From positions 74,034-138,033 of the forward strand of contig JARLIA010000005.1 in assembly GCA_031291955.1 (NCBI GenBank): a stretch of DNA of 64,000 bases. The letters run 5' to 3'. Positions 1 to 64,000 of this stretch are shown here, piece by piece; the first letter of the stretch is position 1, and the number at the start of each line of letters is the position of its first letter. Under the pieces are notes generated by a model. That model was not told where the DNA came from. It saw nothing but the letters and a program-made list of their open reading frames with translations, and searched no databases. The translations under genes and the position numbers were made by a program. This stretch comes from Minisyncoccota bacterium. Its GTDB lineage: Bacteria > Patescibacteriota > Minisyncoccia > Moranbacterales > UBA2206.

Positions 1-239
1 AAAGCGGGGAAATAAATTCCGACGTGGCCGATAAGGAGGCGGTAATAGAAAAGCTAAGGGGAAAATATGCCGACGGAAAACTGGATACGCTCGACGGCAT
101 CCGGATCGATTATCCCGACTGGTGGTTTAATGTCCGCCCAAGTAACACCGAACCGAAACTGCGTCTTAATCTGGAAGCCAAGACCGAAAAATTGATGGCG
201 GAGAAAAGAGACGAAGTTTTGGCGATAATACGAAATTAA
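1..239 (+). CDS. phosphomannomutase/phosphoglucomutase, C-terminal fragment (5' end lies outside the window)
   Basis: The frame of the 24..239 ORF stays open back to base 3. The tail carries the alpha-D-phosphohexomutase domain-4 motif RPSNTEPKLRLNLEA. Confidence 0.8.
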   Translation, partial: SGEINSDVADKEAVIEKLRGKYADGKLDTLDGIRIDYPDWWFNVRPSNTEPKLRLNLEAKTEKLMAEKRDEVLAIIRN

Positions 240-245
240 AAAAAT

Positions 246-275
246 AGCCGTTTCTTTTTAAAGAAACAGCCGGCT
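246..275. terminator. bidirectional hairpin between convergent genes
   Basis: AGCCG-TTTCTTT...AAAGAAA-CGGCT inverted repeat in an A/T-rich context between the PMM stop and the 274..477 stop. Confidence 0.5.
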
Positions 276-477
276 AGAGGTTGTTGTACACGAAATCCAG
301 TTCGTCTTGGATCTTTTCGGCCACTTTCGGCCAATGAGGTTTCAGATAATTTATAATACCCTCGAAGTTCCAGCCAAGGGCTTCGCCTTCTTCTAAAAAT
401 TTCTGATAGAAAGCCTCATCGTCCAAGTCCCAATAGCGAATACAAAAGAGTTTTATTTTTTCTGCCAGTGTTTGCAT
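274..477 (-). CDS. hypothetical small acidic protein (67 aa)
   Basis: ATG-initiated ORF filling the gap between two genes. No family recognised. Confidence 0.45.
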   Translation of the reverse strand: MQTLAEKIKLFCIRYWDLDDEAFYQKFLEEGEALGWNFEGIINYLKPHWPKVAEKIQDELDFVYNNL

Positions 478-498
478 TTCGCATCCCTCTGAAAGATA

Positions 499-1485
499 CT
501 ACAGAACAAATCCGATTTTCTTTTTCACTTCCTCCATTTTGGCGGTCGCCAGCAGCCGGACTTTTTCGGCTCCGGCCCGCAAGATTTCCAGCACTTTTTC
601 GTCGTCGTATTCTTTGAGTTTTTTCTGGAACGGTTCCAAGAAAGCGATCGTCACATCGGCGAGACCGTTTTTGAATTCGGCGTAGCCTTTGCCGGCGTAT
701 TCTTTCTCAATCTCTTCCGGCTTTTTGTCGGCCAGCAAGGAATAAATATTGATCAGATTTTTCAGGGCCGGTTTCTCGTCGGAATAAACTATTTCCGAAC
801 CGGAATCGGTGACGGCTTTTTTGATTTTCCGCCGCACCGTTTCTTCGTCGTCGGTGAGCGCGATGTAATTATATTCGGATTTCGCCGATTTAGACATCTT
901 TTTGGTCGGGTCATCCAAGCCCATAATGTTGGCGCTTTCTTTGGTTGTGTAGCCTTTGGGAAGGATGAAAGTCTCGCCAAATTTATTATTAAACCGGCTG
1001 GCCAAATCTCTTGTCAGCTCAATGTGTTGCATTTGATCTTTGCCGACCGGAACTAAATTAGTATCATAAAGAATAATATCGGCCGCCATGAGTACGGGGT
1101 AGTCAAACAGCCCCATACTAATCTTTGATTTGTCCAGCTTTTCCGATTTATCCTTGAATTGCGTCATTCTTTCCATCTCGGGAATTTTGGTAATCGTATT
1201 TAAAATCCAAGCCAACTCGGTGTGTTCAGAAACGTGCGACTGGATGAAGATAGAACACTTGGACGGATCGATGCCGGCGGCCAGATATATTTTGGCGATT
1301 TCGATGGTTTTTTTCTTGAGGGCTTCCGGATCCTGGGGGACGGTGATGGCGTGGAGATCGACCACGCAAAAAATCGAGTCGTACTCGTCCTGGAGTTTGG
1401 CCCAATTTTTGATGGCGCCCAAATAGTTGCCTAAATGCAGGTTGCCACTCGGCTGGATGCCGGAAAAGATGCGAGGTTTATTCAT
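499..1485 (-). CDS. trpS: tryptophanyl-tRNA synthetase
   Basis: Class I signatures GNLHLGNY (HIGH-type) and KMSKS. Start moved to the ATG at 1485 (MNKPRIFSGIQPSG); the 36-aa upstream extension in the track reads through an intergenic repeat. Confidence 0.93.
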   Translation of the reverse strand: MNKPRIFSGIQPSGNLHLGNYLGAIKNWAKLQDEYDSIFCVVDLHAITVPQDPEALKKKTIEIAKIYLAAGIDPSKCSIFIQSHVSEHTELAWILNTITKIPEMERMTQFKDKSEKLDKSKISMGLFDYPVLMAADIILYDTNLVPVGKDQMQHIELTRDLASRFNNKFGETFILPKGYTTKESANIMGLDDPTKKMSKSAKSEYNYIALTDDEETVRRKIKKAVTDSGSEIVYSDEKPALKNLINIYSLLADKKPEEIEKEYAGKGYAEFKNGLADVTIAFLEPFQKKLKEYDDEKVLEILRAGAEKVRLLATAKMEEVKKKIGFVL

Positions 1486-1490
1486 ATAGC

Positions 1491-1524
1491 AAGTATAAAG
1501 TATCAAGTATAAAGTATCAAGTAG
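1491..1524. repeat. tandem 14-nt word repeat (AAGTATAAAGTATC, about 2.4 copies)
   Basis: Direct reading. Lies in the divergent trpS/pilin intergenic region. Confidence 0.8.
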
Positions 1525-1616
1525 AGACGGCGATTCATCGCGCTGTCCGCCGTATCTTGTGTGGAACGGTTTTTTGGAATAGAATAAAAGCATAAATCAA
1601 AACATCAAATCCGGCC

Positions 1617-2099
1617 ATGCAAAATAAAAACAAAAAAGGATTCACCTTGATAGAAATTTTGACAATCGTGGCCATAATTTCTATTTTGGTGTCGATGATT
1701 TTGGTCAGCATCTATGGAGCCAAAGTCAAGGCGGGGGACAACGCCGCTTTTACCAGCATTCAGTCTTCGGCTTCGGCCGCCTACATGTGTCTTTTGGCTG
1801 AATCGTCAGGAGTTAGTCTGACTGTACCACATGACGCGTCTTCGCCCGATGTTTGTTCTGTGGGCGGTTCGTCGTCATGGCCGCCACTGACCAAGGATAG
1901 TTGGCACTACGATGTTTCCGGAAGCGACGGTTTTTTCTGGTGTTCTATAAATGGAAGCAACCCGCCAAATACTTGCAGTTCTCCCGGATCGGGCGGTTGC
2001 GGTTACGTGGCTACGAGTGGCACTTTTTGCTATATTCTGCAAAATGGAACCAAAAAAATGTGGTGCACGGTTGACGGCTGCCGCAAGACGGGATTTTAA
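1617..2099 (+). CDS. type IV pilin-like protein (prepilin N-terminal cleavage/methylation domain), Cys-rich C-terminus
   Basis: N-terminus KKGFTLIEILTIVAIISILVSMILV is the classic G|FTLIE prepilin signal plus hydrophobic helix. Confidence 0.8.
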   Translation: MQNKNKKGFTLIEILTIVAIISILVSMILVSIYGAKVKAGDNAAFTSIQSSASAAYMCLLAESSGVSLTVPHDASSPDVCSVGGSSSWPPLTKDSWHYDVSGSDGFFWCSINGSNPPNTCSSPGSGGCGYVATSGTFCYILQNGTKKMWCTVDGCRKTGF

Positions 2100-2125
2100 A
2101 ATATATTTCTTTTGGGTGAAAAGAA

Positions 2126-2148
2126 AAAAACGGACTTAGTCCGTTTTT
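2126..2148. terminator. bidirectional rho-independent terminator
   Basis: AAAAACGGAC-TTA-GTCCGTTTTT perfect hairpin with A and T tracts between convergent genes. Confidence 0.7.
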
Positions 2149-2156
2149 CTTTTTAT

Positions 2157-2981
2157 TTATTTGCAAGGTTGGGTGAGGATGGGCATGGCGCCGCCGGAAC
2201 AGTGGGGAGGAAATTTTTTGATAACCTGTCTGGTTTGGATCCCTTGGTTGCAAGTGTTCCAATTGCTGTAGGCAAAATTCTGACACTCAAGCGGGACGTA
2301 GTCGCTGCTTTCCGGGCCGCAACTGACTTGGTTTTTGGTAACAAAAATCAGAGCGATAACCAAGAGAACGACAGCAACGAGACCCAAAAAGGTCAGACCT
2401 TTCCAGGTGCGCACCTTTTTCCGGCTGGCCACCACCACTCCGTTTTGCCAAAAGTTTCCCAGCTCGCCCGCGATCTTGTCAATCTCTCGGTCCGAGTCCT
2501 CCTTGAGGCGGGTTTCCATTTGACGGGAACCTTTTCGGACCGTTCCTAAATAATCGGCCAGCGTTACGATGCCGACAATATTTTTCTCGCTATCCACGAC
2601 CGGAAAAGTAGTGAACTTGGTTTCTTTGACTTTGTCCATCAGTGTTGCCACGTCGTCTTCAACTGAAAGCGTCAAAGGATTGGCAGTCATAATGTCTTCG
2701 GCTTTGGCCGTGGCAAGAGTTTCGATCTTTTTTTTCAAATCACTCGGCAAGTGCTCGGCCACTTGGCTTTCTTCCAAGAATTTCAGATAGGTTGGGAAAT
2801 ATATGTCGTCAAATTTCTTGAGGAAGAAGTCGTCTTCGGTGATAAGGCCGACCACTTTTTTTCCTTCTGTTACCGGCACGCCATGGAAGCGATTGGTGAA
2901 CATCAGATCGGAAACTTTGGCAATAGCGGTTTCCGGCGAAACGGTGACGACGTCCCTGGTCATTATGTCTTTTATTTGCAT
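2157..2981 (-). CDS. CBS-pair protein with one TM helix and a C-terminal extracytoplasmic Cys-rich module
   Basis: Two CBS repeats (MTRDVVTVSPET..., MTANPLTLSVEDD...). TM segment GLTFLGLVAVVLLVIALIFV. Tail CGPESSDYVPLECQNFAYSNWNTCNQGIQTRQVIKKFPPHCSGGAMPILTQPC. Confidence 0.8.
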   Translation of the reverse strand: MQIKDIMTRDVVTVSPETAIAKVSDLMFTNRFHGVPVTEGKKVVGLITEDDFFLKKFDDIYFPTYLKFLEESQVAEHLPSDLKKKIETLATAKAEDIMTANPLTLSVEDDVATLMDKVKETKFTTFPVVDSEKNIVGIVTLADYLGTVRKGSRQMETRLKEDSDREIDKIAGELGNFWQNGVVVASRKKVRTWKGLTFLGLVAVVLLVIALIFVTKNQVSCGPESSDYVPLECQNFAYSNWNTCNQGIQTRQVIKKFPPHCSGGAMPILTQPCK

Positions 2982-3115
2982 ATTTTTTATTTTGGTACAG
3001 TGACTTAGTCTTTGTTAAATTATAGCAAAAATGAGACAGTAGGACAAATGACTGTTTTTGTGCTAGACTTTATCAGCTGGCCGGAAGGCTTATTTAATTT
3101 TTTAAAAATGAAATT

Positions 3116-3469
3116 ATGCGAGACATCCAAGAAGTTTATAATGAACTGCAGGAGAACAAAAAAGAGCAGAAAAGCATCAAGCGCGAATACAAGGACGCCT
3201 TGGTCAATGCCAACGAATATGAAGAGACGGTCGAGGAGACGAAAAAACTGCGCGAAAAGAAAAAGCAGATCGAGACTATGACTCAATCCCGTCTCGGTGC
3301 CCGCTGGGACGAATTCGAAACACTGAAAGCCAAGGCTGATGAACTGGCCCAAATGATGACCGATATCGCCATGAGCAATTTGGCTGAAGGCAAAACCATC
3401 GCCGTGAAAGACCAATTTGGGAATGACTATGAGCCGGTGTATAAAATTTCTTTCAAGAAGATCGGGTAA
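3116..3469 (+). CDS. hypothetical coiled-coil protein (117 aa)
   Basis: Charged heptad-like sequence, followed by a terminator. No family recognised. Confidence 0.5.
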   Translation: MRDIQEVYNELQENKKEQKSIKREYKDALVNANEYEETVEETKKLREKKKQIETMTQSRLGARWDEFETLKAKADELAQMMTDIAMSNLAEGKTIAVKDQFGNDYEPVYKISFKKIG

Positions 3470-3492
3470 CTCGGAATCATGGAGCGTGGAAC

Positions 3493-3520
3493 AAAAACAC
3501 TACAGGGGGTAGTGTTTTTT
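3493..3520 (+). terminator. rho-independent terminator
   Basis: ACACTAC-AGGGG-GTAGTGT hairpin followed by a T tract. Confidence 0.65.
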
Positions 3521-3577
3521 GTTTGGGTGCATATTGAGTAGAGGCCTCTATGGAAGCCTCTATCTTTTAAAATAAAA

Positions 3578-3609
3578 AAAGTCCAGGCGAGACGCGACGC
3601 CTGGACTTT
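3578..3609 (-). terminator. rho-independent terminator of the 3630..3818 gene
   Basis: AAAGTCCAGGCG...CGCCTGGACTTT 12-bp stem with flanking A/T tracts. Confidence 0.65.
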
Positions 3610-3629
3610 GTGGGAAGGGATAAAACTTT

Positions 3630-3818
3630 TTATCGAACCCAAATTCGCGGAATGACACGTGGACCATCTTCTTTGAGTTTGGCCCGTAAAATTGCATCCT
3701 CTTTGGGATCGAGTTTCAAAATAGATTCTAAAGAACTGTCTTCTGCGAGTAAAAACCGCTTTCCTTTTGGGTCAAACTTTTTTATTGCTCGCTCTAATTC
3801 TTCATCTGTTACAGTCAT
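3630..3818 (-). CDS. hypothetical small protein (62 aa)
   Basis: ATG ORF between RNase J and a terminator. No family recognised. Confidence 0.4.
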   Translation of the reverse strand: MTVTDEELERAIKKFDPKGKRFLLAEDSSLESILKLDPKEDAILRAKLKEDGPRVIPRIWVR

Positions 3819-3854
3819 GGCAGATCTCCTGTCTTTGGCATAATATATAGTATT

Positions 3855-5654
3855 TTACACTTCGATCACCACTGGCAGAACCATCGGTCGCCGCTCCGTC
3901 TTTTGGAAAAGGTAGAGGCCGACAACTTCGCGGATTTTGTCTTCGATGAATTTCTTTTCGACAGAAGTGTTCTTGGAAGTTGTTTCTTTGATGGCCTTTT
4001 GGATCTTGCGTTTGGCTTCGTTCACCAGGTCGAAGTTATCCTTGACGTAGATGAAGCCGCGGGAAGTGACTTGGATGTTGCCGACCACTTTTTTGGTCTT
4101 GCTGTCCAGAAGGATGGTGATGACAAACATTCCGTCTTCGGAAAGGACTTGGCGGTCGCGGAGAACCACCTGGCCGATGTCGCCGATGCCCAGTCCATCG
4201 ACAAAGACGTAGCTCGTGTCGACTTTTTTAGCCAGCACCCGGGCCACGCCCCGTTGTATTTCCAAAACATTTCCATTATCCAAAACGAAAATATTTTCCT
4301 TCCGAAAGCCGATATGTTCGGCCAGTTTGGCGGCCTCTTTCAGCATATAGTGGTTGGCGTAGACCGGTACGAAAATGTCCGGGCGGACCTGGCGCAGCAT
4401 CTCCTCGATATCCGGGGCGCTACAGTGTCCGCTGGTGTGGAGATCCATCAGATTGCCGTGGATGACATTGTCGCATTTCCGGTAAAGGTTGTCTTTCAGC
4501 CGTTGGATGGTGCGTTCGTTGCCTGGAATGACGGAAGAAGAGAAAATTATTGTGTCGGTCTTTTTTATTTTGACGTGGCGATCATTGTCGGTGATGATCC
4601 GGGAAAGCGCGGCGTTATCTTCACCCTGCGCTCCGGTGCAAATGACCACGATCCGGTTTTCCGGAAACTTTCCGATCTCGGAAACCGGAATGAGCGTCTC
4701 TTTATGCGCCTTGATATAGCCCAGGCTTTTGGCGATCTCCACGTTCATCTTCATGCTATATCCCATAAGCGCCACCTTCTTGCCGATTTTTTCGGAGTAT
4801 TCCAGGATATGCCCGATCCTTTTGATCTGGGAAGAAAACGTGCCGATAATGATTTTTCCGGAAGCGGCGCTGATCAGTTTTTCCAAATTGCGATACATCT
4901 CCGCTTCAGTGGTGCGGTTGGGATTGGTAACGATGGCGCCCAAGCTCTCCAGCATCAGGATGCGCGGACTGGGAAGTCCTGTCAGGTGATGATAGGAAAT
5001 CGTTTTGCCCGAAGCGCTGTCTTTTTCCATTGTCCAGTCCCCGGGATGAATGACCGTTCCATCGGGAGTGCGGATGATCACGCCGACCGCGTCCATGATG
5101 GAATGCTCGACTTCAAAGAACGAAATTTCAAATTTGCCCAAGCGTATTTTGTCATCGGCCGAAGCGACTCGTCTGGTTTTGAGATTTTGAGATGAACCTT
5201 TTTCAAAATCTTCCATCCTTCTTTTTACCATGGCGATAGTCAGGTCGCGGCCGATGATCGGCGGATAGCCCAAGCTCTTGAGCAGGATCGGCGCCGCGCC
5301 GATGTGGTCAAGATGGCCGTGGCTCAAGATGACGCCGCGGATGTTTTTTTCTTTCCCTTTCAGATAGCTGATATTGGGAATGATGTAGTCGATACCGGGC
5401 ATGTCTTCCTCAGGGAATTGGATGCCCATATCTAAAATCACGATATCTCCGGCGTATTCGAAGACCGTCATGTTGCGGCCGACTTCCTCGTTTCCTCCCA
5501 AGGGGATGATGCGCAAAGTATCTCTGGTCGAGCCATGTGCTGGACGTCGAGAAGGGGATGATTGTGATTTGGTTGGCTTATTATCAGTCGCGGGAATTGC
5601 GTCCATGTTGTGTGTCCGGCCATAATGGTCAGGTCTGTTTTTTGGCTTATGCAT
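3855..5654 (-). CDS. rnj: ribonuclease J (metallo-beta-lactamase / beta-CASP), paralog 1
   Basis: HGHLDHIG metal motif, beta-CASP body and an RNase J C-terminal domain. Colinear similarity to the neighbouring paralog. Confidence 0.9.
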   Translation of the reverse strand: MHKPKNRPDHYGRTHNMDAIPATDNKPTKSQSSPSRRPAHGSTRDTLRIIPLGGNEEVGRNMTVFEYAGDIVILDMGIQFPEEDMPGIDYIIPNISYLKGKEKNIRGVILSHGHLDHIGAAPILLKSLGYPPIIGRDLTIAMVKRRMEDFEKGSSQNLKTRRVASADDKIRLGKFEISFFEVEHSIMDAVGVIIRTPDGTVIHPGDWTMEKDSASGKTISYHHLTGLPSPRILMLESLGAIVTNPNRTTEAEMYRNLEKLISAASGKIIIGTFSSQIKRIGHILEYSEKIGKKVALMGYSMKMNVEIAKSLGYIKAHKETLIPVSEIGKFPENRIVVICTGAQGEDNAALSRIITDNDRHVKIKKTDTIIFSSSVIPGNERTIQRLKDNLYRKCDNVIHGNLMDLHTSGHCSAPDIEEMLRQVRPDIFVPVYANHYMLKEAAKLAEHIGFRKENIFVLDNGNVLEIQRGVARVLAKKVDTSYVFVDGLGIGDIGQVVLRDRQVLSEDGMFVITILLDSKTKKVVGNIQVTSRGFIYVKDNFDLVNEAKRKIQKAIKETTSKNTSVEKKFIEDKIREVVGLYLFQKTERRPMVLPVVIEV

Positions 5655-5691
5655 AGTTAGGTAATAATTTTTTAATTTAAAATTTTATTTG

Positions 5692-7506
5692 TTAAACTTC
5701 TATTACAACCGGCAGAATCATGGGTCTTCTTTCCGTTTTTTGGTAGAGATATTGGCCGACGACTTCCCGGATGTTGTTTTTGACGTAGTCCCAGTTGACG
5801 GCTTGGTCGGGAGAAGTTTTTTGGGCCACTACTTCTTCGACTTTTTTCTTGGTGGCGTTCACGAGATCAAAGTTTTCTTTCACAAAAATAAATCCGCGAG
5901 AAGTGACTTGAGGTTTCCCGATGATCTTTTTCGTTTTGCTGTCGATAACCACGGTGATGACAAACATCCCGTCTTTGGCCAGGAGCTGGCGGTCGCGCAG
6001 CACTACTTGTCCCACGTCGCCCACTCCCAGTCCGTCCACCATGACGTTGGAAAGCGGAATTTTTTCGTTGGTCACCTTGCCGTTGCTGCGATAATCTAAT
6101 TCGATGACCCGGCCGTTTTCGCCAATGAGAATTTTGTCTTCTTTCATTCCGACCGCGAGTCCCAGTTCGCCGTGGAGTTTCAGCATGAAATAGTTGCCAT
6201 GGACGGGAATCAAGTATTTCGGCCGGATGAGATTGATCATCATCTTGAGATCTTCCTGGCGCGCGTGACCGCCAGCGTGGACATCCATCATTTTATAGTT
6301 GATGACTTTGGCGTCGTGGCGATAGATCGTGTCCATAATTCCTTGGACCGTCCGTTCATTTCCCGGAATGACCGAAGACGAAAGGACGAAGGTGTCATTT
6401 TTGTGGACTTTTACGAACCGGTGTTCGCCATTGACGATCCGCATGAGGACCGCATTGGATTCGCCTTGCGAGCCGGTGCAGAGAATGGCCACTTTGTTGT
6501 CGGGATATTCATTGACTTTGGAAATAGGAATGAACGTATTCTTTTTAGTCTGGAGATATCCGAGCGAGCGGGCGATTTCTACATTGGTTTTCATGGAATA
6601 GCCGTCCACGGCCACTTTTCGGCCGTGTTTTTCGGCGGCCGCTACCACCGATTGGATGCGGCTAATGAGCGAGGAGAAGGTGGCAAAAATAAGGCGCCCC
6701 TCCCGGGTCTGTTCAAAGATCTCATCCAGGGTTTTGGCAATCTTGGATTCGGACAGGGAATATCCGGGTGTGCGCGAATCGGTCGAGTCGCTCATGAGGG
6801 CTAGGACATTTTCGCTGCCGAGCCGGGCGATCTTGGCCACGTCGGCCGGTGCGTCAGAGATGGGGGAATGATCGAACTTGAAATCACCAGTGTGGACCAC
6901 GGTGCCGACCGGCGTAGTGATGGCCAGGCCCACCGCGTCGGGGATGGTATGGTTGACGTGGAAAAATTCTATGGAAAACGACCCGAGCCGGATGCGGTCG
7001 ATTTTTTTGACGGTGTGAATATTGAGCGGAGCCTTGTCTTGGTAATCCTCTTGGCGTTTCATAACGATGCCGCGGGTCAGTTCGGTCATATAGATCGGAG
7101 GATTGCCGAGTTTTTCCATCAGGTGCGGAATGGCGCCGATGTGGTCATAGTGTCCATGGGTGATTAAAACGCCGCGGATGTTATTTTCTTTGCCTTTCAA
7201 GTACGTTACGTCCGGGATGAGATAATCGATGCCGGGCATGTCCTCGTCCGGGAATTGCAGTCCCATGTCGACGATGATGATGTCCTGGCCATACTCAAAA
7301 ACGGTCATATTGCGGCCAATCTCCTCGAGGCCACCGAGCGGAATGATCCGGAGACTAGGGTTGCCACGGCCAAAAACGTGCGCCGCTGGCTTTCTCTGGG
7401 CGATGACGCCGGTTTTTATGACCGGGGCAACAGCTAAACCAGTCTGGCCAAAGTCGGCCGGTTCCTTCGGTTTTCTGAACATAAATTTGGAAGTGAAGTT
7501 GCTCAT
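5692..7506 (-). CDS. rnj: ribonuclease J, paralog 2
   Basis: HGHYDHIG motif. Colinear with paralog 1 over the whole length. ATG at 7506 preferred over the TTG at 7515. Confidence 0.9.
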   Translation of the reverse strand: MSNFTSKFMFRKPKEPADFGQTGLAVAPVIKTGVIAQRKPAAHVFGRGNPSLRIIPLGGLEEIGRNMTVFEYGQDIIIVDMGLQFPDEDMPGIDYLIPDVTYLKGKENNIRGVLITHGHYDHIGAIPHLMEKLGNPPIYMTELTRGIVMKRQEDYQDKAPLNIHTVKKIDRIRLGSFSIEFFHVNHTIPDAVGLAITTPVGTVVHTGDFKFDHSPISDAPADVAKIARLGSENVLALMSDSTDSRTPGYSLSESKIAKTLDEIFEQTREGRLIFATFSSLISRIQSVVAAAEKHGRKVAVDGYSMKTNVEIARSLGYLQTKKNTFIPISKVNEYPDNKVAILCTGSQGESNAVLMRIVNGEHRFVKVHKNDTFVLSSSVIPGNERTVQGIMDTIYRHDAKVINYKMMDVHAGGHARQEDLKMMINLIRPKYLIPVHGNYFMLKLHGELGLAVGMKEDKILIGENGRVIELDYRSNGKVTNEKIPLSNVMVDGLGVGDVGQVVLRDRQLLAKDGMFVITVVIDSKTKKIIGKPQVTSRGFIFVKENFDLVNATKKKVEEVVAQKTSPDQAVNWDYVKNNIREVVGQYLYQKTERRPMILPVVIEV

Positions 7507-7867
7507 AACGAGCAAACTTTGTTAGTTGCTGCGAATTGAAAATAATACGCGGCAATTTTGATTAAAGACTTTATTAATTCAAATCAAGCTATGATTTTTG
7601 AAGCAAAAGATTCAGAAATATTTTCCGAATTGAAGTGAAATAAAAAAAGTGGCGCCTTGATGAAGAGTTGAACTTCAAAGCCAAAAACTATTTTTTGACT
7701 ACTAACCTGTAAGGCAAAAGATTTTGCGAATAATACAAATAATACTAAAGAAGAAAACAAAAAGAAGACAAAAAGCGAAAGACGGAAGAAGAAGCTGATG
7801 AAGCTATTGTATCACAAGAGTATACACGAGGACAGGGAGAAAGTCAAGTCAAGTAGGATAATCAGGC

Positions 7868-9259
7868 TTATTTAGAGGTTTTTTTGTCCCGGTTGTAGAC
7901 GTCTTCATAGCGGATAATGTCATCTTCGCCCAGGTAGCTTCCGGTTTGGACTTCGATGATTTCCAGATTTATTTTGCCGGGGTTGCTGAGGCGATGTTTG
8001 TTGCCCATCGGAATAAAAGTACTTTCGTTTTCATGGAGGGTGATTTCTTTTTCACCGTTGACGATTTGGGCCGTCCCATAGACCACGATCCAGTGTTCGG
8101 CCCGGTGATTGTGGGACTGCAGGCTCAATTTGGCGCCGGGGTAAACCGTGATTTTTTTCACCTGGTGCTGCGAGCCGGCGATCAAGACTTCATATTTCCC
8201 CCAGGGGCGGTGGACGATGATGTTATGCTCCAGTTCCGGCATCTTGTTTTCCTTGAGATAATCAACTATCTTTTTGACGTCCTGGCCGCAGCCTTTCCGG
8301 TGGACCAGGATGCTGTCGGTGTTTTCCACAATAACCAAGTCTTTCACGCCAACGGTGGCAATCAGTTTGTTGCCGGCCGAAAGGGCGTAGATGTTGTCGG
8401 AATCGACGGCGACAGTGCGGGTGCGGTTGTCTTTGCCTTGGATCTCGCTCAAGTTTTCGAACGAGCCGATGTCGCTCCAACCGAAGTTGCCTTCAAAAAC
8501 GACCATGGTTGTAGATTTTTCACTGATAGCGTAGTCGATGGAAGTGGACGGAAGGTTAGAAAAATTTTTAAGCAGTTCAGAGAGACTTCCTGCGGCAATT
8601 TTGGAAATTTCCGGCGCGTGAAGAGCCAGTTCCCGCCAGAAGGCGGCCGGTGTAAAGAGATACATCCCGCCGTTCCAGACGTAAGCGCCCGAGGCTAAAT
8701 ATTTTTCGGCCGTTTCCTTATCTGGTTTTTCGGAAAAACCGGAAACAGTGGAATAGGCACCCTTGTCTTGGTCTTTTTTAATGTAACCGTAGCCGGTTTC
8801 CGGTCGGGTGGGCGTGATGCCGATGGTGCCGATGTTGGCGCCGACGTTTTCAAAGGCGTTTTTTAGGACGGCTAGATATTTCTCCCGATCGCCGATGTAG
8901 TGGTCGGAAGGCAAAAATGCGATCGGTTCGTTTTTCCCGACGCCGAATTTTTCTTCCATATATTTAACAGCGAGCGTGATAGCCGGCGCGGTATTGAGGC
9001 TTTCTGGTTCCACGATGATTTGCGTTTCGTTGAAATCTCCGTTTTCCATTTCCTTGATCTGGTTGGCCACATTGAAAAAACTTTCGTAATTAGTGATGAA
9101 AAAAATGTGGTCGGCCGGCATGAGAGCCCGCATCCGGGAGTATGTTTCCTGGATGAGTGAACGATCGCTGAAAAGGTCGAGGAATTGCTTGGGGAAATTT
9201 TTTCGGGAAAGCGGCCAGAGGCGCGAGCCCGATCCGCCGCAAAGAATGACGCTATACAT
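7868..9259 (-). CDS. manC: mannose-1-phosphate guanylyltransferase / mannose-6-phosphate isomerase (bifunctional type)
   Basis: N-terminal GGSGSRLWPLSR nucleotidyltransferase motif and a C-terminal cupin with HNHRAEHW. Confidence 0.9.
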   Translation of the reverse strand: MYSVILCGGSGSRLWPLSRKNFPKQFLDLFSDRSLIQETYSRMRALMPADHIFFITNYESFFNVANQIKEMENGDFNETQIIVEPESLNTAPAITLAVKYMEEKFGVGKNEPIAFLPSDHYIGDREKYLAVLKNAFENVGANIGTIGITPTRPETGYGYIKKDQDKGAYSTVSGFSEKPDKETAEKYLASGAYVWNGGMYLFTPAAFWRELALHAPEISKIAAGSLSELLKNFSNLPSTSIDYAISEKSTTMVVFEGNFGWSDIGSFENLSEIQGKDNRTRTVAVDSDNIYALSAGNKLIATVGVKDLVIVENTDSILVHRKGCGQDVKKIVDYLKENKMPELEHNIIVHRPWGKYEVLIAGSQHQVKKITVYPGAKLSLQSHNHRAEHWIVVYGTAQIVNGEKEITLHENESTFIPMGNKHRLSNPGKINLEIIEVQTGSYLGEDDIIRYEDVYNRDKKTSK

Positions 9260-9279
9260 ATCGATAAATTTATTTGTTA

Positions 9280-10839
<1,560 letters not shown>

Positions 10840-10850
10840 TTACTTAGCCT

Positions 10851-12665
10851 ATGTCGCCAAAACATATCGCCATTTTGGATTTCGGTTCGCAATATACCCA
10901 TCTTGTCGCCAGAAACATTCGCGAGTTTGGCGTTTTAGCCAAAATTTATCCGACCGACGTGCCGGTTGAAGACTTGAAAGACGCCGAGGGAGTGATTCTT
11001 TCCGGCGGTCCGCAGGCAGTGTATGTCGAAAATTCACTTACTATTGATCCGGATATTTTGAACTTAGGCGTGCCGGTCCTGGGGCTTTGTTACGGACATC
11101 AGTTGTTGGCGCATATCCTGGGCGGGGAAGTGTCGTTGGGAAAAGTAAAAGAGTTTGGTAAGGCAAAATTGACCATCTTAAAGGACAGCCTCATTTTCAG
11201 AGACATCGTCCAAGAGTCGCAGGTCTGGATGAGTCACGGTGACGCAGTCGTCAAAGTGCCGGCTGGATTTGAAATCATCGGAACGACCGTCGATTGTCCG
11301 GTGACGGCTATGGTCGATCCGGCGCGGAAATTTTACGGATTTCAATTTCATCCGGAAGTGGCGCATACGCAAGAAGGCAAAGTCATGTTGTCTAATTTTG
11401 TCCTGGATATTTGCCAAGCGGAAAAAAACTGGCGCGTTGAGAATCTGGTTGACGATCTTTTGGAGAGAATAAAAAAGCAAGTGGGTGAAAAAAAAGTTTT
11501 CATTCTTATGAGCGGCGGCGTCGATTCCAATGTGGCTTTTGCTCTCCTCACTCGGGCGCTCGGTGCTGAGCGGGTGTTGGGACTCTACATCGACACTGGT
11601 TTTATGCGGCAAGACGAGTCGGCGGAAATAAAGCGAGGGTTTGCGCTGGCCGGATTTGAAAACATTCGGACGGTGGACGCCAGCGCCGATTTTTATGCCA
11701 AATTGGAAAATATTTATGAACCGGAGAAGAAAAGAAAAATTATCGGACAAGCCTTTTTGGAAGTTAAGGATAAAATTTCTCAGAACTTAGGACTTAATCC
11801 GGACGAGTGGCTGTTGGGCCAGGGGACGATTTATCCTGACACCATCGAATCGGGCGGCACCCGAAACGCTGACAAGATCAAGACCCACCACAATCGGGTG
11901 GACGCCATTGCCGAAATGATCGAAAAAAGCTTGGTGGTGGAACCCTTGGTGGATTTCTATAAAGATGAAGTGCGGCGCTTGGGGAAATTGCTGGGTCTTC
12001 CGGCGGACCTGATCAACCGCCATCCTTTTCCCGGACCAGGATTGGCCATTCGGACGCTTTGCCGTTCATTGGACCAGGAAGAAAATCTGGTTTTAGTCGA
12101 GCGGAAAGCGGAAGAATTTATTCACAAGAATTTCAAAAATATTTTCAACCGCGTTCTGCCGGTCCGCTCAGTCGGTGTCCAGGGAGACAATCGCACTTAT
12201 TCCCATCCCGTGGCGATCTGGGGCGAGTGCGACTGGCAAAAACTCGGAGAAATTTCCGCGGCGATCACCAATAGCACTCCGGAGATAAATCGGGTGCTCT
12301 TGCTTTTGAACCCGGGAGAAAAAAACGAACTCTTGTCGTCCGGAGAAAATTCATATCTTACTCGGGAAAGAGTGGAAAAATTGCGCCGCATCGATGAAAT
12401 AGTCAATCGGAGCATTAGAGAAGTGGGAATTTACGATTCCATCTGGCAGTTTCCGGTTGTCCTAATCCCAGTCACGGACGAAAGAAAAAAAGAATCAATC
12501 GTGCTTCGGCCGATCAATTCCCGGGATGCCATGACCTTGGATTTTTTTCAAATGGATAAAAAATTGCTGGAAAAAATTACCCAAGATATCTTAGCCACCG
12601 GAGAGATTGGCTATGTCTTTTATGATCTTACTAATAAGCCGCCAGGTACGGTGGAATGGGAATAA
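10851..12665 (+). CDS. guaA: GMP synthase (glutamine-hydrolysing), long form (604 aa)
   Basis: GATase catalytic GLCYGHQL and PP-loop SGGVDS. The extended C-terminal dimerisation region ends in GTVEWE. Confidence 0.92.
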   Translation: MSPKHIAILDFGSQYTHLVARNIREFGVLAKIYPTDVPVEDLKDAEGVILSGGPQAVYVENSLTIDPDILNLGVPVLGLCYGHQLLAHILGGEVSLGKVKEFGKAKLTILKDSLIFRDIVQESQVWMSHGDAVVKVPAGFEIIGTTVDCPVTAMVDPARKFYGFQFHPEVAHTQEGKVMLSNFVLDICQAEKNWRVENLVDDLLERIKKQVGEKKVFILMSGGVDSNVAFALLTRALGAERVLGLYIDTGFMRQDESAEIKRGFALAGFENIRTVDASADFYAKLENIYEPEKKRKIIGQAFLEVKDKISQNLGLNPDEWLLGQGTIYPDTIESGGTRNADKIKTHHNRVDAIAEMIEKSLVVEPLVDFYKDEVRRLGKLLGLPADLINRHPFPGPGLAIRTLCRSLDQEENLVLVERKAEEFIHKNFKNIFNRVLPVRSVGVQGDNRTYSHPVAIWGECDWQKLGEISAAITNSTPEINRVLLLLNPGEKNELLSSGENSYLTRERVEKLRRIDEIVNRSIREVGIYDSIWQFPVVLIPVTDERKKESIVLRPINSRDAMTLDFFQMDKKLLEKITQDILATGEIGYVFYDLTNKPPGTVEWE

Positions 12666-12668
12666 ACA

Positions 12669-12740
12669 AGTTGAAAGTTAAAAAGTAAAAGGTAAAAGTT
12701 CTATTGCCTTTATTTTTAACTTTTATCTTTTATCTTTTAA
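12669..12740. repeat. word-stutter imperfect palindrome (GTAAAAG words / CTTTTAT words)
   Basis: Left arm GTTAAAAAGTAAAAGGTAAAAGTT. Right arm AACTTTTATCTTTTATCTTTTAAC. Sits between guaA and the amidohydrolase gene. Confidence 0.7.
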
Positions 12741-12748
12741 CTAACCTT

Positions 12749-14182
12749 ATGCCATATAAAAAACTTCACGCCAAAATAAAAAAGTCTGTTCGGGCGACTA
12801 ATCTTTTGGAAGACGACGAGCATAGCCGGTTTCGGGTGAATAATCCGCGCTATCGAACCGTGCTCATTGAGAATATTCCATTCATTTTTACCTGCGATGA
12901 GAAGAATAAATTGGTCTGCCGCAAAAACTATTCCCTCATTATCAAAGGTGACACTATCGCCGAAGTTTTGCCGTCACAAAAAGTGACCGGCCGCAATTTT
13001 GACTTGATTTATGACGCCGGCCGGCGGGGCGGCATCGTGGTGACGCCGGGCCTCATCAACGCTCACGCCCATCCGCCGATGTATCTTCTGCGGAGCGCCA
13101 TGATGCTGGACGAAGGGGAAAGCGTGGACGAGACGATCGCAGCCATGCCTCTCTGGGAGCGGGCCATGACCGAGGAAGACTACGCTTTGGCGGCTGTTGG
13201 CGATCTCACTGAAGAACAAAAAAGCGGCATCACTACTACTTTGAGTCACTTCGCCGCTTTTGCTCCGATCGAAGCGGCTGCTCGGGCGACTAAACAAAAC
13301 ACCATTAACGCCGTCAGCGTTGCTTCCAACACCCATCCGCAAAATTCGCCCCGCCTCATCCGGGAAATTCTTGAGAAACACGGAGATGATTTGGAGGCGC
13401 GGCTGGCCATGGCCATCCACTATGTCTATCGGGCCGACGACAAAATATTGGAAGAAGTGAAAGCGCTTTCTGAAGAATATAACCTCCTTCTGACTTGCCA
13501 CATGGCCGAAAGCGAAGGCGTAGCCAGAAAGTGCGTCGAGCGGCACGGCTCGCGGGAAGTGGCGACTTTAGAGCGTAGCGGCCTTTTGAATTCCCGGACA
13601 ATTGTCTCTCATGCTGTCCACATCAACGAACGGGAAATCGAAAAACTGATTGAAAACAAAGTCGGGATCGTCCATCTGCCCACCTCCAACGTCATCCATA
13701 AATCCGGTACCTTCCCGCTCTGGAAATTTTTCGATCTGGAAAAACTCTCGTCGGTAGCGCTTGGGACCGACAGTGTGGTCAGCAAAAGCCGCCTGGATCT
13801 TTTGACGGAAGCCTACCAAGCCCGCCTCACCCATATCTATTCCCGGACGGTAAAATTCGGCACCCTTTTCAAAATGATGACGGTTAATGGCGCCCGTGTG
13901 TTGAATATGCCTGACCGCGGCAAGGTTTTGCCCGGCCTGAAAGCCGACCTGGCTTTTTGGAAGCTGAAAGACCGCGGTTTCATTCCGTTTGACGAGAAAA
14001 ATCCCATGAGCCTTCTCGGGAATCTCATTACCCACGGCGGCCGGACAGTGAGAGACTTGATGATAAATGGCCGTTTTGTCATCAAGGGCCGGCGCCATCA
14101 GCTCATCGACGAATCGAAACTCTTGGAGACGCTCCAGGAAAAACATATGCAAATGCGCCGAAGAGTAAAAAAAGAAAAATAA
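12749..14182 (+). CDS. amidohydrolase-superfamily deaminase (MtaD / guanine deaminase / chlorohydrolase-like)
   Basis: GLINAHAHPPMYLLRS metal-binding HxH motif, with internal H and D ligands typical of the ATZ/TRZ group. ATG at 12749 preferred over the TTG at 12704. Confidence 0.75.
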   Translation: MPYKKLHAKIKKSVRATNLLEDDEHSRFRVNNPRYRTVLIENIPFIFTCDEKNKLVCRKNYSLIIKGDTIAEVLPSQKVTGRNFDLIYDAGRRGGIVVTPGLINAHAHPPMYLLRSAMMLDEGESVDETIAAMPLWERAMTEEDYALAAVGDLTEEQKSGITTTLSHFAAFAPIEAAARATKQNTINAVSVASNTHPQNSPRLIREILEKHGDDLEARLAMAIHYVYRADDKILEEVKALSEEYNLLLTCHMAESEGVARKCVERHGSREVATLERSGLLNSRTIVSHAVHINEREIEKLIENKVGIVHLPTSNVIHKSGTFPLWKFFDLEKLSSVALGTDSVVSKSRLDLLTEAYQARLTHIYSRTVKFGTLFKMMTVNGARVLNMPDRGKVLPGLKADLAFWKLKDRGFIPFDEKNPMSLLGNLITHGGRTVRDLMINGRFVIKGRRHQLIDESKLLETLQEKHMQMRRRVKKEK

Positions 14183-14190
14183 AAAATGAT

Positions 14191-14799
14191 TTAACCAACC
14201 ACCGGCAGTCCGTCTAAGTCTTCTTTGGCGATCGATTTGTAGAGCGGATTTTTCTTGAGAGCCGGCTGGCCGTCGTGCTCGACGACGTAATAGGCAAATC
14301 CCCGCATCTTTTTCACCAAAGTGTAATCGGCGTGACCGGGAAAACTGGTCGGATCGCGTTCTTCAAAATCGACCGGACTGTCGTCGGCCGTGACAAAATA
14401 AGTTTCACCGGTGTTAACCAGGAGATGGCCATATCCTGGCGCCATGTAGATCCGGTTGCCGGGTTTTGTGACAATCGCTTTAAATTCTTCGACCTTGTCG
14501 GCGATCATTTCGCCATTTTCATCCATAGCCAGTTTTTGCACGAGGGCGATGCCTTGGCCGAATAAAATATCATAGTTCTCGTCCAATTGTCCGACGTGAT
14601 AGTGGCCATAGGTTTTGATGTATTCGCCCGAAACGGTGCCTGGCTCCCAGACGGTGATGTTTTTCTGGTTCTTACCGCCGCGGATCATATAGTAGTGGAT
14701 GGAGGGACCGACGCCATTGGGATCCATCAAAACGTCTTCCATCTTTTCGTGCGTTCGGGCTGCGTAGTGCTTAGGGACATTTTTAAAATCGATGTCCAT
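14191..14799 (-). CDS. cupin-type glucose-6-phosphate isomerase (archaeal cPGI family)
   Basis: PGTVSGEYIKTYGHYHVGQLDENYDILFGQGIALVQK and KPGNRIYMAPGYGHLLVNTG align by eye to Pyrococcus cPGI (PGKVGKEFFFTKGHFHAK..AEVY.., EPGTVVYVPPYWAHRTVNIG). Confidence 0.7.
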   Translation of the reverse strand: MDIDFKNVPKHYAARTHEKMEDVLMDPNGVGPSIHYYMIRGGKNQKNITVWEPGTVSGEYIKTYGHYHVGQLDENYDILFGQGIALVQKLAMDENGEMIADKVEEFKAIVTKPGNRIYMAPGYGHLLVNTGETYFVTADDSPVDFEERDPTSFPGHADYTLVKKMRGFAYYVVEHDGQPALKKNPLYKSIAKEDLDGLPVVG

Positions 14800-14835
14800 G
14801 GGTTTTTGTTTTAATAATTATTTTGTAAAACAAGA

Positions 14836-16479
14836 CTATTTCCATATTCTCTTTGTCGCGATGTACCATTGATCTACGTTCCAGAAGCGGTCTTCCGGAG
14901 AAATGAGGGTTTGAGCATCAAGGCCATGGAGATTTGTGCTGGTTGGATAGACGTATTCGGGACTATAAAGGAAGACGGCCGGAACCTCTTTTTCCAGAGC
15001 TTGTTGGAATTGGATATAATCCTCCGCACGCTTTTTTTGATCTACTTCTGTCCGGCCATTTTCAATCAGGGTGTCACTGGTGGAGTCGCCATAAAGGGAC
15101 AAGTTTAGTCCGGGATCTTTTTTGTTGTCGGAATGCCAGAAAGAATAGGGGTCAGGATCAGCGCCGACCACTTGGCCGAAAAGGAGGGCATCGTATTCCC
15201 GCGGCCGGATATAATTCTGTTGGATGTCGGAAATAGTATAGGTGCTGACGTTTACCTTGGCTCCGACTTTCTCCCATTGATTTTTCAGGATATCGGCTGT
15301 CTGCGACAACTGGTCCCAGTCGGTTGTAACCAGATTTATAACGAGAGCCGTTCCGTTCTTGGCTCGGAAGCCGTCTTTCCCGCGAGCCCAGCCGGAAGAA
15401 TCGAGAATCTGATTGGCTTTTTCTAAATTAAACGTGCGCGCGCCAATGTCGGTCGAGTAACCAAGCATGCCGGGCAGAAACGGCGAATAAGCCGGCTGAC
15501 CGTCGCCGTTCAGAACTTGGTTGACGATGCCTTGCCGGTCAGTGGCATAATCCAGCGCCAATCTGACGTTGTCGTCGGCCAGCGGCAGGCTTTTGGTCTG
15601 ATTGAAAAAGACGGCATAATAGCGCGGGATGTTATATTTATAGACCGTTACACTTTTTTGGTTTTTGATATTGGCGACATTTTGTGAAGACAAGACACTG
15701 ATGCCCATGATCTTTTTGCTGTTGAGATCAGTTAGGGCCGAATTTTCGTCAGTATAGAAATTGAAAGTGATTTTAGCGATATTGGGCCGGCCACCGAAGT
15801 AGGCCGGATTGGCGTCTAGCGTATAGGCAAGGATATTCCCGCTGTTATCTTTTTGGAGTGAGTCGAATTTGTAGGGACCTGATCCAATCGGCTCCAGATT
15901 GAGTGGGTTAAGGCTGAAACTGTCGGAGGTAACCGAATCCCAGAGATGTTTTGGCAGGATGCTAAAAGTCAGATTATTGAGGAAAGCGGCGTAAGGCGTC
16001 GTAATCTTAAATTGCAACGTGTGATCGTCCACCTTGGTAGTGGTAATGCCTTGCCAATTTGAGCGAAGGGGAGATTTATAGGCCGGATCAGAAAGCAGGT
16101 TGATGGTGAAGACAACATCATTAGCGGTTACCGGCTGGTTGTCTTGCCAAGCGGCATTCTTTTGAAGGCGGACTGTATAAGTGGTGTGGTCGGAAGACAG
16201 GTCATAGCCCTCAGCCAGATCGGGCACAAGCTTTCCTTGCCCGTCATACTTAAAAAGACTGGAGTAAACCAGGCCGGAGATATCGGCGTCTGTCTGATTG
16301 GTTTCGGCCAAAAGCGGATTGATGTTTCGCGGTTGGCCGACGATGCCTTCGATATATTGCCCGCCGTAAGCGGCTACCGGCTTTGTTTTTGAATAATAAT
16401 AAAAAAGGCCCCAGCTGACGACCGAGCCGAGGAACACTAAAACAAGAAAATAAAAAAGCAATTTTTCCTTAAAACTCAT
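14836..16479 (-). CDS. ABC transporter substrate-binding protein, family 5 (peptide/nickel type), membrane-anchored
   Basis: N-terminal TM anchor. SBP_bac_5-like body (GPYKFDS, NPAYFGG, VNLVTTD). No permease or ATPase genes adjacent. Confidence 0.8.
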   Translation of the reverse strand: MSFKEKLLFYFLVLVFLGSVVSWGLFYYYSKTKPVAAYGGQYIEGIVGQPRNINPLLAETNQTDADISGLVYSSLFKYDGQGKLVPDLAEGYDLSSDHTTYTVRLQKNAAWQDNQPVTANDVVFTINLLSDPAYKSPLRSNWQGITTTKVDDHTLQFKITTPYAAFLNNLTFSILPKHLWDSVTSDSFSLNPLNLEPIGSGPYKFDSLQKDNSGNILAYTLDANPAYFGGRPNIAKITFNFYTDENSALTDLNSKKIMGISVLSSQNVANIKNQKSVTVYKYNIPRYYAVFFNQTKSLPLADDNVRLALDYATDRQGIVNQVLNGDGQPAYSPFLPGMLGYSTDIGARTFNLEKANQILDSSGWARGKDGFRAKNGTALVINLVTTDWDQLSQTADILKNQWEKVGAKVNVSTYTISDIQQNYIRPREYDALLFGQVVGADPDPYSFWHSDNKKDPGLNLSLYGDSTSDTLIENGRTEVDQKKRAEDYIQFQQALEKEVPAVFLYSPEYVYPTSTNLHGLDAQTLISPEDRFWNVDQWYIATKRIWK

Positions 16480-16587
16480 TACCCGAACTATTCTCGGCCA
16501 TTGGCTGATCTTGAAATGGGACTGGTTTTGGGAAATGGGGTTACGAATATTTTTTGGAATTAATGATAAAACGCGCGAATAAGTTTA

Positions 16588-16809
16588 TTATTTGGCTAGG
16601 AACAGGCTGGCGATGGCCAACAGGATGAAAATGACCGAGAGAACAACGGAGAAAGTGGTCAAGAATTTCTCAAATCCGCGTCGGGTATAATAGCCGCCAA
16701 AACTGCCGCCGAAAGTGCCAGAAAGCCCAGCCCCGCGGTTTTGCAAGAGTATTGAAATGATAAGGAGGGCGGCAATGATGATTTCGGCAAGGTTGATTAT
16801 TTTAGCCAT
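16588..16809 (-). CDS. secG: preprotein translocase subunit SecG
   Basis: 73 aa with two TM helices and the LLQNRGAGLSGTFGG signature. Confidence 0.85.
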   Translation of the reverse strand: MAKIINLAEIIIAALLIISILLQNRGAGLSGTFGGSFGGYYTRRGFEKFLTTFSVVLSVIFILLAIASLFLAK

Positions 16810-16826
16810 TTTTTTATTCTTATTTC

Positions 16827-17180
16827 TTATTCTTTAATAACAGACAATATGACGTAATTTACTAATCCAATGACAACCGTTCCCCACAGCGCCGCCCAGA
16901 AGCCGGCAATGGATAGGGTTGGGAGGAGCCAGGCCACAAAAAGGAGACATGCAATGTTGACGATAACTGTGAATAAGCCGAGCGTCAGAAGTATTACCGG
17001 CAGAGTCACTAATTTTAAAATCGGTCGGACGAACGAGTTGACAATGCCCAGTACCAAGCCGGCCGCGAGCAGATCCCACATGCCGCCGTGAAAATTAAAG
17101 CCGGGGACGAGCCGCCCGGCCGCCCAGATGGCAGCCGCGTTGGCCAAAATCATGACAATGAGCTTTCCAATCAACTTCAT
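16827..17180 (-). CDS. phage-holin-4_2 / YvlD (DUF360)-family membrane protein
   Basis: 117 aa with four TM helices. The GIVNSFVRPILKLVTLPVILLTLGLF pattern is typical of the family. Confidence 0.7.
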   Translation of the reverse strand: MKLIGKLIVMILANAAAIWAAGRLVPGFNFHGGMWDLLAAGLVLGIVNSFVRPILKLVTLPVILLTLGLFTVIVNIACLLFVAWLLPTLSIAGFWAALWGTVVIGLVNYVILSVIKE

Positions 17181-17208
17181 AGAATGGTAGCAAAGCCAAA
17201 GATAAAAG

Positions 17209-17457
17209 TCAACGGCTTTTATCGCTGGCCCTTGGTTTTGTTTTCTTAATGATTATTTCTCTAATTTTCAGGACGCTTTTGCCCGAGACTGGCATTTTCG
17301 GTTTCTTCTTGTTTTCTCGCTTCTCAGCCCCGCCTGCCGCGCTATGCCGCCAATAATCATTTTCATATTGACTGGCAAAGTTTTTGTCTAGCATTAACCC
17401 TTTGAAGTTATCCCCAGACGCGGCATTGCGGGCAGGTTTTGTTTTTTTGGCAGACAT
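17209..17457 (-). CDS. doubtful ORF (82 aa, highly basic) that spans a GC-rich bracket hairpin
   Basis: ATG ORF of low complexity. Contains the 17333..17436 hairpin and a 12-mer motif, so it may be non-coding. Confidence 0.25.
   Translation of the reverse strand: MSAKKTKPARNAASGDNFKGLMLDKNFASQYENDYWRHSAAGGAEKRENKKKPKMPVSGKSVLKIREIIIKKTKPRASDKSR
17333..17436. repeat. long imperfect hairpin with GC-rich bracket (CCTGCC..ATGCCGC / GCGGCAT..GGCAGG)
   Basis: 17333-17350 pairs with 17420-17436 (about 16 bp). On the minus strand the bracket reads CCTGCCCGC...GGCAGGCGGGG, the same cores as the linkers of the nested tRNA locus. Confidence 0.7.
17406..17417 (+). promoter_or_regulatory. variant of the DnaA-box-like 12-mer (AGTTATCCCCAG)
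   Basis: One mismatch to AGTTATCCACAG. Followed by ACGCGGCATTGCGGG, compared with GCGCTTGC at the other copies. Confidence 0.4.
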
Positions 17458-17506
17458 GATTTAATTATAGCACAAGTCGTGGAACGCAAAACACGAAAGC
17501 GAAAAC

Positions 17507-17534
17507 TTGACGAGGATGGCGGTAGTGTTATAAT
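17507..17534 (+). promoter_or_regulatory. sigma-70-type promoter (TTGACG, 16-nt spacer, TGT-TATAAT extended -10)
   Basis: Direct reading. Positioned to drive the 17554 ORF and uvrB. Confidence 0.65.
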
Positions 17535-17553
17535 AACATGCGATTTTAATCTT

Positions 17554-17838
17554 ATGGAATTCCATAACATTAAAAACGAAGCCGGTTCTAATGGTTTTAT
17601 TCTCTCATCTTCGCGCTGGATAAAAAAGAATCCGAAACTGGCCGGGAATGTTCGCGACTGCGCGGATGTGACGCAATTGGTGTGCTTAGCTAATCTTGAA
17701 AATCTTAACGCCGAATATATCCGCGCCGGATTGCCGCAAAAAGAGCGATTGCTAAACCTGAACCAAAGCGCCATTTCCCAAATGAAATCGTTGGCGGACA
17801 GTCCGGGAATCAGGAAGTTGGAAAACAAAAAATTTTGA
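17554..17838 (+). CDS. hypothetical protein (94 aa), possible HTH near the C-terminus
   Basis: First good ATG after the predicted promoter. The LNLNQSAISQMK segment resembles an XRE-type recognition helix. The track version starts at a GTG inside a repeat (17479). Confidence 0.4.
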   Translation: MEFHNIKNEAGSNGFILSSSRWIKKNPKLAGNVRDCADVTQLVCLANLENLNAEYIRAGLPQKERLLNLNQSAISQMKSLADSPGIRKLENKKF

Positions 17839-17845
17839 CAAGTTT

Positions 17846-20068
17846 ATGGAAAACAAATTCAAAATATCCTCCAAATTCAAGCCCGAAGGCGATCAGCCGC
17901 AGGCGATTGAAAAATTGACCGCGGGGCTTGAGGCTGGAAAAAAGTTCCAGACGCTTTTGGGCGTGACGGGGTCGGGGAAGACTTTTACCATTGCCAACGT
18001 CATTGAAAATATCCAAAAACCGACTTTGGTCATTGCGCCCAACAAGACTTTGGCGGCGCAACTGGCGCAGGAATTTCGGACTTTCTTTCCCAAAAGCGCG
18101 GTGGAATATTTCGTTTCCTATTATGATTATTATCAGCCGGAAGCCTACATCGCTTCCTCCGACACATACATCGAAAAGGAATCCCAGATCAACGACGAGA
18201 TCGACCGGCTTCGCCACGCGGCCACCGCGGCGCTCATGAGTCGCCGCGATGTCATCATTTGCGCTTCGGTGTCGTGTATCTACGGTTTGGGCAGCCCGGA
18301 ATATTATCGGAATATTACGCTGGAATTGGCGGTGGAGGACGGTTATTCGCAGGTTCGGGCGTCCACGCCCGAACCGCATAGTCCTGGTAAAACAAAATTA
18401 TCAGTCAAATCTGAATCGAAAATTTCCGCAGATAATAAAAAATTACCAGAAATGGCAGGTTCAATCGGGACGATTGAACCTGCAAAAAAAAATAATAGGG
18501 ACGAGATTGTAAAAAAATTGATCGACATGCAATATAATCGGAGCGATGTTTTGGCGCGGGGGAAATTCCGGCTGACCGGGAATACTCTGGAAATTATGCC
18601 GCCCGGACGGGAAATTGTAACGAGGATTGAAATGGAAGGGGGCAGTATTAAAAAAATATTCGAGTACGATTTTCTTACCGGCGAGGAACTGGGAAAGCTG
18701 GAAAAAGCGGTCATCTATCCAGCCAAACATTTCGTGGTGCCCGAACCGGTGATGGAAGGCGCTTTGGAAAAAATTCAAAAAGAAATGGAAGAGCAAGTGG
18801 AATTTTTCAAGCGTCAGGGAAAGATTCTGGAAGCGGAAAGGATTTCCCGTCGGACGCGCCAGGACATTGAAATGATGAGGGAAATCGGCTACTGCAATGG
18901 AATTGAAAACTATTCCCGCTTTCTCACTGAACGCCAGCCCGGTGAACCCCCCTACACTTTGATCGATTATTTTCCCGACGATTTTCTCATGGTGATTGAC
19001 GAATCGCATGTGACCGTGCCGCAACTCAACGGAATGTATAACGGCGACCACGCCCGGAAAGTCTCACTGATCGACAACGGCTTCCGCCTGCCTTCGGCTT
19101 TTGATAACCGCCCGCTTAAATTTCCGGAGTTCGAGAAAAAAATAAACCAGCTGATTTTCACGTCGGCGACACCGGCAAAATATGAAATGGAAAAATCAAA
19201 AATAGACCCCCTCTCCCGTAATCGGGAGAGGGTTGGGGAGAGGGCAACGCGGAACTCGGCGCCCTCTCTGTCGCGAGTACGCGACATCTCTCCCGAGTAC
19301 GGGGGAGAGGGAAATATTGTGGAACAAATTATTAGGCCGACCGGACTGATTGATCCAGAGCTGGAAATCAAGCCGACCAGAGGACAGGTGAAAGATGTGA
19401 CGGAGGAGATCAAAAAAATAATCGCCCGGAAGGAGCGGGTGCTTATCACCACGCTGACTAAAAAAATGGCCGAAGACTTGTCGGATTTCTTGAAAGAGAG
19501 CGAAGTGAAAGCTGAATATCTCCATTCCGGCGTGGACACTTTGGACCGGGTGCGGATTTTGGAACAATTGCGCCGGGGAAAATTTGATGTTCTGGTCGGA
19601 GTAAATTTGCTGCGGGAAGGGCTCGATCTTCCCGAAGTTTCTTTGGTGGCGATTCTCGACGCGGACAAAGAAGGATTTTTGCGGAGCGAAACGTCGCTCA
19701 TCCAAACCATCGGCCGCGCCGCGCGGAATGTCAAAGGAAAAGTTATTCTCTACGCCGACACCATTACCGGTTCGATGAAACGAGCTATCGACGAGACAAA
19801 CCGTCGCCGGGCAATCCAGACGGAATATAACAAAAAACATCGTATCACTCCAAAAACCATCAAGAAGAAAATCCAGTCGATCGTCGACCATGAAATCAAA
19901 CCTCAGGTGACGCGCGACTTTTCCCAATTGGAATCATTGGAGGATATGGCCGGCTACATTAAACAACGCGAGCGCGAAATGAAAGACGCGGCCCGGAATT
20001 TGGAATTTGAAAAAGCGGCGATCATCCGGGACGAGATAAGTGAGTTGAGGAAGCTGCAGATAAAATAG
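17846..20068 (+). CDS. uvrB: excinuclease ABC subunit B (740 aa, with two in-frame insertions)
   Basis: Walker A GVTGSGKT, helicase motifs, EQIIRPTGL, and C-terminal UVR domain EFEKAAIIRDEISELRKL. Confidence 0.95.
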   Translation: MENKFKISSKFKPEGDQPQAIEKLTAGLEAGKKFQTLLGVTGSGKTFTIANVIENIQKPTLVIAPNKTLAAQLAQEFRTFFPKSAVEYFVSYYDYYQPEAYIASSDTYIEKESQINDEIDRLRHAATAALMSRRDVIICASVSCIYGLGSPEYYRNITLELAVEDGYSQVRASTPEPHSPGKTKLSVKSESKISADNKKLPEMAGSIGTIEPAKKNNRDEIVKKLIDMQYNRSDVLARGKFRLTGNTLEIMPPGREIVTRIEMEGGSIKKIFEYDFLTGEELGKLEKAVIYPAKHFVVPEPVMEGALEKIQKEMEEQVEFFKRQGKILEAERISRRTRQDIEMMREIGYCNGIENYSRFLTERQPGEPPYTLIDYFPDDFLMVIDESHVTVPQLNGMYNGDHARKVSLIDNGFRLPSAFDNRPLKFPEFEKKINQLIFTSATPAKYEMEKSKIDPLSRNRERVGERATRNSAPSLSRVRDISPEYGGEGNIVEQIIRPTGLIDPELEIKPTRGQVKDVTEEIKKIIARKERVLITTLTKKMAEDLSDFLKESEVKAEYLHSGVDTLDRVRILEQLRRGKFDVLVGVNLLREGLDLPEVSLVAILDADKEGFLRSETSLIQTIGRAARNVKGKVILYADTITGSMKRAIDETNRRRAIQTEYNKKHRITPKTIKKKIQSIVDHEIKPQVTRDFSQLESLEDMAGYIKQREREMKDAARNLEFEKAAIIRDEISELRKLQIK
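18352..18483 (+). repeat. in-frame palindromic module 1 inside uvrB
   Basis: GGTTCGGGCG-TCCA-CGCCCGAACC (18352-18375) and GCAGGTTCAATCG-GGA-CGATTGAACCTGC (18455-18483) flank an A-rich word region. Confidence 0.85.
19209..19309 (+). repeat. in-frame palindromic module 2 inside uvrB (four consecutive hairpins)
   Basis: CCCTCTCCCG-TAAT-CGGGAGAGGG; GAGAGGGC-N15-GCCCTCTC; GTCGCG-AGTA-CGCGAC; CTCTCCCG-AGTA-CGGGGGAGAG. Confidence 0.85.
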
Positions 20069-20075
20069 TGAAAAA

Positions 20076-20087
20076 AGTTATCCACAG
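20076..20087 (+). promoter_or_regulatory. 12-mer AGTTATCCACAG containing a perfect DnaA-box consensus TTATCCACA
   Basis: Direct reading. 8 nt after the uvrB stop and 8 nt upstream of a -35 element. Confidence 0.6.
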
Positions 20088-20095
20088 GAGGGCGC

Positions 20096-20123
20096 TTGCT
20101 CATTCTTGTCGGAGTTCTATAAT
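20096..20123 (+). promoter_or_regulatory. promoter (TTGCTC, 16-nt spacer, TATAAT)
   Basis: Direct reading. Preceded by GGCGCTTGC. Confidence 0.55.
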
Positions 20124-20219
20124 TGAAACAGGCAAGGTTTGGAAACAAAGATACAATTAATGTTTCCGCGTATGAAATGCTATTTGGCTGGAAAATTAAA
20201 TGGCATTGCAATCATAATG

Positions 20220-20243
20220 AACACGTTTTAGGCGTGTTTTTTT
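20220..20243 (+). terminator. small rho-independent terminator
   Basis: AACACG-TTTTAGG-CGTGTT followed by TTTTT. Confidence 0.5.
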
Positions 20244-20259
20244 GTTCCCCGAAAACCCC

Positions 20260-20288
20260 TTGCAATTTTTCTCGAAACGTGCTATAGT
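20260..20288 (+). promoter_or_regulatory. promoter (TTGCAA, 17-nt spacer, TATAGT)
   Basis: Direct reading. Confidence 0.6.
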
Positions 20289-20294
20289 CGGCCG

Positions 20295-20615
20295 TTAGGA
20301 TAGGAAGATGGTTCTTTCAAAACTTGGTGCGTTTCAATTCTTAAATTAAACTTAGCTGTCTCACTAAAGACAATATGTATGGATGTTATTTTTAGCGAGG
20401 CAGTTAAGTTCTCAATATAAATTTTGCTCGCAGGAGCCACTTGAGCGAAGCACTCGTGGCATTTATCCGAAAGGATTTATACCATGCGCTCGGGAAAGGC
20501 CACTTCTGGGAAGCACTCGCGGCGGAAATCTCACCGTGCCCTAAAGGAGAGAAAAATTTATCTCTGCCAAGCCTCCGGGAAAGAAAGACATGTCTTTCTT
20601 TCCCATCCTCATTTT
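20295..20615 (+). ncRNA. candidate structured RNA or long leader (about 320 nt), class unknown
   Basis: Delimited by the 20260 promoter and the perfect 14-bp palindrome GGGAAAGAAAGACA/TGTCTTTCTTTCCC (20577-20604) plus a T tract. Contains two related 25-nt hairpin units (20436-20460, 20499-20523). No convincing ORF. Confidence 0.35.
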
Positions 20616-20677
20616 TGTTTGATTATACGGAAAAAGCAGTTATGCAGTTATAAAGTTTATTAGGAAAGGAGTTTGCC

Positions 20678-20890
20678 ATGTACGCTGCAAATGCGATGAG
20701 TGAGAGTCTGGTTTTGGCGGCAGTAACACTGGCGCCTCAGCCTGAGATGGCAGCAGTTCAGGGGATGTTCTTGTGTCGCCGCTGCGATGATTGTGGCGTT
20801 AGAGCTGATTTAAAATCAGCGGAGGGCAGCAGAGTAGTTCTTCAATGCCCCCGGTGTCAGAGGGAGTACACCTTTTTCAGTAGGGAGTAA
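20678..20890 (+). CDS. small zinc-ribbon protein (70 aa)
   Basis: Strong RBS GGAAAGGAG 7 nt upstream of the ATG. CRRCDDCG...CPRCQ, two CxxC pairs. Confidence 0.5.
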   Translation: MYAANAMSESLVLAAVTLAPQPEMAAVQGMFLCRRCDDCGVRADLKSAEGSRVVLQCPRCQREYTFFSRE

Positions 20891-20970
20891 TAAAAATGAA
20901 AACATTGAGGATTGAGACCGTGCCGGTAATCGGGACTTGTCAAAAGCATTGCTGACGAGTCCCTTTAAAT

Positions 20971-20999
20971 TTGTCTAAAAATAAATACTAATGTAGAAT
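20971..20999 (+). promoter_or_regulatory. promoter (TTGTCT, 17-nt spacer, TAGAAT)
   Basis: Direct reading, upstream of the 21028 gene. Confidence 0.55.
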
Positions 21000-21027
21000 A
21001 TGGCAGTAACTAATAAGAATAAAATAA

Positions 21028-22065
21028 ATGACGAACATGACGAAAAAAATAATCCTCATCGTGGTGATTGTGATTGTCGCGCTGGGGCTGGCGGGGTATA
21101 AATTTGCCAAGCCGGATTTTTCCAAGATTTTTGCCAAAAGCCAGACGACTAAGGTTCTGACGCCAGACCAGGCTAAAGTCAAAGCCCTGGATTATATCGA
21201 CAATAATCTGGTGCAAAAGGGCACAAAAGTAAGCGTGAAAAACATTGCTGAAGCGAACGGTCTTTATAAATTGGACCTGGATGTCAGCGGCCAGACCATT
21301 ACAGCCTATATGACCGAGGACGGTTCGCAGTTTTTTCCGAACGCTATGGACATGAATGCCGCGCCGGCCAAGCCAGCGGCGGCCGATCAGCAGCAAGCCG
21401 CCCAACAGCCGATTCCCAAAACAGACACGCCAAGCGTTCAACTTTTTGTGATGAGCTATTGTCCTTATGGCACGCAGATAGAAAAAGGGATTTTGCCGGC
21501 TCTTTCCGCTTTGGGAAGCAGTGTGAAATTTAATCTTGAATTTGTCGATTATTCCATGCACAACGATGCTTCGACCGGCGATCAGAAAGAACTCAACGAA
21601 AATTTGCGTCAGTATTGCATCCAGAAGCTCCAGCCGGATAAATTGGGAACTTACTTGAATTGCTTTTTGCAAAAAGGCCAGGGCACGGAAAGCGCTTGTA
21701 TGACCCAAGCCGGTGTGGACGCGGCGCCGGTCGCGACTTGTATGACAGCGACCGACAACCAATACAGCGTCAGTAAGAACTTTAAAGATCAAAGCACCTA
21801 CAATGGTCAGTTCCCGACGTTCAAAGTCGACGAAGCGGATAATCAGAAATATAACGTTCAAGGCTCGCCGACTTTGGTGATCAATGGAGTGGTTGATCAG
21901 GCTGGAAACCGTGATTCGGCTTCGCTGCTTAAGGATATTTGTTCAGCTTTCAATACAGCACCGGCCGCTTGCAGTACCGCTAAACTTTCTTCCACCGCGC
22001 CGTCGCCGGGATTCGGCACCGGTACGGACACGAGCGGTTCAAGCGCTAGTTGCGCGACGAAATAG
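21028..22065 (+). CDS. membrane-anchored secreted thioredoxin-fold-like protein
   Basis: N-terminal TM anchor. VQLFVMSYCPYGTQ resembles a thioredoxin/glutaredoxin active-site region but has only one Cys in the motif. Low-complexity S/T/G tail. Confidence 0.5.
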   Translation: MTNMTKKIILIVVIVIVALGLAGYKFAKPDFSKIFAKSQTTKVLTPDQAKVKALDYIDNNLVQKGTKVSVKNIAEANGLYKLDLDVSGQTITAYMTEDGSQFFPNAMDMNAAPAKPAAADQQQAAQQPIPKTDTPSVQLFVMSYCPYGTQIEKGILPALSALGSSVKFNLEFVDYSMHNDASTGDQKELNENLRQYCIQKLQPDKLGTYLNCFLQKGQGTESACMTQAGVDAAPVATCMTATDNQYSVSKNFKDQSTYNGQFPTFKVDEADNQKYNVQGSPTLVINGVVDQAGNRDSASLLKDICSAFNTAPAACSTAKLSSTAPSPGFGTGTDTSGSSASCATK

Positions 22066-22094
22066 AGTCGCGAAAGCAGAGCGAATGGTTAGCG

Positions 22095-22128
22095 AATAAG
22101 AGCGAATCCTTAAAGATTCGCTCTTATT
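22095..22128 (+). terminator. rho-independent terminator embedded in a GCGAAT/ATTCGC word palindrome (22081-22150)
   Basis: AATAAGAGCGAATC-CTTAAA-GATTCGCTCTTATT 14-bp perfect stem. Confidence 0.7.
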
Positions 22129-22162
22129 ATTATTCGCTTTAATTCGCTCATCATTTGCGATT

Positions 22163-22174
22163 AGTTATCCACAG
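22163..22174 (+). promoter_or_regulatory. 12-mer AGTTATCCACAG (perfect DnaA-box consensus inside)
   Basis: Direct reading. 7 nt upstream of the lexA -35 element, same arrangement as at 20076. Confidence 0.6.
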
Positions 22175-22181
22175 CCGGCGC

Positions 22182-22210
22182 TTGCGATGATATTTAATCA
22201 GTGCTAGAAT
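22182..22210 (+). promoter_or_regulatory. lexA promoter (TTGCGA, 17-nt spacer, TAGAAT) with overlapping inverted repeat CAGTG-N9-CACTG (22199-22217)
   Basis: Direct reading. Confidence 0.55.
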
Positions 22211-22241
22211 AACACTGTAATAAACTTAGATAATAAAAAAT

Positions 22242-22919
22242 ATGCAAAACACACAATCGCTTACCGGAAAGCAAAAGAACCTGCTCGAAACGATCCGGGA
22301 ATATGTTGACCAGCGAAATGAAAATCCGACCAGTTATCGCCTGCATAAATACTTGGAAGCGCAGGGCGTGAGAGACAGTTTGAAGTCTGTCATGCAAGTC
22401 ATTGAAGCTTTGGAGAAAAAAGATCTGGTGAAACGTGACGGCGACAAGCGGCTCTATCTCATTGAGAACGGCAATTATGCCAATCTGAAAAACATTTTTT
22501 CCGTGCCGGTCTATGGCTTGGCCTCTTGCGGCGAAGCCTTGGCCTACGCCGAGGACAACGTGGATGGGTTTTTGCAAATCTCCAAAGCCTTGTTTCGCGG
22601 GGCCGACTCGGCCAAACTTTTCGCCGTCAAAACTTTGGGTGATTCGATGGACAAAGATGGCATAAACGATGGCGATTACGTTATCTTTGAAAAATACGAA
22701 TACGACAAAGGAGAGGAGCTGGAAGGGAAAATCGTGGTGGCGGTCATCAATGGAATGGCGACGATCAAGAGATATAAAAAAGTGAGCGACGAAATCATCG
22801 GTCTTTTCCCGCGCTCGAAAAACACCGTCCACCAGCCGATCTTCATCCATTCTTCCGACTCGATCCTGGTCGCCGGGATTTTCCGGAAAGTGCTGCCGGT
22901 GAAATACGTAAGTTTGTAG
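22242..22919 (+). CDS. lexA: LexA-like repressor (wHTH plus S24 peptidase domain)
   Basis: GDSMDKDGINDGDYVIF (Ser nucleophile) and ATIKRY (Lys). Putative cleavage region VYGLASCGEALAY. Confidence 0.88.
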   Translation: MQNTQSLTGKQKNLLETIREYVDQRNENPTSYRLHKYLEAQGVRDSLKSVMQVIEALEKKDLVKRDGDKRLYLIENGNYANLKNIFSVPVYGLASCGEALAYAEDNVDGFLQISKALFRGADSAKLFAVKTLGDSMDKDGINDGDYVIFEKYEYDKGEELEGKIVVAVINGMATIKRYKKVSDEIIGLFPRSKNTVHQPIFIHSSDSILVAGIFRKVLPVKYVSL

Positions 22920-23014
22920 GCTTGCTTAAAATATTTTTCCGTACTACCCTGTATTAGATAAAAGTAAATACTAAGTACCCGATCTGGGGAAATTTTTGGC
23001 GTTGGGAAATTTTT

Positions 23015-26000
23015 ATGGACAAAATCATCATAAAAGGCGCGCGGGAGCATAATTTGAAGAACGTCGACTTGGAGCTGCCGCGGAATAAATTTATCGTTTT
23101 TACGGGAATTTCTGGGTCAGGGAAGTCGACCATGGCTTTTGATACTATTTTTGCCGAGGGGCAACGGCGCTATCTCGAAAGTCTTTCCAGTTACGCTCGG
23201 CAGTTTTTGGGGCAAATGAATAAGCCTGACGTGGACTATATTGAAGGTCTGTCGCCGGCCATTTCCATCGACCAGAAAGCGGCGTCCCACAATCCGCGTT
23301 CGACGGTTGGAACGGTGACGGAAATCCACGATTATTTGCGATTGCTATATGCCAAGATCGGCCGGCCACATTGTCCGATCTGCTCCCGGGAAATTACGAA
23401 GTTGTCGACAGATGAGATTGTTGATCGGATTTTGGAGATGTGCGCCGCGAAACCTCATCCGCCCCGGAGTACTGGGGCACCTTCTCCTTATAAAGGAGAA
23501 GGAGATAATGGAAGGGGCTGTTCTATCGAAATTCTATCGCCGGTGGTTCGCCAGCGGAAAGGGGAATATTCGACGATGCTGGCTGAGATGTTCCGGCGGG
23601 GGTTTTCCCGCGCTTACGTCAATGGGGAAAAATACGAACTGTCGGCCAAGATCGGAGACGAGTTGGAATTGGCCCGCTACAAAAAACATAATATTGATAT
23701 CGTGGTAGATGAGGTGGAGATATCTAGCGACAACATTTCGCGAATATTTGAAGGAGTGGAAAAGGCGCTGAAGTTGTCGGACGGACTGGTCAAGATAAGA
23801 TCCGAAATCCGAAATACGAAATCCGAAACAATGTCAAAATCAAAAATTAAAAATTCAAAACAAAACAATACGGAAATTGTTTTCAACCAAAAACTTTCTT
23901 GTCCGATCCATGAGATTGAGTTTCCGGAGTTGGAGCCGCGTTTGTTTTCTTTCAACAGTCCGTTTGGCGCTTGTCCGGCTTGCGAAGGATTGGGAACGAA
24001 AAAAGAAATCGACCCGGCGCTGGTGGCGCCGGATAAAAACAAAACGATTGCTGAGGGTGGCATCTTCCCTTGGAGCTACAAACGGAATAACTGGCAAGGG
24101 TCGGTTCTCCGGGCGGTTTGCAATCATTTCCACATCAAAGACAATGTGCGCCTCCGTGACCTTTCGGAAGATGACCTCAACATCTTAATGTTCGGCGGAC
24201 CGGATGCGACCGATATGATAGATAAGGAAGAAGCGGAAGAAATACCCGTCACTTTGAAATCAAAAACCGGTTCAAGCTGGAAATATTACATGACCTGGCG
24301 CGGAGCGGTCGGATATCTTCAAGATCGATATTTCAAGACCGATTCGGATGCGGTGCGGGCGGATATTGAAAAATATATGTCGCAAAATCCGTGTTCGGTC
24401 TGTCACGGCGCGCGTTACAAAAAAGAAGTCTTGCTGGTGACGGTCGGCGAATCCCGCCCGCAACGCTTCGCTAACGCAAGTGTTAGCTTGCGTAGCGATG
24501 CGGGCGGGAAAAATATTGTCGAAGTCTCAAATGTGTCTGTGGCTGAGACGCTTAAATTTTTCGAAAGACTGGAATTGAATAAAAATGAGCAGATCATCGC
24601 CGGGAGAATTTTGAAGGAAATTATTAATCGCCTAGGCTTTTTGGAAAACGTGGGACTGGGATATTTGACTTTGGCCAGATCCGCGGCGACACTAGCCGGC
24701 GGGGAAGCGCAACGGATCCGCTTGGCATCGCAAATCGGTTCGGGTCTCACCGGCGTTTTGTATATTTTGGACGAACCGTCGGTCGGTCTTCACTCGCGCG
24801 ACAACACTAAATTGCTCGAGACGCTTTTTCATCTGCGCGATCTGGGAAACACGCTAATCGTGGTTGAGCACGATGAAGAGACGATGCGGGAGGCCGACTA
24901 TTTGGTTGACATCGGACCGGGAGCGGGAAAATTGGGAGGTAAAATTGTGGCGCATGGCACGCCGGTAGAAGTTATTCGCGATAAAAAATCTTTAACCGCG
25001 GCATATTTGCGGGGTGACGCGAAAATAGAAATGCCGAAATTCCGCCGGCCAGTCAAGAATAAAAAAACGATTGTTGTCCGCGGCGCGCGCGAACACAATT
25101 TGAAAAACATTACCGTCGAGTTTCCTTTAAAAGTTTTGACGTGTGTGACGGGCGTGTCCGGCTCGGGGAAATCCACATTGGTAGAGGACATCCTTTATAA
25201 AGCCTTGGCGTCAAAAATCATGCGGACGCTCGACCGGCCGGGGAAACATTCGGAGATTGTCGGCACGCAATATGTTAACAAAGTGATCATGATCGACCAG
25301 TCGCCGATCGGTCGGACGCCGCGCTCCAATCCGGCGACTTATACCGGGCTCTTTACGCCGATCCGGGAATTATTTTCCCAGACCCGGGACGCCAAATCCA
25401 AGGGTTATGGTCCGGGGCGCTTTTCGTTCAACATCCGGGGCGGACGCTGTGACAACTGCCAAGGCGACGGCCAGCTTAAAATTGAGATGCAGTTCATGCC
25501 GGATGTCTATTTGCCTTGCGATGTCTGTCACGGAAAAAGATACAACAGTGAGACCTTGAAAGTGAAATACAAGGACAAAAACATTTCCGAAGTTTTGGAC
25601 ATGACGGTCAGCGAAGGGCGCGAGTTTTTTGAGAATTTTCCGGCTATTCACGACAAGCTGGCGGTTTTGGAAGACGTCGGCTTGGGCTATATCCAACTCG
25701 GGCAGTCCGCCACCACACTTTCCGGCGGGGAAGCGCAAAGGATAAAACTGGCCACGGAACTGGCAAGGAGGGCGACCGGCGACACTTTGTATATTCTGGA
25801 CGAACCGACGACTGGCCTCCATTTTGACGACATTAAAAAACTTTTGAATGTTTTGAACCGCTTGGTCGATGCCGGCAACACAGTGGTGGTGATCGAACAC
25901 AATTTGGACGTCGTCAAAACCGCCGATTGGATCATTGACTTGGGTCCGGAAGGCGGAGAAGGCGGCGGAAAAATTATCGTTACCGGTCCGCCGGAAGAAG

Positions 26001-26062
26001 TGGCGAAATATCATAAGGAAAGCTGGACGGGAAAGTATCTGAGAGATGTATTGAAAAAGTAG
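23015..26062 (+). CDS. uvrA: excinuclease ABC subunit A (1015 aa, with several in-frame insertions)
   Basis: Two ABC ATPase modules ([18 protein letters not shown]), LSGGEAQR signatures and zinc modules CxxC. Confidence 0.95.
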   Translation: MDKIIIKGAREHNLKNVDLELPRNKFIVFTGISGSGKSTMAFDTIFAEGQRRYLESLSSYARQFLGQMNKPDVDYIEGLSPAISIDQKAASHNPRSTVGTVTEIHDYLRLLYAKIGRPHCPICSREITKLSTDEIVDRILEMCAAKPHPPRSTGAPSPYKGEGDNGRGCSIEILSPVVRQRKGEYSTMLAEMFRRGFSRAYVNGEKYELSAKIGDELELARYKKHNIDIVVDEVEISSDNISRIFEGVEKALKLSDGLVKIRSEIRNTKSETMSKSKIKNSKQNNTEIVFNQKLSCPIHEIEFPELEPRLFSFNSPFGACPACEGLGTKKEIDPALVAPDKNKTIAEGGIFPWSYKRNNWQGSVLRAVCNHFHIKDNVRLRDLSEDDLNILMFGGPDATDMIDKEEAEEIPVTLKSKTGSSWKYYMTWRGAVGYLQDRYFKTDSDAVRADIEKYMSQNPCSVCHGARYKKEVLLVTVGESRPQRFANASVSLRSDAGGKNIVEVSNVSVAETLKFFERLELNKNEQIIAGRILKEIINRLGFLENVGLGYLTLARSAATLAGGEAQRIRLASQIGSGLTGVLYILDEPSVGLHSRDNTKLLETLFHLRDLGNTLIVVEHDEETMREADYLVDIGPGAGKLGGKIVAHGTPVEVIRDKKSLTAAYLRGDAKIEMPKFRRPVKNKKTIVVRGAREHNLKNITVEFPLKVLTCVTGVSGSGKSTLVEDILYKALASKIMRTLDRPGKHSEIVGTQYVNKVIMIDQSPIGRTPRSNPATYTGLFTPIRELFSQTRDAKSKGYGPGRFSFNIRGGRCDNCQGDGQLKIEMQFMPDVYLPCDVCHGKRYNSETLKVKYKDKNISEVLDMTVSEGREFFENFPAIHDKLAVLEDVGLGYIQLGQSATTLSGGEAQRIKLATELARRATGDTLYILDEPTTGLHFDDIKKLLNVLNRLVDAGNTVVVIEHNLDVVKTADWIIDLGPEGGEGGGKIIVTGPPEEVAKYHKESWTGKYLRDVLKK
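23461..23502 (+). repeat. in-frame double hairpin inside uvrA
   Basis: GCCCCGG-AGTA-CTGGGGC (23461-23478) and CCTTCTCCTT-ATA-AAGGAGAAGG (23480-23502). Confidence 0.85.
24452..24509 (+). repeat. in-frame 58-nt long hairpin inside uvrA
   Basis: Outer stem TCCCGCCCGC/GCGGGCGGGA (10 bp). Inner stem GCTA(A)CGCAAG/CTTGCGTAGC. Confidence 0.85.
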
Positions 26063-26067
26063 AAATT

Positions 26068-27327
26068 ATGACGACCATCCTCCAAAAGCTGAAAAACCTG
26101 CCTCAATCACCGGGGGTGTATATTTTCTATGATAAAAATAGAAATATTTTGTACGTGGGAAAAGCGACGTCGCTTAAAGATAGGGTTGGTTCGTATTTTC
26201 AGAATAAGATTGGGGCGGTGCGGACGATTGAGATGTATATGAATGAAGTGACGGATCTGGAGATCAAGAAAACCGACACGGTTTTGGAAGCGTATATTTT
26301 GGAACAATCTTTGATCAAAAAACTTCAGCCGAAATATAACGCGATGGGGAAAGACGATAAGTCATTTACGTACGTACTTCTTTCTAAGGAAGAATTTCCG
26401 AGATTCGCGGTGGTACGGGAAACTGATTTGGATAGTGTAAAATCATCGCCCCGTGGGGGGCAAAAATCTTTGCCCCCCACGGCGAAGGTTTATGGTCCGT
26501 ATACGTCGAAACGGCAAATTGAGGCGGCCTTGAAAATCTTACGGAAAATTTTTCCCTATCACAACCGGCCGGAACATTCGGAGTCCCGGTGTTTTGATTA
26601 TCATCTTGGGCTTTGCCCCGGACCGTATGACGGGAAGATTTCCAAAAAAGAATACGTCAAAAATATCCGGGCGATAAAAATGATCTTGGAAGGGAAGAAG
26701 AAAGGACTTATAAACCGGATGAAAAAAGAGATGGAAGAATGTTCAGACAAGGCTGAATTTGAAAAGGCGGCGGAGGTGCGGAACAGGATTTTTGCGTTGC
26801 AACACATCCAGGACGTGGCGCTGATATCTGATCATAGAGACGCAATTAATCGCGTCTCTGTGGACGACGCAATGATGCGCATCGAAGGTTATGATATTTC
26901 CAATATTTCCGGGAAATTTGCGACTGGTTCGATGGTGGTGTTTGATAATTCAGACGGTGAAATGCAGCCGAATAAATCGCAATATCGTAAATTCAAAATC
27001 AAAAATGTTGAAGGCGCCAATGACGTGGGGGCAATGGAAGAAATGCTTACCAGGAGATTTCGGAACAATTGGCCGCGGCCGAATTTGATTTTGCTCGACG
27101 GCGGAGCCGGGCATTTGAATATGGCGCGGAAAGTCCTGCGGAATCACAAAATAGAAATTCCCTTGCTGGCGGTGGCCAAAGGGCCGGCGCGGAAAAAACT
27201 GGATCTGCGAAGTTTCGGGACCGTGCCGGAACTGCCAAAAAATATCATCGAACAAGTGAGAAACGAAGCGCATCGCTTCGCGATCAGTTATCATAGGAAA
27301 TTGAGAGGTAAATCGTTCACGGATTAA
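26068..27327 (+). CDS. uvrC: excinuclease ABC subunit C, compact form (419 aa)
   Basis: GIY-YIG (GVYIFYDKNRNILYVGKA), UVR domain (AEFEKAAEVRNRIFALQ), endonuclease domain (RIEGYDISN...EAHRFAISYHR). Ends right after that motif. Confidence 0.9.
   Translation: MTTILQKLKNLPQSPGVYIFYDKNRNILYVGKATSLKDRVGSYFQNKIGAVRTIEMYMNEVTDLEIKKTDTVLEAYILEQSLIKKLQPKYNAMGKDDKSFTYVLLSKEEFPRFAVVRETDLDSVKSSPRGGQKSLPPTAKVYGPYTSKRQIEAALKILRKIFPYHNRPEHSESRCFDYHLGLCPGPYDGKISKKEYVKNIRAIKMILEGKKKGLINRMKKEMEECSDKAEFEKAAEVRNRIFALQHIQDVALISDHRDAINRVSVDDAMMRIEGYDISNISGKFATGSMVVFDNSDGEMQPNKSQYRKFKIKNVEGANDVGAMEEMLTRRFRNNWPRPNLILLDGGAGHLNMARKVLRNHKIEIPLLAVAKGPARKKLDLRSFGTVPELPKNIIEQVRNEAHRFAISYHRKLRGKSFTD
26447..26484 (+). repeat. 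in-frame hairpin inside uvrC
   Basis: CCGTGGGGGGCAAA-AATC-TTTGCCCCCCACGG, a perfect 14-bp stem (26451-26482). Confidence 0.9.
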
Positions 27328-27407
27328 GCCTTGAAGTGGCCAATGCTTTGACATCTCTTGCCAAATCCTCTACAATACATCTCTAGTAAGCAATCTTCTT
27401 TCAAACT

Positions 27408-30221
27408 ATGCCCACTCAAAAATCTTCTCCTAAAAATACTTTCTCACTGAAGGATAAAATCGTCATCCGTGGCGCGCGGGTGAATAATTTGAAGAACATC
27501 GACGTGGACATTCCGCGGGATAAATTGGTCGTAGTGACAGGTCTTTCCGGGTCGGGGAAATCTTCTTTGGCTTTTGACGTGGTCTACGCCGAAGGCAATC
27601 GGCGGTATCTGGAAGGCATGTCGAGCTACGCCCGGCAGTTTTTGGATGTTTCGGCTAAACCGGACGTGGACAAAATAGAGAATTTGAGCCCGACCATCTC
27701 AATTGATCAAAAAAGCTTGAGTCGTTCACCTCGCTCGACGGTCGGGACGCTCACGGAAATTTACGATTATTTGCGAGTGCTCTACGCCAAAGTGGGAACG
27801 CCCTATTGTCCTCATTGTCTCTTGCCGATGGGGCGCAAAAAGAACCAGGAAATTTTGGAGGAAATTTTGGTTTTGCCGGAAAATACCCAAGTGGCGGTCC
27901 TGGCTCGGATAAAAAATGAAGGTCAGAGTGTTAAGGATATTCTCAAAAACATCAGTCAGCTTGGTTATGCCCGGGCGCGGGTTGGCGGTAAAATCGTCTT
28001 GATTGCCGACGCCTTGCTTTTTCCGGAAGAAAACTTGAGCGGCAACGTCGAAATCGTGGTTGACCGGATCAATCTCAAGAAAAAAAATCCCGATCACGAA
28101 CGGATGTTGGATTCTATTGAGACTGCTTTTAAATTGGGGAAAGGTTTTATGGCGGTCGCAATCGATAATGGTGAGAGCCGGATTTATAATCAAAATTTTG
28201 TTTGCAGCAACTGCTATTTCAAAATTTCGGAAATCACGCCCAAGAATTTTTCTTTCAACAGTCCCGAAGGCGCCTGCGAACATTGCGCGGGAATGGGTAC
28301 TATCCAGGAAGTGGACGAGGATCTGATCATTCCTAACAGAAATCTCACTTTGGCCGAAGGAGCTATTATGCCGCTCGCCAAGTCCGGCGGCCGGGCTGGG
28401 TATCTCGATACTCTCACCAAGATCGGCGAGAAAGCGGGTTTTTCCGTGAATGAACCGGCGCGGAACATTTCCAAGGAAAATTTGAAAGTTATTTTTCATG
28501 GTTTTGGTGTGCCTGGTACTCCTGGTTATTTTGAGGGAGTGGTGCCGATGATTCGAAAAAAATATACCGAAGCGGCCACTCAGACGGCCCGGACCGACAT
28601 CGAAAAATATATGCTGGAAAAAGATTGTCCCGAGTGTGGAGGCAAGCGTTTGAAAAAAGAATATTTATCCGTCTTGATGAGCGGGAAATCGATCGACGAT
28701 TTGGTCCGGATGGATATCGATACTCTCATTTTATTTTTAGAAAATTTACGGACTGCCGATTTGAGTGCCGCCAAAGCGGAAATCGTGGCGCCATTGGCAA
28801 AAGAAATGATCGCCAAAGCCAAGGCGCTCAAGAACGTCGGCTTGGAATATCTGTCACTTTCCCGCCGGGCCGATTCCATTTCCGGCGGCGAAGGTCAGCG
28901 CATCCGGCTCGCAACTCAAATTGGATCGGAACTTTCCGGTATTATCTATGTTCTGGACGAACCGTCTATCGGTCTCCATTCCCGAGACAATGAAAAGTTG
29001 ATCGACACGATGGAAAAGCTGAAAGAGAACGGCAATTCTCTGATCGTGGTCGAGCATGACAAAGACATTATCGAGTGCGCCGATTGGGTGATCGACATGG
29101 GTCCCGGGGCAGGGGAGTTCGGCGGGGAAGTTATCTTTTCCGGTTCGGTGAAAAAAATGGAGAGCGTCGCGACATCCACTGCCAAGTTCCTTTCCGGCCG
29201 GGAAAAAGTAACGGTTAAGAAGAAACCGCGAACGGCATCGAAGAACTTTTTGGAAATCCTGGGTGCCGCAGAACACAATTTGAAAAATATCGACGTCCGG
29301 ATTCCACTCGGCCGTTTTGTTGCCGTCTCGGGCGTGTCCGGTTCGGGGAAATCCACTTTGGTAACCGACATTCTGGCTCGAGAGCTGGCCCGGCATTTTT
29401 GGAAGGCTAAGAAAAATCCCGGAAAGCATGATAAAATCACTGGTCTTAACCGCTTGGATAAAGTGATTAATATCGATCAATCGCCGATCGGCCGGACGCC
29501 GCGTTCCAATGCCGCCACCTACACCGGTGTCTTTTCACTTATTCGGGAACTTTTCTCCGCCACCGAAGAGGCGAAAAAACGGGGCTACGATGCCAGTCGC
29601 TTCAGTTTTAATGTCCGGGGCGGCCGTTGCGAAGATTGCCAAGGCGACGGAACAAAAAAGATCGAGATGCATCTTTTGCCGGATATGTATGTCAAATGCG
29701 AAACTTGCCAGGGAACGCGCTATAACGCCAAGACGCTTGATATTGAATATCAGGGTGCTACCGTCGCCCAGGTGCTGGATATGAGTGTTTCCTACGCGCT
29801 TCGCTTTTTCCATAAATCGCCGCTTATCGCGGCTAAACTGAAAACGCTGGAAGAAGTCGGCCTGGGCTACATCAAACTGGGACAGAGCGCCACAAATCTT
29901 TCCGGCGGAGAAGCGCAGCGGATAAAATTGGCTACCGAGCTCGCCCGGAAATCGACCGGCAAGACTTTGTATATTTTAGATGAACCGACCATCGGGTTGC
30001 ACTTTGAAGATGTGCGGAAATTGCTTCAGGTGCTGGACGCGCTGGTCGAAAAAGGCAACACTGTTCTTGTGGTGGAACATAATTTGGACGTCATCAAGAA
30101 CGCCGACTGGGTGATTGATCTCGGGCCGGAAGGCGGAAACGGGGGCGGCGAAATTGTTTACGCCGGCGAACCGAAGGGGCTGAAGAAAGCGAAGAGGAGT
30201 TGGACAGGAAAATATCTGTAA
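27408..30221 (+). CDS. uvrA: excinuclease ABC subunit A, second paralog (937 aa, no obvious insertions)
   Basis: Same domain order as 23015..26062: [23 protein letters not shown] signatures and zinc modules. Confidence 0.93.
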
Positions 30222-30360
30222 AAAATTTTCAATTTTCAATTTTCAATTTACAATCAATTTTCAATGATTCAATTTTCAATTCAGAAGACGATGCGGACTT
30301 GAAAATTGATAATTATTTGAGTTGATCATTCATTGATGATTGATTATTGTAAATTGATAA
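30222..30360. repeat. AT-rich word-stutter imperfect palindrome (TTTTCAA words), copy 1
   Basis: TTTTCAATTTTCAATTTTCAATTT at 30226-30249 is identical to 56742-56765. The right half carries complementary TTGA-type words (AAAATTGATAATT...). Confidence 0.8.
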
Positions 30361-30363
30361 TTG

Positions 30364-31326
30364 ATGACCAATGGATTATCAAAAAAAATTCTCGCTACTA
30401 TTATTTATTACGATATTTTAGATTATCCGCTCACTTCCTTTGAAGTCTGGAAGTATCTTCTGGCAGTGAACGGTGAGCAGGAATCAGTGAATAATAAAAA
30501 GGAGAAAATGAGTTTGGCTGAGGTCATGAAAGAGTTGGAAAGTGAAGACTTGCAAAAACATACTGAGGAATATCGCGGATTCTATTTTTTAAAAGGAAGA
30601 AGAGATCTTGTTGCCCAAAGACTGGAGCGGAACAAAATTTCCGAGCGGAAGCTTAAAAAAATACAGCAGACGGTTTTTTGGCTGCGAATGGCGCCGTTTG
30701 TCCGGATGGCGGCGGTCACGGGACGAGTGGCCATGAAGAACGCCACTAGAAAAAGCGATCTGGATCTTCTGATCGCGCTTAAAAACAATCGCATTTTTAC
30801 CGGGCGACTGCTGGTTACGCTTCTGGTGCATGCTTTGGGTCGGCGGCGTCATGGAAGCAAAATGACTGATCGGATCTGCCTCAACTATTTTATTACCGAT
30901 GGTTCGCTTGAAATCGGATCGCACGATATTTTTTCCGCTCACGAATATTCTTTCACCGTGCCGGTCTTTGGCGGCGAAGTTTTTCAGGAGTTTCAAAAAG
31001 AGAACAGCTGGATCGCGGAACATAAACCCGCTTTCGCGCCGGACGTGGTTTTGGGGATAAAAATTTTGGAAGATACTTCTTGGGTTAGGGCGGTCAGGGA
31101 GTTTGGGGAAAAAATATTCAACTCTGACAAACTGGAGGCGCGCCTCAAAAAATGGCAGATGGACCGGATTGTCGCTGACCCGCGGACTTATCAAAAAGGG
31201 AGCGGGGTGACGGCTGGTAGCGACGCGTTGGTTTTTCTGCCCGATCCGCAGGGACCGCGGGTTTATGAAAAATATCGTGAGAGGGTTGACGCTTTGGCGG
31301 AATCAGCTACAATATATAGTGGTTAG
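30364..31326 (+). CDS. hypothetical protein with nucleotidyltransferase-fold-like core
   Basis: GRVAMKNATRKSDLDLLI resembles the G-x-x...D-x-D NTase motif. ATG at 30364 preferred over the TTG at 30361. Confidence 0.5.
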   Translation: MTNGLSKKILATIIYYDILDYPLTSFEVWKYLLAVNGEQESVNNKKEKMSLAEVMKELESEDLQKHTEEYRGFYFLKGRRDLVAQRLERNKISERKLKKIQQTVFWLRMAPFVRMAAVTGRVAMKNATRKSDLDLLIALKNNRIFTGRLLVTLLVHALGRRRHGSKMTDRICLNYFITDGSLEIGSHDIFSAHEYSFTVPVFGGEVFQEFQKENSWIAEHKPAFAPDVVLGIKILEDTSWVRAVREFGEKIFNSDKLEARLKKWQMDRIVADPRTYQKGSGVTAGSDALVFLPDPQGPRVYEKYRERVDALAESATIYSG

Positions 31327-31349
31327 CACTCTTCGAGCGCGACTGCTAA
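31323..31349 (+). promoter_or_regulatory. CIRCE operator (HrcA binding site)
   Basis: TTAGCACTC-N9-GACTGCTAA, one mismatch to the consensus TTAGCACTC-N9-GAGTGCTAA. Overlaps the stop codon of the upstream gene, 87 nt upstream of groEL. Confidence 0.8.
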
Positions 31350-31354
31350 CGGTT

Positions 31355-31428
31355 CATGTAAACATATTAACATTTAAACATATTAACATGTTAAAAAAGT
31401 CTTTTGTTAACATGCTAATATGCTAACA
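31355..31428. repeat. TTAACAT-word repeat block, copy a
   Basis: TTAACATTTAAACAT at 31367-31381 is identical to 44326-44340. Confidence 0.75.
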
Positions 31429-31435
31429 GGCGAAC

Positions 31436-33073
31436 ATGAGTAAAATAATCAAGTACGACGAAGAAGCCCGGGAAAAAATCAAGGCCGGCATCGATGCTGT
31501 AGCCGACGCGGTAAAAATCACGCTTGGGCCGCGAGGACGGAATGTTCTTTTGGATAAGGGTTTTGGAACGCCGATTGTCACCAATGACGGCGTTTCTATA
31601 GCCAAGGAAATCGAACTGGAAGACAAGTTTGAGAATATGGGAGCGGAACTTATCAAAGAAGTAGCCAATAAGACCAATGATGTGGCTGGTGACGGAACAA
31701 CAACTGCGACGGTCCTTACCCAAGCTATTATCGCGGAAGGTCTGAAACTGATGGCGGCCGGTATGAATCCAATTATGGTACGCCAGGGAATCGAAGAAGC
31801 CAAAAATGAAATAATAAAAGAACTCAAGAATAATTCCAAGGCTGTCTCCGGGCGTGAAGAGATTGCACAGGTAGCCACCATCTCGGCCGAAAATCCAGAA
31901 ATGGGTAAAATGATTGCCGACGTGATGGCTGAGACCGGACGGGACGGCGTCATTACTGTTGAAGAATCACAGACCTTCGGGTTGTCCAGGGAAATCGTAG
32001 AGGGGACCAGTTTTGACAAAGGCTACATTTCTCACTATATGATGACCGACAGCGAATCTTTGAAAGCGGAATTGAAAGATCCGTATATCATCATCACTGA
32101 CAAGAAAATTTCCAGCATTCAGGACATCCTGCCGCTTCTGGAAAAGATCGCGGCCTCCGGGAAAAAGGAAATTGTCATCATTGCCGATGACGTGGAAGGG
32201 GAGGCGCTGACGACCTTGGTGTTGAATAAATTGCGAGGTATTTTGAATGTTTTAGCGGTCAAAGCCCCCGAATTCGGCGACACCAAAAAGGAAATGTTGG
32301 AAGATATTGCTATTCTCACCGGCGGGAAAGTAATTACTGAAGAGCGCGGAATGAAAATTGAAAACGCCACACTCTCTGACCTTGGCCAAGCGACTAAAGT
32401 TATTGCTACAAAGGACTTGACCACTGTTGTCAGCGGAAAAGGCAAGAAGAAAGAAATTGAAGCGCGTATCTTGCAACTCAAAACTCGGATCGAAAAATCG
32501 GACAGCAAGTATGACAAGGAAAAACTGCAAAAGCGTTTGGCGAAAATTTCCGGCGGCGTAGCGGTCATTAAAGTCGGGGCGGCCACCGAAACAGAACTGA
32601 CTTATATGAAACACAAAATGGAAGACGCGCTGGCAGCGACGCGCGCGGCTTACGCCGAAGGGGTGGTGGCCGGCGGCGGGACGGCTCTTTTCAAAGCGGC
32701 GGTCGCGGTCGCCAGCAAAATGGAAAACAGCCGGAAAAGCGACGAATACAAAGCTGGCTTTGCCATCCTGGTGAGAGCTTTGGAAGAACCGCTTCGCCAG
32801 ATTGCCAAAAATGGCGGGAAAAAAGATCCGGGCGTAGTGGCCAATGAAGTTTCTAAAAATAAAGGCAAGAACTATGGCTACAATGCTCGAGAAGATCAAT
32901 ATGTTGAAGATATGATAAAGGCTGGTATTATTGATCCGCTGAAAGTGACGCGGACGGCGCTTGAAAACGCGGTGAGCGTGGCAGCTATTCTACTCACCAC
33001 CGAAGCAGCTGTGGCCGAAAAGCCGGCGGAAAAACACGAGTCAGGCATGCCATCGATGCCGATGGGAATGTAA
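31436..33073 (+). CDS. groL: chaperonin GroEL
   Basis: Full-length Cpn60 (DGTTTATVL, VAGGGTAL, Met/Gly-rich tail MPSMPMGM). Confidence 0.96.
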   Translation: MSKIIKYDEEAREKIKAGIDAVADAVKITLGPRGRNVLLDKGFGTPIVTNDGVSIAKEIELEDKFENMGAELIKEVANKTNDVAGDGTTTATVLTQAIIAEGLKLMAAGMNPIMVRQGIEEAKNEIIKELKNNSKAVSGREEIAQVATISAENPEMGKMIADVMAETGRDGVITVEESQTFGLSREIVEGTSFDKGYISHYMMTDSESLKAELKDPYIIITDKKISSIQDILPLLEKIAASGKKEIVIIADDVEGEALTTLVLNKLRGILNVLAVKAPEFGDTKKEMLEDIAILTGGKVITEERGMKIENATLSDLGQATKVIATKDLTTVVSGKGKKKEIEARILQLKTRIEKSDSKYDKEKLQKRLAKISGGVAVIKVGAATETELTYMKHKMEDALAATRAAYAEGVVAGGGTALFKAAVAVASKMENSRKSDEYKAGFAILVRALEEPLRQIAKNGGKKDPGVVANEVSKNKGKNYGYNAREDQYVEDMIKAGIIDPLKVTRTALENAVSVAAILLTTEAAVAEKPAEKHESGMPSMPMGM

Positions 33074-33105
33074 GAAAGAAAAATTAAACACGGATTTAAT
33101 TTTGC

Positions 33106-33135
33106 AAAACCCCGTTTAGGCGGGGTTTTTGATTT
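33106..33135 (+). terminator. rho-independent terminator of groEL
   Basis: AAAACCCCG-TTTAGG-CGGGGTTTT followed by a T tract. Confidence 0.75.
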
Positions 33136-33145
33136 TTAAAATTGG

Positions 33146-33157
33146 CTGTGGATAACT
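33146..33157 (-). promoter_or_regulatory. 12-mer AGTTATCCACAG in inverse orientation
   Basis: The plus strand reads CTGTGGATAACT. Sits between the groEL terminator and the promoter of the 33230 gene. Confidence 0.55.
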
Positions 33158-33229
33158 TTTTTTGGCAAGATATGACAAAACTGAATTTTTGTTATATAAT
33201 TCAAGCAATAAAAAATAAAATAAAAAACA

Positions 33230-35971
33230 ATGAGAAAAATAAAACTTCTAGTTGTCTTAATGGTGCTGTCTTTTTTGGCGGTCTCGCCGGCTCTCGCGCA
33301 GACAGCCGCGCCGAATCAACCGGACGACACTGGTGTTGTAGTTATGCAAACAGTGTCGATTGCCAATGCTAAAATAGTTTCGCAAGATAAGAACAATGTG
33401 AAAGTTTCTTTCGATATCTATGCCGGACCGCAAGTCCAATCGGATGTGCGCTATGGAATAAGTCTGGAACCATTAGACGGGTCTGCTGTTTATGAAAAAG
33501 CGTTCCCAGACAACCTTACTATAGGAGCAAGTAAATCCGTTCACGAAGAAATCACTTATCAGGCTCCGGACTTCCTCGTTGGAGACTATCAACTGTATGT
33601 TGTCAGCAAAAATTCCCGCGGACTGCTTTTGAGCGAGAGATTGGCGGGCCAAGTAAATTTCAGCGGAACCGGCCAATGGATCGAGTTGGGGGATTGTTAC
33701 ATGACAATTCAAGGAGAAGCTGCTGCTACCCACTATGATCTTAATCAGGGCGTAGACATTAAACCCAGCGAAGTTTTGAAGGCTCATTGCAGTGCGACAA
33801 GTCATCTGTCTTCCCAGGCGACACTTCAGCCGTCTTTCGAAATAATGAGGCGGGGAAGTTACGGAGAAAGCGTACTAGTTCCTCAGGATGCTCTCCAGCC
33901 GCTTACCATCGCTCCAAATGAGACCAAAACATTGGATTTCGTCCTGCCGAAAGCTATGGAGCCTCAGGCTTATGATACGATTCTGACCTACAAAAATGCC
34001 AGCGGAGCGTCGGTGTCCAACGACATCGCTTTTCATTATGTTATTTTCGGAGAAAGCGCCACAATTCAAGGCGTTCAGCTTGACAAAAATTCCTACGCCG
34101 CCGGCGATACGGCCCAGGTGAGTTTCTTTTGGACGCCTTCCGCTGATATTTTTTCCGGCTCGCGATTTGGGGGAACTCCGGATAAAACAGCTCAAATAAA
34201 AATATCCATAACCGATTCTAATGGCCAAAAATGCGCCAATGATGTCGAGAAGGCGCTTGTGGATGTTTCGGGACTAGACAAGATGACTGTTTCAGTGGCG
34301 ATATCCAGCGCTTGCGCTAGTCCCAATGTCGCGGTGTCCATCGTGGACAGCACTGGCAATCAAACACTGGACGCGCTTTCTTTTGATATGACTCGCGGAA
34401 AGAATCCAACCACCGCCTCTCCTTCGCCATCCGCGAAAACATCCGGCAGTGATCTGAAAAAAGCAATCGCCCTTATTGTCGGCTTGCTGTTTCTCATTTC
34501 AATTATCTTTATTATCATAAAAAGAAACAACAAAGCGCGGATGATGATTTTTGTCTGCGGCCTCCTGGGAAGCGCGGCTATGTTCTTGGGAGTCGGCAGT
34601 GCCCGGGCGGATACACTGTTCAGTGTTGACAGGCGTTGCACAAAGGTAAATGGCGTAAACCATTGTGACGGTCCTACTGAATATCTTGTGCATATTGATG
34701 GTGTTAATAACGATATAATTGGCTATAATGCTAACGGTTGGCCGGAATTCACGCCAAATTCAAAAATAGATGTTTACGGAGAAACAGAATATAACACCAA
34801 CTGCAGCAATGGCCGCATACAAGGATCAATTTTGGATGTAACAATGAATAAAGGTTCCCAAGGCACCAATTCGTTTAATCTTTATGATACGATATATAGT
34901 TCATCCGGGGCCAATGCCCAAGGCCGTGTCACTCTTTATAACTCCACCAGCCAAAAGGTTACCTTAAGCTATGATTTTAGTACGATGATTACTGACGGGT
35001 CGGGGAAGAGTTATTATTTGTACGGTGAGCGTAGCGCCAAGGTAGCGCCTACTTTGATCATTCCGGCAGCCACCACCAGTAGGAAAGGAATAATAATTCC
35101 GGGTAAAAAAGTTGCAAATGTAATTGCGACAGATTCAGGCCCCAGCTATAACATATCAGGACCGGATAATTTTACGGTCAGCCAGGCTCTAGATGATGGA
35201 TGGTGGGGCGACGATTCTCAATCCGGTAATTACCAACCTGTCTCAGGCGTCACGGCGGAACTAGCTAATAAGGCAAAAATATCAGGCGGAAATTACAAGG
35301 ATTACGCTAAAGGAGACAGCATTGTGAATGCTCCAAGTACTCCAAATATGCTTACTGAGTGGGGCCATTTGTTTAATTATCCGTATTATGTTAAGTTTAC
35401 AGGCCATTTGGGATCAGTGGGCGGAACGCGGAATTATACAAACTCAACTGATATTTCTTATCTTGTCGTGGTCCCTGGCGTCTGCGACAGTGCTACTAAC
35501 GGCAAAACTCTTCCTTCTGTCCCAGCCACTAATTTATGCAGCGCTGGCACCGCTAGTCCAGTTGTTACCAGCACAAGTCCCTGGACGTGGACCTGCCAAG
35601 GAACTGTCGGAACTGCTCCGGCTAAATGCTTCGCCAACCAAACAGCATCCACTTCCTGCACCAACTCAACCCCCCCGGATTCTCATAGTTTAAAGTGCAA
35701 CAATAAAGCTCCGCTCACTAACACTTCCACTAATAAATTAGTTTCCAGTTGTAGCGGCTCAGACAATAATGGATATTGTGAATATTATTGCAATGGATAC
35801 AAATACCAAAACGGAAAATGTGTCCCTAAAGATCCTTCCTGCAGTCCGACCACTTGTCCGCCAGCGAATCAGATATGTTCCGGCGCATCATGCACCGAAA
35901 TCGACAAGTATTGCCATTCGACAAACATTCCCGGCACTAAAACTTGCAATTGGAGAGAAGTAGCGCCGTAA
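33230..35971 (+). CDS. large surface protein (913 aa): signal peptide, ectodomain, TM hairpin, second Cys-rich ectodomain
   Basis: N-terminal signal VLSFLAVSPALAQT. Central AIALIVGLLFLISIIFIII-KRNNKAR-MMIFVCGLLGSAAMFLGVGSARA. C-terminal CxxGxxSP..PWTWTCxG and multi-Cys tail. Confidence 0.8.
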   Translation: MRKIKLLVVLMVLSFLAVSPALAQTAAPNQPDDTGVVVMQTVSIANAKIVSQDKNNVKVSFDIYAGPQVQSDVRYGISLEPLDGSAVYEKAFPDNLTIGASKSVHEEITYQAPDFLVGDYQLYVVSKNSRGLLLSERLAGQVNFSGTGQWIELGDCYMTIQGEAAATHYDLNQGVDIKPSEVLKAHCSATSHLSSQATLQPSFEIMRRGSYGESVLVPQDALQPLTIAPNETKTLDFVLPKAMEPQAYDTILTYKNASGASVSNDIAFHYVIFGESATIQGVQLDKNSYAAGDTAQVSFFWTPSADIFSGSRFGGTPDKTAQIKISITDSNGQKCANDVEKALVDVSGLDKMTVSVAISSACASPNVAVSIVDSTGNQTLDALSFDMTRGKNPTTASPSPSAKTSGSDLKKAIALIVGLLFLISIIFIIIKRNNKARMMIFVCGLLGSAAMFLGVGSARADTLFSVDRRCTKVNGVNHCDGPTEYLVHIDGVNNDIIGYNANGWPEFTPNSKIDVYGETEYNTNCSNGRIQGSILDVTMNKGSQGTNSFNLYDTIYSSSGANAQGRVTLYNSTSQKVTLSYDFSTMITDGSGKSYYLYGERSAKVAPTLIIPAATTSRKGIIIPGKKVANVIATDSGPSYNISGPDNFTVSQALDDGWWGDDSQSGNYQPVSGVTAELANKAKISGGNYKDYAKGDSIVNAPSTPNMLTEWGHLFNYPYYVKFTGHLGSVGGTRNYTNSTDISYLVVVPGVCDSATNGKTLPSVPATNLCSAGTASPVVTSTSPWTWTCQGTVGTAPAKCFANQTASTSCTNSTPPDSHSLKCNNKAPLTNTSTNKLVSSCSGSDNNGYCEYYCNGYKYQNGKCVPKDPSCSPTTCPPANQICSGASCTEIDKYCHSTNIPGTKTCNWREVAP

Positions 35972-36094
35972 AAATTGCACCGATCTTTGCTAAAAATAAA
36001 AGAGAACGCTTCCGCGTTCTCTTTTTTTACAGGAGTTGCTGCTGCTGTTTTTGTTCTTTGATTTATGGTATAATAATTTCAGAAATAAAAAGCA

Positions 36095-37078
36095 ATGCCC
36101 AAAAACAAAATGCGATTTATCAATGATATTAATTTAAAAAAACAAGCCGATGATTTGGGGGTGAAGGTTTGGCAGACACCCAGTTTTCTTTTTATAATGA
36201 TGGGCTTAATCGCTGTTATCGTAATGACGGCTACCTATTATATTTCCGAAAGATACAATGATCCGCGGATAGTGGTTGTTTCTGAAAGTATTGTCGTGTC
36301 AGTGATTCTTATTATCGGCACGATTATCACTCGGATGGTAGACGAAATCATTCGATTGGACAAAATGAAAAGCGATTTCGTGTCTGTGGCTTCCCATCAA
36401 CTCCGGACGCCTCTTTCAGCGGTCAAATGGGAGACGGAAATTTTATTAGAAAAAGAAAATAAAGGTCTGACCGACAAACAGTTGAAAAATATTGAAAGTA
36501 TCGCGTTTCTCAACCAAAGGATGATCCGGTTGGTAAATGACCTGCTGGATGTAGCCCGTATCGAACAAAAGCGTTTGATCATCCGACAGCGCCGCTTTGA
36601 TTTTGCTAAATTGGTCGGGGATGTGTTTCGCCAGTTTCAGCCGACTTTTGAAGAGAGACATTTGGAAGTGGTTTTGAATGTAAAAAAGAATCTTCCCTGG
36701 GCAGTGGCCGATCCGGAAAAGATAAAAATCGTGGTGGAGAATCTGATCGGGAATGCCGTAAAATATACCACCAGCGGAGGGAAGGTGGAAACTTTGATTT
36801 ATTCTAAAGACGGATTTCTGATTTTTGAAGTCAAAGACAACGGAGTTGGCATTCCCGAGGAGCAGATTAGTCGGATTTTCAACAAGTTTTTCCGATCTGA
36901 CAACGCTGTCAAATATCAGACCGAAGGAACAGGCCTGGGTCTTTACATTGCTAAAAATATCGTGGAGCAATCCAGGGGGAAAATATGGTTTCAGTCTATT
37001 GAAAATGTCGGTTCGCTGTTTGCTTTTTCCATACCGGAAGCCAAAGAAGAACCCGATAAAACCGGGAAAAATGATTGA
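36095..37078 (+). CDS. sensor histidine kinase
   Basis: Two TM helices, H box SHQLRTPLS, N box NLIGNAVKYT, G boxes DNGVGIP and GTGLGL. Confidence 0.9.
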   Translation: MPKNKMRFINDINLKKQADDLGVKVWQTPSFLFIMMGLIAVIVMTATYYISERYNDPRIVVVSESIVVSVILIIGTIITRMVDEIIRLDKMKSDFVSVASHQLRTPLSAVKWETEILLEKENKGLTDKQLKNIESIAFLNQRMIRLVNDLLDVARIEQKRLIIRQRRFDFAKLVGDVFRQFQPTFEERHLEVVLNVKKNLPWAVADPEKIKIVVENLIGNAVKYTTSGGKVETLIYSKDGFLIFEVKDNGVGIPEEQISRIFNKFFRSDNAVKYQTEGTGLGLYIAKNIVEQSRGKIWFQSIENVGSLFAFSIPEAKEEPDKTGKND

Positions 37079-37124
37079 TCCGCAAAGTTATCAAACATAA
37101 TTTTAAAACGGGGGAAAACCAATT

Positions 37125-37502
37125 ATGAACGAGCAAAAAAAAATATTAATCATTGAAGATGAGGCGGCGCTTCAACAGGCCTTGATCGAGTTTTTGGGCG
37201 CGGAAAATTTTGCGGTGGTAAGCGCAGTTGATGGGCAGCAGGGGTTGGAATTGGCCAAATCAGAGGATCCCGATCTAGTACTTTTGGATATAATCCTGCC
37301 CAAGCTGGATGGTTACGCGGTTTTGGAAGAATTGAAAAAAAATGCTGTCACTAAAAACACCCCCGTTATTCTGCTGACGAATTTGGAAAGTGCCGAAGAT
37401 ATCCAAAAAGCATTCGATAAAGGAGCGACGACTTATCTGGTAAAATCGGAATATAGATTGGAAGATATTGTGAAAAAAATAAAAGAAACATTAAAGATGT
37501 AA
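37125..37502 (+). CDS. single-domain response regulator (CheY-like receiver)
   Basis: DLVLLDIILPKLDG phospho-acceptor region and a conserved Lys in YLVKS. Confidence 0.9.
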   Translation: MNEQKKILIIEDEAALQQALIEFLGAENFAVVSAVDGQQGLELAKSEDPDLVLLDIILPKLDGYAVLEELKKNAVTKNTPVILLTNLESAEDIQKAFDKGATTYLVKSEYRLEDIVKKIKETLKM

Positions 37503-37503
37503 C

Positions 37504-39270
37504 ATGCGAATCAGCAATACGCAACTTAGGGATTTTATCAAAGACTCCTCCCTGGTCAAGGATGACGAGCTGGAGGCGTCTTTTGCGGAAGCCGAGAGGG
37601 ACAAGAAGAAGTTGGGGGATGTAATGCTTGAGAAAAAACTGGTTGACGGAATCCAACTAAGGAAACTTTACGCGTATATTTTAGGCGTGCCTTACGTGGA
37701 AATTTCCAAGGAAGTCATTCCGCGTGAAATTTTGCAGATCATTCCCGAACCAATCGCTAAAAAATACAAAATCGTGGCTTTTGAAAAAAGCGGCCATGAA
37801 TTGAAAGTGGCCATGCTTAGCCCGGACGATATCCAGACAATTGACTTTATTCGCAAAAAAACCGGCCTCCGGATCGTTTCCTGTTTGACGTCGGAAGAAA
37901 GCATTGAAACGGTGCTTAAGCAATACAGCAAAAGCTTGAAGGCGGAATTTGGAGATATTATAAGCAAAAACGCGGAAGAAATTTCCGAAGCAGAAGATGG
38001 GGAAGATGAACAGGATTCGGAAGATTTGGAGAAAGTGGCCCAGGGACTTCCCATTATTCGGATTGTTGATACACTCATAAAACACGCCATTTTGCAAAAC
38101 GCCAGCGATATCCACATTGAGCCGGACGAAAAAGAAGTGCGGGTCCGGTATCGCATCGACGGGATTTTGCACGAAGCCATGATTCTTCCCAAGCAAGTGC
38201 GCGACGGGATCATTGCCCGCATTAAGGTGCTTTCCAATTTGAAGTTGGACGAGCATCGCGTGCCGCAAGACGGCCGATTCAAAATTGAGCAGGATGGTCT
38301 CAAAATTTCTTTTCGGGTCAGTATTTTGCCAATTTTCGATGGAGAGAAAATTGTGATGCGGTTGCTCAACGAATCATCCAAGGGATTGACACTGGAAGCG
38401 ATGGGACTCTCTGGAGATGGCTTGGAGGCTATTCATCGCGAGATCAAACGTCCCAATGGCATGATTTTGGTAACTGGACCGACCGGTTCAGGCAAAACCA
38501 CCACCTTGTATACGATTATGGATATTCTCAACACGCCCGACGTCAACATCAGCACTGTGGAGGACCCGGTGGAATATCGGATGCCGCGCATTAATCAGAC
38601 CCAGGTCCACCCGCAAGTTGGTCTCACTTTTGCTGCGGGCTTGCGTTCGCTGTTGCGGCAGGACCCGGATATCATCATGGTTGGCGAAATCCGTGACAAA
38701 GAGACGATGGAAATGGCTGTTCAAGCAGCCATGACCGGACACTTGGTGCTTTCAACGCTCCACACCAACAGCGCCGCCGGAACTTTGCCGCGGCTTATTG
38801 ATATGGGAGCCGAACCGTTTTTGGTGGCTTCGACTGCCAACGTGATTATGGCTCAGCGTCTGGTGCGGAAACTTTGCCACGATTGCAAGAAAGAATATGT
38901 GATGAACGACAAAGAACTCAAGACGCTCAAAGACAATTACGATATGGATGACATTCTGGAAAAGATAAAAGGAAACGATTTGCTGGTCGGCAAGCTGAAA
39001 GCCAAGGATGGTTGGGAGGACGTCAAGTTTTATCAACCGGTCGGCTGTGAGCAATGTAATCACGAGGGTTATCATGGCCGGAGCGGAATTTTCGAAGTAC
39101 TGCCGGTGGATGACGATATCAAAAAAATGATCACTCAAAAAGCCACCTCGGAAGAATTGGAGACAAAGGCCAAGGAAAAGGGGATGCTGACCATGATCGA
39201 TGACGGTTTTATTAAAGCCATTCTGGGAGTAACATCAGTGGAGGAAATTTTGCGAGTGACGAAAGAATAG
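37504..39270 (+). CDS. pilB: type IV pilus assembly ATPase PilB (GspE family)
   Basis: Walker A GPTGSGKTTT, Asp and His boxes, C-terminal tetracysteine CHDC...CEQC. Confidence 0.93.
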   Translation: MRISNTQLRDFIKDSSLVKDDELEASFAEAERDKKKLGDVMLEKKLVDGIQLRKLYAYILGVPYVEISKEVIPREILQIIPEPIAKKYKIVAFEKSGHELKVAMLSPDDIQTIDFIRKKTGLRIVSCLTSEESIETVLKQYSKSLKAEFGDIISKNAEEISEAEDGEDEQDSEDLEKVAQGLPIIRIVDTLIKHAILQNASDIHIEPDEKEVRVRYRIDGILHEAMILPKQVRDGIIARIKVLSNLKLDEHRVPQDGRFKIEQDGLKISFRVSILPIFDGEKIVMRLLNESSKGLTLEAMGLSGDGLEAIHREIKRPNGMILVTGPTGSGKTTTLYTIMDILNTPDVNISTVEDPVEYRMPRINQTQVHPQVGLTFAAGLRSLLRQDPDIIMVGEIRDKETMEMAVQAAMTGHLVLSTLHTNSAAGTLPRLIDMGAEPFLVASTANVIMAQRLVRKLCHDCKKEYVMNDKELKTLKDNYDMDDILEKIKGNDLLVGKLKAKDGWEDVKFYQPVGCEQCNHEGYHGRSGIFEVLPVDDDIKKMITQKATSEELETKAKEKGMLTMIDDGFIKAILGVTSVEEILRVTKE

Positions 39271-39348
39271 TCAGAACCACTGATTAACACTGATTATGCT
39301 GATTACACGTGAATTAATTTTTTTAATAAGAAATATAAACAACTTAGA

Positions 39349-40569
39349 ATGAAAGTTTTTTATTCGGCTAAAAGTTTCTCCGGCGAAACCAAGAGCGGAG
39401 AAATGGAAATCAAGGACGAGCGGGATCTGGCCATGCAGCTGCGCGCTGATGGTTATATTTTGACGTCCTTTAAAGAACTGAAAAGCAATAAGGAAAAAAC
39501 GGGGCGGATAAAATTCATGAACCGCTTTATTCGAATTTCGCTCACGGACAAACTCATGTTTACCCGTAATTTGAGCGTTATGGTTTCTTCGGGCTTGCCG
39601 CTTTCCAAGGCGTTGAAAAATATCGCCCTGCAGACCAAGAAAAAAAAGTTCGCCTCCATCCTTAATAAAGTATATGATGAAATCCAAGCCGGCAATTCCT
39701 TGGCCGACGGATTGAAGGAATATCCGGGAATTTTCAACGATCTTTTCGTCAATATGATCCGGGTCGGTGAAGCTAGCGGCAACTTGGACGAAGTGTTGGA
39801 CATTCTGGCCATTCAACTGGAAAAAGAACATGATCTGATCAGCAAGATCAAAGGCGCCCTGACTTATCCGGCCGTTATTCTTGTGGCCATGTTTGGAATA
39901 GGAATCATTATGTTGACCTATGTTCTGCCAAAAATTCTTGGGGTCTTTGCGGGGATGAATGTAGAGTTGCCAGAATCGACGAAGGTCGTGATAGCCATCA
40001 GCGATTTCTTGCGCTTCCATAGCATTTTGGCGATTTCTCTTTTTGTGGGCGTGATAGTTTTTCTGAAGTTCTATTTCATGACCGAGTCTGGCAAAAAAAC
40101 CTTGGGATTTCTGGCTATAAACACTCCGCTAGTCAGCAATATGGTCATCAAAATCAATTGCGCCAGATTCGCCAGGATCTACAGCTCACTTCTCAAATCT
40201 GGCGTGTCGGTGGTTGAATCGCTGCGCATTATTTCCGACACTCTGAATAATTATTATTATCATAACGCTTTTTTGGATGGCATGGACAAAGTGCAAAAAG
40301 GAATTCCGCTTTCCGATGTGATCGCCAAAAATACGAAAATCTTTCCCGTTCTGGTGTCTCAGATGATCCAAGTGGGGGAGGAAACCGGCAAGACCGACAT
40401 GGTGCTTTTGAAGCTGGCTGAATTTTATGAAGCGGAAGTTGATCAGCTGTCCAAAAACATGTCTTCCATCATTGAACCGGTGCTGATGATCGTTATCGGT
40501 TCAGCGGTTGGCTTTTTTGCTGTTTCCATGCTTGAGCCGATGTATTCCATCATGAACCAGATACAATAA
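39349..40569 (+). CDS. pilC: type IV pilus platform protein PilC (GspF family)
   Basis: Two T2SSF repeats and three TM segments. Typical length of 406 aa. Confidence 0.9.
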   Translation: MKVFYSAKSFSGETKSGEMEIKDERDLAMQLRADGYILTSFKELKSNKEKTGRIKFMNRFIRISLTDKLMFTRNLSVMVSSGLPLSKALKNIALQTKKKKFASILNKVYDEIQAGNSLADGLKEYPGIFNDLFVNMIRVGEASGNLDEVLDILAIQLEKEHDLISKIKGALTYPAVILVAMFGIGIIMLTYVLPKILGVFAGMNVELPESTKVVIAISDFLRFHSILAISLFVGVIVFLKFYFMTESGKKTLGFLAINTPLVSNMVIKINCARFARIYSSLLKSGVSVVESLRIISDTLNNYYYHNAFLDGMDKVQKGIPLSDVIAKNTKIFPVLVSQMIQVGEETGKTDMVLLKLAEFYEAEVDQLSKNMSSIIEPVLMIVIGSAVGFFAVSMLEPMYSIMNQIQ

Positions 40570-40570
40570 T

Positions 40571-40667
40571 CGCAAAACGCAAAACGTGGAACGTAAAACG
40601 AAAACAAAATGAGGAAAAAAATTAAAAAAATAAACAGCGCTCCACGCTCCACGCTCCACGCCCCACG
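40571..40667 (+). repeat. CGCAAAAC/GTGGAACG word palindrome that encloses the start codon of the next gene
   Basis: Left arm CGCAAAACGCAAAACGTGGAACGTAAAACG (40571-40600). Right arm GCGCTCCACGCTCCACGCTCCACGCCCCACG (40637-40667). The ATG at 40609 lies in the A-rich centre. Confidence 0.75.
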
Positions 40668-42012
40668 ATTTTCGGGGTTTACTCTCATCGAAGCCATGAC
40701 CTTGCTTTTTCTTTTTACCGTTATTGTTCTGACTTTTTATCAAGTATTAACGAAAGGAACGGGGTATATGGATTATTCCAAAAACCGCCTGGGGGCTTTG
40801 GCGGTGGCCAACGAGAAAATGGAAATCGCCCGGAACCTGGATTATGCCGATGTCGGCGCGACAGGAGAAGTTGCAAGTGGCAACATTCCCCAAGACGAAG
40901 ACGTGACCCAGAATGGCCATACTTATCACGTCCACACATTGGTGACTTATGTGGACGATCCGTTTGACGGAAAACTGGGCGGATCGCCCAATGATATGAT
41001 ACCCGAAGATTATAAATTGGTGGAAATTACTGTTTCCTGGAACACTGGCGGAGCGAATGCCGGAAGCGTTTCGCTCTCGTCCCGTTTCGTGCCGAATGGA
41101 TTGGAAATAGCCGATCCGAACACCGGCATTTTGTCGATCAATGTTATCGGGAGCGATGGTTCGGCTGTGACTGGTGCGGCCGTTCATATCGTCAATTCCA
41201 ATGTCGGCATCAATGAAACGCTCCAAACTGACGCGAGCGGAAACGCGATGCTGGTGGGCGCTCCGGCCATCCAAGATTATCAGATCATGGTTTCAAAATC
41301 TGGCTATGAAACCGTGGCAACTTTGCCGCCCTATCCGACTACGCCCTACAATCCAACCTATCCGTATCAGTCGGTGATAGCCGGTTCGCTCAACATAGCC
41401 AATATTATCGAAGATAAAACGTCCAATCTCACCGTCTCAACCACGGACCAATCCGGAAGTCCCGTGCCAGGTGTCGCTTTCAAGCTCTCCGGCGGACGCG
41501 TGCTGGGAACGCAGGCAATACCGCCGTTCGCGTCGGTCTATGATACTGATAATGTCAGCAACCAGACCGGGACGAACGGAACAAAGGAGTATGATGCCAT
41601 CAGTCCGGGCCAGTATACTTTTTCGCTCTCCGGTCCAGTGAGCGGCTACACGCTGGTTGGTATCGAGCCGACCTCGCCGTTCCCGCTGGCGCCAGGACAG
41701 AGTCTTAGTTTGAATGTGGGGCTGGCCAGTACGTCTGTCACCTCTGCTTTGATCAGCGTGTTCGACAGTGTGACTAACAAGGCTCTATCTGGTGCCAGTG
41801 TGGAATTGTCTAGTGCTTCCGGCTATGACAAAACGGTGACCACGGACAGTAATGGTACGGCTTATTTTCCCGTGACTGCCGGAGACGCGACATTTATCGC
41901 TGGCAACTATACGCTTAAAGTCAGCGCCAGCAGCTACCAAGCTGACACGGAGACAGTCATGGTGAGCAATGGCACACTTTTAAACAAATCGGTTTCACTG
42001 GTTGGCAATTAA
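40609..42012 (+). CDS. large prepilin-type protein (minor pilin / pilus-associated, 467 aa)
   Basis: G|FTLIEAMTLLFLFTVIV prepilin signal after an unusually long leader. Body of repeated beta-sandwich-like segments. Confidence 0.8.
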   Translation: MRKKIKKINSAPRSTLHAPRFSGFTLIEAMTLLFLFTVIVLTFYQVLTKGTGYMDYSKNRLGALAVANEKMEIARNLDYADVGATGEVASGNIPQDEDVTQNGHTYHVHTLVTYVDDPFDGKLGGSPNDMIPEDYKLVEITVSWNTGGANAGSVSLSSRFVPNGLEIADPNTGILSINVIGSDGSAVTGAAVHIVNSNVGINETLQTDASGNAMLVGAPAIQDYQIMVSKSGYETVATLPPYPTTPYNPTYPYQSVIAGSLNIANIIEDKTSNLTVSTTDQSGSPVPGVAFKLSGGRVLGTQAIPPFASVYDTDNVSNQTGTNGTKEYDAISPGQYTFSLSGPVSGYTLVGIEPTSPFPLAPGQSLSLNVGLASTSVTSALISVFDSVTNKALSGASVELSSASGYDKTVTTDSNGTAYFPVTAGDATFIAGNYTLKVSASSYQADTETVMVSNGTLLNKSVSLVGN

Positions 42013-42014
42013 AT

Positions 42015-42653
42015 ATGATTATTAACCGAAAAAAAATATTTCAAAACCGTTCCGGTTTGACGCTTGTGGAAATGATGATGGCCATTCTGATTTTTGTCAT
42101 TGGCATGGTCGGTTTCACGTTGCTTTTTTCCCGGACCTGGCAGATAAATTCCTACACGCTCCAGTTGGGCCAGGCTTCTCTCCAGGCTTCTCAAGGGATA
42201 AACAAATTAACCGATTATATCCGGGAAGTCAGCCAGGCGGACAGCGGCGCTTATCCGATTGTGTCGGCCAATAGCAATGATCTGGTGGTTTATTCCGATT
42301 ACAATAATGACGGCGCAGTAGAGCGGCTTCATTTTTATAAATCCGGCTCGAATATTCTTATGGGCGTTACCAATCCGACAACAACTCTGCCAAAAACCTA
42401 TCCGGTTGGCGATCAGCAGACATTTACGCTGGTATCCAATGTCGTCAATAGCGGCGTTCAACCGATCTTTTCTTATTACAACAATAATTATCCCGGCGAT
42501 ACGACCAATAATCCATTGGCCGTCCCCGCTGCGGTGGCCAATATCAGGCTGGTGGAAGTGCACTTGGAAATAAACACCAATCCTGCCCGGATGGCAAATA
42601 ATGTCGAAATGCAAACATTTGTGGAAATGCGGAATATGAATGACTATGATTGA
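42015..42653 (+). CDS. prepilin-type minor pilin (212 aa)
   Basis: SG|LTLVEMMMAILIFVIGMVG signal. Confidence 0.8.
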   Translation: MIINRKKIFQNRSGLTLVEMMMAILIFVIGMVGFTLLFSRTWQINSYTLQLGQASLQASQGINKLTDYIREVSQADSGAYPIVSANSNDLVVYSDYNNDGAVERLHFYKSGSNILMGVTNPTTTLPKTYPVGDQQTFTLVSNVVNSGVQPIFSYYNNNYPGDTTNNPLAVPAAVANIRLVEVHLEINTNPARMANNVEMQTFVEMRNMNDYD

Positions 42654-42667
42654 TCATATAGCGCACA

Positions 42668-44311
42668 ATGCGAAATCCGAATATGAAGAAAAAAAATAAC
42701 ACAATAAAAAACGTTCCACGTTTTACGCTACGCGTTTCGCGACGCGAAGGATCGGCTTTGGCATACGCTTTAATTATTATGTTGGCTGTGATGATTATTC
42801 TGACGTCCCTTATCAGTTATATCGTGAGCCAAATGAACTACAGTTCCAACCAGGCGGAGAGGCAGGAAGCTTTCGAAGTGGCGGAAGCGGGCGTCTCTTG
42901 GTATAACTGGTATCTGGCCCACCAAACCGACGGCAAAACGGCCCAGCAGATCAATAACTTTTGGCAGGGAACAAGTCCCAGTCCTTTAGGCATTGGTTCT
43001 CTCTATCAGCAAACCTTTACCGCTCCGGACGGACAGACGCTGGGAAGTTACAGTCTGGATGTTCAGCGCCCCGTTCTTGGCTCGACGATCGTGATAGTTA
43101 AATCGACCGGTTGGACCAATCGGGCGCCGAATGAAAAGCGGACGATCCAAGTTCGGTTTCGTCGTCCTTCCTGGAGTGAATATGCTGTTCTGGCTAACGA
43201 TGTGATGAGGTTCGGACAAGGAACGGTGATCAATGGAAAGATCCAATCCAATTATGGTATTCGTATGGATGGAACGGCTAATAACGTCGTCTCCAGTTCA
43301 GTGGCTTCCTATGACGATCCCGACCACAGCGGCAAAGTGGAGTATGGGGTGCATACGCATCTCATTCCGCCGGCAGATACAAGCCTGGCCGATCCTTATC
43401 TTAATAACGAAGCCCCGGCCAACAACGGTCTCATCCCGCCGGATCGGCCGGATGTTTTCAAGGCCGGCCGTAAATTTCCAGTGCCGACAGTGAGCTTTAC
43501 CGGCGTAACTTCCGATTTGGCTTATATGAAAACTCAAGCGCAATCCGGTAGCGGGAAATATTTTGACAATACCGGCAAAGGGCGTCAAATAATCTTGAAT
43601 TCGAACGGTACCTATACGGTTTATACTGTCAATTCTTATGACGCGCCGCCCTCTCCCTTGCCTTCTTCAACTTCCAACACCAATTCCATCACTGGTTACG
43701 CGGGTACCAAAAATTCCAACGGAACCGGCTCGGCTTGCACGGCGTTAGTAACAATGAACGGGCCAAACACGCAATGCAAAAACAAAACAACCGGCTCTAC
43801 TTGCTATTGTTCTTCAGCGACTTATACTATTCCCAATAATGGCATTATTTTCGTAGAGGACAATATTTGGCTGGAGGGCACAATCAATAAAGAAAAGGTG
43901 ACGATTGTGGCCGCCAATATGGGCAGCGGAACGCAGGCCAATATTTTTGTCGGCAACAACAATATTCTTTATACCAATTTTGACGGGCAAGATATTCTGG
44001 GCGTGATTGCTCAAGATGACGTGGAAGTGATCAAAAACAGTCAGACCACTCTGACTTTGGACGGTGCCTTCATCGCTCAGAACGGCCGGGTGGGGCGCGA
44101 TAACTACGGCACTTCTGACTATAAAAATTCCATCACTGTCAATGGCTCCATCGCGACCAATCAGCGTTATGGTTTTTCTTGGACAGATGGATTTAATAGC
44201 TGGGGATATGACGATCGCATCCTGAACTTCGACAACAATTTGATCTATTATCCGCCGCCCTATTTTCCGACCGGTACCGAGTATTCCATAGATCTATGGA
44301 AAGAGCTGTGA
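42668..44311 (+). CDS. PilX-like N-terminal-domain pilus protein (547 aa)
   Basis: REGSALAYALIIMLAVMIILTSL matches the PilX_N pattern. The start may instead be the ATG at 42683. Confidence 0.7.
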   Translation: MRNPNMKKKNNTIKNVPRFTLRVSRREGSALAYALIIMLAVMIILTSLISYIVSQMNYSSNQAERQEAFEVAEAGVSWYNWYLAHQTDGKTAQQINNFWQGTSPSPLGIGSLYQQTFTAPDGQTLGSYSLDVQRPVLGSTIVIVKSTGWTNRAPNEKRTIQVRFRRPSWSEYAVLANDVMRFGQGTVINGKIQSNYGIRMDGTANNVVSSSVASYDDPDHSGKVEYGVHTHLIPPADTSLADPYLNNEAPANNGLIPPDRPDVFKAGRKFPVPTVSFTGVTSDLAYMKTQAQSGSGKYFDNTGKGRQIILNSNGTYTVYTVNSYDAPPSPLPSSTSNTNSITGYAGTKNSNGTGSACTALVTMNGPNTQCKNKTTGSTCYCSSATYTIPNNGIIFVEDNIWLEGTINKEKVTIVAANMGSGTQANIFVGNNNILYTNFDGQDILGVIAQDDVEVIKNSQTTLTLDGAFIAQNGRVGRDNYGTSDYKNSITVNGSIATNQRYGFSWTDGFNSWGYDDRILNFDNNLIYYPPPYFPTGTEYSIDLWKEL

Positions 44312-44313
44312 GT

Positions 44314-44409
44314 CATATTAGCATGTTAACATTTAAACATGTTAACAAGAAATTTTTTCAATAAAAATGTTAATATGCTAAAATAATAATGTGCTAAAAT
44401 GTTAAAATG
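44314..44409. repeat. TTAACAT-word repeat block, copy b
   Basis: Shares TTAACATTTAAACAT with 31367-31381. Shares AATGTTAATATGCT (44366-44379) with 47920-47933. Confidence 0.75.
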
Positions 44410-44414
44410 ATCCC

Positions 44415-45482
44415 ATGGCTTTTTGGAATAGAAAAATAATTAATTTGGAAGACGAGTATGTCGGAATCGAGCTGGGTGATTCTTCGGTAAAGATTTTCGA
44501 ATTGGAAAAAAATGGCAATCTGGATCGGATCAGAAGTTTCAGTTCAAAAATCATTCCTGCTGGCTGCGTCAAGGATGGAAAGATTTTGGAAAAAGAAAAG
44601 GTGGCCCGGATCATAAAGGAGGCTTTCGAACAGTCGGGGCCGAAGAAAATAAAAACTAAGAAAGTGGTCTGCTCAGTACCGGAATCAAAAGTTTTTTTGC
44701 GCATCATCAGCATTCCAAAAGTCAGCGAAGAAGAAGCTGCTGAGGCGGTCAAGTGGGAAATCGAGTCCAGTATTCCCTTGGCAGTCGACCAGGTCTATTA
44801 CGACTGGCAGTTTTTGGGAATTGCCGGCGGGAAACAGAATGTCTTGACAGTGGCGGTTGTGAAAGACGTGGCAGACCAACGGCTTGAAGTGCTCAAGCTG
44901 GCCGGATTGTCGGTTTATGGGCTGGAAATGGAGTCAATAGCTGAGACGAGAAGCCTGATACCGAGAAATGCGTCTCCCGAACAAATATTTCTGATTGTCG
45001 ACATTGGAGAAGAAAAGACCAGTTTTATAATCAGCGAAGGATCTGTCCCATATTTTACTTCGAGTATCCCATTTTCTTCGGCCGGGCTGACCGATGTCAT
45101 ATCCAAAGCCACTAGTTCCAGCATGGAAGACGCGGAAAAAATTAAGGCTACTCAAGGAATCGAACATTCTTTCGAAAACAATTCCATTTTTAAGTCAGTC
45201 CAGCCACTTCTGGAAAACCTGTCGGTGGAAATAGAAAAGACTATTGATTTTTATCAAAATATTTCCCAACAGCCGGGTGAAATAGGGCGGATAATTATTT
45301 CTGGAGGCGGTGCCGGCCTGAAAGGATTGTTGCCCTATCTTACTACTCGATTGGAAAAGGAAGTGGTTTTGGGCGATCCTTGGATAAATCTGAATCTGGG
45401 AAAAAACCTGCCGCCCATTAGTAAAGAGGATTCGTTGCGCTTCGCGACTGTCATCGGGCTGGCCATGCGCCGTCCGGACTAA
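44415..45482 (+). CDS. pilM: type IV pilus assembly protein PilM (actin-like ATPase)
   Basis: GIELGDSSVKIFEL N-terminus and ISGGGAGLKGL near the C-terminus. Confidence 0.88.
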   Translation: MAFWNRKIINLEDEYVGIELGDSSVKIFELEKNGNLDRIRSFSSKIIPAGCVKDGKILEKEKVARIIKEAFEQSGPKKIKTKKVVCSVPESKVFLRIISIPKVSEEEAAEAVKWEIESSIPLAVDQVYYDWQFLGIAGGKQNVLTVAVVKDVADQRLEVLKLAGLSVYGLEMESIAETRSLIPRNASPEQIFLIVDIGEEKTSFIISEGSVPYFTSSIPFSSAGLTDVISKATSSSMEDAEKIKATQGIEHSFENNSIFKSVQPLLENLSVEIEKTIDFYQNISQQPGEIGRIIISGGGAGLKGLLPYLTTRLEKEVVLGDPWINLNLGKNLPPISKEDSLRFATVIGLAMRRPD

Positions 45483-45522
45483 GGTATTGTTACAAATTTT
45501 GATTTTTTTAATTTAAATCCCC

Positions 45523-46077
45523 ATGGATATTCGTTTAAATCTTATCCCACCCAGAGAAAAGGAGGGTATTCTTAAAAAGAAACGGTTGAAGATGGTTATC
45601 CGCCTCGAAATTTCCGCGTCGGTCTTTTTGGTGATGTTTTTCGGCGTGCTGGTAAGTTTCAGATATATTTTGAATACGGGCTTGGCGGCTGATCAGCGCG
45701 CCCAGCAACAAAGTGAAGAAAGTTCCCAATATGGCCAGATCAAGCAGTATGACCAACAGTTCACCAAGATCAACGCGCAAGTTTCCCAGCTGACGGGAAT
45801 TGACCGGGAGCAGCTCTATTGGTCAAGGCTTTTAGACAAATTGGATAATCTTGTTTTTCCCGGCATCACACTTTCCTCGCTCACGACCAATGACTATGTC
45901 GTCAGCATGGGCGGCGTGGCCGATAACCGGGATGACCTGGTGCTTCTCAAGGAAAAACTGGGAAGTGAAAAATGTTTTTCAAATGTTGATCTGCCGCTTT
46001 CAGACCTGGTGGATCGGAACAATGTGTCGTTTCAGATCAATTTCGATATTCAACCAAGCTGTTTGGAAAACAAATAA
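45523..46077 (+). CDS. pilN: PilN-like fimbrial assembly protein
   Basis: INLIP N-terminus, a single TM helix and position after pilM. Confidence 0.75.
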   Translation: MDIRLNLIPPREKEGILKKKRLKMVIRLEISASVFLVMFFGVLVSFRYILNTGLAADQRAQQQSEESSQYGQIKQYDQQFTKINAQVSQLTGIDREQLYWSRLLDKLDNLVFPGITLSSLTTNDYVVSMGGVADNRDDLVLLKEKLGSEKCFSNVDLPLSDLVDRNNVSFQINFDIQPSCLENK

Positions 46078-46085
46078 TTCAAAAG

Positions 46086-46096
46086 AGTTATCCCAG
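46086..46096 (+). promoter_or_regulatory. degenerate copy of the 12-mer (AGTTATCC-CAG)
   Basis: 8 nt after the pilN stop. One base is missing relative to AGTTATCCACAG. Confidence 0.3.
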
Positions 46097-46127
46097 GGCA
46101 AGTCCTTGGAATGAGCTTTTAAAAAAA

Positions 46128-46811
46128 GTGAAAAATATTTGGACAAATCATAGAATATCGGTCATTGTTCTAGGTTATGCTGTCGCGGTCGCGGTTGTCA
46201 GCTATTTTGTTTTTTGGCCGCTGGTGGCGGACATTCGGAACACTGCGGACGCGATTCAGGAAAATCTGCTTGATCAGCAGATCGACAAAACGCGCCTTCA
46301 AAATCTAGCTGGAATGCAAAAAGACGGAGTGGACTATCAAGCTGAAAAAAATTCTTTGAATGTTATTTTGGATCCGGGCAGTGAGGTGGGTTTTATTGAA
46401 GGCGTGGAAGCGATCGCTTCCAACACTAAAAATGCCATCAATCTTCAAATCGGTGATCATTCCGATCCAGCTCAAATCGCCAAAATGGGGAAAGTCAATG
46501 CCGCTGCCAGTAAGTCGAAAGCTCCCCAGGGTATCTTGGACAGTCTAACCCACAATAACTATTATCCGGTCCAAATAAATCTGACTGGCGATTATTCGGG
46601 TCTGGTTAATTTCATCCACGCTTTGGAAAATATGCAGTTTTATGTCAACATTGTTTCGATCAGTGTTAATAAAAATCAGGTTCCGGCCGATTCTTCCGGG
46701 AGCGTGTCGGGCAATATTTTCTCCAGCCAGCCAAATGCCGGAAATAGCAATGCCGATCAAAAAGAAGTTTTAAATACAATTATAAACGCGGTAGTTTACA
46801 CGCAAAAATAA
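46128..46811 (+). CDS. pilO: PilO-like pilus assembly protein
   Basis: GTG start, a single TM helix then a coiled coil. Synteny after pilM and pilN. Confidence 0.6.
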   Translation: MKNIWTNHRISVIVLGYAVAVAVVSYFVFWPLVADIRNTADAIQENLLDQQIDKTRLQNLAGMQKDGVDYQAEKNSLNVILDPGSEVGFIEGVEAIASNTKNAINLQIGDHSDPAQIAKMGKVNAAASKSKAPQGILDSLTHNNYYPVQINLTGDYSGLVNFIHALENMQFYVNIVSISVNKNQVPADSSGSVSGNIFSSQPNAGNSNADQKEVLNTIINAVVYTQK

Positions 46812-47296
46812 TGGACCTCAATATAAACGGCGAAAATTTAAAAAATTTTTTCAAGTGGAGCAACGTCCGGGAAGGTTTTTTCGACTTTTTGGGACGCTGG
46901 GCTAAGTTGCTCTTACTTCTTCTGGCTGTTGCAGGCACGGCCTATTGTGTTTATCTTTGGTATATTTTTATTTATAATCCCGGTTGGAGCGATGTCCAAA
47001 AGCAGCACTATATCCAGACGAAAGGCCAGGGAGTTGTTTTTGACCAAGCCAAATTCAACGCTCTGGTGACGGTTGCCAAGAACCGGGACGTCGCCGAAAA
47101 ACAAGCGCTGACTAACGTGCTGGACATCTTTCGCCTGAAGTCGCTGATTGTGCCGCCCGGCGCGTCTGATTCCAGCACTACTCCCGCCGCCAATCCGCCC
47201 GCCAATTCCGCCACCACGTCCGACTCCAGCGCTGCTCCAGTCGCCAAGTCGCCAGCTTCCAGCCCGCCAGTCGTGGCGAGTCCTTCCGGAAACTAA
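46811..47296 (+). CDS. hypothetical membrane protein with Pro/Ala/Ser-rich tail (last gene of the pilus operon)
   Basis: TAATG overlap with pilO and one TM helix. Confidence 0.6.
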   Translation: MDLNINGENLKNFFKWSNVREGFFDFLGRWAKLLLLLLAVAGTAYCVYLWYIFIYNPGWSDVQKQHYIQTKGQGVVFDQAKFNALVTVAKNRDVAEKQALTNVLDIFRLKSLIVPPGASDSSTTPAANPPANSATTSDSSAAPVAKSPASSPPVVASPSGN

Positions 47297-47326
47297 AAAA
47301 CAATCCCGCCATGGAATTGTTTTTTT
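47295..47326. terminator. bidirectional terminator between the pilus operon and the tRNA block
   Basis: AAAAAACAATCC...GGAATTGTTTTTT hairpin with one bulge. Confidence 0.65.
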
Positions 47327-47386
47327 GTCGCGTGCGCCCTGAGGGATTCGAACCCCCGACCCCTTGGTCCCCCGCCTGCCACGCCG

Positions 47387-47569
47387 TGCCCTCGTCAGGA
47401 CTCGAACCTGAAACGCTTGTTCCGAAGACAAGTGTGATATCCCCGCCTGCCTACGCCTGTGCCCCCTAAAGGAATCGAACCTTTAACCTTCTGGTCCGAA
47501 GCCAGACGCTCTATCCATTGAGCTAAAGGGGCGCAGGCATAGGCGGGCACGGCGTTTCACCACGAGGGC
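47387..47569 (-). tRNA. middle tRNA-like gene (anticodon loop CUUCGGA) interrupted in the D loop by about 110 nt
   Basis: Acceptor GCCCTCG/CGAGGGC, D stem GTGA/TCAC, anticodon arm CTTGT-CTTCGGA-ACAAG, T arm TCAGG-TTCGAGT-CCTGA, discriminator A. Confidence 0.5.
47460..47532 (-). tRNA. tRNA-Arg (anticodon UCG), intact
   Basis: GCCCCTT-TA-GCTC-AATGGATA-GAGC-G-TCTGG-CTTCGGA-CCAGA-AGGTT-AAAGG-TTCGATT-CCTTT-AGGGGGC-A. 73 nt. Confidence 0.9.
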
Positions 47570-47664
47570 GTGTACGGCGGGCAGGGAAGCCAAGTACTCT
47601 ATCCACTGAGCTAAGGGCGCATAAATACATTCTGGCATTTCTTGGTAATTCCGTCCAGCGCGGA

Positions 47665-47682
47665 TACGTAATTAATTACGTA
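47665..47682. promoter_or_regulatory. perfect 18-bp palindrome TACGTAATTAATTACGTA upstream of the nested tRNA locus
   Basis: Direct reading. 45 nt upstream (minus-strand sense) of the outer tRNA 5' end. Confidence 0.5.
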
Positions 47683-47702
47683 CGCAGTTGATAAGACTAA
47701 TA

Positions 47703-47728
47703 AAAATGACCGGCAGTCCGGTCATTTT
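47703..47728 (-). terminator. terminator after tRNA-His
   Basis: AAAATGACCGG-CAGT-CCGGTCATTTT perfect 11-bp stem. Confidence 0.7.
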
Positions 47729-47741
47729 ATCATGCTCTATG

Positions 47742-47813
47742 GGCGGTCACTGGGAGTTGAACCCAGCTTCTCGGTACCACAAACCGATGTCTTACCGATA
47801 GACGATGACCGCC
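47742..47813 (-). tRNA. tRNA-His (anticodon GUG) with encoded G-1
   Basis: G-GCGGTCA-TC-GTCT-ATCGGTA-AGAC-A-TCGGT-TTGTGGT-ACCGA-GAAG-CTGGG-TTCAACT-CCCAG-TGACCGC-C. Confidence 0.9.
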
Positions 47814-47819
47814 ATATTG

Positions 47820-47892
47820 TGCGCCCACCAGGGCTCGAACCTGGGACCGTTTGCTTAAGAGGCAACTGCTCTACCAACTGAGCTATGGGCGC
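47820..47892 (-). tRNA. tRNA-Lys (anticodon CUU)
   Basis: GCGCCCA-TA-GCTC-AGTTGGTA-GAGC-A-GTTGC-CTCTTAA-GCAAA-CGGTC-CCAGG-TTCGAGC-CCTGG-TGGGCGC-A. Confidence 0.9.
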
Positions 47893-47937
47893 GAAAAATA
47901 AAACATTTTAATATGTTCGAATGTTAATATGCTTTTG

Positions 47938-48010
47938 TGCGCCGAGCAGGAATCGGACCTGCGACCAAAAGGTTAGAAACCTTCTGCTCTATCCACTGAG
48001 CTACCGGCGC
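47938..48010 (-). tRNA. tRNA-Arg (anticodon UCU), T loop reads TCCGATT
   Basis: GCGCCGG-TA-GCTC-AGTGGATA-GAGC-A-GAAGG-TTTCTAA-CCTTT-TGGTC-GCAGG-TCCGATT-CCTGC-TCGGCGC-A. Confidence 0.88.
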
Positions 48011-48082
48011 GGGATTCCCGACACACTCAAAATACTAGCGCATTTTAAGCCATTAGTCAACATCGGGACGTTTTCACAATTA

Positions 48083-49393
48083 TTACAAACCGTGCGCTTT
48101 TTTGTAAGCGTTCCACTGTTTGACTGACCAGGCGACCGGTTTTTCAGTTATGATGGTTGGTTGTTGGCCGGGATGGGGATAAAGGGAGGGCGATTTGTAA
48201 TTGCTTTTGAAATCATCCTGGAACATCAGCGCTCCGGTCTTGTCATAGACTTCCTGGGTCCAGACGGTCTTCATGGAGCCATCCGGGTTGCGCTCCAGGA
48301 TGGTTGGCCCGACGGTTTTAACTGTCCGTCCGTCATTGGTCCCATAAAAATCGAAAATCAATTGGGTGCCGACGACCCTTGTTTGGATAAGAATATAACC
48401 GGGTGTGTTGTTGACAAATTTAAGATCCGGAGCGGGGATATAGACAGTGGCGTCGGTACCTTGAGGACTATAATATCCGACTGGATAAGCGTGGTTTTCG
48501 CGCGCGGTTATTTTGAGGCCGGTATTGACGGCTGCTCGGAAAGCGGTAGTGGAAACTTGGCACATGCCGCCGCCGTATTCGGGGATGGTGGCGTTGCCGA
48601 CGATGGAAAGTTCCGGCAGATAGCCGTGCTCGGCGTCCACTGGCCCCAAGGTATTCAAGAAAGAAAATTCTTCATTCGGCTTTATCAATGTTCCGTTGAA
48701 TTTGGCGGCCCCGGTTTCAAGATTGATCACCCTGTTATGCGGAGAGCCGACGAAGTTGGATACGCCTTCACCGATGAGGCTGGTAACGCCCATTTTGCCG
48801 GCTAGGTCGGCAGTGACGGTCGGTTGGGTGGTTATAAAGGGCAAAGTCAGGGCGGTGGCCGGATGGTCTTCTTGCAAATAATTTTCGAGAATGGCGACAG
48901 TTTTGGTTTGGTCAATGGCGATACCGGAACTGCTCAAGGAAAAGGCGGTTATTTTTCCGTCAGTCACCTCGAAGGTGGCGTTCTGGGCGGCCTTGTCGGT
49001 TTCTTTGGTTAAAGTATTTTTCACATAATCAGTCAGTTTGTTTTTATCAAGACTTAACGTTGTAATTTTTTGGATGTGACTTTGGTTCGCGTAGGAAAAA
49101 GTCAGTTGACAGATGGCGCTATTTTCATATGGGCAATAGGCGGTGTCAGCCATCTCGCTTGAATATTCCGGATTATATTTAAGTTCAGTCTTTTCGTTGA
49201 GCCAACCCAGAATAGCGGCTTTGTTTGTGGCGTACGGCGTTTTGTTGACACTCAAGGTGATTTTGTCCGGCAGTTTGGCGGCAAAAGTTTCCTCGTCCAT
49301 TTTGCCGAGAGTGATTTCCTGGGCGCGGCAAAATCCTGGTGAAAGGGCCAGGCAAACAAACAAAACAGCCAAAGTGTGCTTCGCTAATTTCAT
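48083..49393 (-). CDS. VanW-family secreted protein
   Basis: YGGGMCQVSTTAFRAAVNTGLKITARENH is the VanW core. Signal peptide MKLAKHTLAVLFVCLALSPGFCRA, so the start is set to the ATG at 49393. Confidence 0.85.
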   Translation of the reverse strand: MKLAKHTLAVLFVCLALSPGFCRAQEITLGKMDEETFAAKLPDKITLSVNKTPYATNKAAILGWLNEKTELKYNPEYSSEMADTAYCPYENSAICQLTFSYANQSHIQKITTLSLDKNKLTDYVKNTLTKETDKAAQNATFEVTDGKITAFSLSSSGIAIDQTKTVAILENYLQEDHPATALTLPFITTQPTVTADLAGKMGVTSLIGEGVSNFVGSPHNRVINLETGAAKFNGTLIKPNEEFSFLNTLGPVDAEHGYLPELSIVGNATIPEYGGGMCQVSTTAFRAAVNTGLKITARENHAYPVGYYSPQGTDATVYIPAPDLKFVNNTPGYILIQTRVVGTQLIFDFYGTNDGRTVKTVGPTILERNPDGSMKTVWTQEVYDKTGALMFQDDFKSNYKSPSLYPHPGQQPTIITEKPVAWSVKQWNAYKKAHGL

Positions 49394-49479
49394 GCTTTCA
49401 ATATACCACAGAACGGGGAGTAAGAAAAACACGGAAGCGCTTCCGTGTTTTGCTTATATCTTTTGTGTTTTTTTGGATA

Positions 49480-50031
49480 TTAGAATCCGCGTACTTGGAT
49501 TTTCTTGGACCGGGTGTGATCGGCTTTAGGCATCCGAATGGTGAGAATTCCGTTTTTCATGGAGGCTTCAATCTTGTCGGCCAAAACGTCCACTGGAAGG
49601 ATCACCGAACGGGAAAAGCCGCCCCAATAACATTCCTGGTAATAATAATTCTCTTCAATCACTTCTTCGTCTTGGCGCCGTTCGCCGCGGATGGTGATCA
49701 TGTCGTTGGAAATGCTCACGTCCAAATCTTCCGGTTTCACGCCGGCAATGGTGGATTTGATGACGATGTCGTTGTCGGTTTGATAGACGTCAATGGTCAG
49801 CTGGCCCTCGCCGTCTTCCTGCGCCGGAGTGTTATAACTCATGCTTTCGCGCGGTCCGGTCTGGTGGTTGGTGGGAGTGATTATCATCTCTTCCTCGACG
49901 TCCTCGGTGTAGATGTTGGGGGATTGGTTAGACTGGTTGGGGGAGAAGCGCTGTTCTCTTTCAAACTCTTCTTCGTCCATTCGCCGGGCGCCGGTTAGTT
50001 TTTCGAAAAACGATTTTTTGACTTTGGTCAT
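49480..50031 (-). CDS. Hsp20 / alpha-crystallin small heat-shock protein
   Basis: ACD core: LTIDVYQTDNDIVIKSTIAGVKPEDLDVSI...GILTIRMPK. Confidence 0.88.
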   Translation of the reverse strand: MTKVKKSFFEKLTGARRMDEEEFEREQRFSPNQSNQSPNIYTEDVEEEMIITPTNHQTGPRESMSYNTPAQEDGEGQLTIDVYQTDNDIVIKSTIAGVKPEDLDVSISNDMITIRGERRQDEEVIEENYYYQECYWGGFSRSVILPVDVLADKIEASMKNGILTIRMPKADHTRSKKIQVRGF

Positions 50032-50121
50032 ACTTTTTACAAATTTTATTTTTATCCGGTCGGATAAAATTTCCGCCGGGAGAAATTATTAGTGGGCTGA
50101 TTTCATTATAGGGGAGAATGA

Positions 50122-50688
50122 TTATTTTGACAAGGATTTTGTTTTCAAATATCGCAAGCAGAGAAAAACGCCGAAGATAAGAAGGATTCCGTCAAGCAGC
50201 CAATAGTTGACGTTACCGATAATGGCCGCGTTAAAAAGGAAATGAATGACGATGCCGATGAGGAAAGCCGGCCAAGTCTTCGTTATCGATATTCCTCGGA
50301 GCATGAAAGTGTAGCCGTAAACCAGCGCCGTGACAGTGTGGACAAGAAGAAGGCCGGCGTAAACGCTTAGGAGGAATGATGAAAGATAAGGATAGAGGGC
50401 GGCGTTCTGGATTATTTCGGCCGCGGAAAAGCCTAGGCCGATGAGCATGGCTTGGGGGAAGATAAGATTTTTTTCTGACGCCTGGGCGGCCATTTTCCAG
50501 ACGAAGATGAATGCTAGAATCTCCTCAACCAAAACCAAGACAATCAGAGTGGAACTTAGCTGGGTCTCGAGCGCGGGGTTTATCATTGATGGAAAAATAA
50601 TACTCAAGAGAATCTCCAGAACCAAAGCTCCGGCGGCCGCAAGTATTCCCCAGAAGAAAAATTTGATGTTTGATTTCATAAGTTGCAT
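50122..50688 (-). CDS. polytopic membrane protein, PrsW/CPBP-like intramembrane protease candidate
   Basis: Six or seven TM helices with EE (VEEILAF) and HxxxN (HFLFN) motifs. Confidence 0.45.
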   Translation of the reverse strand: MQLMKSNIKFFFWGILAAAGALVLEILLSIIFPSMINPALETQLSSTLIVLVLVEEILAFIFVWKMAAQASEKNLIFPQAMLIGLGFSAAEIIQNAALYPYLSSFLLSVYAGLLLVHTVTALVYGYTFMLRGISITKTWPAFLIGIVIHFLFNAAIIGNVNYWLLDGILLIFGVFLCLRYLKTKSLSK

Positions 50689-50699
50689 TCCAATGCGGG

Positions 50700-51854
50700 T
50701 TACTTCAACTCCAAATTGGCGTCAGTTTCCAATTTTTTCCAGTTAGCTTTGCATATTTTTTTATCCGGCGCCAGCTTGTGCCGGTAATAGGCGGCGGCAG
50801 CGATCATGGCGGCGTTGTCTAAAGAGTAGCATGTATCAGGCATGATGTATAAAGTATTTTTTAATCCTTCTTTTATTTTTTCGCCGAGCTGGTGGCGTAA
50901 TTCGGAATTGGCGCTGACGCCGCCGGCCAAGAGGATTGTTTTAGGATTATATTTTTTGGCGGCGGAAATTGTTTTGGAAACCAGAACGTCACAGACTGCT
51001 TGCTGGAATTCGCGGCAAACTTCGGCCACAAATTTTTTATCCCCCAGCAATTTTTCATTTTTCTTCACCAAGTATAGCACGGCCGTCTTCAGTCCGGAAA
51101 AGGAAAAATTAAAATTCTTGGAGTTTATCATGGGCCGGGGAAGGGATATCGCATATCGCATATCGCGTAACGTGGAACCTGTATTTATTTTGCGCTCTGC
51201 GTTTTGCGCTTCATGCTCCACGCTTTGCGTTGCGCGTTTTGCGATTTCTGGTCCGCCGGGATAGCTCAAATTTAAGATGCGAGCCACTTTGTCAAAAGCT
51301 TCGCCGGCCGCGTCGTCCAGCGTCTGGCCGATGATTTCATAAACCAAATGTTTTTTCATCAGCACCAACTGCGTATGCCCGCCGGAAACGACGAGGCAGA
51401 GAATGGGGAATTGAATGGAAGAATTTTGAATTTGTTTGGGATTTGAGATTTTGGATTTAGTGCTTACGCGAATTTTGTCTTCGATAAAATTCGCGTAGAT
51501 GTGTCCTTCGATGTGATGGATGCCGATGAGCGGTGTGCGCCAAAGATAGGATAAAGTCTTGGCGGCTGTCGTTCCGACCAGAAGGGCGGGAATCAACCCT
51601 GGGCCGTTGGTGACAGCGATGAGATCGATGTCGCGCGAGGTTATGCCAGCTTCTTTCAGCGCGGCTTCGATTACGGGCGTAATATTTTTGAGATGTTCCC
51701 GGGCAGCCAGGTTCGGCACCACGCCGCCCCATTTGGCGTGGAGTTTGACTTGGGAAGAGACAATGCTCGAAAGCACCGTTAGATTATCTTTTTCTCCCGC
51801 CAAAACGGCCGCCGCCGTTTCATCGCAGGAAGTTTCAAGGCCGAGGATAAGCAT
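50700..51854 (-). CDS. tsaD: tRNA N6-adenosine threonylcarbamoyltransferase TsaD (384 aa, two in-frame insertions)
   Basis: GLETSCDETAAAV, HHIEGHIYA, VSGGHTQL, LAGGVSAN. Confidence 0.93.
   Translation of the reverse strand: MLILGLETSCDETAAAVLAGEKDNLTVLSSIVSSQVKLHAKWGGVVPNLAAREHLKNITPVIEAALKEAGITSRDIDLIAVTNGPGLIPALLVGTTAAKTLSYLWRTPLIGIHHIEGHIYANFIEDKIRVSTKSKISNPKQIQNSSIQFPILCLVVSGGHTQLVLMKKHLVYEIIGQTLDDAAGEAFDKVARILNLSYPGGPEIAKRATQSVEHEAQNAERKINTGSTLRDMRYAISLPRPMINSKNFNFSFSGLKTAVLYLVKKNEKLLGDKKFVAEVCREFQQAVCDVLVSKTISAAKKYNPKTILLAGGVSANSELRHQLGEKIKEGLKNTLYIMPDTCYSLDNAAMIAAAAYYRHKLAPDKKICKANWKKLETDANLELK
51146..51246 (-). repeat. in-frame word-palindrome module inside tsaD (CGCAAAAC/GTGGA words)
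   Basis: The coding strand reads ATCGCAAAACGCGCAACGCAAAGCGTGGAGC...GGTTCCACGTTACGCGATATGCGATATGC. It encodes TQSVEHEAQNAERKINTGSTLRDMRYAIS between conserved PGGPEIAK and LPRPM. Confidence 0.8.
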
Positions 51855-52072
51855 AAATTTAACTTATGATTCGTAGTAGTTACTATAGACCAAGGAAAAT
51901 ATTTTTGCAATTTGTCAACATGGCATAACAATCTTTTTTATTTTAATCAGAACAAGATATATTCAATCTGTCAATAAATAATGACTTTATTTTTATCCGA
52001 TCATGTGCTTTAATGGGGACGAATCCGGCGCTTGCCCAGTGAAAGATTGGGCGGCTGTCCGGAGTAATAGCT

Positions 52073-52690
52073 ATGTCTAAAAAATCACAAAAAGAAATAA
52101 TGCGGCCGGTCCTTGAAGTGGAGAAAGAGGATTTGTCCGACAATGAGCTGATAAAGCTCATTCGGCAGGATAATTCCGAGAGATACGCCGAAATTATCGA
52201 ACGCTATCAGGGCAAGCTTTTTGCTTATATTTACCGCCTGGTTGGTTCTCGCGATGAGGCGGAGGATTTGTTGCAGGATGTTTTCATCAAGGCTTACCGG
52301 AATCTCAAAAGTTATGACGCTGAACGGAAATTTTCTTCCTGGATCTATCGTATCGCCCATAATGAAGCCGTTAACCATATCAAGCGCCGGTCGCTGAAGC
52401 GGTTTATTCCTTGGGAGGATGTGACGGCTACCAAGGATAAGTTGGAAATGTCAAGTGCGGAAGAGGATGCCCAATCCAGTTGGATCCGGAAAGAAACCAG
52501 CCAGGAAGTGGACCAGGCTATCAACCGTCTGCCCTTCAAATACAAACAAGTGCTGGTCTTGCGCTACTATTCCGACAAATCTTATGAAGAAATCAGTGCC
52601 ATTCTCAGCCGTCCAGTCAACACGGTTGGAACCCTTATTAATCGAGCCAAGAAAAAGCTGGCGGAAGAATTGAAAGACAGGAAGAACTAA
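52073..52690 (+). CDS. ECF-type RNA polymerase sigma factor (sigma-70 family)
   Basis: Region 2 (DLLQDVFIKAYRNL, WIYRIAHNEAVNHIKR) and region 4 (VLVLRYYSDKSYEEISAIL...NTVGTLINRAKKKL). Confidence 0.9.
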   Translation: MSKKSQKEIMRPVLEVEKEDLSDNELIKLIRQDNSERYAEIIERYQGKLFAYIYRLVGSRDEAEDLLQDVFIKAYRNLKSYDAERKFSSWIYRIAHNEAVNHIKRRSLKRFIPWEDVTATKDKLEMSSAEEDAQSSWIRKETSQEVDQAINRLPFKYKQVLVLRYYSDKSYEEISAILSRPVNTVGTLINRAKKKLAEELKDRKN

Positions 52691-52711
52691 GAAATTAAGA
52701 AATTAGAAACT

Positions 52712-52912
52712 ATGAGTGGTAATTCAACTGAAAACGATCCTCAAAAAAATGTCCCAGATGTCAGGGGTAAGGTGATGGAAAAGATAAAATGCCGGGAAAT
52801 AAAAATGAAGAGCCGCCTGGCTTGCGTCACGGGAATTTTCGCGTGGTATTTTCTGGTGGCAGTGGTTATTCTCGGAGCGATGTTTGTCGTTTTGGGAATG
52901 ATGCGGCGTTGA
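52712..52912 (+). CDS. small single-TM protein, putative anti-sigma factor
   Basis: Position immediately after the ECF sigma gene, with one C-terminal TM helix. No zf-HC2 motif seen. Confidence 0.45.
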   Translation: MSGNSTENDPQKNVPDVRGKVMEKIKCREIKMKSRLACVTGIFAWYFLVAVVILGAMFVVLGMMRR

Positions 52913-53005
52913 GGTTGACTGGTTGATTTTTTCATGCTAACATATTCTTGACTTTGAAAGATAAAGTGAGCCGGAAGGCCGCTTTATTTGTTATTGTTCC
53001 AATAT

Positions 53006-53077
53006 GGCCTCATCGTCTAGCGGCTAGGACGCCAGGTTTTCATCCTGGTAACAGGGGTTCGATTCCCCTTGAGGCTA
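53006..53077 (+). tRNA. tRNA-Glu (anticodon UUC)
   Basis: GGCCTCA-TC-GTCT-AGCGGCTA-GGAC-G-CCAGG-TTTTCAT-CCTGG-TAAC-AGGGG-TTCGATT-CCCCT-TGAGGCT-A. Confidence 0.88.
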
Positions 53078-53082
53078 CGAAA

Positions 53083-53110
53083 AATAAGACTCTTCTCGAG
53101 TCTTATTTTT
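53083..53110. terminator. bidirectional terminator
   Basis: AATAAGACTC-TTCTC-GAGTCTTATT followed by a T tract. Confidence 0.7.
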
Positions 53111-53131
53111 TATTTGGCTTAAGTTCTAATT

Positions 53132-53551
53132 TTAATTCCGGCTCAAATTGCGGATGAAGTTTGGAGAGAACGTGCCGTCTGAAAAATGGCCGTAGGCGAC
53201 GAGGTGATCGTTCTTATTGATGTCGCTGATCTTAATTAGCGAACCGTTGCGGCCGACGATCCGGGCCGAGGAGACGTTGAAATAATAATCATTGTTTTGC
53301 GTTTGGATTTTCAAGTGGGACGGGCCGGCGTAAGTGACTGTCCCCATAAGAACCGTCATGTTTTGCCAGTGGTTATTTCCGGATTGGCTATTGTTCCAGT
53401 GCGAACGGTTGATCTGGGGATAATTATTCCGAGAAGCGGCGCTGGCTCCGCTGACGCTGAATGCTCCGGCGCCGAGAATGGCCAGTGTGGCCGCGAGAGC
53501 GAAGGGAGAGATGGCGCTTGTTCGATTTTTTTTCTTGGGATTCTTTTCCAT
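53132..53551 (-). CDS. secreted hypothetical protein (139 aa)
   Basis: Signal peptide SPFALAATLAILGAGAFSVSGASA. No family recognised with confidence. Confidence 0.6.
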   Translation of the reverse strand: MEKNPKKKNRTSAISPFALAATLAILGAGAFSVSGASAASRNNYPQINRSHWNNSQSGNNHWQNMTVLMGTVTYAGPSHLKIQTQNNDYYFNVSSARIVGRNGSLIKISDINKNDHLVAYGHFSDGTFSPNFIRNLSRN

Positions 53552-53777
53552 ATTGTTGTTTTTTTAACATTTAAAAACGGAAAAACTTCGGGCAATTGTA
53601 TATTAATACGCAAATTCTTTTTTGATTCTGTCATCAAGGCCATCCATTTATTTGACAAGGGCGAACTTTTACCAAATTGAAATAAGTGGTATAATAAAGT
53701 CAACGAAACTTTTAGAATGCGACCAGCTTAACGCAACGCTTTCTCCGGCCCGGCGAAGGATGTTTTGCGCCATAAAA

Positions 53778-55469
53778 ATGAAAAACAAAAAAGACATCGC
53801 CCCGATCGATGTGGCTTACTTTTCCATGGAGTTCGCTCTCTCAAGCGATATCCCCAACTATGCCGGGGGACTGGGAGTGCTCGCGGCCGACATGATGTAT
53901 TCGGCGACTGACTTGGGACTTCAAGCCGTCGGTGTTTCTTTGATTTATCATCAGAACGACGACCCGAAGCTGGCCTTCCCGCTCGCGAAATATCTTCAGC
54001 GTTGCCCGGAAACTATCGAGGTTAAGATTGAGAGCCGCGTTGTTAAGGTGGCGATTTGGAAAAAGGAAATCAAATCCGGGCGGCATCGCTTGCCGATTTA
54101 TTTTTTGAGCACTTATCTGCCGGAGAACGAACGCTGGGATCGCGATCTAACTAAGAATCTCTATTCTGATAATGCCTACACCCGGCTTTGTCAGGAAACA
54201 CTTTTGGGTGTGGGCGGCGTACGCGCGCTAGAGGCTTTGGGGTACACCGATATCCGGCGCTATCACATGAACGAAGGCCATTGCTCGCTTCTGACTTTGG
54301 AACTTTTGAAAAAGAACAATTACGACGAAAATAAAGTCCGCTCACTCTGTTCATTCACCACGCACACCCCGATCGCTTCCGGTCATGACTATTTCGACTA
54401 TGATCTGGCCTATCGGACGATCGGCGACGTGCTCACTTGGGACATCCGGCAGTTGGCTGGCAATGATCGGTTAGGCATGACTCAGCTTGGTCTGGCGCTC
54501 TCCGCTAAGGCCAACGCGGTTTCCCGGCGACACACCCAAGTGTGTCGGGAGATGTTTCCCGATCATAAATTTGAGAGCATTACTAACGGCGTCTATCATC
54601 CGCATTGGGCCGGCCGGCACATGCGCAATCTTTTGGATGAAAATTTCCCCGATTGGCGCGAGCGGCCGGAAGTTTTGGCGGACGCGCCCAGCCGACTGGC
54701 TGACAAGGAATTGCTCCGGGCGCGTAGAAGAGAGAAGGAAGATCTGGTTGAATGGATCAACTCAAATCCTGAATTTTTTCCTTTCCGAGATGTGACGGAT
54801 GAAGATTATTTTTCCGAAGACGTGCTGACGATCGGATTCGCCCGCCGTTTCGTGCCATACAAGCGGCCGGAACTGATTTTCCGCCAAGCAGAGGCACTCC
54901 GGAATATCGGAAACAAGAAACTTCAGTTGGTTTTTGCCGGTCATTGCGGGCCGACTGACAATTTTTGCAACAACATCATGCATACTATCGAGGATTATAC
55001 GCAAAAATTCCGCGGTGAGATCAAAGTGGCTTTGGTTCCGGATTATAAACTAGACATCGCTTTTCGCCTCGTCAGCGGTTGTGATGTTTGGCTCAATACA
55101 CCCATCCCGCCGAGAGAAGCCAGTGGAACGTCCGGCATGAAAGCGGCGCTCAATGGATGTCTCAATTTATCCATTCCGGACGGTTGGTGGGTCGAGGGAA
55201 TCAAAAAATATCCCGCATCTGGTTGGGCTTTTGGCAGTCGGACCGCGAGTCTGGACGAAGTCTGCCGGGACGATGAAGACGCGAAGGACCTCATTGCCAA
55301 GCTGCAGAATGTTATTTATTGCTATTATGAAAAAAAGGAAGAGTGGACCGAACGCATGAAATATTCCATCGCCCTTTTGTCATATTTTAATACCCACCGG
55401 GTCGTTCGCGAATATTGTGAAAAGATGTGGAATGTGGAAAATGCTTCGATAACGGATGAAGTGGATTAA
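53778..55469 (+). CDS. alpha-glucan (glycogen/maltodextrin) phosphorylase, short GT35 form
   Basis: YAGGLGVLAADMMYSATDLGL and the PLP-lysine region EASGTSGMKAALNG. Start set to ATG 53778 (MKNKKDIAPIDVAYFSMEF). Confidence 0.88.
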   Translation: MKNKKDIAPIDVAYFSMEFALSSDIPNYAGGLGVLAADMMYSATDLGLQAVGVSLIYHQNDDPKLAFPLAKYLQRCPETIEVKIESRVVKVAIWKKEIKSGRHRLPIYFLSTYLPENERWDRDLTKNLYSDNAYTRLCQETLLGVGGVRALEALGYTDIRRYHMNEGHCSLLTLELLKKNNYDENKVRSLCSFTTHTPIASGHDYFDYDLAYRTIGDVLTWDIRQLAGNDRLGMTQLGLALSAKANAVSRRHTQVCREMFPDHKFESITNGVYHPHWAGRHMRNLLDENFPDWRERPEVLADAPSRLADKELLRARRREKEDLVEWINSNPEFFPFRDVTDEDYFSEDVLTIGFARRFVPYKRPELIFRQAEALRNIGNKKLQLVFAGHCGPTDNFCNNIMHTIEDYTQKFRGEIKVALVPDYKLDIAFRLVSGCDVWLNTPIPPREASGTSGMKAALNGCLNLSIPDGWWVEGIKKYPASGWAFGSRTASLDEVCRDDEDAKDLIAKLQNVIYCYYEKKEEWTERMKYSIALLSYFNTHRVVREYCEKMWNVENASITDEVD

Positions 55470-55488
55470 TCCGGATAAATTTTTTGAC

Positions 55489-56739
55489 ATGAATCGACCG
55501 AAGCTCCTTATGTTCGGATGGGAATTTCCGCCGCATAACAGCGGCGGCTTAGGTGTAGCCTGTTTTGGTCTTTCCCGGGCTTTGTCCCGTCTGAACACTG
55601 AAATAATTTTCGTCCTGCCGCAAAAGATTCCGACCACAGCTGATTTTATGCGGGTAGTTTTTCCGGAAGATTATTTGAGCGAAGAGATTATCCGTCAGAG
55701 CCGCTTAACTGGAGATTTAATGTTGCACGCATATGTTACTTCCCAAGAATATCAAACCCAACTTGAGAAAGTCTCCTTGCTAAAAGGTGCGGTAACCTAC
55801 GCCAGTGATCTTTACGGCGAAGTGCGCCGCTACGGGGTGTTGGCTCGGGCGATCGCCAAAAAAGAAACTTTTGATGTTATTCATGCGCATGACTGGCTCT
55901 CTTTTCCTGCTGGCATCGAAGCTAAAAGAGTGAGTGGAAAACCGCTGATTGTCCATGTCCATGCTACAGAATTTGATCGCTGTGGCGGACCTGACATCAA
56001 TCGGCAGGTATTTGAAATCGAAAAAGAAGGTTTGGAGAAAGCGGATGGTATCGTGGCGATCAGTGAATTTGTGAAAAACAATATTATCCGAAATTACGGA
56101 GCTGATCCAAAAAAGATCCGGGTCATTCATAATGGCGTGGACGAAGAAGATTATGCGACTGATCCGGGCGCCCACGAAGGCTTCGAAGCGCTCAAGGCGG
56201 CCGGTAAAAAAATAGTTCTTTTCTTGGGACGGATTACTATTCAAAAAGGACCGGACTATTTTATTGAGGCAGCCAAAATTGTTCTCAACTACAATCCCGA
56301 TGTCATTTTTTTGGTGGCCGGCTCGGGCGACATGGAGCGGCAGATGATTCGGAAAGCCGCCGAACTGGGGATCGGAGACAAAGTTATTTTCACTGGATTT
56401 TTGCGCGGCAAGGAATGGCTCCAGGTTTTCCGCTCCGCCGATCTTTTCGTCATGCCATCCGTTTCCGAACCGTTTGGCCTTGTGGCGCTGGAATCGATGG
56501 TCAATGGTACGCCGGTTTTGATTTCCAAACAATCCGGAGTGTCGGAAGTGGCGCGAAATGTCCTCAAAACTGATTTTTGGGACACGGAAGAAATGGCTAA
56601 TAAGATTCTAGCAGTCTTGGGCAGCGAAGGCTTGCCGGCCGTGCTTAAAAAAGAAGGTTTTTCTGAAGCGCGCGAGATTAGCTGGAAAGAGGCGGCCAAA
56701 AAATGTATCGAATTTTATAACCAATTGGCACAGACATAA
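55489..56739 (+). CDS. glycogen-synthase-like glycosyltransferase (GT4/GT5 type)
   Basis: FPPHNSGGLGVA N-terminal motif, HAHDW, and C-terminal PSVSEPFGLVALESM. Start set to ATG 55489. Confidence 0.8.
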   Translation: MNRPKLLMFGWEFPPHNSGGLGVACFGLSRALSRLNTEIIFVLPQKIPTTADFMRVVFPEDYLSEEIIRQSRLTGDLMLHAYVTSQEYQTQLEKVSLLKGAVTYASDLYGEVRRYGVLARAIAKKETFDVIHAHDWLSFPAGIEAKRVSGKPLIVHVHATEFDRCGGPDINRQVFEIEKEGLEKADGIVAISEFVKNNIIRNYGADPKKIRVIHNGVDEEDYATDPGAHEGFEALKAAGKKIVLFLGRITIQKGPDYFIEAAKIVLNYNPDVIFLVAGSGDMERQMIRKAAELGIGDKVIFTGFLRGKEWLQVFRSADLFVMPSVSEPFGLVALESMVNGTPVLISKQSGVSEVARNVLKTDFWDTEEMANKILAVLGSEGLPAVLKKEGFSEAREISWKEAAKKCIEFYNQLAQT

Positions 56740-56862
56740 AATTTTCAATTTTCAATTTTCAATTTCTAAACAATTTCCAATGTATGAATTGATAAATTTT
56801 AAAATTGGTAAATTAAATAATTGTTTGAAAATTAAAAATTAGAAATTGAAAATTTAAATAAT
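56740..56862. repeat. AT-rich word-stutter imperfect palindrome (TTTTCAA words), copy 2
   Basis: 56742-56765 is identical to 30226-30249. The right half carries AAATTGAAAATT, the reverse complement of AATTTTCAATTT. Confidence 0.8.
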
Positions 56863-58071
56863 ATGCCTTCCATCTGTTTCTATTTCCAGGTCCATCAACC
56901 CATGCGGATTAAAAAATACCGCTTTTTTGACATCGGTCAGGATCATAATTATTTCAACGACCATAGCGACACCAACTTGAATAATGTCAAAATACTGAAA
57001 AAAGTGTCGGATAAATGTTATCTGCCAGCCAATCGGATCCTGCTGGAAATGATCAGGCAGCATCCGGAATTTAAGATTTCCTTTTCTTTTTCTGGCGTTT
57101 TTTTGGAACAGTTGGAAATGTTTATGCCGGAAGTTTTAGCATCCTTTCAAGAATTGGTGGCCACTGGCAATGTGGAAATTCTGGACGAAACCTACTATCA
57201 TTCTTTGTCTTTTCTTTATTCGCCGGAGGAATTCAAACATCAAGTGGGAAAGCACAAAAAAATGATCCGAAGACTGTTCGGTCTCACTCCGCGGGCTTTT
57301 CGGAATACCGAACTTATTTATAACAATGACCTGGCTCGAGCAGTGGAAGAAATGGGCTACAAAGTTATTCTGGCCGAAGGAGCCGACCACATCCTGGGCT
57401 GGCGCAGTCCCAATTTTCTCTATCGGCCGCAAGGCTTGGATAAAATTAAATTATTAGTTAAAAATTACAAACTGTCAGACGACATCGCCTTTCGTTTTTC
57501 GGAGCGTAGCTGGAAGGAACATCCGCTGACAGCCGGAAAATTCGCCCATTGGGTGGCTGAGCATAACGGCAATGGAGAAGTCATCAATCTCTTTATGGAT
57601 TATGAAACTTTCGGCGAGCACCAGTGGGCCGACACCGGTATTTTTGAATTTCTGCGCCATTTGCCCGCCGAATTGGCCCAAAAATCTGATATCGATTTTG
57701 TCACCCCGAGCGAGGCGGCCGCGCGCTACCGCCCGGTAGGTGAGTTGGACGCGCCGCATTTTGTTTCCTGGGCCGACACCGAGCGCGATCTCTCCGCCTG
57801 GCTCTCCAATGATATGCAACGGGAAGCGATGGAAAAAATCTATGCCCTGGAAGAGGAAATTAAAAATATTAATGACGATCGTTTGCTCGAAGACTGGCGG
57901 CGACTCCAGACTTCCGACCATTTCTATTACATGTGCACCAAATGGTGGAACGACGGGGACGTCCATAAATATTTCAATCCGTACGATTCTCCCTATGATG
58001 CTTTCATCGCTTTCATAAACGCCCTAAATGATGTAAAATTAAGAAGTCAGAACTTGGTCGCGAAAAAATAA
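56863..58071 (+). CDS. glycoside hydrolase family 57 enzyme (alpha-amylase / branching-enzyme-like)
   Basis: N-terminus ICFYFQVHQPMRIK and overall GH57-like catalytic region (ETFGEHQW). Confidence 0.75.
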   Translation: MPSICFYFQVHQPMRIKKYRFFDIGQDHNYFNDHSDTNLNNVKILKKVSDKCYLPANRILLEMIRQHPEFKISFSFSGVFLEQLEMFMPEVLASFQELVATGNVEILDETYYHSLSFLYSPEEFKHQVGKHKKMIRRLFGLTPRAFRNTELIYNNDLARAVEEMGYKVILAEGADHILGWRSPNFLYRPQGLDKIKLLVKNYKLSDDIAFRFSERSWKEHPLTAGKFAHWVAEHNGNGEVINLFMDYETFGEHQWADTGIFEFLRHLPAELAQKSDIDFVTPSEAAARYRPVGELDAPHFVSWADTERDLSAWLSNDMQREAMEKIYALEEEIKNINDDRLLEDWRRLQTSDHFYYMCTKWWNDGDVHKYFNPYDSPYDAFIAFINALNDVKLRSQNLVAKK

Positions 58072-58111
58072 AGACACCTATAAAAATAAATAATTATTAA
58101 AAAACAAACCT

Positions 58112-58474
58112 ATGCTTGATATGATCTTTGGACGATCGAGAAAGCAGACGGTCGATCTCAAGCCGATGAGAGCCAAAACAAAACCGGTGGTCAAAAGAAC
58201 CGCCGCCAAGGCGCCGACGCGTATTTTCATGGAAGCGACGGATGACATGTGCTTCTGGGTGAATAACGGTCCGGTGCTGAAGAATCTTCATGATCTGGCG
58301 AACGCGCTCGAAACCATGAGCGATGAGCAGTATGATTATCATACGCTCCGCGATGGCAACGATTTTGCCCGTTGGACAGAAGGCGTTTTGGGTGACAAGG
58401 ATTTGGCCAAAAAGATCGCTCGTGCCAAGAACTGTTCGGCGGCCGCGGCTGTGCTTCAAAAATATCTGGCCTAA
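58112..58474 (+). CDS. conserved hypothetical protein (120 aa) embedded in the glucan cluster
   Basis: ORF with a basic N-terminus and the FWVNNGPVLKNLHDLANAL...NDFARW core. Family not recognised. Confidence 0.55.
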   Translation: MLDMIFGRSRKQTVDLKPMRAKTKPVVKRTAAKAPTRIFMEATDDMCFWVNNGPVLKNLHDLANALETMSDEQYDYHTLRDGNDFARWTEGVLGDKDLAKKIARAKNCSAAAAVLQKYLA

Positions 58475-58560
58475 AACATTCATTTAATCAAAACACGTCC
58501 AGTTCTCTGATATTGGGAAATGGAAATGTTTTGGTGTAACTGAAAACATTGGTTAATAAC

Positions 58561-60234
58561 ATGCTTGGCAGTAAAAAAAAATATAATGGCCGGCAATGGT
58601 GGAAAGAAGCCGTGTTCTATCAGGTATATCCGCGCAGTTTTCGCGATACCAACGGCGACGGCAACGGAGATTTGGCGGGGATAATTGAAAAATTGGATTA
58701 CCTTCATGATTTGGGTGTGGATGCCATATGGCTGACGCCGATTTACGCTTCTCCTATGGCGGATAACGGTTATGATGTTTCTGATTACTATGCTGTCAAT
58801 CCGATGTTTGGCGCCATGGCTGATTTCGAGAAATTGCTCGAAGGTCTTCATTTCCGCGGGATGAAACTGATGATGGATCTGGTAATTAATCACACCTCCG
58901 TTTTTCATCCTTGGTTTTTAGAGTCGCGATCGAGCCTGGATAATCCGAAGCGTGATTGGTATATTTGGAGATATGGCCGCGATGGACACGAGCCGAACAA
59001 TTGGGCAAGTCACTTTATGACCTCAGCTTGGGAATTTGACGAAAAAACAAATCAATACTATTTACATATGTTTTCCAAAGAGCAAGCAGATTTGAATTGG
59101 AGAAATGCGGAAGTGAAGGAAGAAATTTTCCAGATGGTCAGATTTTGGCTGGGAAAAGGAGTGGATGCATTTCGCATGGATATGGCGAACTATCTCATGA
59201 AATCGGAAAGTCTGCCGGACGCTCCGCGGCGTGAGGGAGACACGCGTCCCTATGTCCATGGCGAAGGCTTGTATGCCAATCAGCCTGGGATGCGCGAGCT
59301 CCTGACTGAGCTTCGCTCTGAAGTTTTGGACAAATACGGCGCTGTCATTTTCGGCGAGATGTATTTTTTGACGCCGGAAACCGCCTTGGAATATGCGGCT
59401 TATGATCAGCGGAGGATGGACATGCTTTATCAATATGAAATCGTGGGCGCGAGAGGTGACTGGGAAAAAGTCAAAAAATCCGTCCGTGTTTGGTATGAGG
59501 CTTTTAAAGGGAAAGCGTGGAGCTCAATCACGTTTTCCAATCATGATTCGCCGCGGCCGGTTTCGATTTTTGGTGATGACAAAAACGCGCGCGCGGAGTC
59601 GGCCAAGTGCTTGGCAACTTTTCTTCTGACCGCTCCGGGGACGCCGTTTTTTCTGGAAGGGGAAGAGCTTGGCATGACCAATGTGACCTATCCTGATTTG
59701 GCCAGCTATTCTGATATCGAAATGAAAACCAAGTATGCGGAGCGGGTTTCCCGCGGTGAGGATCCGGGTTCTATTTTAATAGATCTTGCGCGTTGGAGCC
59801 GGGATAACGCCCGGACGCCGATGCAATGGAATGCTGAAACCGAGGCGGGCTTCACGACCGGACGGCCGTGGCTTCCCGTTAACCCGAATTATCCCGAAGT
59901 AAATGTTGATTTCGAACAGGAGGATACGGATTCAGTCTTGAATTTTTATAAAAAGCTCATCGCCCTCCGCCGCAAACACCGGGCGCTTATTTACGGCGAA
60001 TATGTTCCGCTCACGCCTGATGATTGGGAAACTTACGCTTATAAGCGCGTCTTGGGGGCGGACGTTTATATTATTATTCTCAACACTTCTCCCCGGGAAT
60101 GGCATATGAAGATACCGGACGAACTGAAAAACCACCGTCACAAGCTTCTGCTTTCTAGTCTCGCGCCAAACAGCGACATGGAAGAAGAATTTCTGCTCAA
60201 GCCGTGGGAAACAAGGATCTACAAGTCATCTTGA
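58561..60234 (+). CDS. GH13 alpha-glucosidase (oligo-1,6-glucosidase / trehalose-6-P hydrolase-like)
   Basis: WWKEAVFYQVYPRSF, DLVINHTS (region I), GVDAFRMDM (region II), FGEMY (region III), FSNHDSPR (region IV). Confidence 0.9.
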   Translation: MLGSKKKYNGRQWWKEAVFYQVYPRSFRDTNGDGNGDLAGIIEKLDYLHDLGVDAIWLTPIYASPMADNGYDVSDYYAVNPMFGAMADFEKLLEGLHFRGMKLMMDLVINHTSVFHPWFLESRSSLDNPKRDWYIWRYGRDGHEPNNWASHFMTSAWEFDEKTNQYYLHMFSKEQADLNWRNAEVKEEIFQMVRFWLGKGVDAFRMDMANYLMKSESLPDAPRREGDTRPYVHGEGLYANQPGMRELLTELRSEVLDKYGAVIFGEMYFLTPETALEYAAYDQRRMDMLYQYEIVGARGDWEKVKKSVRVWYEAFKGKAWSSITFSNHDSPRPVSIFGDDKNARAESAKCLATFLLTAPGTPFFLEGEELGMTNVTYPDLASYSDIEMKTKYAERVSRGEDPGSILIDLARWSRDNARTPMQWNAETEAGFTTGRPWLPVNPNYPEVNVDFEQEDTDSVLNFYKKLIALRRKHRALIYGEYVPLTPDDWETYAYKRVLGADVYIIILNTSPREWHMKIPDELKNHRHKLLLSSLAPNSDMEEEFLLKPWETRIYKSS

Positions 60235-60304
60235 ATTGTGTCGAATTTGAGTTGAAAGATAATTCAAGCTTGTTAATTTTTCATATTCTTCCTACAATAT
60301 ATTC

Positions 60305-60922
60305 ATGCTTGAACTCGGACAAGACATTTTTCAGTTTCTTCATCAATACGGCTATTTCGTCATGCTACCGCTTATGGTGATTGAGGGGCCGGTAGTGACG
60401 ATCATTGCCGCCATGTTGGCCTCGCTCGGCGCGTTCAATGTTTTCGCGGTTTTCGGTTTTTCCGTTTTGGGAGATCTTATTGGTGACGTAATTTTCTATT
60501 CTTTAGGCTGGAAATTCGGGATGGAGTTTGTGCGCGGATTCGGAAAATATTTGGGAATTACCGAAAGTCTAGTGCTCAAAATGGAAAAATATTTTGCCCG
60601 GCATGGCGGAAAAACCATCTTCGCCGTCAAATCTACGACCGGTCTTTGCTGGGCCACTTTCACGGCGGCGGGCATCGTGAAGATGGATTTCAAAAAATTC
60701 CTGAAATATTCTTTTTACGGCGGCTTGGTCTGGAGCGCTCTTTTGGTGGCTCTGGGGTATTTCTACGGCTATCTCTGGCGGGAAATTAAAACGTACATTG
60801 AATGGATCGGGTATGTGATTTTCTTTGCCGGCATCGCCACTATCGTGATTGTCAATATTTGGAAAGGCCGGGAGGCCAAACGGATTTTGGCGGAAAAAAA
60901 TAACGCCGAAGAAAATGAATAA
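60305..60922 (+). CDS. DedA-family membrane protein
   Basis: YGYFVMLPLMVIEGPVVTIIA and a multi-TM layout typical of DedA/SNARE-associated proteins. Confidence 0.8.
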   Translation: MLELGQDIFQFLHQYGYFVMLPLMVIEGPVVTIIAAMLASLGAFNVFAVFGFSVLGDLIGDVIFYSLGWKFGMEFVRGFGKYLGITESLVLKMEKYFARHGGKTIFAVKSTTGLCWATFTAAGIVKMDFKKFLKYSFYGGLVWSALLVALGYFYGYLWREIKTYIEWIGYVIFFAGIATIVIVNIWKGREAKRILAEKNNAEENE

Positions 60923-62057
60923 TCTTCAAAAAATCCGGGGCATTATTCTTTCGGATTTCAGGGCTTGCTATCGTCCGCAAGGCATTTTGGCTTCCAATCT
61001 TAACTTCAGCGATTTCTGGGCCCGGGACAGTTTTTGGGCATCGCTTGGAATGCTTCATGCCGGCGTCGACGTGGAAAAAGTGCGGGACTCGCTAGAACTT
61101 TTTTTGAAATATCAAAGAGAGGACGGCAAGATTCCGCGGAAAATCGTTCTGGACTACAATGGCCTGAAATACCTCGGCGCGAGAATCAAGCGGCGCGTGC
61201 CGCGCCCGATTTATTCCTCTTCGCTCAAATGGAATTTTTCGGTCGATGATAACCTGCTTTTCGCCATCGCTTTTTGCCGCTGGGTCGAAAAAACAGGGGA
61301 CACGGCTTTTGCCGAAAAATATTTTTCCCATGTGGCGCGTGCTTTGGAATTTTACGCGAAAAAGAATCTGCTCCGGGAGGATCTGATCTTTGAGACCGGT
61401 TTTGCCAATTGGGAGGATACGATTTATAAAAAGGGTTTCGTTTTATATTCCAACTGTCTTTGGTACGAAGCGGTGCGGAGTTTTGAAAAATTATGTGATA
61501 GATTAGAAAAAAATCACGAAAGCAAGATTCCGAATTCAGCTATGATTGTTTTTCAGATCCGAGACAAATTCTGGTTGGACGACAAAAATTATTTTGCTGA
61601 CAGTACCGTTGAAAATAAACCGGAGAAATATTTCGATCTGGCCGGAAATGCATTGGCAATCATTTTTGATATCGCCCATCCAGAGCAGGCGGAAAAAATA
61701 TTGCAGAATATAAATAATGAAAATGTTCTGCATCCCATAAATTATCCGCACTATCCATGGCATAAAATCAGCCCAGTGCTGTTTCTTTTCGGCATCCAAG
61801 ATTATCAGAACGGCATCTCTTGGTCCTGGATTGAAGCGCTTCTTATTCTCGCTCAACTCAAAGTGGGCAAAACGGAAGAAGCGAAAAAAACTTTTGAAAA
61901 CTTCGCGGAAATAATTTCCAAAAATAATCACATCCACGAAACTTACTTTCTCGACGGCCGACCGTTCGATCACTTGTTTTGGAAATCAGCCGTTCCCTTC
62001 GCCTGGGGCGCCGGGCTTCTACTTTGGACAATCTCCGAGTTGGAAAAAATCGCTTAA
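60915..62057 (+). CDS. (alpha/alpha)6-barrel glycoside hydrolase, glycogen-debranching (GDE_C)-like
   Basis: FSDFWARDSFWASLGML motif. The ATG at 60915 overlaps the DedA stop. Confidence 0.6.
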   Translation: MNNLQKIRGIILSDFRACYRPQGILASNLNFSDFWARDSFWASLGMLHAGVDVEKVRDSLELFLKYQREDGKIPRKIVLDYNGLKYLGARIKRRVPRPIYSSSLKWNFSVDDNLLFAIAFCRWVEKTGDTAFAEKYFSHVARALEFYAKKNLLREDLIFETGFANWEDTIYKKGFVLYSNCLWYEAVRSFEKLCDRLEKNHESKIPNSAMIVFQIRDKFWLDDKNYFADSTVENKPEKYFDLAGNALAIIFDIAHPEQAEKILQNINNENVLHPINYPHYPWHKISPVLFLFGIQDYQNGISWSWIEALLILAQLKVGKTEEAKKTFENFAEIISKNNHIHETYFLDGRPFDHLFWKSAVPFAWGAGLLLWTISELEKIA

Positions 62058-62143
62058 GAATTTCCGCCGCCGGAATATTTCGGGAAATGGTTCTTCTTTT
62101 GGGCGGCGGCCATCGCGCATTATCTGGATGGCTGACTGCAGCT

Positions 62144-62190
62144 AAGTCCGGGCGAGGAATTTCCTCTGCCCGGACTTGTTTTATTTTTTG
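62144..62190 (+). terminator. rho-independent terminator
   Basis: AAGTCCGGGC...GCCCGGACTT 10-bp stem with an inner GAGG/CCTC stem, followed by a T tract. Confidence 0.7.
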
Positions 62191-62231
62191 GATATAGTAG
62201 GCTTTAAAAAGCCTATCAAACCCTAGCCCGG

Positions 62232-62259
62232 TTGCTTAAACCGCGCTTTGGGGTAGAAT
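62232..62259 (+). promoter_or_regulatory. promoter (TTGCTT, 16-nt spacer, TAGAAT), probably giving a leaderless mRNA
   Basis: The -10 element ends 7 nt before the ATG at 62267. Confidence 0.5.
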
Positions 62260-62266
62260 ATAAAGT

Positions 62267-63088
62267 ATGGTCGAACGATTATTTAAGAAAGTCAAAAGCG
62301 TGCTCCTGGCGGACCCGGAGCTTTTATATAAGGAAGAGCGTAAATTGGCCAATCAGCCTTTTTATTTTCCCGGTGAAAACGGCCAGGCGGTCCTGTTGAT
62401 TCATGGCTGGACATCGGTGCCGTATGAAGTGCGGCGACTGGGGATATATCTCAATGAAAACGGCTACACCGTTTCCGGCCCGATGCTTCGCGGTCACGGG
62501 ACTGTGCCTAAAGACTTGGAGCGCGTCAAATGGACGGAATGGCTCCACGACGTGACGGCCGCTTACGACGAGCTCAAAAAAAACCATGAGAAAGTTTACG
62601 TGATCGGGACTTCCATCGGCGCTAGCCTTGCTGTCATCCTGGCTAAGAACCGTCAAGATGTCGCCGGAATGGTTCTTTTGGCCATGCCATACAAGATCCG
62701 GTTGGAGCGGACGGCTATTCTCCTCGCGAAACTTTCAAGTCTTTTTAGGAAGTACAACAAAAAATATTACCCGCCCACTTTCGGCGTCTCCACTACCATC
62801 ACCCGCGTCATTTCCTATCAGACCTACCCTATAAAATCCGCTTTGGAAGTTTTCGAACTGATAAAAATCTCGAGAAAAGAATTGCCCAAAGTCAAACAGC
62901 CATGTCTTCTTATGGAGTCGACCAGCGACCATATCACCGCCCGGAAAAATCTTGATATAATCCATAAAAAGATCGGTTCTAAAGTGAAAGAGAAAAAATA
63001 CATTCCGCGGGCGTACCACACTTTCATTTCGGACATTAAGAATGAAGGAGTGTTTGAAGATATATTGAATTTTATTGAAGAGAATTAA
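62267..63088 (+). CDS. alpha/beta-hydrolase (carboxylesterase / lysophospholipase-like)
   Basis: LLIHGWTS oxyanion region and nucleophile elbow GTSIGAS. Asp and His candidates (STSDH, AYHTF). Confidence 0.8.
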   Translation: MVERLFKKVKSVLLADPELLYKEERKLANQPFYFPGENGQAVLLIHGWTSVPYEVRRLGIYLNENGYTVSGPMLRGHGTVPKDLERVKWTEWLHDVTAAYDELKKNHEKVYVIGTSIGASLAVILAKNRQDVAGMVLLAMPYKIRLERTAILLAKLSSLFRKYNKKYYPPTFGVSTTITRVISYQTYPIKSALEVFELIKISRKELPKVKQPCLLMESTSDHITARKNLDIIHKKIGSKVKEKKYIPRAYHTFISDIKNEGVFEDILNFIEEN

Positions 63089-64000
63089 TGAATATTGCCA
63101 TCTTCACCAACAACTATCTTCCCAATCCCTATGGCGTAACTGGATCGGTTGAATCTTTTAGGAAAGAATTTGAAAAACGGGGGCACGCCGTTTTTATTTT
63201 CGCGCCGCGTTTTCCGGAATATGTTGATCGGAATCCGAATGTTTTCCGCTATCCGGCCATCGAAACCAATTTTAAATTCCGCTTTCCGTTGGCCATTCCG
63301 TATTCGTTCAGGATTCATAAAATTCTCAAAGATCTTGAAATCGACATTATCCATGCCCAGCATCCCAATCTTTTGGGCTCGGCGGCGGCGCGTTGGGCGA
63401 GAAAATTTACCCGCCGGCGAGGCGGGAAGAAAGTCCCACTGGTTTTTACCTGGCACACGCTCTACGACCACTACGCCCATTTTGCCAAATTCGTGCCGAA
63501 AAAATTGGCAGCCGGCTACATGATTAAAAAAGCCGCCCGTTATGCCAACCAGGCCGACGCGGTGGTGGTGCCAACTGATTCGATCATACCCATCCTGCGG
63601 AAATGGGGCGTAACGAATAAAAATATAATCCCGGTCGCGACGGGTGTGATTGAGGAAGAATTTGAAAATCCCGACCGCGAAGTTATCCGGAAAAAATATA
63701 ATATATCCAATGAAAATATTGTTTTGATTTTGATCACCCGGCTGACCGCCGAAAAAAATATCGAGTTTTTGTTTAGGGCAGTGAAAGATATTCTCAAGAA
63801 AAATAAAAATATTAAATTCATTCTGGGCGGCGGCGGGTATCTCCTGCCGGAAATAGAAAAACTGGCGCGGGAGGAAAATATTTCCGCGCAAGTGATTTTG
63901 CCAGGCGTGATTGCGCGAAACGAACTGAAAAACTATTTCGCGGCCGGCGATATTCTGGTGGACGCGTCACTTTCGGAAACGCAAGGGATGCATCTTTCTG
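63088..64000 (+). CDS. GT4-family glycosyltransferase, 3'-truncated by the window edge (absent from the supplied ORF track)
   Basis: My own translation from ATG 63088 (TAATG overlap) is open to base 64000: MNIAIFTNNYLPNPYGVTGSVESF...IIHAQHPNLLG...LVFTWHTLYDHY...RLTAEKNIEFL...ASLSETQG. The 63085..63891 minus-strand ORF is its antisense shadow. Confidence 0.8.
   Translation, partial: MNIAIFTNNYLPNPYGVTGSVESFRKEFEKRGHAVFIFAPRFPEYVDRNPNVFRYPAIETNFKFRFPLAIPYSFRIHKILKDLEIDIIHAQHPNLLGSAAARWARKFTRRRGGKKVPLVFTWHTLYDHYAHFAKFVPKKLAAGYMIKKAARYANQADAVVVPTDSIIPILRKWGVTNKNIIPVATGVIEEEFENPDREVIRKKYNISNENIVLILITRLTAEKNIEFLFRAVKDILKKNKNIKFILGGGGYLLPEIEKLAREENISAQVILPGVIARNELKNYFAAGDILVDASLSETQGMHLS

Follow-up and report, generated by a model that had tools for sequence, protein, structure and literature searches.

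Why does a gene for excision repair in a bacterium of the candidate phyla radiation (CPR) carry a long perfect hairpin inside its coding sequence, and why do other excision-repair genes close to it carry hairpins as well? The question is raised by uvrC in the window (the whole 64-kb stretch of DNA analysed here), a gene whose nearest relatives are those of Moranbacteria-like CPR bacteria.

The focal hairpin of uvrC consists of CCGTGGGGGGCAAA-AATC-TTTGCCCCCCACGG, 32 nt in all, without a mismatch in the stem. A sequence-only reading had reported a perfect 14-bp hairpin at 26447-26484, and we confirmed it at nearly the same position (Table 1); an outer CGCC/GGCG helix prolongs it to about 26446-26487. 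The RNA fold of the hairpin reached -35.7 kcal/mol (z = -6.25), equalled by none of 200 dinucleotide shuffles, and the DNA fold -21.5 kcal/mol (z = -6.6). Codon shuffles of uvrC (n = 200) gave best stems of 7.0 bp on average and 11 bp at most. The identical uvrC sequence was present in three assemblies, an NCBI MAG labelled Candidatus Pacebacteria and two independent Logan assemblies (L001 and L002); seen in the latter two, the hairpin is therefore no assembly artefact. Clearly, it is a genuine structure and not a product of chance. An approximate search of the 64-kb window for a second copy matched the element itself alone, and the exact pattern GTGGGGGGCAAA-N2-8-TTTGCCCCCCAC had no match in JGI metagenome contigs. 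Rfam, applied to the whole window at gathering scores, returned tRNAs only, and at E <= 1 gave no match on 20000-21100.

The uvrC ORF around the hairpin reads ...SVKSSPRGGQKSLPPTAKVYGPYTS, with the hairpin in frame; its translation, PRGGQKSLPPT, is part of SSPRGGQKSLPPTA (UvrC residues ~127-140). Employing an ortholog alignment, we found support for the in-frame insertion that had been proposed: among 120 UvrC homologues (53-79% identity), the loop between FPRF..R.TD and (K)IYGPYTS (site 1) varies from a few to about 70 residues, and a spread of 6 to about 70 residues was also found across 97 loci, where the extra DNA forms hairpins in several independent lineages. The basal site 1 loop has 6 residues (18 nt), the state of most bacteria (80 genome loci). 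Hairpin-forming inserts of 30-130 nt occur at site 1 in CPR bacteria, Moranbacteria-like relatives included; in L004, L008, L014, L017, L018 and L040, which represent independent CPR lineages, the loop spans 54-150 nt and folds with -17 to -58 kcal/mol. The insert had been placed just before a VYGPYTS motif of the GIY-YIG region. It does precede that motif, but the motif lies outside the GIY-YIG domain, since solved structures of the domain align to UvrC residues 4-100 and the Pfam match ends at 91; the insert (residues ~128-139) is in the loop that follows the domain.

An AlphaFold2 model of UvrC (52 sequences, mean pLDDT 75) fell below pLDDT 50 only at residues 88-98, 126-134, 165-167 and 254-267. 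The stretches 126-134 and 254-267 hold the two palindromes of uvrC, and residues ~165-175 are another recurrent insertion site in relatives. By alignment and predicted structure, the focal hairpin is an in-frame insertion in a flexible, putatively disordered loop. The second palindrome occupies site 2, directly before the RNase H-like domain. Across the 120 homologues, site 2 accommodates six or more translated palindromes that are unrelated to one another (RDAINRVST, RDALQCVST, RDEAVPRLYG, GQKFLPPTG, KPHPDPLLIKERG and NFQFPISNFQ..KFKIQNSKF). When inserts were defined by alignment columns, stems of at least 10 bp were found in 12% of them and in 1% of controls; only the trend is usable, as this definition halved hairpins and took in the genuine HhH domain of UvrC proteins from outside the CPR. 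A 60-nt sliding window of minimum free energy with a cut-off of -21 kcal/mol was too noisy for hairpin detection.

uvrB, uvrA1 and uvrC of the window together carry about 10 palindromic modules of several families (Table 1).

Table 1. Genes and palindromic modules around the focal hairpin (window positions; a point in the strand column marks a palindrome).
Feature	Position	Strand	Description
uvrB	17846-20068	+	740 aa; ~85 residues beyond orthologue length owing to two inserts
uvrB left hairpin	18352-18375	.	GGTTCGGGCGT-cc-ACGCCCGAACC; left end of 49-aa insert
uvrB right hairpin	18453-18485	.	GCAGGTTCAATCG-gga-CGATTGAACCTGC; right end of 49-aa insert
uvrB hairpin nest	19205-19312	.	four hairpins; ~37-aa insert, partly common to L093
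lexA-like gene	22242-22919	+	S24 peptidase and LexA DNA-binding domain; upstream of uvrA1; no module
uvrA1	23015-26062	+	1015 aa
uvrA1 hairpin pair	23462-23504	.	CCCCGGAGTACTGGGG and F1-type CCTTCTCCTT-ata-AAGGAGAAGG, adjacent, in variable loop
uvrA1 F6 hairpin	24452-24509	.	58 nt, imperfect; corresponds to a clean 57-nt (19-aa) insertion
uvrC	26068-27327	+	419 aa; GIY-YIG 15-91, UVR 213-246, UvrC RNase H-like 264-406; without HhH2 domain
Focal hairpin	26451-26482	.	14-bp stem, loop AATC; assigned to F5, with GTGG/CCAC variant; uvrC loop site 1
Second uvrC palindrome	26836-26859	.	AGAGACGCAATT|AATCGCGTCTCT, 11/12 pairs; family F2; encodes RDAINRVS; site 2
uvrA2	27408-30221	+	uvrA paralogue, 80 nt downstream of uvrC; no palindromic module

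The two hairpins that bound the 49-aa insert of uvrB have GCAGGTTC..GAACC ends in common, and the insert is missing from 21/21 orthologues (up to 73% identical). Within the uvrB nest, three hairpins are of family F1 (CCCTCTCCC..GGGAGAGGG, at 19209-19232, 19237-19269 and 19287-19310) and the fourth is GTCGCG-agta-CGCGAC (19270-19285). The 57-nt insertion of uvrA1 lies within an A7 run, shows no target-site duplication and is missing from 15/15 orthologues; its two arms both consist of new sequence, and the palindrome does not involve the flanks (GGCGAA | AAAAAT). All inserts in the window uvrA1, uvrB and uvrC and in full-length orthologous ORFs are in frame and stop-free. Their conserved frame suggests that the inserts are translated.

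Coding sequence of the window contains 6 perfect, GC-rich stems of 10 bp or more, and every one of them lies in uvrB, uvrA1 or uvrC; the remaining stems of that length are mostly terminator-like (many of them AT-rich) at gene ends, or intergenic. That all three excinuclease genes carry such modules holds for uvrA1, uvrB and uvrC but not for the second uvrA gene, uvrA2, which we used as an internal negative control. groEL, pilB, guaA, guaB and trpS, whose identities were confirmed by Pfam, have no module, as had been stated. Upstream of lexA, uvrA1 and uvrB, no SOS box common to the three genes was obvious, and nothing resembled the hairpins.

The palindromes were sorted into families F1-F6. 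Judged from its relatives, the focal hairpin is not unique and belongs to a dispersed family, F5 (consensus CCCGTAGGGGGCAAAAATTTTTGCCCCCTACGGG). Besides site 1 of the window uvrC, F5 copies were found at site 2 of uvrC in L099 (CCCGTAGGGGGCAAAAATTTTTGCCCCCTACGGG), in uvrA1 of L099 (TCCGTAGGGGGCGAAAATTTTCGCCCCCTACCGG), at site 2 in L100 and in L101; the L100 copy is near-identical to that at site 2 of L099, and the L101 copy is degenerate. The 34-nt F5 sequence thus occurs at three non-homologous uvr positions in other genomes, from unrelated samples, and an R(R/G)GQKFLPPTG peptide is encoded at UvrC site 2 of 8 further homologues. Relative to the consensus, the window copy has GTAG changed to GTGG, paired with a change of CTAC to CCAC. 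In the alignment of the five copies, 3/15 stem pairs are altered on both sides, which 4/500 shuffles reached; the covariation score was reached by 1/500 shuffles. The F5 stem is therefore maintained through compensatory changes. Two reading frames are used (RRGQKFLPPT and VGGENFRPL), and the third would yield a TAG stop. Because its copies are read in two frames, the conserved unit of F5 is the DNA and not the peptide.

For F1, F2, F3 and F6, too, copies were found at uvr positions that are not homologous. F1 (CCCTCTCC..GGAGAGGG) is translated in all three frames, and the core of F3 is AAGGTTC..GAACCTT. F2 (GTAGAGACGC..GCGTCTCTAC) occupies site 2 of uvrC in the window, in L083 and in L003, and was also found in uvrA1 of L095; in uvrC of L004, an F2 copy with a different but still complementary centre lies outside site 2 (4269-4298), and site 2 itself holds an F1 hairpin. 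In the window, F6 lies in uvrA1; L091 (6704-6772) and uvrA1 of L093 have it at other positions, and the Paceibacterota locus L040 has it in uvrC. F1-like GCTCTCCGGCGGAGAAG matches in uvrA are not inserts and correspond to the ABC signature LSGGE.

The palindrome bias toward uvr genes, suspected in the sequence-only reading, was borne out by a statistical test. In 99 non-window loci (1.42 Mb), which had been picked by UvrC homology and not by hairpin content, we counted internal perfect stems with a length of 10 bp or more and a GC fraction of 0.4 or more. There were 27 hairpins in 124 kb of uvrC (0.217 per kb), 6 in 49 kb of uvrB (0.122 per kb), 5 in 128 kb of uvrA1 (0.039 per kb), 1 in 33 kb of uvrA2 (0.030 per kb) and 8 in 828 kb of other genes (0.010 per kb). 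uvrA1, uvrB and uvrC together thus had 38 hairpins in 302 kb versus 9 in 864 kb of the remaining genes, a 12-fold density (binomial P = 5e-15, ignoring the shared ancestry of some hairpins). When GC-rich hairpins of at least 10 pairs with at most 1 mismatch were counted in the Moranbacteria-like loci (n = 20, without the window), uvrA1, uvrB and uvrC had 23 in 67.6 kb and other ORFs 5 in 101 kb (ratio 6.9, P = 6.5e-6, again ignoring the shared ancestry of some hairpins). Several matches to other genes in an earlier scan were at ORF ends and probably extragenic. uvrA2 and lexA had hairpins at background level. Most of the insertion events were likely independent, because the families and the sites are many. 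These results established that the uvr preference is statistically real. Tolerance alone fails as its cause, because the elements spare both intergenic DNA and the uvrA2 paralogue.

Based on these results, the focal hairpin is probably one copy of a GC-rich REP-like element of the GTAG/CTAC type, inserted in uvrC, tolerated in a disordered loop and translated into about 11 residues. It would survive in uvrC because the reading frame was kept and a disordered surface loop was hit. Such elements may spread as single-stranded hairpins, mobilised by an IS200/IS605-RAYT-type HUH/Y1 tyrosine transposase or by some equivalent activity that recognises hairpins, a route that would leave no target-site duplication; selection would then purge frame-breaking copies and copies in structured regions.

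REP-like elements of this kind have been described before. Di Nocera, De Gregorio and Rocco (2013, BMC Genomics 14:522) divided short palindromic repeats into two super-families by their tag, GTAG or CGTC; the repeats are 20-40 nt long and have GC-rich stems of 5-13 bp and short loops, a GTGG variant of the tag is known, and sub-families differ by complementary changes in the stem (PMC3733652). GTAG and CGTC REPs were located within uvrABC(D), recBCD, polA and dnaE2, and repair genes were frequently the sole REP-tagged coding sequences of a species; examples are uvrB of R. conorii, uvrA of Thioalkalivibrio and both uvrA genes of Opitutus terrae, and the supplement has 10 excinuclease entries (PMC3733652). 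The same bias was seen in Proteobacteria, Verrucomicrobia and Rickettsia. RAYT transposases (IS200/IS605-type Y1) were proposed as mobilisers of GTAG REPs, recombinant E. coli RAYT cuts at the GTAG motif, and a mutator effect was speculated upon (PMC3733652). Our literature searches found, within the library covered, no later explanation of the repair-gene bias, and no CPR-specific report of such palindromes.

The window element, at 32 nt with a 14-bp stem and a 4-nt loop, is likewise a short GC-rich stem-loop. It shares with GTAG-type REPs the occurrence of several families per genome and the complementary stem changes between sub-families, and its GTAG end, with the GTGG variant, recalls their tag; in-frame intragenic copies encoding 7-30 aa, concentrated in uvrA, uvrB and uvrC (often the sole tagged genes) and nested or grouped, are a further resemblance. 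As with the intragenic REPs of NER genes in the 2013 survey, excinuclease genes have in-frame copies and other coding sequences few or none. The absence of a target-site duplication, another property of GTAG-type REPs, was found for the 57-nt element of uvrA1; the uvrC loop is too variable for boundaries to be drawn. There are also differences. The tag of the published REPs is unpaired, whereas here GTAG/GTGG pairs with CTAC/CCAC, within a palindrome that is symmetric throughout. Most copies of classical REPs lie outside genes, and their copy numbers are high, whereas the sequence examined here has no high-copy extragenic population, extragenic copies being seen only for F1 (in a spacer of L004) and F2 (in phage contigs). 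The host belongs to the CPR/Patescibacteria, a phylum outside those listed in the 2013 survey (PMC3733652), and the load is much above that of the REPs described there, with about 10 modules in three genes and hot-spot loops that have received at least 6 families across orthologues. The uvr modules are thus a new and extreme instance, in a new phylum, of a known phenomenon and not a new kind, because intragenic REPs concentrated in uvrABC, recBCD and polA had been described by Di Nocera et al. in 2013. In a REPtron, the repeats flank their cognate RAYT gene; no transposase or RAYT gene was found in the window, 64 kb of a 273,958-bp contig (Pfam, 46/49 ORFs of at least 110 aa), or in the annotated flanks of its relatives.

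Rickettsia palindromic elements (RPEs) were reportedly described by Ogata et al. in 2000, and RPE-1 is said to be ~100-150 nt long. RPEs, also discussed in PMC3733652, resemble the uvr modules as selfish palindromic DNA that lies in frame in conserved protein genes and is tolerated in surface loops. RPE-1 is longer, CGTC-tagged and specific to Rickettsia, whereas the elements described here have 32-34 nt, are of the GTAG/GTGG type and reside in a CPR host, and so fall outside the RPEs. The DNA uptake sequences of Neisseria and Pasteurellaceae are biased to genome-maintenance genes (PMC2817400, PMC2397512). They too are short repeated motifs enriched inside repair and replication genes, in poorly conserved protein segments; unlike the many unrelated palindromes found here, which show no link to uptake, an uptake sequence is one fixed 9-12-mer in thousands of copies for which a hairpin is unnecessary. 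This parallel may be taken as a distant analogy.

Alternatively, the hairpins could be selected cis-acting structures, acting in uvr mRNA (RNase cleavage or pausing of translation) or in DNA (cruciform or operator) and tuning the three excision-repair genes or regulating them jointly, for example toward lowered NER and a mutator-like state. Enrichment specific to uvr genes, with the adjoining uvrA2 and lexA at background, would be expected in this case, as would the compensatory changes that preserve stem pairing. Codon usage points the same way: in the F2 palindrome at site 2, codons are identical at 7/8 positions between the window and L003 and at 8/8 between L083 and L003, and same-residue codon identity elsewhere is 51-53% in those two comparisons (64% for the window versus L083). 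Di Nocera et al. also doubted that repair genes were targeted fortuitously (PMC3733652). However, the same loops hold many unrelated sequences, so that structure is the sole common feature, and close orthologues are free of hairpins at the same sites (L084 and L085; P0005 at site 1), so that none is essential. The focal hairpin lacks a U-tract for termination, and conservation of the stem is equally expected if a transposase recognises the hairpin. We regard a cis-acting role as unlikely.

Palindromes may also be born in place, by replication template switching (snap-back or quasi-palindrome correction) on neighbouring sequence. Quasi-palindrome mutations, reportedly the subject of a template-switch model by Ripley, create or perfect short palindromes and could keep both arms identical. 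Many of the copies are perfect, with loops of 0-4 nt, and the window element has no identical copy elsewhere; templated correction from arm to arm could yield paired changes as well. Template switching, however, copies local sequence, whereas the same element recurs here at unrelated sites: the 34-nt F5 family occupies three non-homologous positions in other genomes. The uvrA1 insert, with two new arms, does not involve its flanks. Recurrence at unrelated sites and new arms disfavour such an origin for the focal hairpin and the uvrA1 insert, and we consider it very unlikely.

A strong hairpin inside a coding region might also be left untranslated, through ribosome bypass or RNA removal, as is the case for gene 60 of T4 and for the byp elements of mitochondria. 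Unlike those elements, the insert here leaves the reading frame uninterrupted, no take-off site is followed by a stop codon, all related inserts keep the frame, and the copies of the F5 family shun the one frame in which a TAG stop would arise; the uvr modules thus fall outside this class, and bypass is extremely improbable. Finally, a palindrome formed by chance or an artefact of assembly or amplification, a general possibility in metagenome assemblies, is practically discounted by the folding scores (z about -6, with 0/200 shuffles folding as well), the 11-bp ceiling of the codon shuffles, the identical sequence in three assemblies and the family members in unrelated samples.

If the focal hairpin is an inserted REP-like element, as we favour, then the uvrABC preference of such palindromes also holds, in an extreme form, in the candidate phyla radiation. 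As to the cause of the preference, one tentative and rather doubtful suggestion is that, in CPR bacteria, excision-repair genes are more than tolerant hosts and act as specific targets or specifically selected carriers of hairpin elements, through weakening or retuning of UvrABC or through shared post-transcriptional control. On the first version, the elements would gain from a weakened or retuned UvrABC, as hairpin or covalent transposase-DNA intermediates might otherwise be NER substrates. On the second, a structure-based post-transcriptional control would be common to uvrA1, uvrB and uvrC. Either version, if true, would explain the sparing of uvrA2 and lexA and the recurrence of the bias in Proteobacteria, Verrucomicrobia, Rickettsia and CPR bacteria. 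With about 10 modules in three genes of one genome, hot-spot loops occupied by many unrelated palindromes across orthologues, and uvrA2 as a control next door, the locus is a compact system for separating targeting, selection on repair activity and regulation as causes of the bias. As for annotation, the additional peptides of Uvr proteins in CPR bacteria would represent translated selfish DNA and not functional motifs.

Viral contigs were also compared with the families. In an exact-pattern scan, the F5 consensus had no match in viral contigs. The F2 stem was found in 93 stretches of IMG/VR viral contigs, where 80/104 copies lie at gene edges or in intergenic DNA, and the GATTAATC centre seen in L003 is exact in 18 of the viral-contig copies. 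A mostly intergenic position in viral contigs fits the expectation for a dispersed REP-like element. Some F2 palindromes in viral contigs are separated by a constant spacing of 1857 nt and seemed to bound a 1.86-kb transposon; the block between them proved to be a conserved block of phage capsid genes, with the palindromes in intergenic positions.

In the uvrC gene of one related genome locus (L091), one element (..CGACCAAAAGCGGACGGACCGCT..) is present at two different loops, sites 0 and 1. Because the same element occupies two loops, its distribution suggests that it spread inside a single gene. The closest relative (L083, 79% identity) carries an in-frame insert, QIFNFQFSIFNEFSISKF, at UvrC site 1, the variable loop after the GIY-YIG domain, and this insert has a motif in common with the (TTTTCAA)n spacer repeats of the window. 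NFQFPISNFQ inserts, related to the insert of L083, are frequent in other homologues at site 2, the loop just before the RNase H-like domain.

UvrC of this CPR clade (window 26068-27327 and the homologues P0001-P0120) is only 363-509 aa long. It has no C-terminal (HhH)2 domain, and it retains 2 cysteines, compared with four in E. coli UvrC.

The gene order uvrB - small genes - lexA-like - uvrA1 - uvrC - uvrA2 (window 17846-30221), in which uvrA1 and uvrA2 are paralogues, is conserved in the relatives compared (L085, L093, L099, L100 and L101). In some of these, lexA and uvrA1 are separated by additional genes: L099 has one with an NYN domain there, and L101 has one of the 23S_rRNA_IVP (Avd-like) type. 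No SOS-box-like palindrome common to the regions upstream of lexA, uvrA1 and uvrB was evident. A gap of ~960 bp (window 20069-21027) separates uvrB from the next long ORF; it matched no Rfam family, even when hits with E <= 1 were accepted, and contains two strong hairpins, a palindrome and a short ORF.

Coordinates of repeats, hairpins and genes in the window and in related loci
Feature	Locus	Position	Context
Strong hairpin	window	20351-20410	gap after uvrB
Perfect 14-bp zero-loop palindrome, GGGAAAGAAAGACA and TGTCTTTCTTTCCC	window	20577-20604	gap after uvrB
70-aa ORF with CxxC...CxxC	window	20678-20890	gap after uvrB
Strong hairpin	window	20932-20963	gap after uvrB
AT-rich inverted repeat of (TTTTCAA)n units	window	30231-30320	intergenic spacer
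AT-rich inverted repeat of (TTTTCAA)n units	window	56739-56855	intergenic spacer
Two tandem RNase J paralogues	window	3855-5654 and 5692-7515	minus strand
LSGGE quasi-palindrome	L007	985-1001	uvrA
LSGGE quasi-palindrome	L026	9309-9325	uvrA
LSGGE quasi-palindrome	L031	8216-8232	uvrA
GTAGAGACGC-N8-GCGTCTCTAC palindrome pair (example)	L104	559-586 and 2416-2443	

In the uvrA genes of several loci, among them L007, L026 and L031, the ABC signature LSGGE is encoded by codons (CTCTCCGGCGGAGAA) that make up a natural quasi-palindrome; it resembles the hairpins of element family F1 and therefore yields false positives in pattern searches.

The palindrome GTAGAGACGC-N8-GCGTCTCTAC is widespread among IMG/VR viral contigs (L102-L181; 37-69% GC), where its copies are for the most part intergenic and occasionally in frame within phage proteins (L142 and L143). 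In related phages, for example, such intergenic palindromes flank a capsid-gene block at a constant spacing of 1857 nt.

Follow-up and report, generated by a model that had tools for sequence, protein, structure and literature searches.

On its minus strand, between 47620 and 47333, the window (the whole 64-kb stretch of DNA that was analysed) carries an intact tRNA-Arg(UCG) gene within a D-loop-split tRNA-Arg(UCG) gene, itself within a tRNA-Arg(UCG) gene split at 35/36. Both inserts begin, at the 5' side, with the conserved CC(G)TGCCCGCC and finish, at the 3' side, with the conserved GGCAGGCGGG, and are thus two copies of one element family, termed here the H element; the same element, with the ends of both window inserts, breaks tRNA genes at about 100 metagenome loci. 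We propose, as the probable reading, that a palindromic tRNA-carrying cassette invades repeatedly and replaces the gene that it splits, only the innermost tRNA being needed. The three-level nesting was recognised in an initial annotation of this DNA, and every piece lies at the coordinates first given, correct to the base. The features, all on the minus strand, are:

47621-47700, minus: upstream block, common to the related locus L124 (about 92% identical, shared ~73 nt) and absent in L125
47586-47620, minus: 5' part of the outer tRNA-Arg(UCG), 35 nt, positions 1-35, ends CUUC
47576-47585, minus: 5' end (H5) of the first-level cassette, CCTGCCCGCC
47570-47575, minus: 5' linker of the first-level cassette, GTACAC
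47553-47569, minus: 5' part of the middle tRNA-Arg(UCG), the first-level cargo, to D-loop AACG
47542-47552, minus: 5' end (H5) of the second-level cassette, CCGTGCCCGCC, a variant with one extra G
47533-47541, minus: 5' linker of the second-level cassette, TATGCCTGC; pairs with 47459-47452
47460-47532, minus: inner intact tRNA-Arg(UCG), the second-level cargo (ARAGORN, RF00005)
47452-47459, minus: 3' linker of the second-level cassette, CAGGCGTA
47442-47451, minus: 3' end (H3) of the second-level cassette, GGCAGGCGGG, exact match
47387-47441, minus: 3' part of the middle tRNA-Arg(UCG), from D-loop GATA to discriminator A
47381-47386, minus: 3' linker of the first-level cassette, CGGCGT; same in L124
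47371-47380, minus: 3' end (H3) of the first-level cassette, GGCAGGCGGG, exact match
47333-47370, minus: 3' part of the outer tRNA-Arg(UCG), 38 nt, positions 36-73, starts GGA
47295-47327, minus: terminator-like hairpin with a T run, immediately downstream of the outer gene, AAAAAAACAATTCC..GGATTGTTTTTT, read by eye

The outer halves have 215 nt between them (47586 to 47370), and the pieces of the middle gene (47569-47553 and 47441-47387) are 111 nt apart. The 10-mer CCTGCCCGCC also starts the inserts of L001, L002, L124, L128 and about 100 metagenome loci, and the CCG variant at the second level recurs in L033. The first-level 5' linker reads GAACAC in L124 and GTCAC in L128; the second-level linker also flanks the tRNA-Leu cargos of L110 and L115, and in the fold its helix runs on continuously up to the acceptor stem of the cargo. 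The inner tRNA-Arg(UCG) at 47460-47532 is probably the working gene. Downstream, the terminator-like hairpin has an equivalent in L124 with compensating changes; the 47295-47327 hairpin is absent from the list of a consensus terminator scan. The upstream block contains the palindrome TACGTAATTAATTACGTA (47682-47665) and is a possible promoter or operator of the nested unit; no consensus sigma-70 promoter was found in it, and a further terminator-like hairpin (47728-47703) stands between it and tRNA-His.

The raw sequence yields a single tRNA with both ARAGORN and Rfam, the inner gene, which is complete as first described (tRNA-Arg tcg, score 122.0; RF00005, 73.3 bits). The cloverleaf claimed for the outer gene and the tRNA-like nature of the middle gene are borne out when their pieces are joined in silico: ARAGORN calls a 73-nt tRNA-Arg(tcg) with a score of 122.2 for the outer and a 72-nt tRNA-Arg(tcg) with 120.3 for the middle, against a reference mean of 117.9 for 144 stand-alone tRNAs from related contigs. 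Covariance models were brought to bear on the split genes indirectly, through the uninterrupted genes of relatives, the joined sequences themselves being scored by ARAGORN. The joined middle gene is 72/72 identical to the uninterrupted gene at L124 6274-6345 (RF00005, 63.0 bits), and the joined outer gene is 71/74 identical to that at L125 5804-5877 (68.1 bits).

The fold of the 288-nt RNA has an energy of -149.7 kcal/mol (z = -6.7 relative to 200 shuffled sequences), and it shows the nested design with both of the helices described by the initial annotation; what it had taken for GC-rich linkers is more than that, in view of the conserved ends at both levels. The two-part motif is expected 0.00 times in window shuffles, and a second, independent NCBI assembly (GCA_031291895.1, L176) is identical at 811/811 nt of the locus. 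We therefore rule out chance or artefact on the basis of the lack of shuffle matches, the fold z-score and the identical second assembly. The three genes of the locus are mutually only 65-72% alike, differing by 28-35%, and show two D-arm types, GCTC/GAGY and GTGA/TCAC.

A loaded H element consists of CCTGCCCGCC, a 4-20-nt linker, a whole tRNA, a second linker and GGCAGGCGGG. The two ends form 10 pairs (including one U.G and one C.A), and ends and linkers together form a stem that reaches the acceptor stem of the cargo, which thus sits at the tip of a hairpin; one-level elements are 104-135 nt of stem plus tRNA. Loaded cassettes were found at no fewer than 120 metagenome loci, of which about 100 are real; roughly 20% of the metagenome matches, together with the genome-contig match L003, were set aside as chance matches in GC-rich coding DNA. 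All of the about 97 real elements hold an ARAGORN-valid tRNA, with 26 anticodons and 12 amino acids represented. Cargo boundaries are exact, at tRNA position +1 and the discriminator. The element ends are conserved across cargo types, and identical linkers surround differing cargos. Within a tRNA gene the insertion lies in one of three regions: the D arm (its loop or the 3' side of its stem), the anticodon loop or the T loop. Apart from a weak A|G preference, the exon bases at the junctions follow no consensus. Target-site duplication is absent, since excision at the element ends restores exact tRNAs. Loaded cassettes were never seen in neutral intergenic DNA.

The neighbourhoods of the element show no consistently linked enzyme. 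Within 2.5 kb of about 100 elements no ORF family is consistent, the largest families near tRNA elements being LepA (7 loci), the CCA-adding enzyme (6) and GIY-YIG-like small ORFs (6); the 104-135 nt of stem and tRNA encode no homing endonuclease. Rfam at the gathering threshold found only tRNA, and no ribozyme or intron family, in the window and 18 loci; a search of 47250-47700 with E values up to 5 likewise gave only tRNA and no group I intron. A phage origin of the window locus was considered and is without support: blastn of the locus against 50,697 phage records returned ordinary tRNA similarity only, and the scan of viral contigs for loaded cassettes gave one chance match in GC-rich coding DNA.

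Relatives of the window capture successive states of the locus. The syntenic tRNA-Arg(UCG) gene is empty in L125 and L129, holds one level at 35/36 in L124 and L128, and holds two in the window. Read from these states, the comparison shows a resident gene first intact (as in L125 and L129), then entered at 35/36 by a cassette whose cargo is a GTGA-type tRNA-Arg(UCG) (as in L124 and L128), and then, in the D loop of that first cargo, by a cassette with a standard-type tRNA-Arg(UCG) (the window state). The suggestion that a tRNA-carrying cassette had inserted repeatedly into tRNA-Arg genes is backed both by these relatives with 0, 1 and 2 levels and by the same cassette ends at about 100 further loci. 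In L127 and L129 the orthologous tRNA-Arg gene is accompanied by a serine recombinase and 3'-end duplications, which shows its use as an integration site.

The split genes (hereafter shells) of this locus are well conserved. In the VanW gene beside the locus, the window has a third-codon identity of 59% with L124 and 53% with L125, and the outer shell is 70/74 identical between the window and L124; the one change in its stems, from U31-A39 to G31-C39, is compensated and lies across the insert. Had the insertion been inherited from a common ancestor, this would imply selection on the split gene; the cassette reading instead needs independent recent invasions or co-conversion, and the exon bases adjoining the 35/36 site do look co-converted. 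We dropped an ancient shared insertion as proof of shell selection, given the discordance of cargos with hosts and the evident gene conversion between shell and cargo.

The cargo anticodon equals that of the host in 52 of the 61 rebuilt pairs against 3.6 expected (P about 2e-54), and most of the mismatches are mis-parsed hosts holding further inserts; in L059 and L062 the shells resemble their own Arg(CCU) cargo, with the anticodon changed or unreadable. Shells are less well kept than cargos. About 58 of 97 can be rebuilt by one excision, and among 50 rebuilt pairs ARAGORN scores the cargo above the shell in 38 and below it in 12 (Wilcoxon P = 7e-6). This paired test is more informative than a comparison of conserved tRNA positions, in which ARAGORN-recognised shells and stand-alone tRNAs showed no clear difference; the ARAGORN intron mode gave mostly false parses on the loci and was not used. 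Shells lacking G18G19, the T loop or the anticodon occur in L022, L045, L055, L057, L059 and L062; L113 has a chimeric layer in its shell; L049, L088 and L116 have another insert in place of the shell anticodon; and in L015 the numbers of 5' and 3' layers are unequal, with at least four identical 5' layers. Three close relatives, whose neighbouring genes have 90-92% amino-acid identity, have respectively an intact shell, a shell that lost one G of GG and a shell with a 25-nt deletion, while their cargos differ by one base. Judged from their sequences, shells are dispensable and often decay, and cargos never have. Many shells also contain small extra hairpins, whereas a search of 821 kb (108 loci and the window) found not one stand-alone tRNA gene broken by a lone hairpin; this search recovered 6/6 positive controls and covered 144 stand-alone tRNA genes in Patescibacteria loci.

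The Ile(GAU) family presents another picture. In all four distinct loci (L006, L009, L016, L107) the shells are perfect, their stems differing by many compensatory changes, and covariation is seen in the linker helix (CTG/CAG, TCA/TGA, CCG/CGG); three of the loci are linked by common neighbouring genes of 48-64% amino-acid identity. Here the cargo tree is discordant with host relationships, the cargo being 93% identical between the most distant hosts, and by this comparison the element is seen to move between lineages.

The H hairpin also occurs without cargo. We found 46 such copies, 24-51 nt long, at 45 viral-contig loci, some with 2-3 copies. They are located within phage ORFs, portal protein genes (phrog_64) among them, and both orientations are represented. 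Their length is a multiple of 3 in 41/46 copies (P for at least 41 about 5e-15) and in 41/41 likely true ones; the remaining five come mostly from DNA of 66-74% G+C and look like chance matches. One portal gene is available both filled and empty (L146/L155), and the difference is an exact 27-nt insertion without duplication. In-frame lengths, both orientations and the lack of target duplication indicate DNA insertions that are translated rather than spliced, although this evidence comes from phage genes, not Patescibacteria genes, and is thus indirect for splicing in the latter. ORF clustering of the 45 viral loci shows only phage structural genes in common. An identical 33-nt empty hairpin is present in phage contigs and in the tRNA-Ala shell of L050, a locus with tandem empty-loaded-empty copies.

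In the cassette reading, insertion would split and silence the host gene while the cargo would supply the lost tRNA, so that, we infer, only same-anticodon insertions are viable. The cargo, as an uninterrupted copy of the target, would be the next target, and repeated invasion would give the onion-like nesting. Onward spread would probably proceed by homologous recombination through the host halves after DNA uptake, like intron homing. The whole unit would be transcribed from the promoter of the outer gene to its terminator, and the usual enzymes that process tRNA 5' and 3' ends would free the innermost tRNA, perhaps once the long stem has been cut; the split halves would be by-products that decay over evolutionary time. 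If so, the halves in the window owe their pristine state to the recency of both invasions or to gene conversion with the cargo. Several observations count against this reading: the two window shells are flawless and score like the inner gene; shells are conserved where neutral sites diverge; the perfect Ile(GAU) shells look maintained; survivorship alone fails to explain why loaded cassettes are missing from neutral intergenic DNA; the insertion sites are would-be RNA loops, as for a spliced intron; and no transposase or nuclease is consistently linked.

Several of these observations also belong to the case for a helix-defined bacterial tRNA intron, an explanation that we consider rather unlikely. 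It holds that the H stem marks both splice sites and that all three tRNAs are made: a Patescibacteria endonuclease would cut at the base of the CCUGCCCGCC/GGCAGGCGGG helix, a ligase would join the host halves, and the excised piece would be trimmed to the cargo tRNA, with spread like that of a homing intron that stays in its starting gene type. In its specific form, that protein-dependent tRNA splicing in Patescibacteria recognises the CCUGCCCGCC/GGCAGGCGGG helix flush with the splice sites and draws three tRNA-Arg(UCG) from one transcript, we think it doubtful. We know of no protein-dependent tRNA splicing in bacteria. Both window shells are perfect; shell conservation among the window, L124 and L128 is far above neutral, with a compensated pair across the insert; the Ile(GAU) shells are all perfect despite the divergence of their neighbours, with a covarying linker helix. 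Excision at the conserved ends always gives an exact tRNA, those ends are conserved across cargo types, and the sites are limited to D, anticodon and T loop regions, as in archaeal non-canonical introns; moreover, Patescibacteria already have known tRNA introns at 35/36 (PMC13011429). Yet the cargo-less hairpins of phage genes keep the reading frame in both orientations, which would be pointless were they spliced out; with working splicing any tRNA gene would tolerate insertion, yet cargo and host nearly always match; decay is seen in shells and never in cargos; and extra hairpins accumulate in shells but in none of the stand-alone tRNA genes of the 821 kb. The junctions lie flush at the base of the 10-bp helix or beside a 4-nt 3' tail (CGGG), depending on the pairing register, and the exon bases beside them are not conserved. 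They have no bulge-helix-bulge motif (two 3-nt bulges 4 bp apart), and the inserts show neither a group I nor a group II core and match no intron family in Rfam; among the 40 ORFs of the 64-kb window none has an EndA-type endonuclease or RtcB-type ligase domain. Of the readings first offered, a spliced precursor and silenced genes, the in-frame phage hairpins, decaying shells and restriction of hairpins to shells lean toward silencing. The pseudogene reading had been tied to uninterrupted relatives and to decay of the halves: the relatives L125 and L129 are indeed uninterrupted, but the window halves are without any decay.

Three further explanations were weighed. The shells might be kept for a non-decoding use, as a scaffold for the cargo, as a decoy for a tRNA-cutting toxin or to spoil phage integration sites in tRNA genes. 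Better-than-neutral conservation at the window locus and the integration-site marks in L127 and L129 fit this idea, which is nevertheless very unlikely, many shells being badly damaged or lopsided with the cargo unaffected, and no sequence sign of a specific scaffold or decoy role being seen. The nesting might instead have been made in place, by local duplication or recombination of a resident gene around a prior hairpin followed by divergence, with no foreign cassette. Shell and cargo are nearly identical in L032 (0.99), L024 (0.97) and L066 (0.94), L015 repeats its 5' layers, and in L009, L107 and L124 shell and cargo have the same anticodon arm, an identity that points to gene conversion. 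We nonetheless hold local origin to be highly improbable: the window genes are too little alike and of two D-arm types; across families a cargo is barely nearer its own shell (0.77) than those found at other loci (0.73); one and the same linker can enclose cargos of different kinds; insertion accounts well for relatives having 0, 1 or 2 levels; and we found no simple recombination path, from tandem copies or an empty hairpin, that yields a whole gene inside itself. An assembly chimera or collapsed repeat might be suspected from the similarity of the three genes, repeats being open to mis-joining in short-read assembly, and the uneven layers of L015 may be such an error; at the window locus the chance of it is negligible, given the identical independent assembly, the one-level state in two further assemblies from different projects, an architecture common to about 100 loci from JGI, ENA, NCBI and Logan, and differences among the three genes too large to collapse.

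If the cassette reading is true, a selfish element enters an essential single-copy gene by carrying a working copy of it, and since that copy is the next target, genes become layered like onions, the layers forming a readable fossil record of successive invasions. It would explain horizontal replacement of tRNA genes in bacteria with reduced genomes, and would tie these bacteria to phages with the same hairpin in their structural genes. Standard tRNA finders would also under-count or mis-place Patescibacteria tRNA genes, the innermost being called and the shells looking like junk. If splicing is true, bacteria would have their first example of endonuclease-and-ligase (protein-dependent) tRNA splicing, and one gene would encode several tRNAs in a new manner, as a polycistron within a gene, with a bearing on the origin of split and intron-containing tRNA genes. 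Under either reading, the 10-nt ends make a large and unannotated class of loci easy to search for.

A full-text literature search, including the motif itself, returned no description of such loci, whether as cassettes or as spliced genes; the initial remark that no described bacterial tRNA-in-tRNA arrangement was known agrees with the literature searched. Several known systems share some of the traits. Rickettsia palindromic elements (RPE) are short, non-coding, palindromic and multi-copy, with in-frame, translated insertions in protein genes; the work of Ogata et al. in 2000 reportedly presented them as selfish palindromic DNA inside genes. Cargo-less H hairpins are likewise short, palindromic, present in many copies and in frame in protein genes, but are far shorter (24-51 nt), have strictly conserved 10-nt ends, and reside in phage contigs and Patescibacteria; the comparison is one of traits, not sequence. 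To our knowledge RPE have no tRNA-loaded form nested in a same-anticodon tRNA gene, unlike the H element. MITEs and composite transposons, which are mobilised in trans, resemble it in terminal inverted repeats, lack of coding capacity and a passenger between the ends, but the H element makes no target-site duplication, its passenger is bounded at +1 and the discriminator, and its targets are tRNA genes of the passenger's own kind.

Archaea have non-canonical introns and split or tri-split tRNAs (Nanoarchaeum, Caldivirga, Thermoproteales), and intron transposition has been proposed for Thermoproteales. Shared with these are D-, anticodon- and T-loop sites, more than one break in a gene, inserts that are related from one tRNA to another, and halves brought together by GC-rich helices. 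The archaeal analogies first drawn nevertheless reduce to resemblance: the host is bacterial, the junctions are without the bulge-helix-bulge motif, the insert holds a whole same-anticodon tRNA, and the evidence at H loci points away from splicing. Closer in phylogeny are the group I introns that sit at 35/36 of Patescibacteria tRNA genes (Nakagawa et al. 2026, PMC13011429). The first-level insert occupies the same site (between C35 and G36) in the same phylum, and the host genes escape standard finders in both cases. The H element differs in having no group I core (P3-P9) or Rfam match, in holding a tRNA and in using D-loop sites (the second-level insert) and T-loop sites as well, and its one-level form is too short for a group I intron.

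Integrative elements and prophages at tRNA genes likewise target a tRNA gene and bring sequence that keeps the tRNA functional. They replace the displaced 3' part, whereas the H element replaces the whole gene; it is about 105 nt, has no integrase and no attachment-site repeat, and leaves the displaced gene as two halves around itself. Homing introns and free-standing homing endonucleases show the same presence and absence at an identical site of orthologs in close relatives, the same disagreement between element and host relationships, and site-adjacent exon bases that look co-converted. The H element has no endonuclease of its own, GIY-YIG-like small ORFs being near 6 loci only, and its tolerance by the host would come from the replacement gene that it carries rather than from splicing.

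The initial annotation had claimed a three-level nesting of tRNA genes, and this is borne out by gene calls on the rejoined halves, by intact counterparts in relatives and by the predicted fold.

Parts of the nested tRNA-Arg(UCG) locus, in 5' to 3' order
47620-47586, minus: outer tRNA-Arg(UCG), 5' part
directly 3' of the outer 5' part, minus: first-level cassette, 5' end CCTGCCCGCC
between CCTGCCCGCC and the middle 5' part, minus: first-level cassette, 5' linker GTACAC
47569-47553, minus: middle tRNA, 5' part
after the middle 5' part, minus: second-level cassette, 5' end CCGTGCCCGCC
between CCGTGCCCGCC and the inner tRNA, minus: second-level cassette, 5' linker TATGCCTGC
47532-47460, minus: inner, intact tRNA-Arg(UCG)
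after the inner tRNA, minus: second-level cassette, 3' linker CAGGCGTA
between CAGGCGTA and the middle 3' part, minus: second-level cassette, 3' end GGCAGGCGGG
47441-47387, minus: middle tRNA, 3' part
after the middle 3' part, minus: first-level cassette, 3' linker CGGCGT
between CGGCGT and the outer 3' part, minus: first-level cassette, 3' end GGCAGGCGGG
47370-47333, minus: outer tRNA, 3' part

In the raw sequence ARAGORN and Rfam (73.3 bits) call the inner gene alone. After in silico joining, ARAGORN calls both the outer gene (score 122.2) and the middle gene (120.3) tRNA-Arg(tcg); for comparison, the inner gene reaches 122.0 and stand-alone tRNAs of related contigs average 117.9 (n=144). 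The joined middle gene equals, base for base, an intact gene at the related locus L124 (RF00005 63.0 bits), and the joined outer gene is identical at 71 of 74 positions to one at L125 (RF00005 68.1 bits). Folding of the 288-nt region, which had been proposed as a check, gives -149.7 kcal/mol (z = -6.7) and reproduces the nested design. An assembly artefact is ruled out, a second NCBI assembly (GCA_031291895.1) being identical over 811 nt. We regard the nested architecture and the cassette as established.

Both inserts start CC(G)TGCCCGCC and end GGCAGGCGGG; judged by these ends they are a single kind of element, a point missed by the initial annotation. We call it the H element, a palindromic hairpin that is either loaded with a whole tRNA or empty. 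In a flush register a 10-bp helix reaching the junctions can form between its ends, with one U.G and one C.A pair; in a shifted register CCUGCC pairs with GGCAGG and CGCC with GGCG of the 3' linker, leaving a 3' CGGG tail. In the predicted fold the first-level insert adopts the shifted register and the second-level insert the flush register. A short variant in L019 shows covariation (CGAC/GTCG) in the shifted register. The second-level linkers (TATGCCTGC / ..AGGCGTA) also enclose tRNA-Leu cargos in L110 and L115, so that one "vector" bears different cargos. The window has one further exact copy of GGCAGGCGGG, at 17329-17338; it lies inside an ORF, lacks the partner motif and is a chance match.

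The window belongs to a Patescibacteria MAG. Its genes are typically bacterial (type IV pilus, UvrABC, sigma-70, TsaD, RNase J), and relatives keep the order VanW, tRNA-Arg(UCU), Lys, His, Arg(UCG), pilus genes. The tRNA-Arg(UCG) gene is uninterrupted in L125 and L129 (VanW 74% and 55% identical to the window's). L124 and L128 (82% and 55%) have one cassette at 35/36; the L124 cargo is the intact form of the window's middle gene, the type with D stem GTGA/TCAC, and the L128 cargo is of the same type. The window adds a second cassette in that cargo's D loop. This series of zero, one and two levels directly supports repeated insertion of a tRNA-carrying cassette into tRNA-Arg genes, one of the readings originally offered. 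A block of ~73 nt upstream of the nested unit (within 47621-47700) is shared with L124 at about 92% identity and is missing from L125. It contains a perfect 18-nt palindrome, TACGTAATTAATTACGTA (47665-47682), and possibly acts as a promoter or operator, acquired together with the first cassette or earlier. A hairpin and T run lie downstream, at about 47327-47295.

Other features of these loci were also noted. At L001 (2640-2990, reverse strand) and L129 (about 4160-4470), the 3' end of a tRNA is directly repeated over 16-19 nt on either side of a 150-190-nt insert, resembling a miniature integration footprint; at L127 a serine recombinase gene adjoins the orthologous tRNA-Arg gene. A partial second tRNA-Lys adjoins tRNA-Lys in L124 (5650-5990) and L128 (about 4150-4290); the L124 copy has a hairpin, CCCCGACTTTAGTCGGGG, in place of the anticodon arm, and a small ORF, GIY-YIG-like by eye, lies between the two copies. 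U is near-universal at tRNA position 55. The window's stand-alone tRNA-Arg(UCU) (47937-48010) and the L124 tRNA-His (5996-6067) have the T loop TCCGA (C55), and 11 of 144 stand-alone tRNAs from Patescibacteria loci lack U55. The window also holds tandem RNase J paralogs (3855-5654 and 5692-7506) and two UvrA-like genes flanking UvrC (23015-26062 and 27408-30221).

When species-representative genomes were searched for the junctions, this insert turned up in tRNA-Arg(UCG) genes of two MAGs, one from Saccharibacteria and the other labelled Ca. Tyrphobacter; the latter may be mis-binned because its flanks are AT-rich. Scanning metagenomes for TGCCCGCC..GTTCRA..GGCAGGCGGG gave at least 120 loci. 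About one fifth of the matches listed arose by chance in GC-rich coding DNA; elsewhere the element interrupts a tRNA gene and always holds a whole tRNA, with cargos of 26 anticodons and 12 amino acids among the matches listed. Insertion sites among these were the D loop or D-stem 3' strand (25), the anticodon loop (23) and the T loop (4), with none in other stems. One H element (L061, reverse strand, about 1770-1880) has a ~50-nt non-tRNA cargo; its host sequence ends at the contig end. Deleting the element rebuilt the host gene at 61 of the loci listed, and host and cargo anticodons agreed in 52 of these 61 pairs, against 3.6 expected (P about 2e-54). Mismatches were mostly ARAGORN mis-parses of hosts with further inserts; in the exceptions L059 and L062 the shell (the split host gene) resembles its Arg(CCU) cargo except for a changed or unreadable anticodon.

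Empty hairpins occur in viral contigs (46 copies). The length is a multiple of 3 (24 to 51 nt) in 41; the other five, mostly in DNA of 66-74% G+C, look like chance matches. The hairpins occur in both orientations within long phage ORFs, the phages being related to one another; one such ORF is the portal protein gene (phrog_64), which has one or two in-frame hairpins in L146, L151, L155, L158, L159 and L165. Comparison of portal homologs with empty and filled sites shows exactly 27 nt added without duplication, each hairpin contributing nine residues (PARQGLAGG, or RLPSLGGQ in the opposite orientation). A 33-nt viral hairpin has an identical copy in the tRNA-Ala shell L050.

We consider it probable that these loci record repeated invasion, in which a cassette's cargo replaces the gene it splits and the shells are relics. 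An alternative that we think unlikely is splicing, whereby the insert is removed from the RNA and the split genes still yield tRNAs; if true, it would be categorically new. In its favour, the window's shells are flawless, and the outer shell is identical to that of L124 at 70 of 74 positions, its only stem change a compensated pair across the insert, despite a VanW third-codon identity of 59%. L128, whose VanW is 55% identical, likewise has this insertion in an intact shell, and at Ile(GAU) loci every shell is perfect and the cassette stem covaries. This evidence is weakened by three observations: between the two most distant hosts, Ile(GAU) cargos show 93% identity, in conflict with host relationships; in L009, L107 and L124 the anticodon arm of the shell is identical to that of its cargo; and the "uninterrupted" L125 gene has the cargo's anticodon arm, a possible footprint of loss via shell-cargo recombination. 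Together these imply that horizontal movement and gene conversion are common, and such processes can keep shells young-looking.

Replacement is favoured over splicing by the phage hairpins, which must hold the reading frame and so are translated, not spliced, and by the anticodon match, the outcome expected from survivorship if a single-copy gene is silenced by insertion. It is further favoured by the decay of shells but not of cargos. Only about 58 of 97 shells among the matches listed were rebuilt by single excision, and in 50 rebuilt pairs from these matches the cargo outscored the shell 38 times and fell below it 12 times (P = 7e-6). G18G19, the T loop or the anticodon has been lost from individual shells. 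Among three close relatives (neighbouring proteins 90-92% identical) the shell is intact, lacks one G of GG or has a 25-nt deletion, whereas the cargos differ by a single base. L015 has at least four 5' layers versus two 3' layers, and L113 one layer with non-matching halves. A recurrent insert of hairpin CCGCCnnnGGCGG then ATAAACTCC takes the place of the anticodon loop in Thr(CGU) shells (L008, L049, L088, L116) and lies in the D loop of Leu shell L118; its tail is conserved, which hints at a further element family. Many shells also bear extra small hairpins of several families. A systematic hairpin-removal scan of 821 kb recovered 6/6 spiked controls and no stand-alone tRNA gene interrupted by a single hairpin.

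Under replacement, insertion would silence the host gene and the cargo would take its place; as the intact target, the cargo would be invaded next. New genomes could be reached by DNA uptake and then homologous recombination via the shell halves, so that site and gene type would stay constant. The nested unit may be transcribed from the upstream block (47700-47621) to the downstream hairpin and T run, ordinary tRNA processing presumably freeing the innermost tRNA. Loaded-cassette cargos are cut exactly at +1 and the discriminator, and a tandem empty-loaded-empty order in L050 hints at tRNA capture between two hairpins. No linked gene for a mobilising enzyme was found near the elements or viral copies. 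At 6 loci among the matches listed, small GIY-YIG-like ORFs occur no more than 2.5 kb from the cassette.

The finding is real, striking and general. No Rfam family covers the element, and the literature searched (full text, including the motif itself) holds no description of it or of nested tRNAs; the closest publication describes group I introns at position 35/36 of Patescibacteria tRNAs (PMC13011429). A second cassette family, with ends TCCCGAC...GTCGGGA, places tRNA-Ala(UGC) inside tRNA-Ala(UGC) at 35/36 (L114, about 2800-3120, reverse strand), so the principle is independent of one hairpin sequence. The L114 host T loop also has a 20-nt palindrome, CCTGCCTGCCGGCAGGCAGG.

[quoted passage not shown] The H element resembles homing introns in that one precise site is either occupied or empty, but it has no nuclease gene of its own. 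The Rickettsia RPE is selfish palindromic DNA with in-frame copies inside protein genes, and the H element works most like DNA of this kind. It joins such behaviour to the strategy of elements that restore a tRNA gene after inserting into it; the carried replacement for the invaded gene, and hence the nesting, would be a new property of palindromic mobile DNA.

Follow-up and report, generated by a model that had tools for sequence, protein, structure and literature searches.

Palindromic elements in Rickettsia (RPEs) were reportedly described by Ogata et al. in 2000. Low-complexity inserts derived by slippage are represented by the Asn/Lys-rich inserts of Plasmodium falciparum, and repeat units within Borg ORFs are reported to have lengths divisible by three. 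RPEs are summarised in PMC10969869, while the tandem repeats of Borgs create disordered regions (PMC9879509). Heptanucleotide repeats are documented as TAACTGA in Beggiatoaceae (PMC4679880) and as GGGAATC in Xanthomonas and Nostoc (PMC4692102); the idea that heptamer repeats stem from slippage over the polymerase footprint is quoted in the latter source. Template switching makes and maintains perfect stems, and produces compensatory multi-base changes, inverted spacers and replaced neighbouring amino acids (PMC8794818, PMC8604942). Literature searches on heptamer or simple-sequence repeats, or on inserted hairpins, brought up no relevant work for Patescibacteria/CPR. Here, we describe palindromic, heptamer-bearing inserts in the tsaD gene of a 64-kb stretch of Patescibacteria DNA (hereafter the window).

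Two in-frame inserts in tsaD

The tsaD gene occupies positions 50700 to 51854 on the minus strand and encodes a protein of 384 aa, compared with ~337 aa for a typical TsaD. The assignment was made from the ORF listing, Pfam PF00814 homologs and matches to solved TsaD structures (E = 1e-77), and ortholog alignments showed the catalytic motifs to be intact. The gene contains two inserts, both in frame, with a net length of ~18 aa (site A) and ~20 aa (site B). An earlier note had drawn attention to two tracts here, and the sequences it quoted are indeed present on the minus (coding) strand of the TsaD ORF. Its proposal that they interrupt canonically contiguous positions stood in part: the inserts are real when set against solved TsaD, but their flanks are not contiguous, since in E. 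coli TsaD 15 residues separate PGGP from FPRPM, and 6 separate ML from FPF. Nor are the quoted intervals inserted in full: the net gain is ~20 aa at site B and ~18 aa at site A. The inserts are not an assembly artefact, as both lie within 6.8 kb over which an independent NCBI MAG contig matches at 99.93% identity.

The site A insert (51417 to 51476, minus strand) comprises residues 127 to 146, KIRVSTKSKISNPKQIQNSS, a net gain of 18 aa. It corresponds to an 18-residue gap after ANFIED in the solved E. coli and Salmonella TsaD, and the ortholog alignment agrees. At its start lies a palindrome (51465 to 51497, minus strand), TACGCGAATTTTATC-GAA-GACAAAATTCGCGTA, with 15-nt arms that are 93% complementary and a 3-nt loop. 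The 5' arm consists of the conserved YANFI codons, while the 3' arm encodes DKIRV, with which the insert begins. On the mRNA strand, the hairpin folds with z = -5.8 relative to shuffles. A degenerate heptamer array follows (51431 to 51467, minus strand), reading AAATCCA, AAATCTC, AAATCCC, AAACAAA, TTCAAAA on the coding strand; TRF reported period 7 at 51435 to 51458, and a lag-7 tract was also found.

The site B insert is a 104-nt imperfect palindrome (51145 to 51248, minus strand) encoding approximately residues 203 to 237, with a net gain of ~20 aa. The alignment to solved structures breaks at residues 211 to 238, where TsaD of the window has 26 residues and the solved chains have 6. An inverted-repeat search placed the arms at 51145 to 51181 and 51212 to 51248 (37 nt, 70% complementary), and the mRNA-strand fold of -36.1 kcal/mol (z = -4.0) was equalled by none of 200 shuffles. 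Within this palindrome are three perfect copies of ATATCGC (51146 to 51166, minus strand; GCGATAT on the coding strand), which encode RDMRYAI and were detected both by TRF (period 7, 100% match) and as lag-7 tracts. Further CG-phased degenerate heptamers occur at 51189 to 51248, and the CG-phase pattern itself matches at 51150 and 51221.

The peptide stretches KSKISNPKQIQN and HEAQNAERKINTGSTLR are encoded by the inserts. Structure prediction, one of the checks proposed in the earlier note, gave AlphaFold2 pLDDT values below 50 at both inserts (residues 125 to 145 at site A and 224 to 232 at site B). Intein, intron and bypassed-element identities are unlikely: no tsaD insert breaks the frame or carries a stop codon, none has an Rfam match and, at 54 to 60 nt, they are too short for an intein. 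An Rfam search found only five tRNAs and no known RNA family at the inserts. A consensus scan revealed neither promoter nor terminator function for the tsaD hairpins, and the absence of a terminator-like tail at either insert led us to reject an intrinsic terminator.

Across ~70 distinct orthologs the site A segment ranges from 18 to 72 aa and the site B segment from 15 to 83 aa, with greatly varying content. The loop peptides are a three-frame readout of heptamers (NFQFPIS, KSQIPNP, IENCELKIEN, RYALRDM). The reading frame is kept in 95 of 95 tsaD loci, none being frameshifted, and the inserts are free of stop codons. Conservation of the inserts over distant orthologs, which the earlier note had named beforehand as evidence against its reading, was not found in the ortholog alignments. 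The insert at site A opens with DKIxVS[ST]K, residues that are fairly conserved within a subclade, and this counts against a local origin. In L002, whose TsaD is 77% identical to that of the window, both the site A insert and its palindrome are missing; the palindrome is therefore dispensable. Two other loci, L030 and L031, have an identical 37-nt palindrome at a third site in tsaD. No ongoing polymorphism was seen, the sole very close relative being identical; this, too, counts against a local origin.

Another period-7 tract (50830 to 50857, minus strand) lies in the conserved C-terminal motif NTxYxIPDTxYS, with TAC recurring every 7 nt as a lag-7 tract; it is possibly a fossil heptamer array. 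The corresponding tract is far clearer in L001, where it reads ATACCAG, ATACCAG, ATACCCG, ATACTGA.

Period-7 arrays in the window and in related loci

The earlier note had described a shared vocabulary of GTGGAAC-type words. TRF and lag analysis resolved these instead into degenerate period-7 tandem arrays. At a strict threshold 12 lag-7 tracts occur in the window; the remaining lags between 4 and 12 give 0 to 3 each. Among 41 related Patescibacteria (CPR) loci the density of lag-7 tracts is 36.5 per 100 kb, compared with ~1-3 for lags 4 to 13, whereas 14 non-CPR loci have 5.5 per 100 kb and period 7 is not enriched there. Seven was the only period enriched, both in the window and in the 41 loci. 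The pattern CGN5CGN5CGN5CG occurs 12 times in the window against 1.54 expected, a count reached in none of 100 shuffles, and 10 of these 12 matches fall within the uvrA insert, the 40571 spacer, 40638 to 40674, 42712 to 42741 and tsaD site B. The window arrays show an excess of 7-nt head-to-tail units over other unit lengths, as STRR-type repeats do. They do not, however, consist of one motif or a small set of motifs repeated at length and almost perfectly: they are short (3 to 5 units) with 73-100% match by TRF. The 101 tracts found in tsaD use 55 different heptamer units, so no single motif is under selection.

Heptamer tracts are ~10x denser in intergenic DNA. A CG-phased array lies between pilC-like and pilin-like genes (Pfam) at 40571 to 40605 on the plus strand (CGCAAAA, CGCAAAA, CGTGGAA, CGTAAAA, CGAAAAC). 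Likewise intergenic is the CG-phased heptamer-like tract at 17478 to 17510 (plus strand), immediately upstream of a TTGACG...TATAAT promoter-like site; read by eye from the sequence, it misses the strict CG-phase pattern through a one-base shift in register. Of the three elements that had been called intergenic, these two were correctly placed. The third, at 42712 to 42741 (plus strand), is made up of CG-phased heptamers in the N-terminal codons of a PilX_N-containing ORF (42668 to 44311), and so lies, as does the array at 40638, in leader-peptide codons of a pilin-like ORF. The latter array, four copies of CGCTCCA at 40638 to 40674 (plus strand), is translated as SAPRSTLHAPR in the leader peptide of the pilin-like ORF 40609 to 42012, directly before GFTLIE; the ATG at 40609 is the sole in-frame start upstream of GFTLIE. 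The regions 40560 to 40680 and 42700 to 42760 fold no better than shuffles.

Inverted pairs of heptamer arrays fold into long, periodically bulged hairpins. The intergenic pair at 56740 to 56858, identified with TRF, joins three copies of AATTTTC to GAAAATT-type units in one long hairpin; it is to the spacers what site B is to tsaD. Further intergenic pairs of this kind occur at 12674 to 12739 and 30224 to 30365. Fold z-scores were -4.2, -4.3 and -3.4 for 56735 to 56865, 12660 to 12750 and 30220 to 30368, respectively.

The uvrA gene (23015 to 26062, plus strand; 1015 aa) contains three inserts relative to solved UvrA, seen as gaps at residues ~144-166, ~262-284 and ~478-497 in an alignment to 3zqj. 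One in-frame insert (23792 to 23870, plus strand) consists of four copies of ATCCGAA followed by AAAATCA-type units and encodes IRSEIRNTKSETMSKSKIKNSKQNN; TRF reported arrays at 23800 to 23828 and 23836 to 23860, together with lag-7 tracts and a CG-phase match at 23803. The suggestion that this tract is an insert held against both solved UvrA and non-CPR orthologs: the site varies in length and sequence among CPR orthologs, and Exiguobacterium and Clostridium have no insert there. A hairpin at the 3' edge (AAAACAAT/ATTGTTTT, 23862 to 23883) is present, its fold being no better than shuffles (z = +0.4), and it was left out of the evidence. In L134, uvrA is split by a stop-containing palindrome with A and T tracts, indicating that the process that makes the inserts is blind to reading frame. 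On two metagenome contigs, uvrA ORFs terminate within an array or palindrome; the UvrA homologs retrieved were almost exclusively partial ORFs, from which the frequency of split uvrA cannot be derived.

The idea that the sequence of the spacers also makes up translated inserts proved correct as to kind and architecture (phased heptamers, inverted arrays) but not as to the specific words. In the k-mer comparison that had been proposed as a check, the inserts shared no more words of K = 10-12 with the remainder of the window than 500 random CDS segments did; at K = 8 chance matches were too numerous for the test to be informative. What the insert and spacer elements have in common is therefore a generating process and not a common or mobile sequence, given that exact k-mers are at chance level, 55 units are in use, the palindromes are unique and their arms come from flanking codons.

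Palindromes and the origin of the inserts

Each insert opens with a palindrome whose 5' arm is formed by conserved flanking codons (YANFI; xIAxxA), and every intragenic palindrome in the window has a unique sequence. The long form of the site A palindrome was compared among 15 orthologs. Ninety-five percent of cells are paired, 6 of the 15 pairs have changed on both sides, and at pair 6-28 UA, GC, CG and AU all occur; none of 500 shuffles matched this covariation, and slid controls were 29-40% paired. In the short form, 84% of cells are paired, with 14 double-change cells and double changes at 4 of 9 pairs. In all 41 of the 41 proteins possessing YANFIxDKI, the next residue is S, G, R or C (NGC codons): the third base of the Ala codon sets the residue seven positions later, across the palindrome, as Gly, Arg, Ser or Cys. 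Stems of at least 7 bp anchored in the YANFI codons were found in 28 of 51 orthologs with the insert and 4 of 22 without (chance below 1%). Firmicutes TsaD has only a 5-6 bp seed, AATTTTAT..ATAAAA, from NFIEDK.

The position of the palindrome centre shifts among lineages: the loop is either the Phe codon or the codon that follows Ile. Two pairs of loop triplets, GAA (window) with TTC (L005) and TCC with GGA (L022), are exact reverse complements within otherwise identical hairpins. Two such pairs among 9 distinct loops, where ~0.6 would be expected by chance, are only suggestive of the spacer inversion that template switching may leave. Two marks of template switching were observed: one arm is a reverse-complement copy of adjoining pre-existing sequence, and Watson-Crick changes have occurred simultaneously on both arms, a pattern that selection on structure gives equally. 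Covariation, and the perfection of a 15-bp stem at ~60% identity, are also expected from selection on nucleic-acid structure, and the data cannot separate the two.

We consider it reasonably probable (roughly 0.6) that the inserts originated locally, by slippage and template switching filtered for reading frame, as low-confidence, probably disordered loops and not as a mobile element; both the enzymatic causes, namely slippage and template switching, and the neutrality of the process are what we infer from these patterns. Replication slippage in a 7-nt register would yield short tandem heptamer arrays. Template switching, that is, fold-back copying within a quasi-palindrome, would then make, extend and keep perfect palindromes, with the conserved codons flanking the loop as one arm. 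Selection would act as a filter alone, requiring a permissive surface loop, an intact frame and no stop codon. Inserts that survive would be translated as K/N/S/Q/I-rich low-complexity loops, probably disordered and with no specific function, and an unfiltered version of the same process would fill the intergenic spacers of this Patescibacteria (Paceibacteria/Moranbacteria-type) lineage. The concentration of these features in tsaD is not obviously what a purely neutral genome-wide process would predict: 64 of 88 lag-7 tracts and 31 of 52 deep-CDS perfect hairpins fall in this gene, whose share of the DNA in the loci concerned is ~20%.

On a different reading, selection maintains the palindromes of tsaD, and perhaps its arrays, as cis-acting nucleic-acid elements, and the insert peptide is a by-product. 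Such an element might be a hairpin in the mRNA that controls how stable the message is, how it is processed or how fast the t6A enzyme is translated, or else a hairpin or cruciform in DNA that is recognised by a protein. The density of hairpins in tsaD far exceeds that in neighbouring genes, the hairpin is kept while downstream arrays turn over, the mRNA-strand folds of both sites are significant (z = -4.0 at site B, -5.8 at site A), and covariation is strong, with 95% pairing over 15 bp in 15 lineages and NGC codons in 41 of 41 proteins. However, the hairpin is missing altogether from L002 (77% identity) and from about twelve further orthologs, the palindrome centre moves between lineages, and mismatches on the sense strand show no G-U bias (2 U-G cells against at least 6 A-C cells). 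There is also neither a terminator-like tail nor an Rfam family, and equal covariation can be obtained from template switching alone (PMC8794818). We therefore regard selected cis-elements as possible but doubtful. Somewhat less likely still is a dedicated, sequence-agnostic, hairpin-nucleated mechanism of 7-nt repeat formation in Patescibacteria, and/or conserved palindromes in tsaD that serve as cis-elements in the regulation of the t6A enzyme. Such a mechanism might rest on a specialised polymerase or primase, or follow from the loss of nucleases that process hairpins and flaps; if either reading held, tsaD would be a programmed hotspot with loops written by DNA structure and not by protein function.

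A role at the protein level, in which flexible, positive K/N/S-rich loops on TsaD (and UvrA) would aid tRNA or DNA binding or stand in for partner proteins, would account for the Lys-, Asn- and Ser-rich composition and for the recurrence of inserts at the same loops, always in frame, in most orthologs of the clade. Qri7, a partner-independent mitochondrial homolog, aligns over its full length unbroken, which suggests extra loop residues there too. Yet the sequence, length and charge of the loops are unconserved, with NFQFPIS, IENCELKIEN and GC-rich palindrome peptides all found at one site; DNA complementarity and heptamer phase dictate the residues; some orthologs have no insert; and AlphaFold2 gave low confidence and no structure at the inserts. 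Together, these points render a protein function unlikely. We think it very improbable that the inserts stem from small mobile palindromes of the RPE or MITE type that transpose into genes and spacers. In favour of this reading, they are palindromes of ~100 nt that occur both in frame within essential genes and in spacers, palindromes rich in GC (CCCTCTCCCG/CGGGAGAGGG, for example) are found repeatedly as a type, and L030 and L031 share their palindrome. Against it, the arms are complementary to conserved codons of the host gene and track synonymous changes, which is impossible for an import; there is no second copy of an insert in the 64-kb window, each palindrome being unique, and 55 unit types are in use. 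A convincing target-site duplication was not found, only a 6-nt direct repeat, TATCCC, flanking site B. Finally, a unit length not divisible by 3, the three perfect ATATCGC copies and the two contigs on which uvrA ORFs end inside an array or palindrome might indicate contingency loci, in which gain or loss of a 7-nt unit switches the tsaD or uvrA frame on and off. This is scarcely credible for arrays so short (3-5 units) and degenerate, as none of the 95 tsaD loci is out of frame, the independent assembly of this population shows no difference, a stop codon inside a palindrome and not a change in unit number splits uvrA in L134, and tsaD is unlike the genes that are usually phase-variable.

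The tsaD gene offers a clean natural case in which residues of an essential enzyme are dictated by the self-complementarity of DNA, and covariation or parallel substitutions in such lineages need not signify functional RNA or positive selection. The locus is tractable and phylogenetically dense for models of slippage and template switching. In practice, inserts of this kind inflate protein lengths, can split genes (as in uvrA) and, for CPR genomes, can lead annotation, the trimming of alignments and structure prediction astray.

Comparison with known systems

Like RPEs, the elements described here are palindromes of ~100-150 nt in frame in unrelated housekeeping genes, translated and presumably tolerated by the fold, with others between genes, in a lineage of reduced genomes. 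RPEs are dispersed families with conserved sequence and encoded peptide, and hence mobile, whereas these elements are unique, none recurring in the window, with arms taken from flanking host codons and a 7-nt periodicity. In-frame palindromic insertion into housekeeping ORFs is thus shared with RPEs and MITEs, but dispersed similar copies were not found in the 64-kb window (K = 10-12 sharing at control level), and nor were host-independent boundaries, terminal inverted repeats and target-site duplication. With palindromes that all differ and insert k-mers that do not repeat, the 64-kb window does not resemble a dispersed mobile family.

With the repeats of cyanobacteria (STRR), Beggiatoaceae and Xanthomonas/Nostoc, the arrays share over-represented 7-nt units that are mostly intergenic, at times paired in inverted orientation so that stem-loops can form, and occasionally in ORFs. 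Each of those systems repeats one or a few set motifs, and its arrays are often long and perfect; the arrays here are short and degenerate and draw on dozens of units, and many of them are translated in essential genes and coupled to palindromes. A large uncultivated radiation is thereby added to the few lineages with an unexplained excess of heptanucleotide repeats.

The Plasmodium and Borg inserts are likewise fast-evolving, lineage-specific, repeat-encoded and probably disordered loops in conserved proteins. In tsaD, by contrast, the unit is 7 nt, all three frames are translated, so that stop-free variants must be selected, and there is a palindrome component that those systems lack. Template-switch mutagenesis (PMC8794818, PMC8604942, PMC7202029) offers homogenised arms, compensatory changes, inverted spacers and replaced residues, all without selection. 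Its known events are described as sporadic, in rRNA genes, yeast ORFs or E. coli reporter hotspots, whereas here a single site keeps a perfect 15-bp palindrome across a large clade, tied to an insertion and accompanied by heptamer arrays.

Two variable inserts in tsaD

The tsaD ORF (50700-51854, minus strand; 384 aa) was identified from PF00814 homologs, of which a homolog search returned thousands, and from matches to solved TsaD structures (E about 1e-77). Its top homolog, a partial protein with 99% identity, comes from a "Candidatus Pacebacteria" MAG, related loci were found in MAGs of Moranbacteria, Parcubacteria and other Patescibacteria, and its neighbours (ECF-type sigma factor, membrane protein, HSP20 and VanW) are syntenic among relatives. 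Two tracts are true inserts relative to solved TsaD: site A, which follows the YANFI codons (51417-51476, minus strand), and site B, which precedes PRPM (51145-51248, minus strand). HMMER alignment to E. coli and Salmonella TsaD left an 18-residue gap following ANFIED at site A; at site B the alignment was interrupted from residue 211 to 238, where solved chains hold only 6 residues. An earlier note had described the flanks as contiguous in canonical TsaD. This was overstated: E. coli carries 6 and 15 residues at these places, so that the net gain is about 18 aa at site A and about 20 aa at site B. Both inserts are present in a separate NCBI contig with 99.93% identity across 6.8 kb, ruling out an assembly artefact.

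An AlphaFold2 model of the protein (32-sequence alignment) gave a good core with a mean pLDDT of 79. Values below 50 fell precisely at residues 125-145 and 224-232, coinciding with insert residues, which probably form disordered loops. Ortholog alignment bore out the expectation that the inserts are not conserved at the protein level, since both sites differ in length and content from one patescibacterial ortholog to the next. In 73 distinct sequences, the Y...SGGHT segment spanning site A ranges from 18 to 72 aa; the PGGP...PRPM segment spanning site B ranges from 15 to 83 aa. The relative L001 (81% identity) has a homologous site A insert and wholly different heptamers at site B (AAATCTA), while in L002 (77% identity) the site A insert and its hairpin are both absent. 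The tsaD reading frame was unbroken in 95/95 scorable loci.

Some lineages possess a third insertion site in the C-terminal half of tsaD, holding GC-rich perfect palindromes of 15-16 bp (L023, nt 916-950; L030, nt 990-1026; L031, nt 1068-1104). The last two share an identical 37-nt palindrome, TGGGAGCTCAACTCCCACAAAGGGAGTTGAGCTCCCA.

Palindromes on conserved codons

In most orthologs with a site A insert, a perfect inverted copy of the YANFI codons lies directly 3' of them. Inverted-repeat search located the window copy, TACGCGAATTTTATC-GAA-GACAAAATTCGCGTA, at 51465-51497 (fold z against shuffled sequence = -5.8). Across 15 orthologs with this long form, 95% of cells were paired and two-sided changes occurred in 6 of 15 pairs; none of 500 shuffles matched this, and slid controls gave 29-40% pairing. 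At the third position of the Ala codon, pairing occurs in all four Watson-Crick types (GCC/GGC, GCG/CGC, GCT/AGC and GCA/TGC), and in 41/41 proteins the residue after YANFIxDKI was one of the four encoded by NGC (S, G, R or C). Changes in the Tyr codon are also compensated, TAT/ATA yielding DKICI and TTC/GAA yielding DKISE. A short form also covaries; it lies in a second register with the Phe codon at its centre (as in GCCAAC-TTC-GTTGGC). Its sequences were selected in part on the residue that follows Ile/Val, a choice biased towards pairs 4-18 and 5-17 and neutral for pair 6-16. YANFI-anchored stems of at least 7 bp were found in 28/51 orthologs with the insert versus 4/22 without.

Site B likewise carries palindromes on the conserved xIAxxA helix codons, for example CCATTGCCC-tac-GGGCAATGG, GCCATTTCAGC-gact-GCTGAAATGGC and TTGCTGC-ttgg-GCAGCAA. 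Within tsaD, site A accounted for 33 perfect stems of at least 8 bp and site B for 10, in 13.5 kb together, compared with 20 in the remaining 59 kb. Perfect hairpins deep in coding sequence reached 25 per 100 kb in loci of the candidate phyla radiation (CPR), 8.8 in the window and 3.1 in non-CPR loci, with 31 of the 52 in CPR loci lying within tsaD. The palindrome arms are complementary to, and covary with, host synonymous sites. This is impossible for an imported element; thus, the palindromes were made in place.

Heptamer arrays in spacers and genes

The intergenic "words" of the earlier note are degenerate heptanucleotide tandem repeats. TRF detected period-7 arrays in tsaD at 51146-51166 (ATATCGC x3, perfect) and 51435-51458, in uvrA at 23800-23828 (ATCCGAA x4) and 23836-23860, at 40571-40605 and 40638-40667, and at many intergenic positions. 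Strict lag-7 tracts (self-matching at offset 7) number 12 in the window, against none at lags 4-6, 9 and 10 and 1-3 at lags 8, 11 and 12. Across 41 related Patescibacteria six-kb loci their density is 36.5 per 100 kb versus about 1-3 at other lags; lag 7 is unexceptional in 14 Firmicutes and other loci. The unit is no fixed motif: across 70 distinct tsaD genes, 55 consensus units were counted in 101 tracts, most commonly AATTTCC, AAAATTC and AAAATTG. As 7 is indivisible by 3, every array is translated in all three frames, producing odd seven-residue peptide repeats in orthologs (NFQFPIS, KSQIPNP, IENCELKIEN, RYALRDM).

Period 8 is a second, rarer periodicity in the window. Such arrays occupy two spacers, 31355-31438 (CATATAAA / AACATATT) and 44314-44409 (CATGTTAA / AAAATGCT), and likewise fold as inverted-array hairpins (z = -1.7 and -2.6). 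Separately, the codons of the CPR-conserved TsaD motif NTxYxIPDTxYS (50830-50857) hold TAC every 7 nt, and L001 reads ATACCAG ATACCAG ATACCCG ATACTGA there (about 3970-4005). This stretch exceeds E. coli TsaD by 2 aa and looks like an old heptamer array turned fixed protein part.

The proposed vocabulary shared by spacers and inserts held in architecture and not in exact words. The 10- to 12-mers of three inserts showed no excess elsewhere in the window relative to 500 random 101-nt coding segments, but a CG-phased pattern and hairpin architecture are common to both. CGN5CGN5CGN5CG occurs 12 times (1.54 expected; 0/100 shuffles reach 12), with 10 of these hits within the uvrA insert, the 40571 spacer, 40638-40674, 42712-42741 and tsaD site B. 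Intergenic arrays are typically paired and inverted, forming long hairpins with periodic bulges, as at 56735-56865 (z = -4.2), 12660-12750 (z = -4.3) and 30220-30368 (z = -3.4). Site B has the same architecture: its 37-nt arms (51145-51181 and 51212-51248) are 70% complementary and the mRNA strand folds with z = -4.0. Spacers 30224-30250 and 56740-56765 have a 28-nt string, AAAATTTTCAATTTTCAATTTTCAATTT, in common, each straight after a stop codon; either common descent or convergent slippage may have produced it.

Two tracts, 40638-40674 and 42712-42741, the second of them listed as intergenic in the earlier note, proved to be translated, in leader codons of pilin-like ORFs belonging to a type IV pilus cluster (37504-44311). 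The leader peptides are unusually long (40609-40680 and 42668-42745), with CG-phased heptamers encoding the extra residues SAPRSTLHAPR and VPRFTLRVSRRE. A cleaved-off pilin leader would be another site where heptamer inserts are tolerated.

UvrA (23015-26062) has three gaps relative to solved UvrA, one coinciding with the IRSEIRNTKSE... tract that the note had quoted. In CPR orthologs this position varies in length and content, as in TsaD; ortholog comparison found no insert there in Exiguobacterium or Clostridium. In the relative L134 (metagenome contig, ENA ERZ27249449 k141_1661366), a stop-containing, terminator-like palindrome, AAAAATCGGAGCTAAGCTCCGTTGCAACGGAGCTTAGCTCCGATTTTT, lies exactly at the variable site (4290-4345) and divides uvrA into ORFs of 270 aa and 710 aa. 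In another relative, the metagenome contig L135 (2130-2240), the uvrA ORF terminates within an AAATTCT array, beyond which lie a terminator and an unrelated gene. The window holds 17 distinct perfect palindromes (about 2 expected), 5 of them deep in coding sequence, within the three excision-repair genes: in uvrB (18352-18375, 18455-18483 and 19209-19232), uvrA (23480-23502) and a uvrC-like ORF (26451-26482). Each is unique and in frame, with stems of 10-14 bp and products such as PSPYKGEG and SSPRGGQKSLPPTAK. The window UvrB, at 740 aa, is well above the usual length. The UvrC-like ORF (26068-27327) encodes only 419 aa, UvrC being about 600 aa, and may be truncated or split like L134 uvrA.

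Origin of the inserts and known systems

We consider it probable (roughly 0.6) that the inserts are template-switch palindromes and slipped-strand arrays, subsequently filtered by selection. Template switching in quasi-palindromes generates reverse-complement copies, arm homogenisation, inverted spacers and replacement of neighbouring residues, and homogenisation produces apparent compensatory changes without selection (PMC8794818, PMC8604942). Replication template switching of this kind, acting in situ, would account for the palindromes. Firmicutes TsaD has only a 5-6 bp seed, supplied by the NFIEDK codons, the palindrome centre varies in position by lineage, and otherwise identical hairpins carry reverse-complement loop triplets (GAA in the window versus TTC in L005; TCC versus GGA in L022). 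All three fit template switching, although the loop pairs are suggestive only, as chance alone predicts about 0.6 of them. The heptamer arrays would most simply have arisen as slipped-strand products. Many bacteria show an excess of heptamer repeats, as has been noted together with a polymerase-footprint explanation (PMC4692102). Selection may act as a mere filter, whereby a permissive loop is used, the frame is kept and stop codons are excluded; TGT replaces TGA in IENCELKIEN.

A selected RNA or DNA hairpin within tsaD predicts the same covariation and would help to account for the tsaD hotspot. We nevertheless regard it as unlikely, given that the hairpin is absent in one close relative, its centre moves between lineages, G-U pairs on the sense strand are not favoured, and the tsaD inserts hold no terminator-like feature and no known RNA. 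That the loops serve a protein-level function is more doubtful still, being hard to reconcile with the lack of constraint on loop sequence. An origin from mobile RPE/MITE-like elements is very improbable, as insert 10- to 12-mers are at control level and the palindromes are unique in the window. Phase variation is the least plausible reading: the frame is intact in all scorable loci and the independent contig is near-identical, inserts included.

Rickettsia palindromic elements are likewise palindromes translated in frame within housekeeping genes (PMC10969869). The tsaD and uvrA inserts form no dispersed family within the window and so fall outside that class. Their arrays are akin to the heptamer repeats of cyanobacteria (STRR), Beggiatoaceae and Xanthomonas, but a defined motif is absent here, while the tsaD palindromes match template-switch products. 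Similar outcomes are seen in Borg elements, with their repeat-derived disordered regions, and in Plasmodium low-complexity inserts. A literature search on CPR bacteria found no paper describing such heptamer or palindrome inserts.
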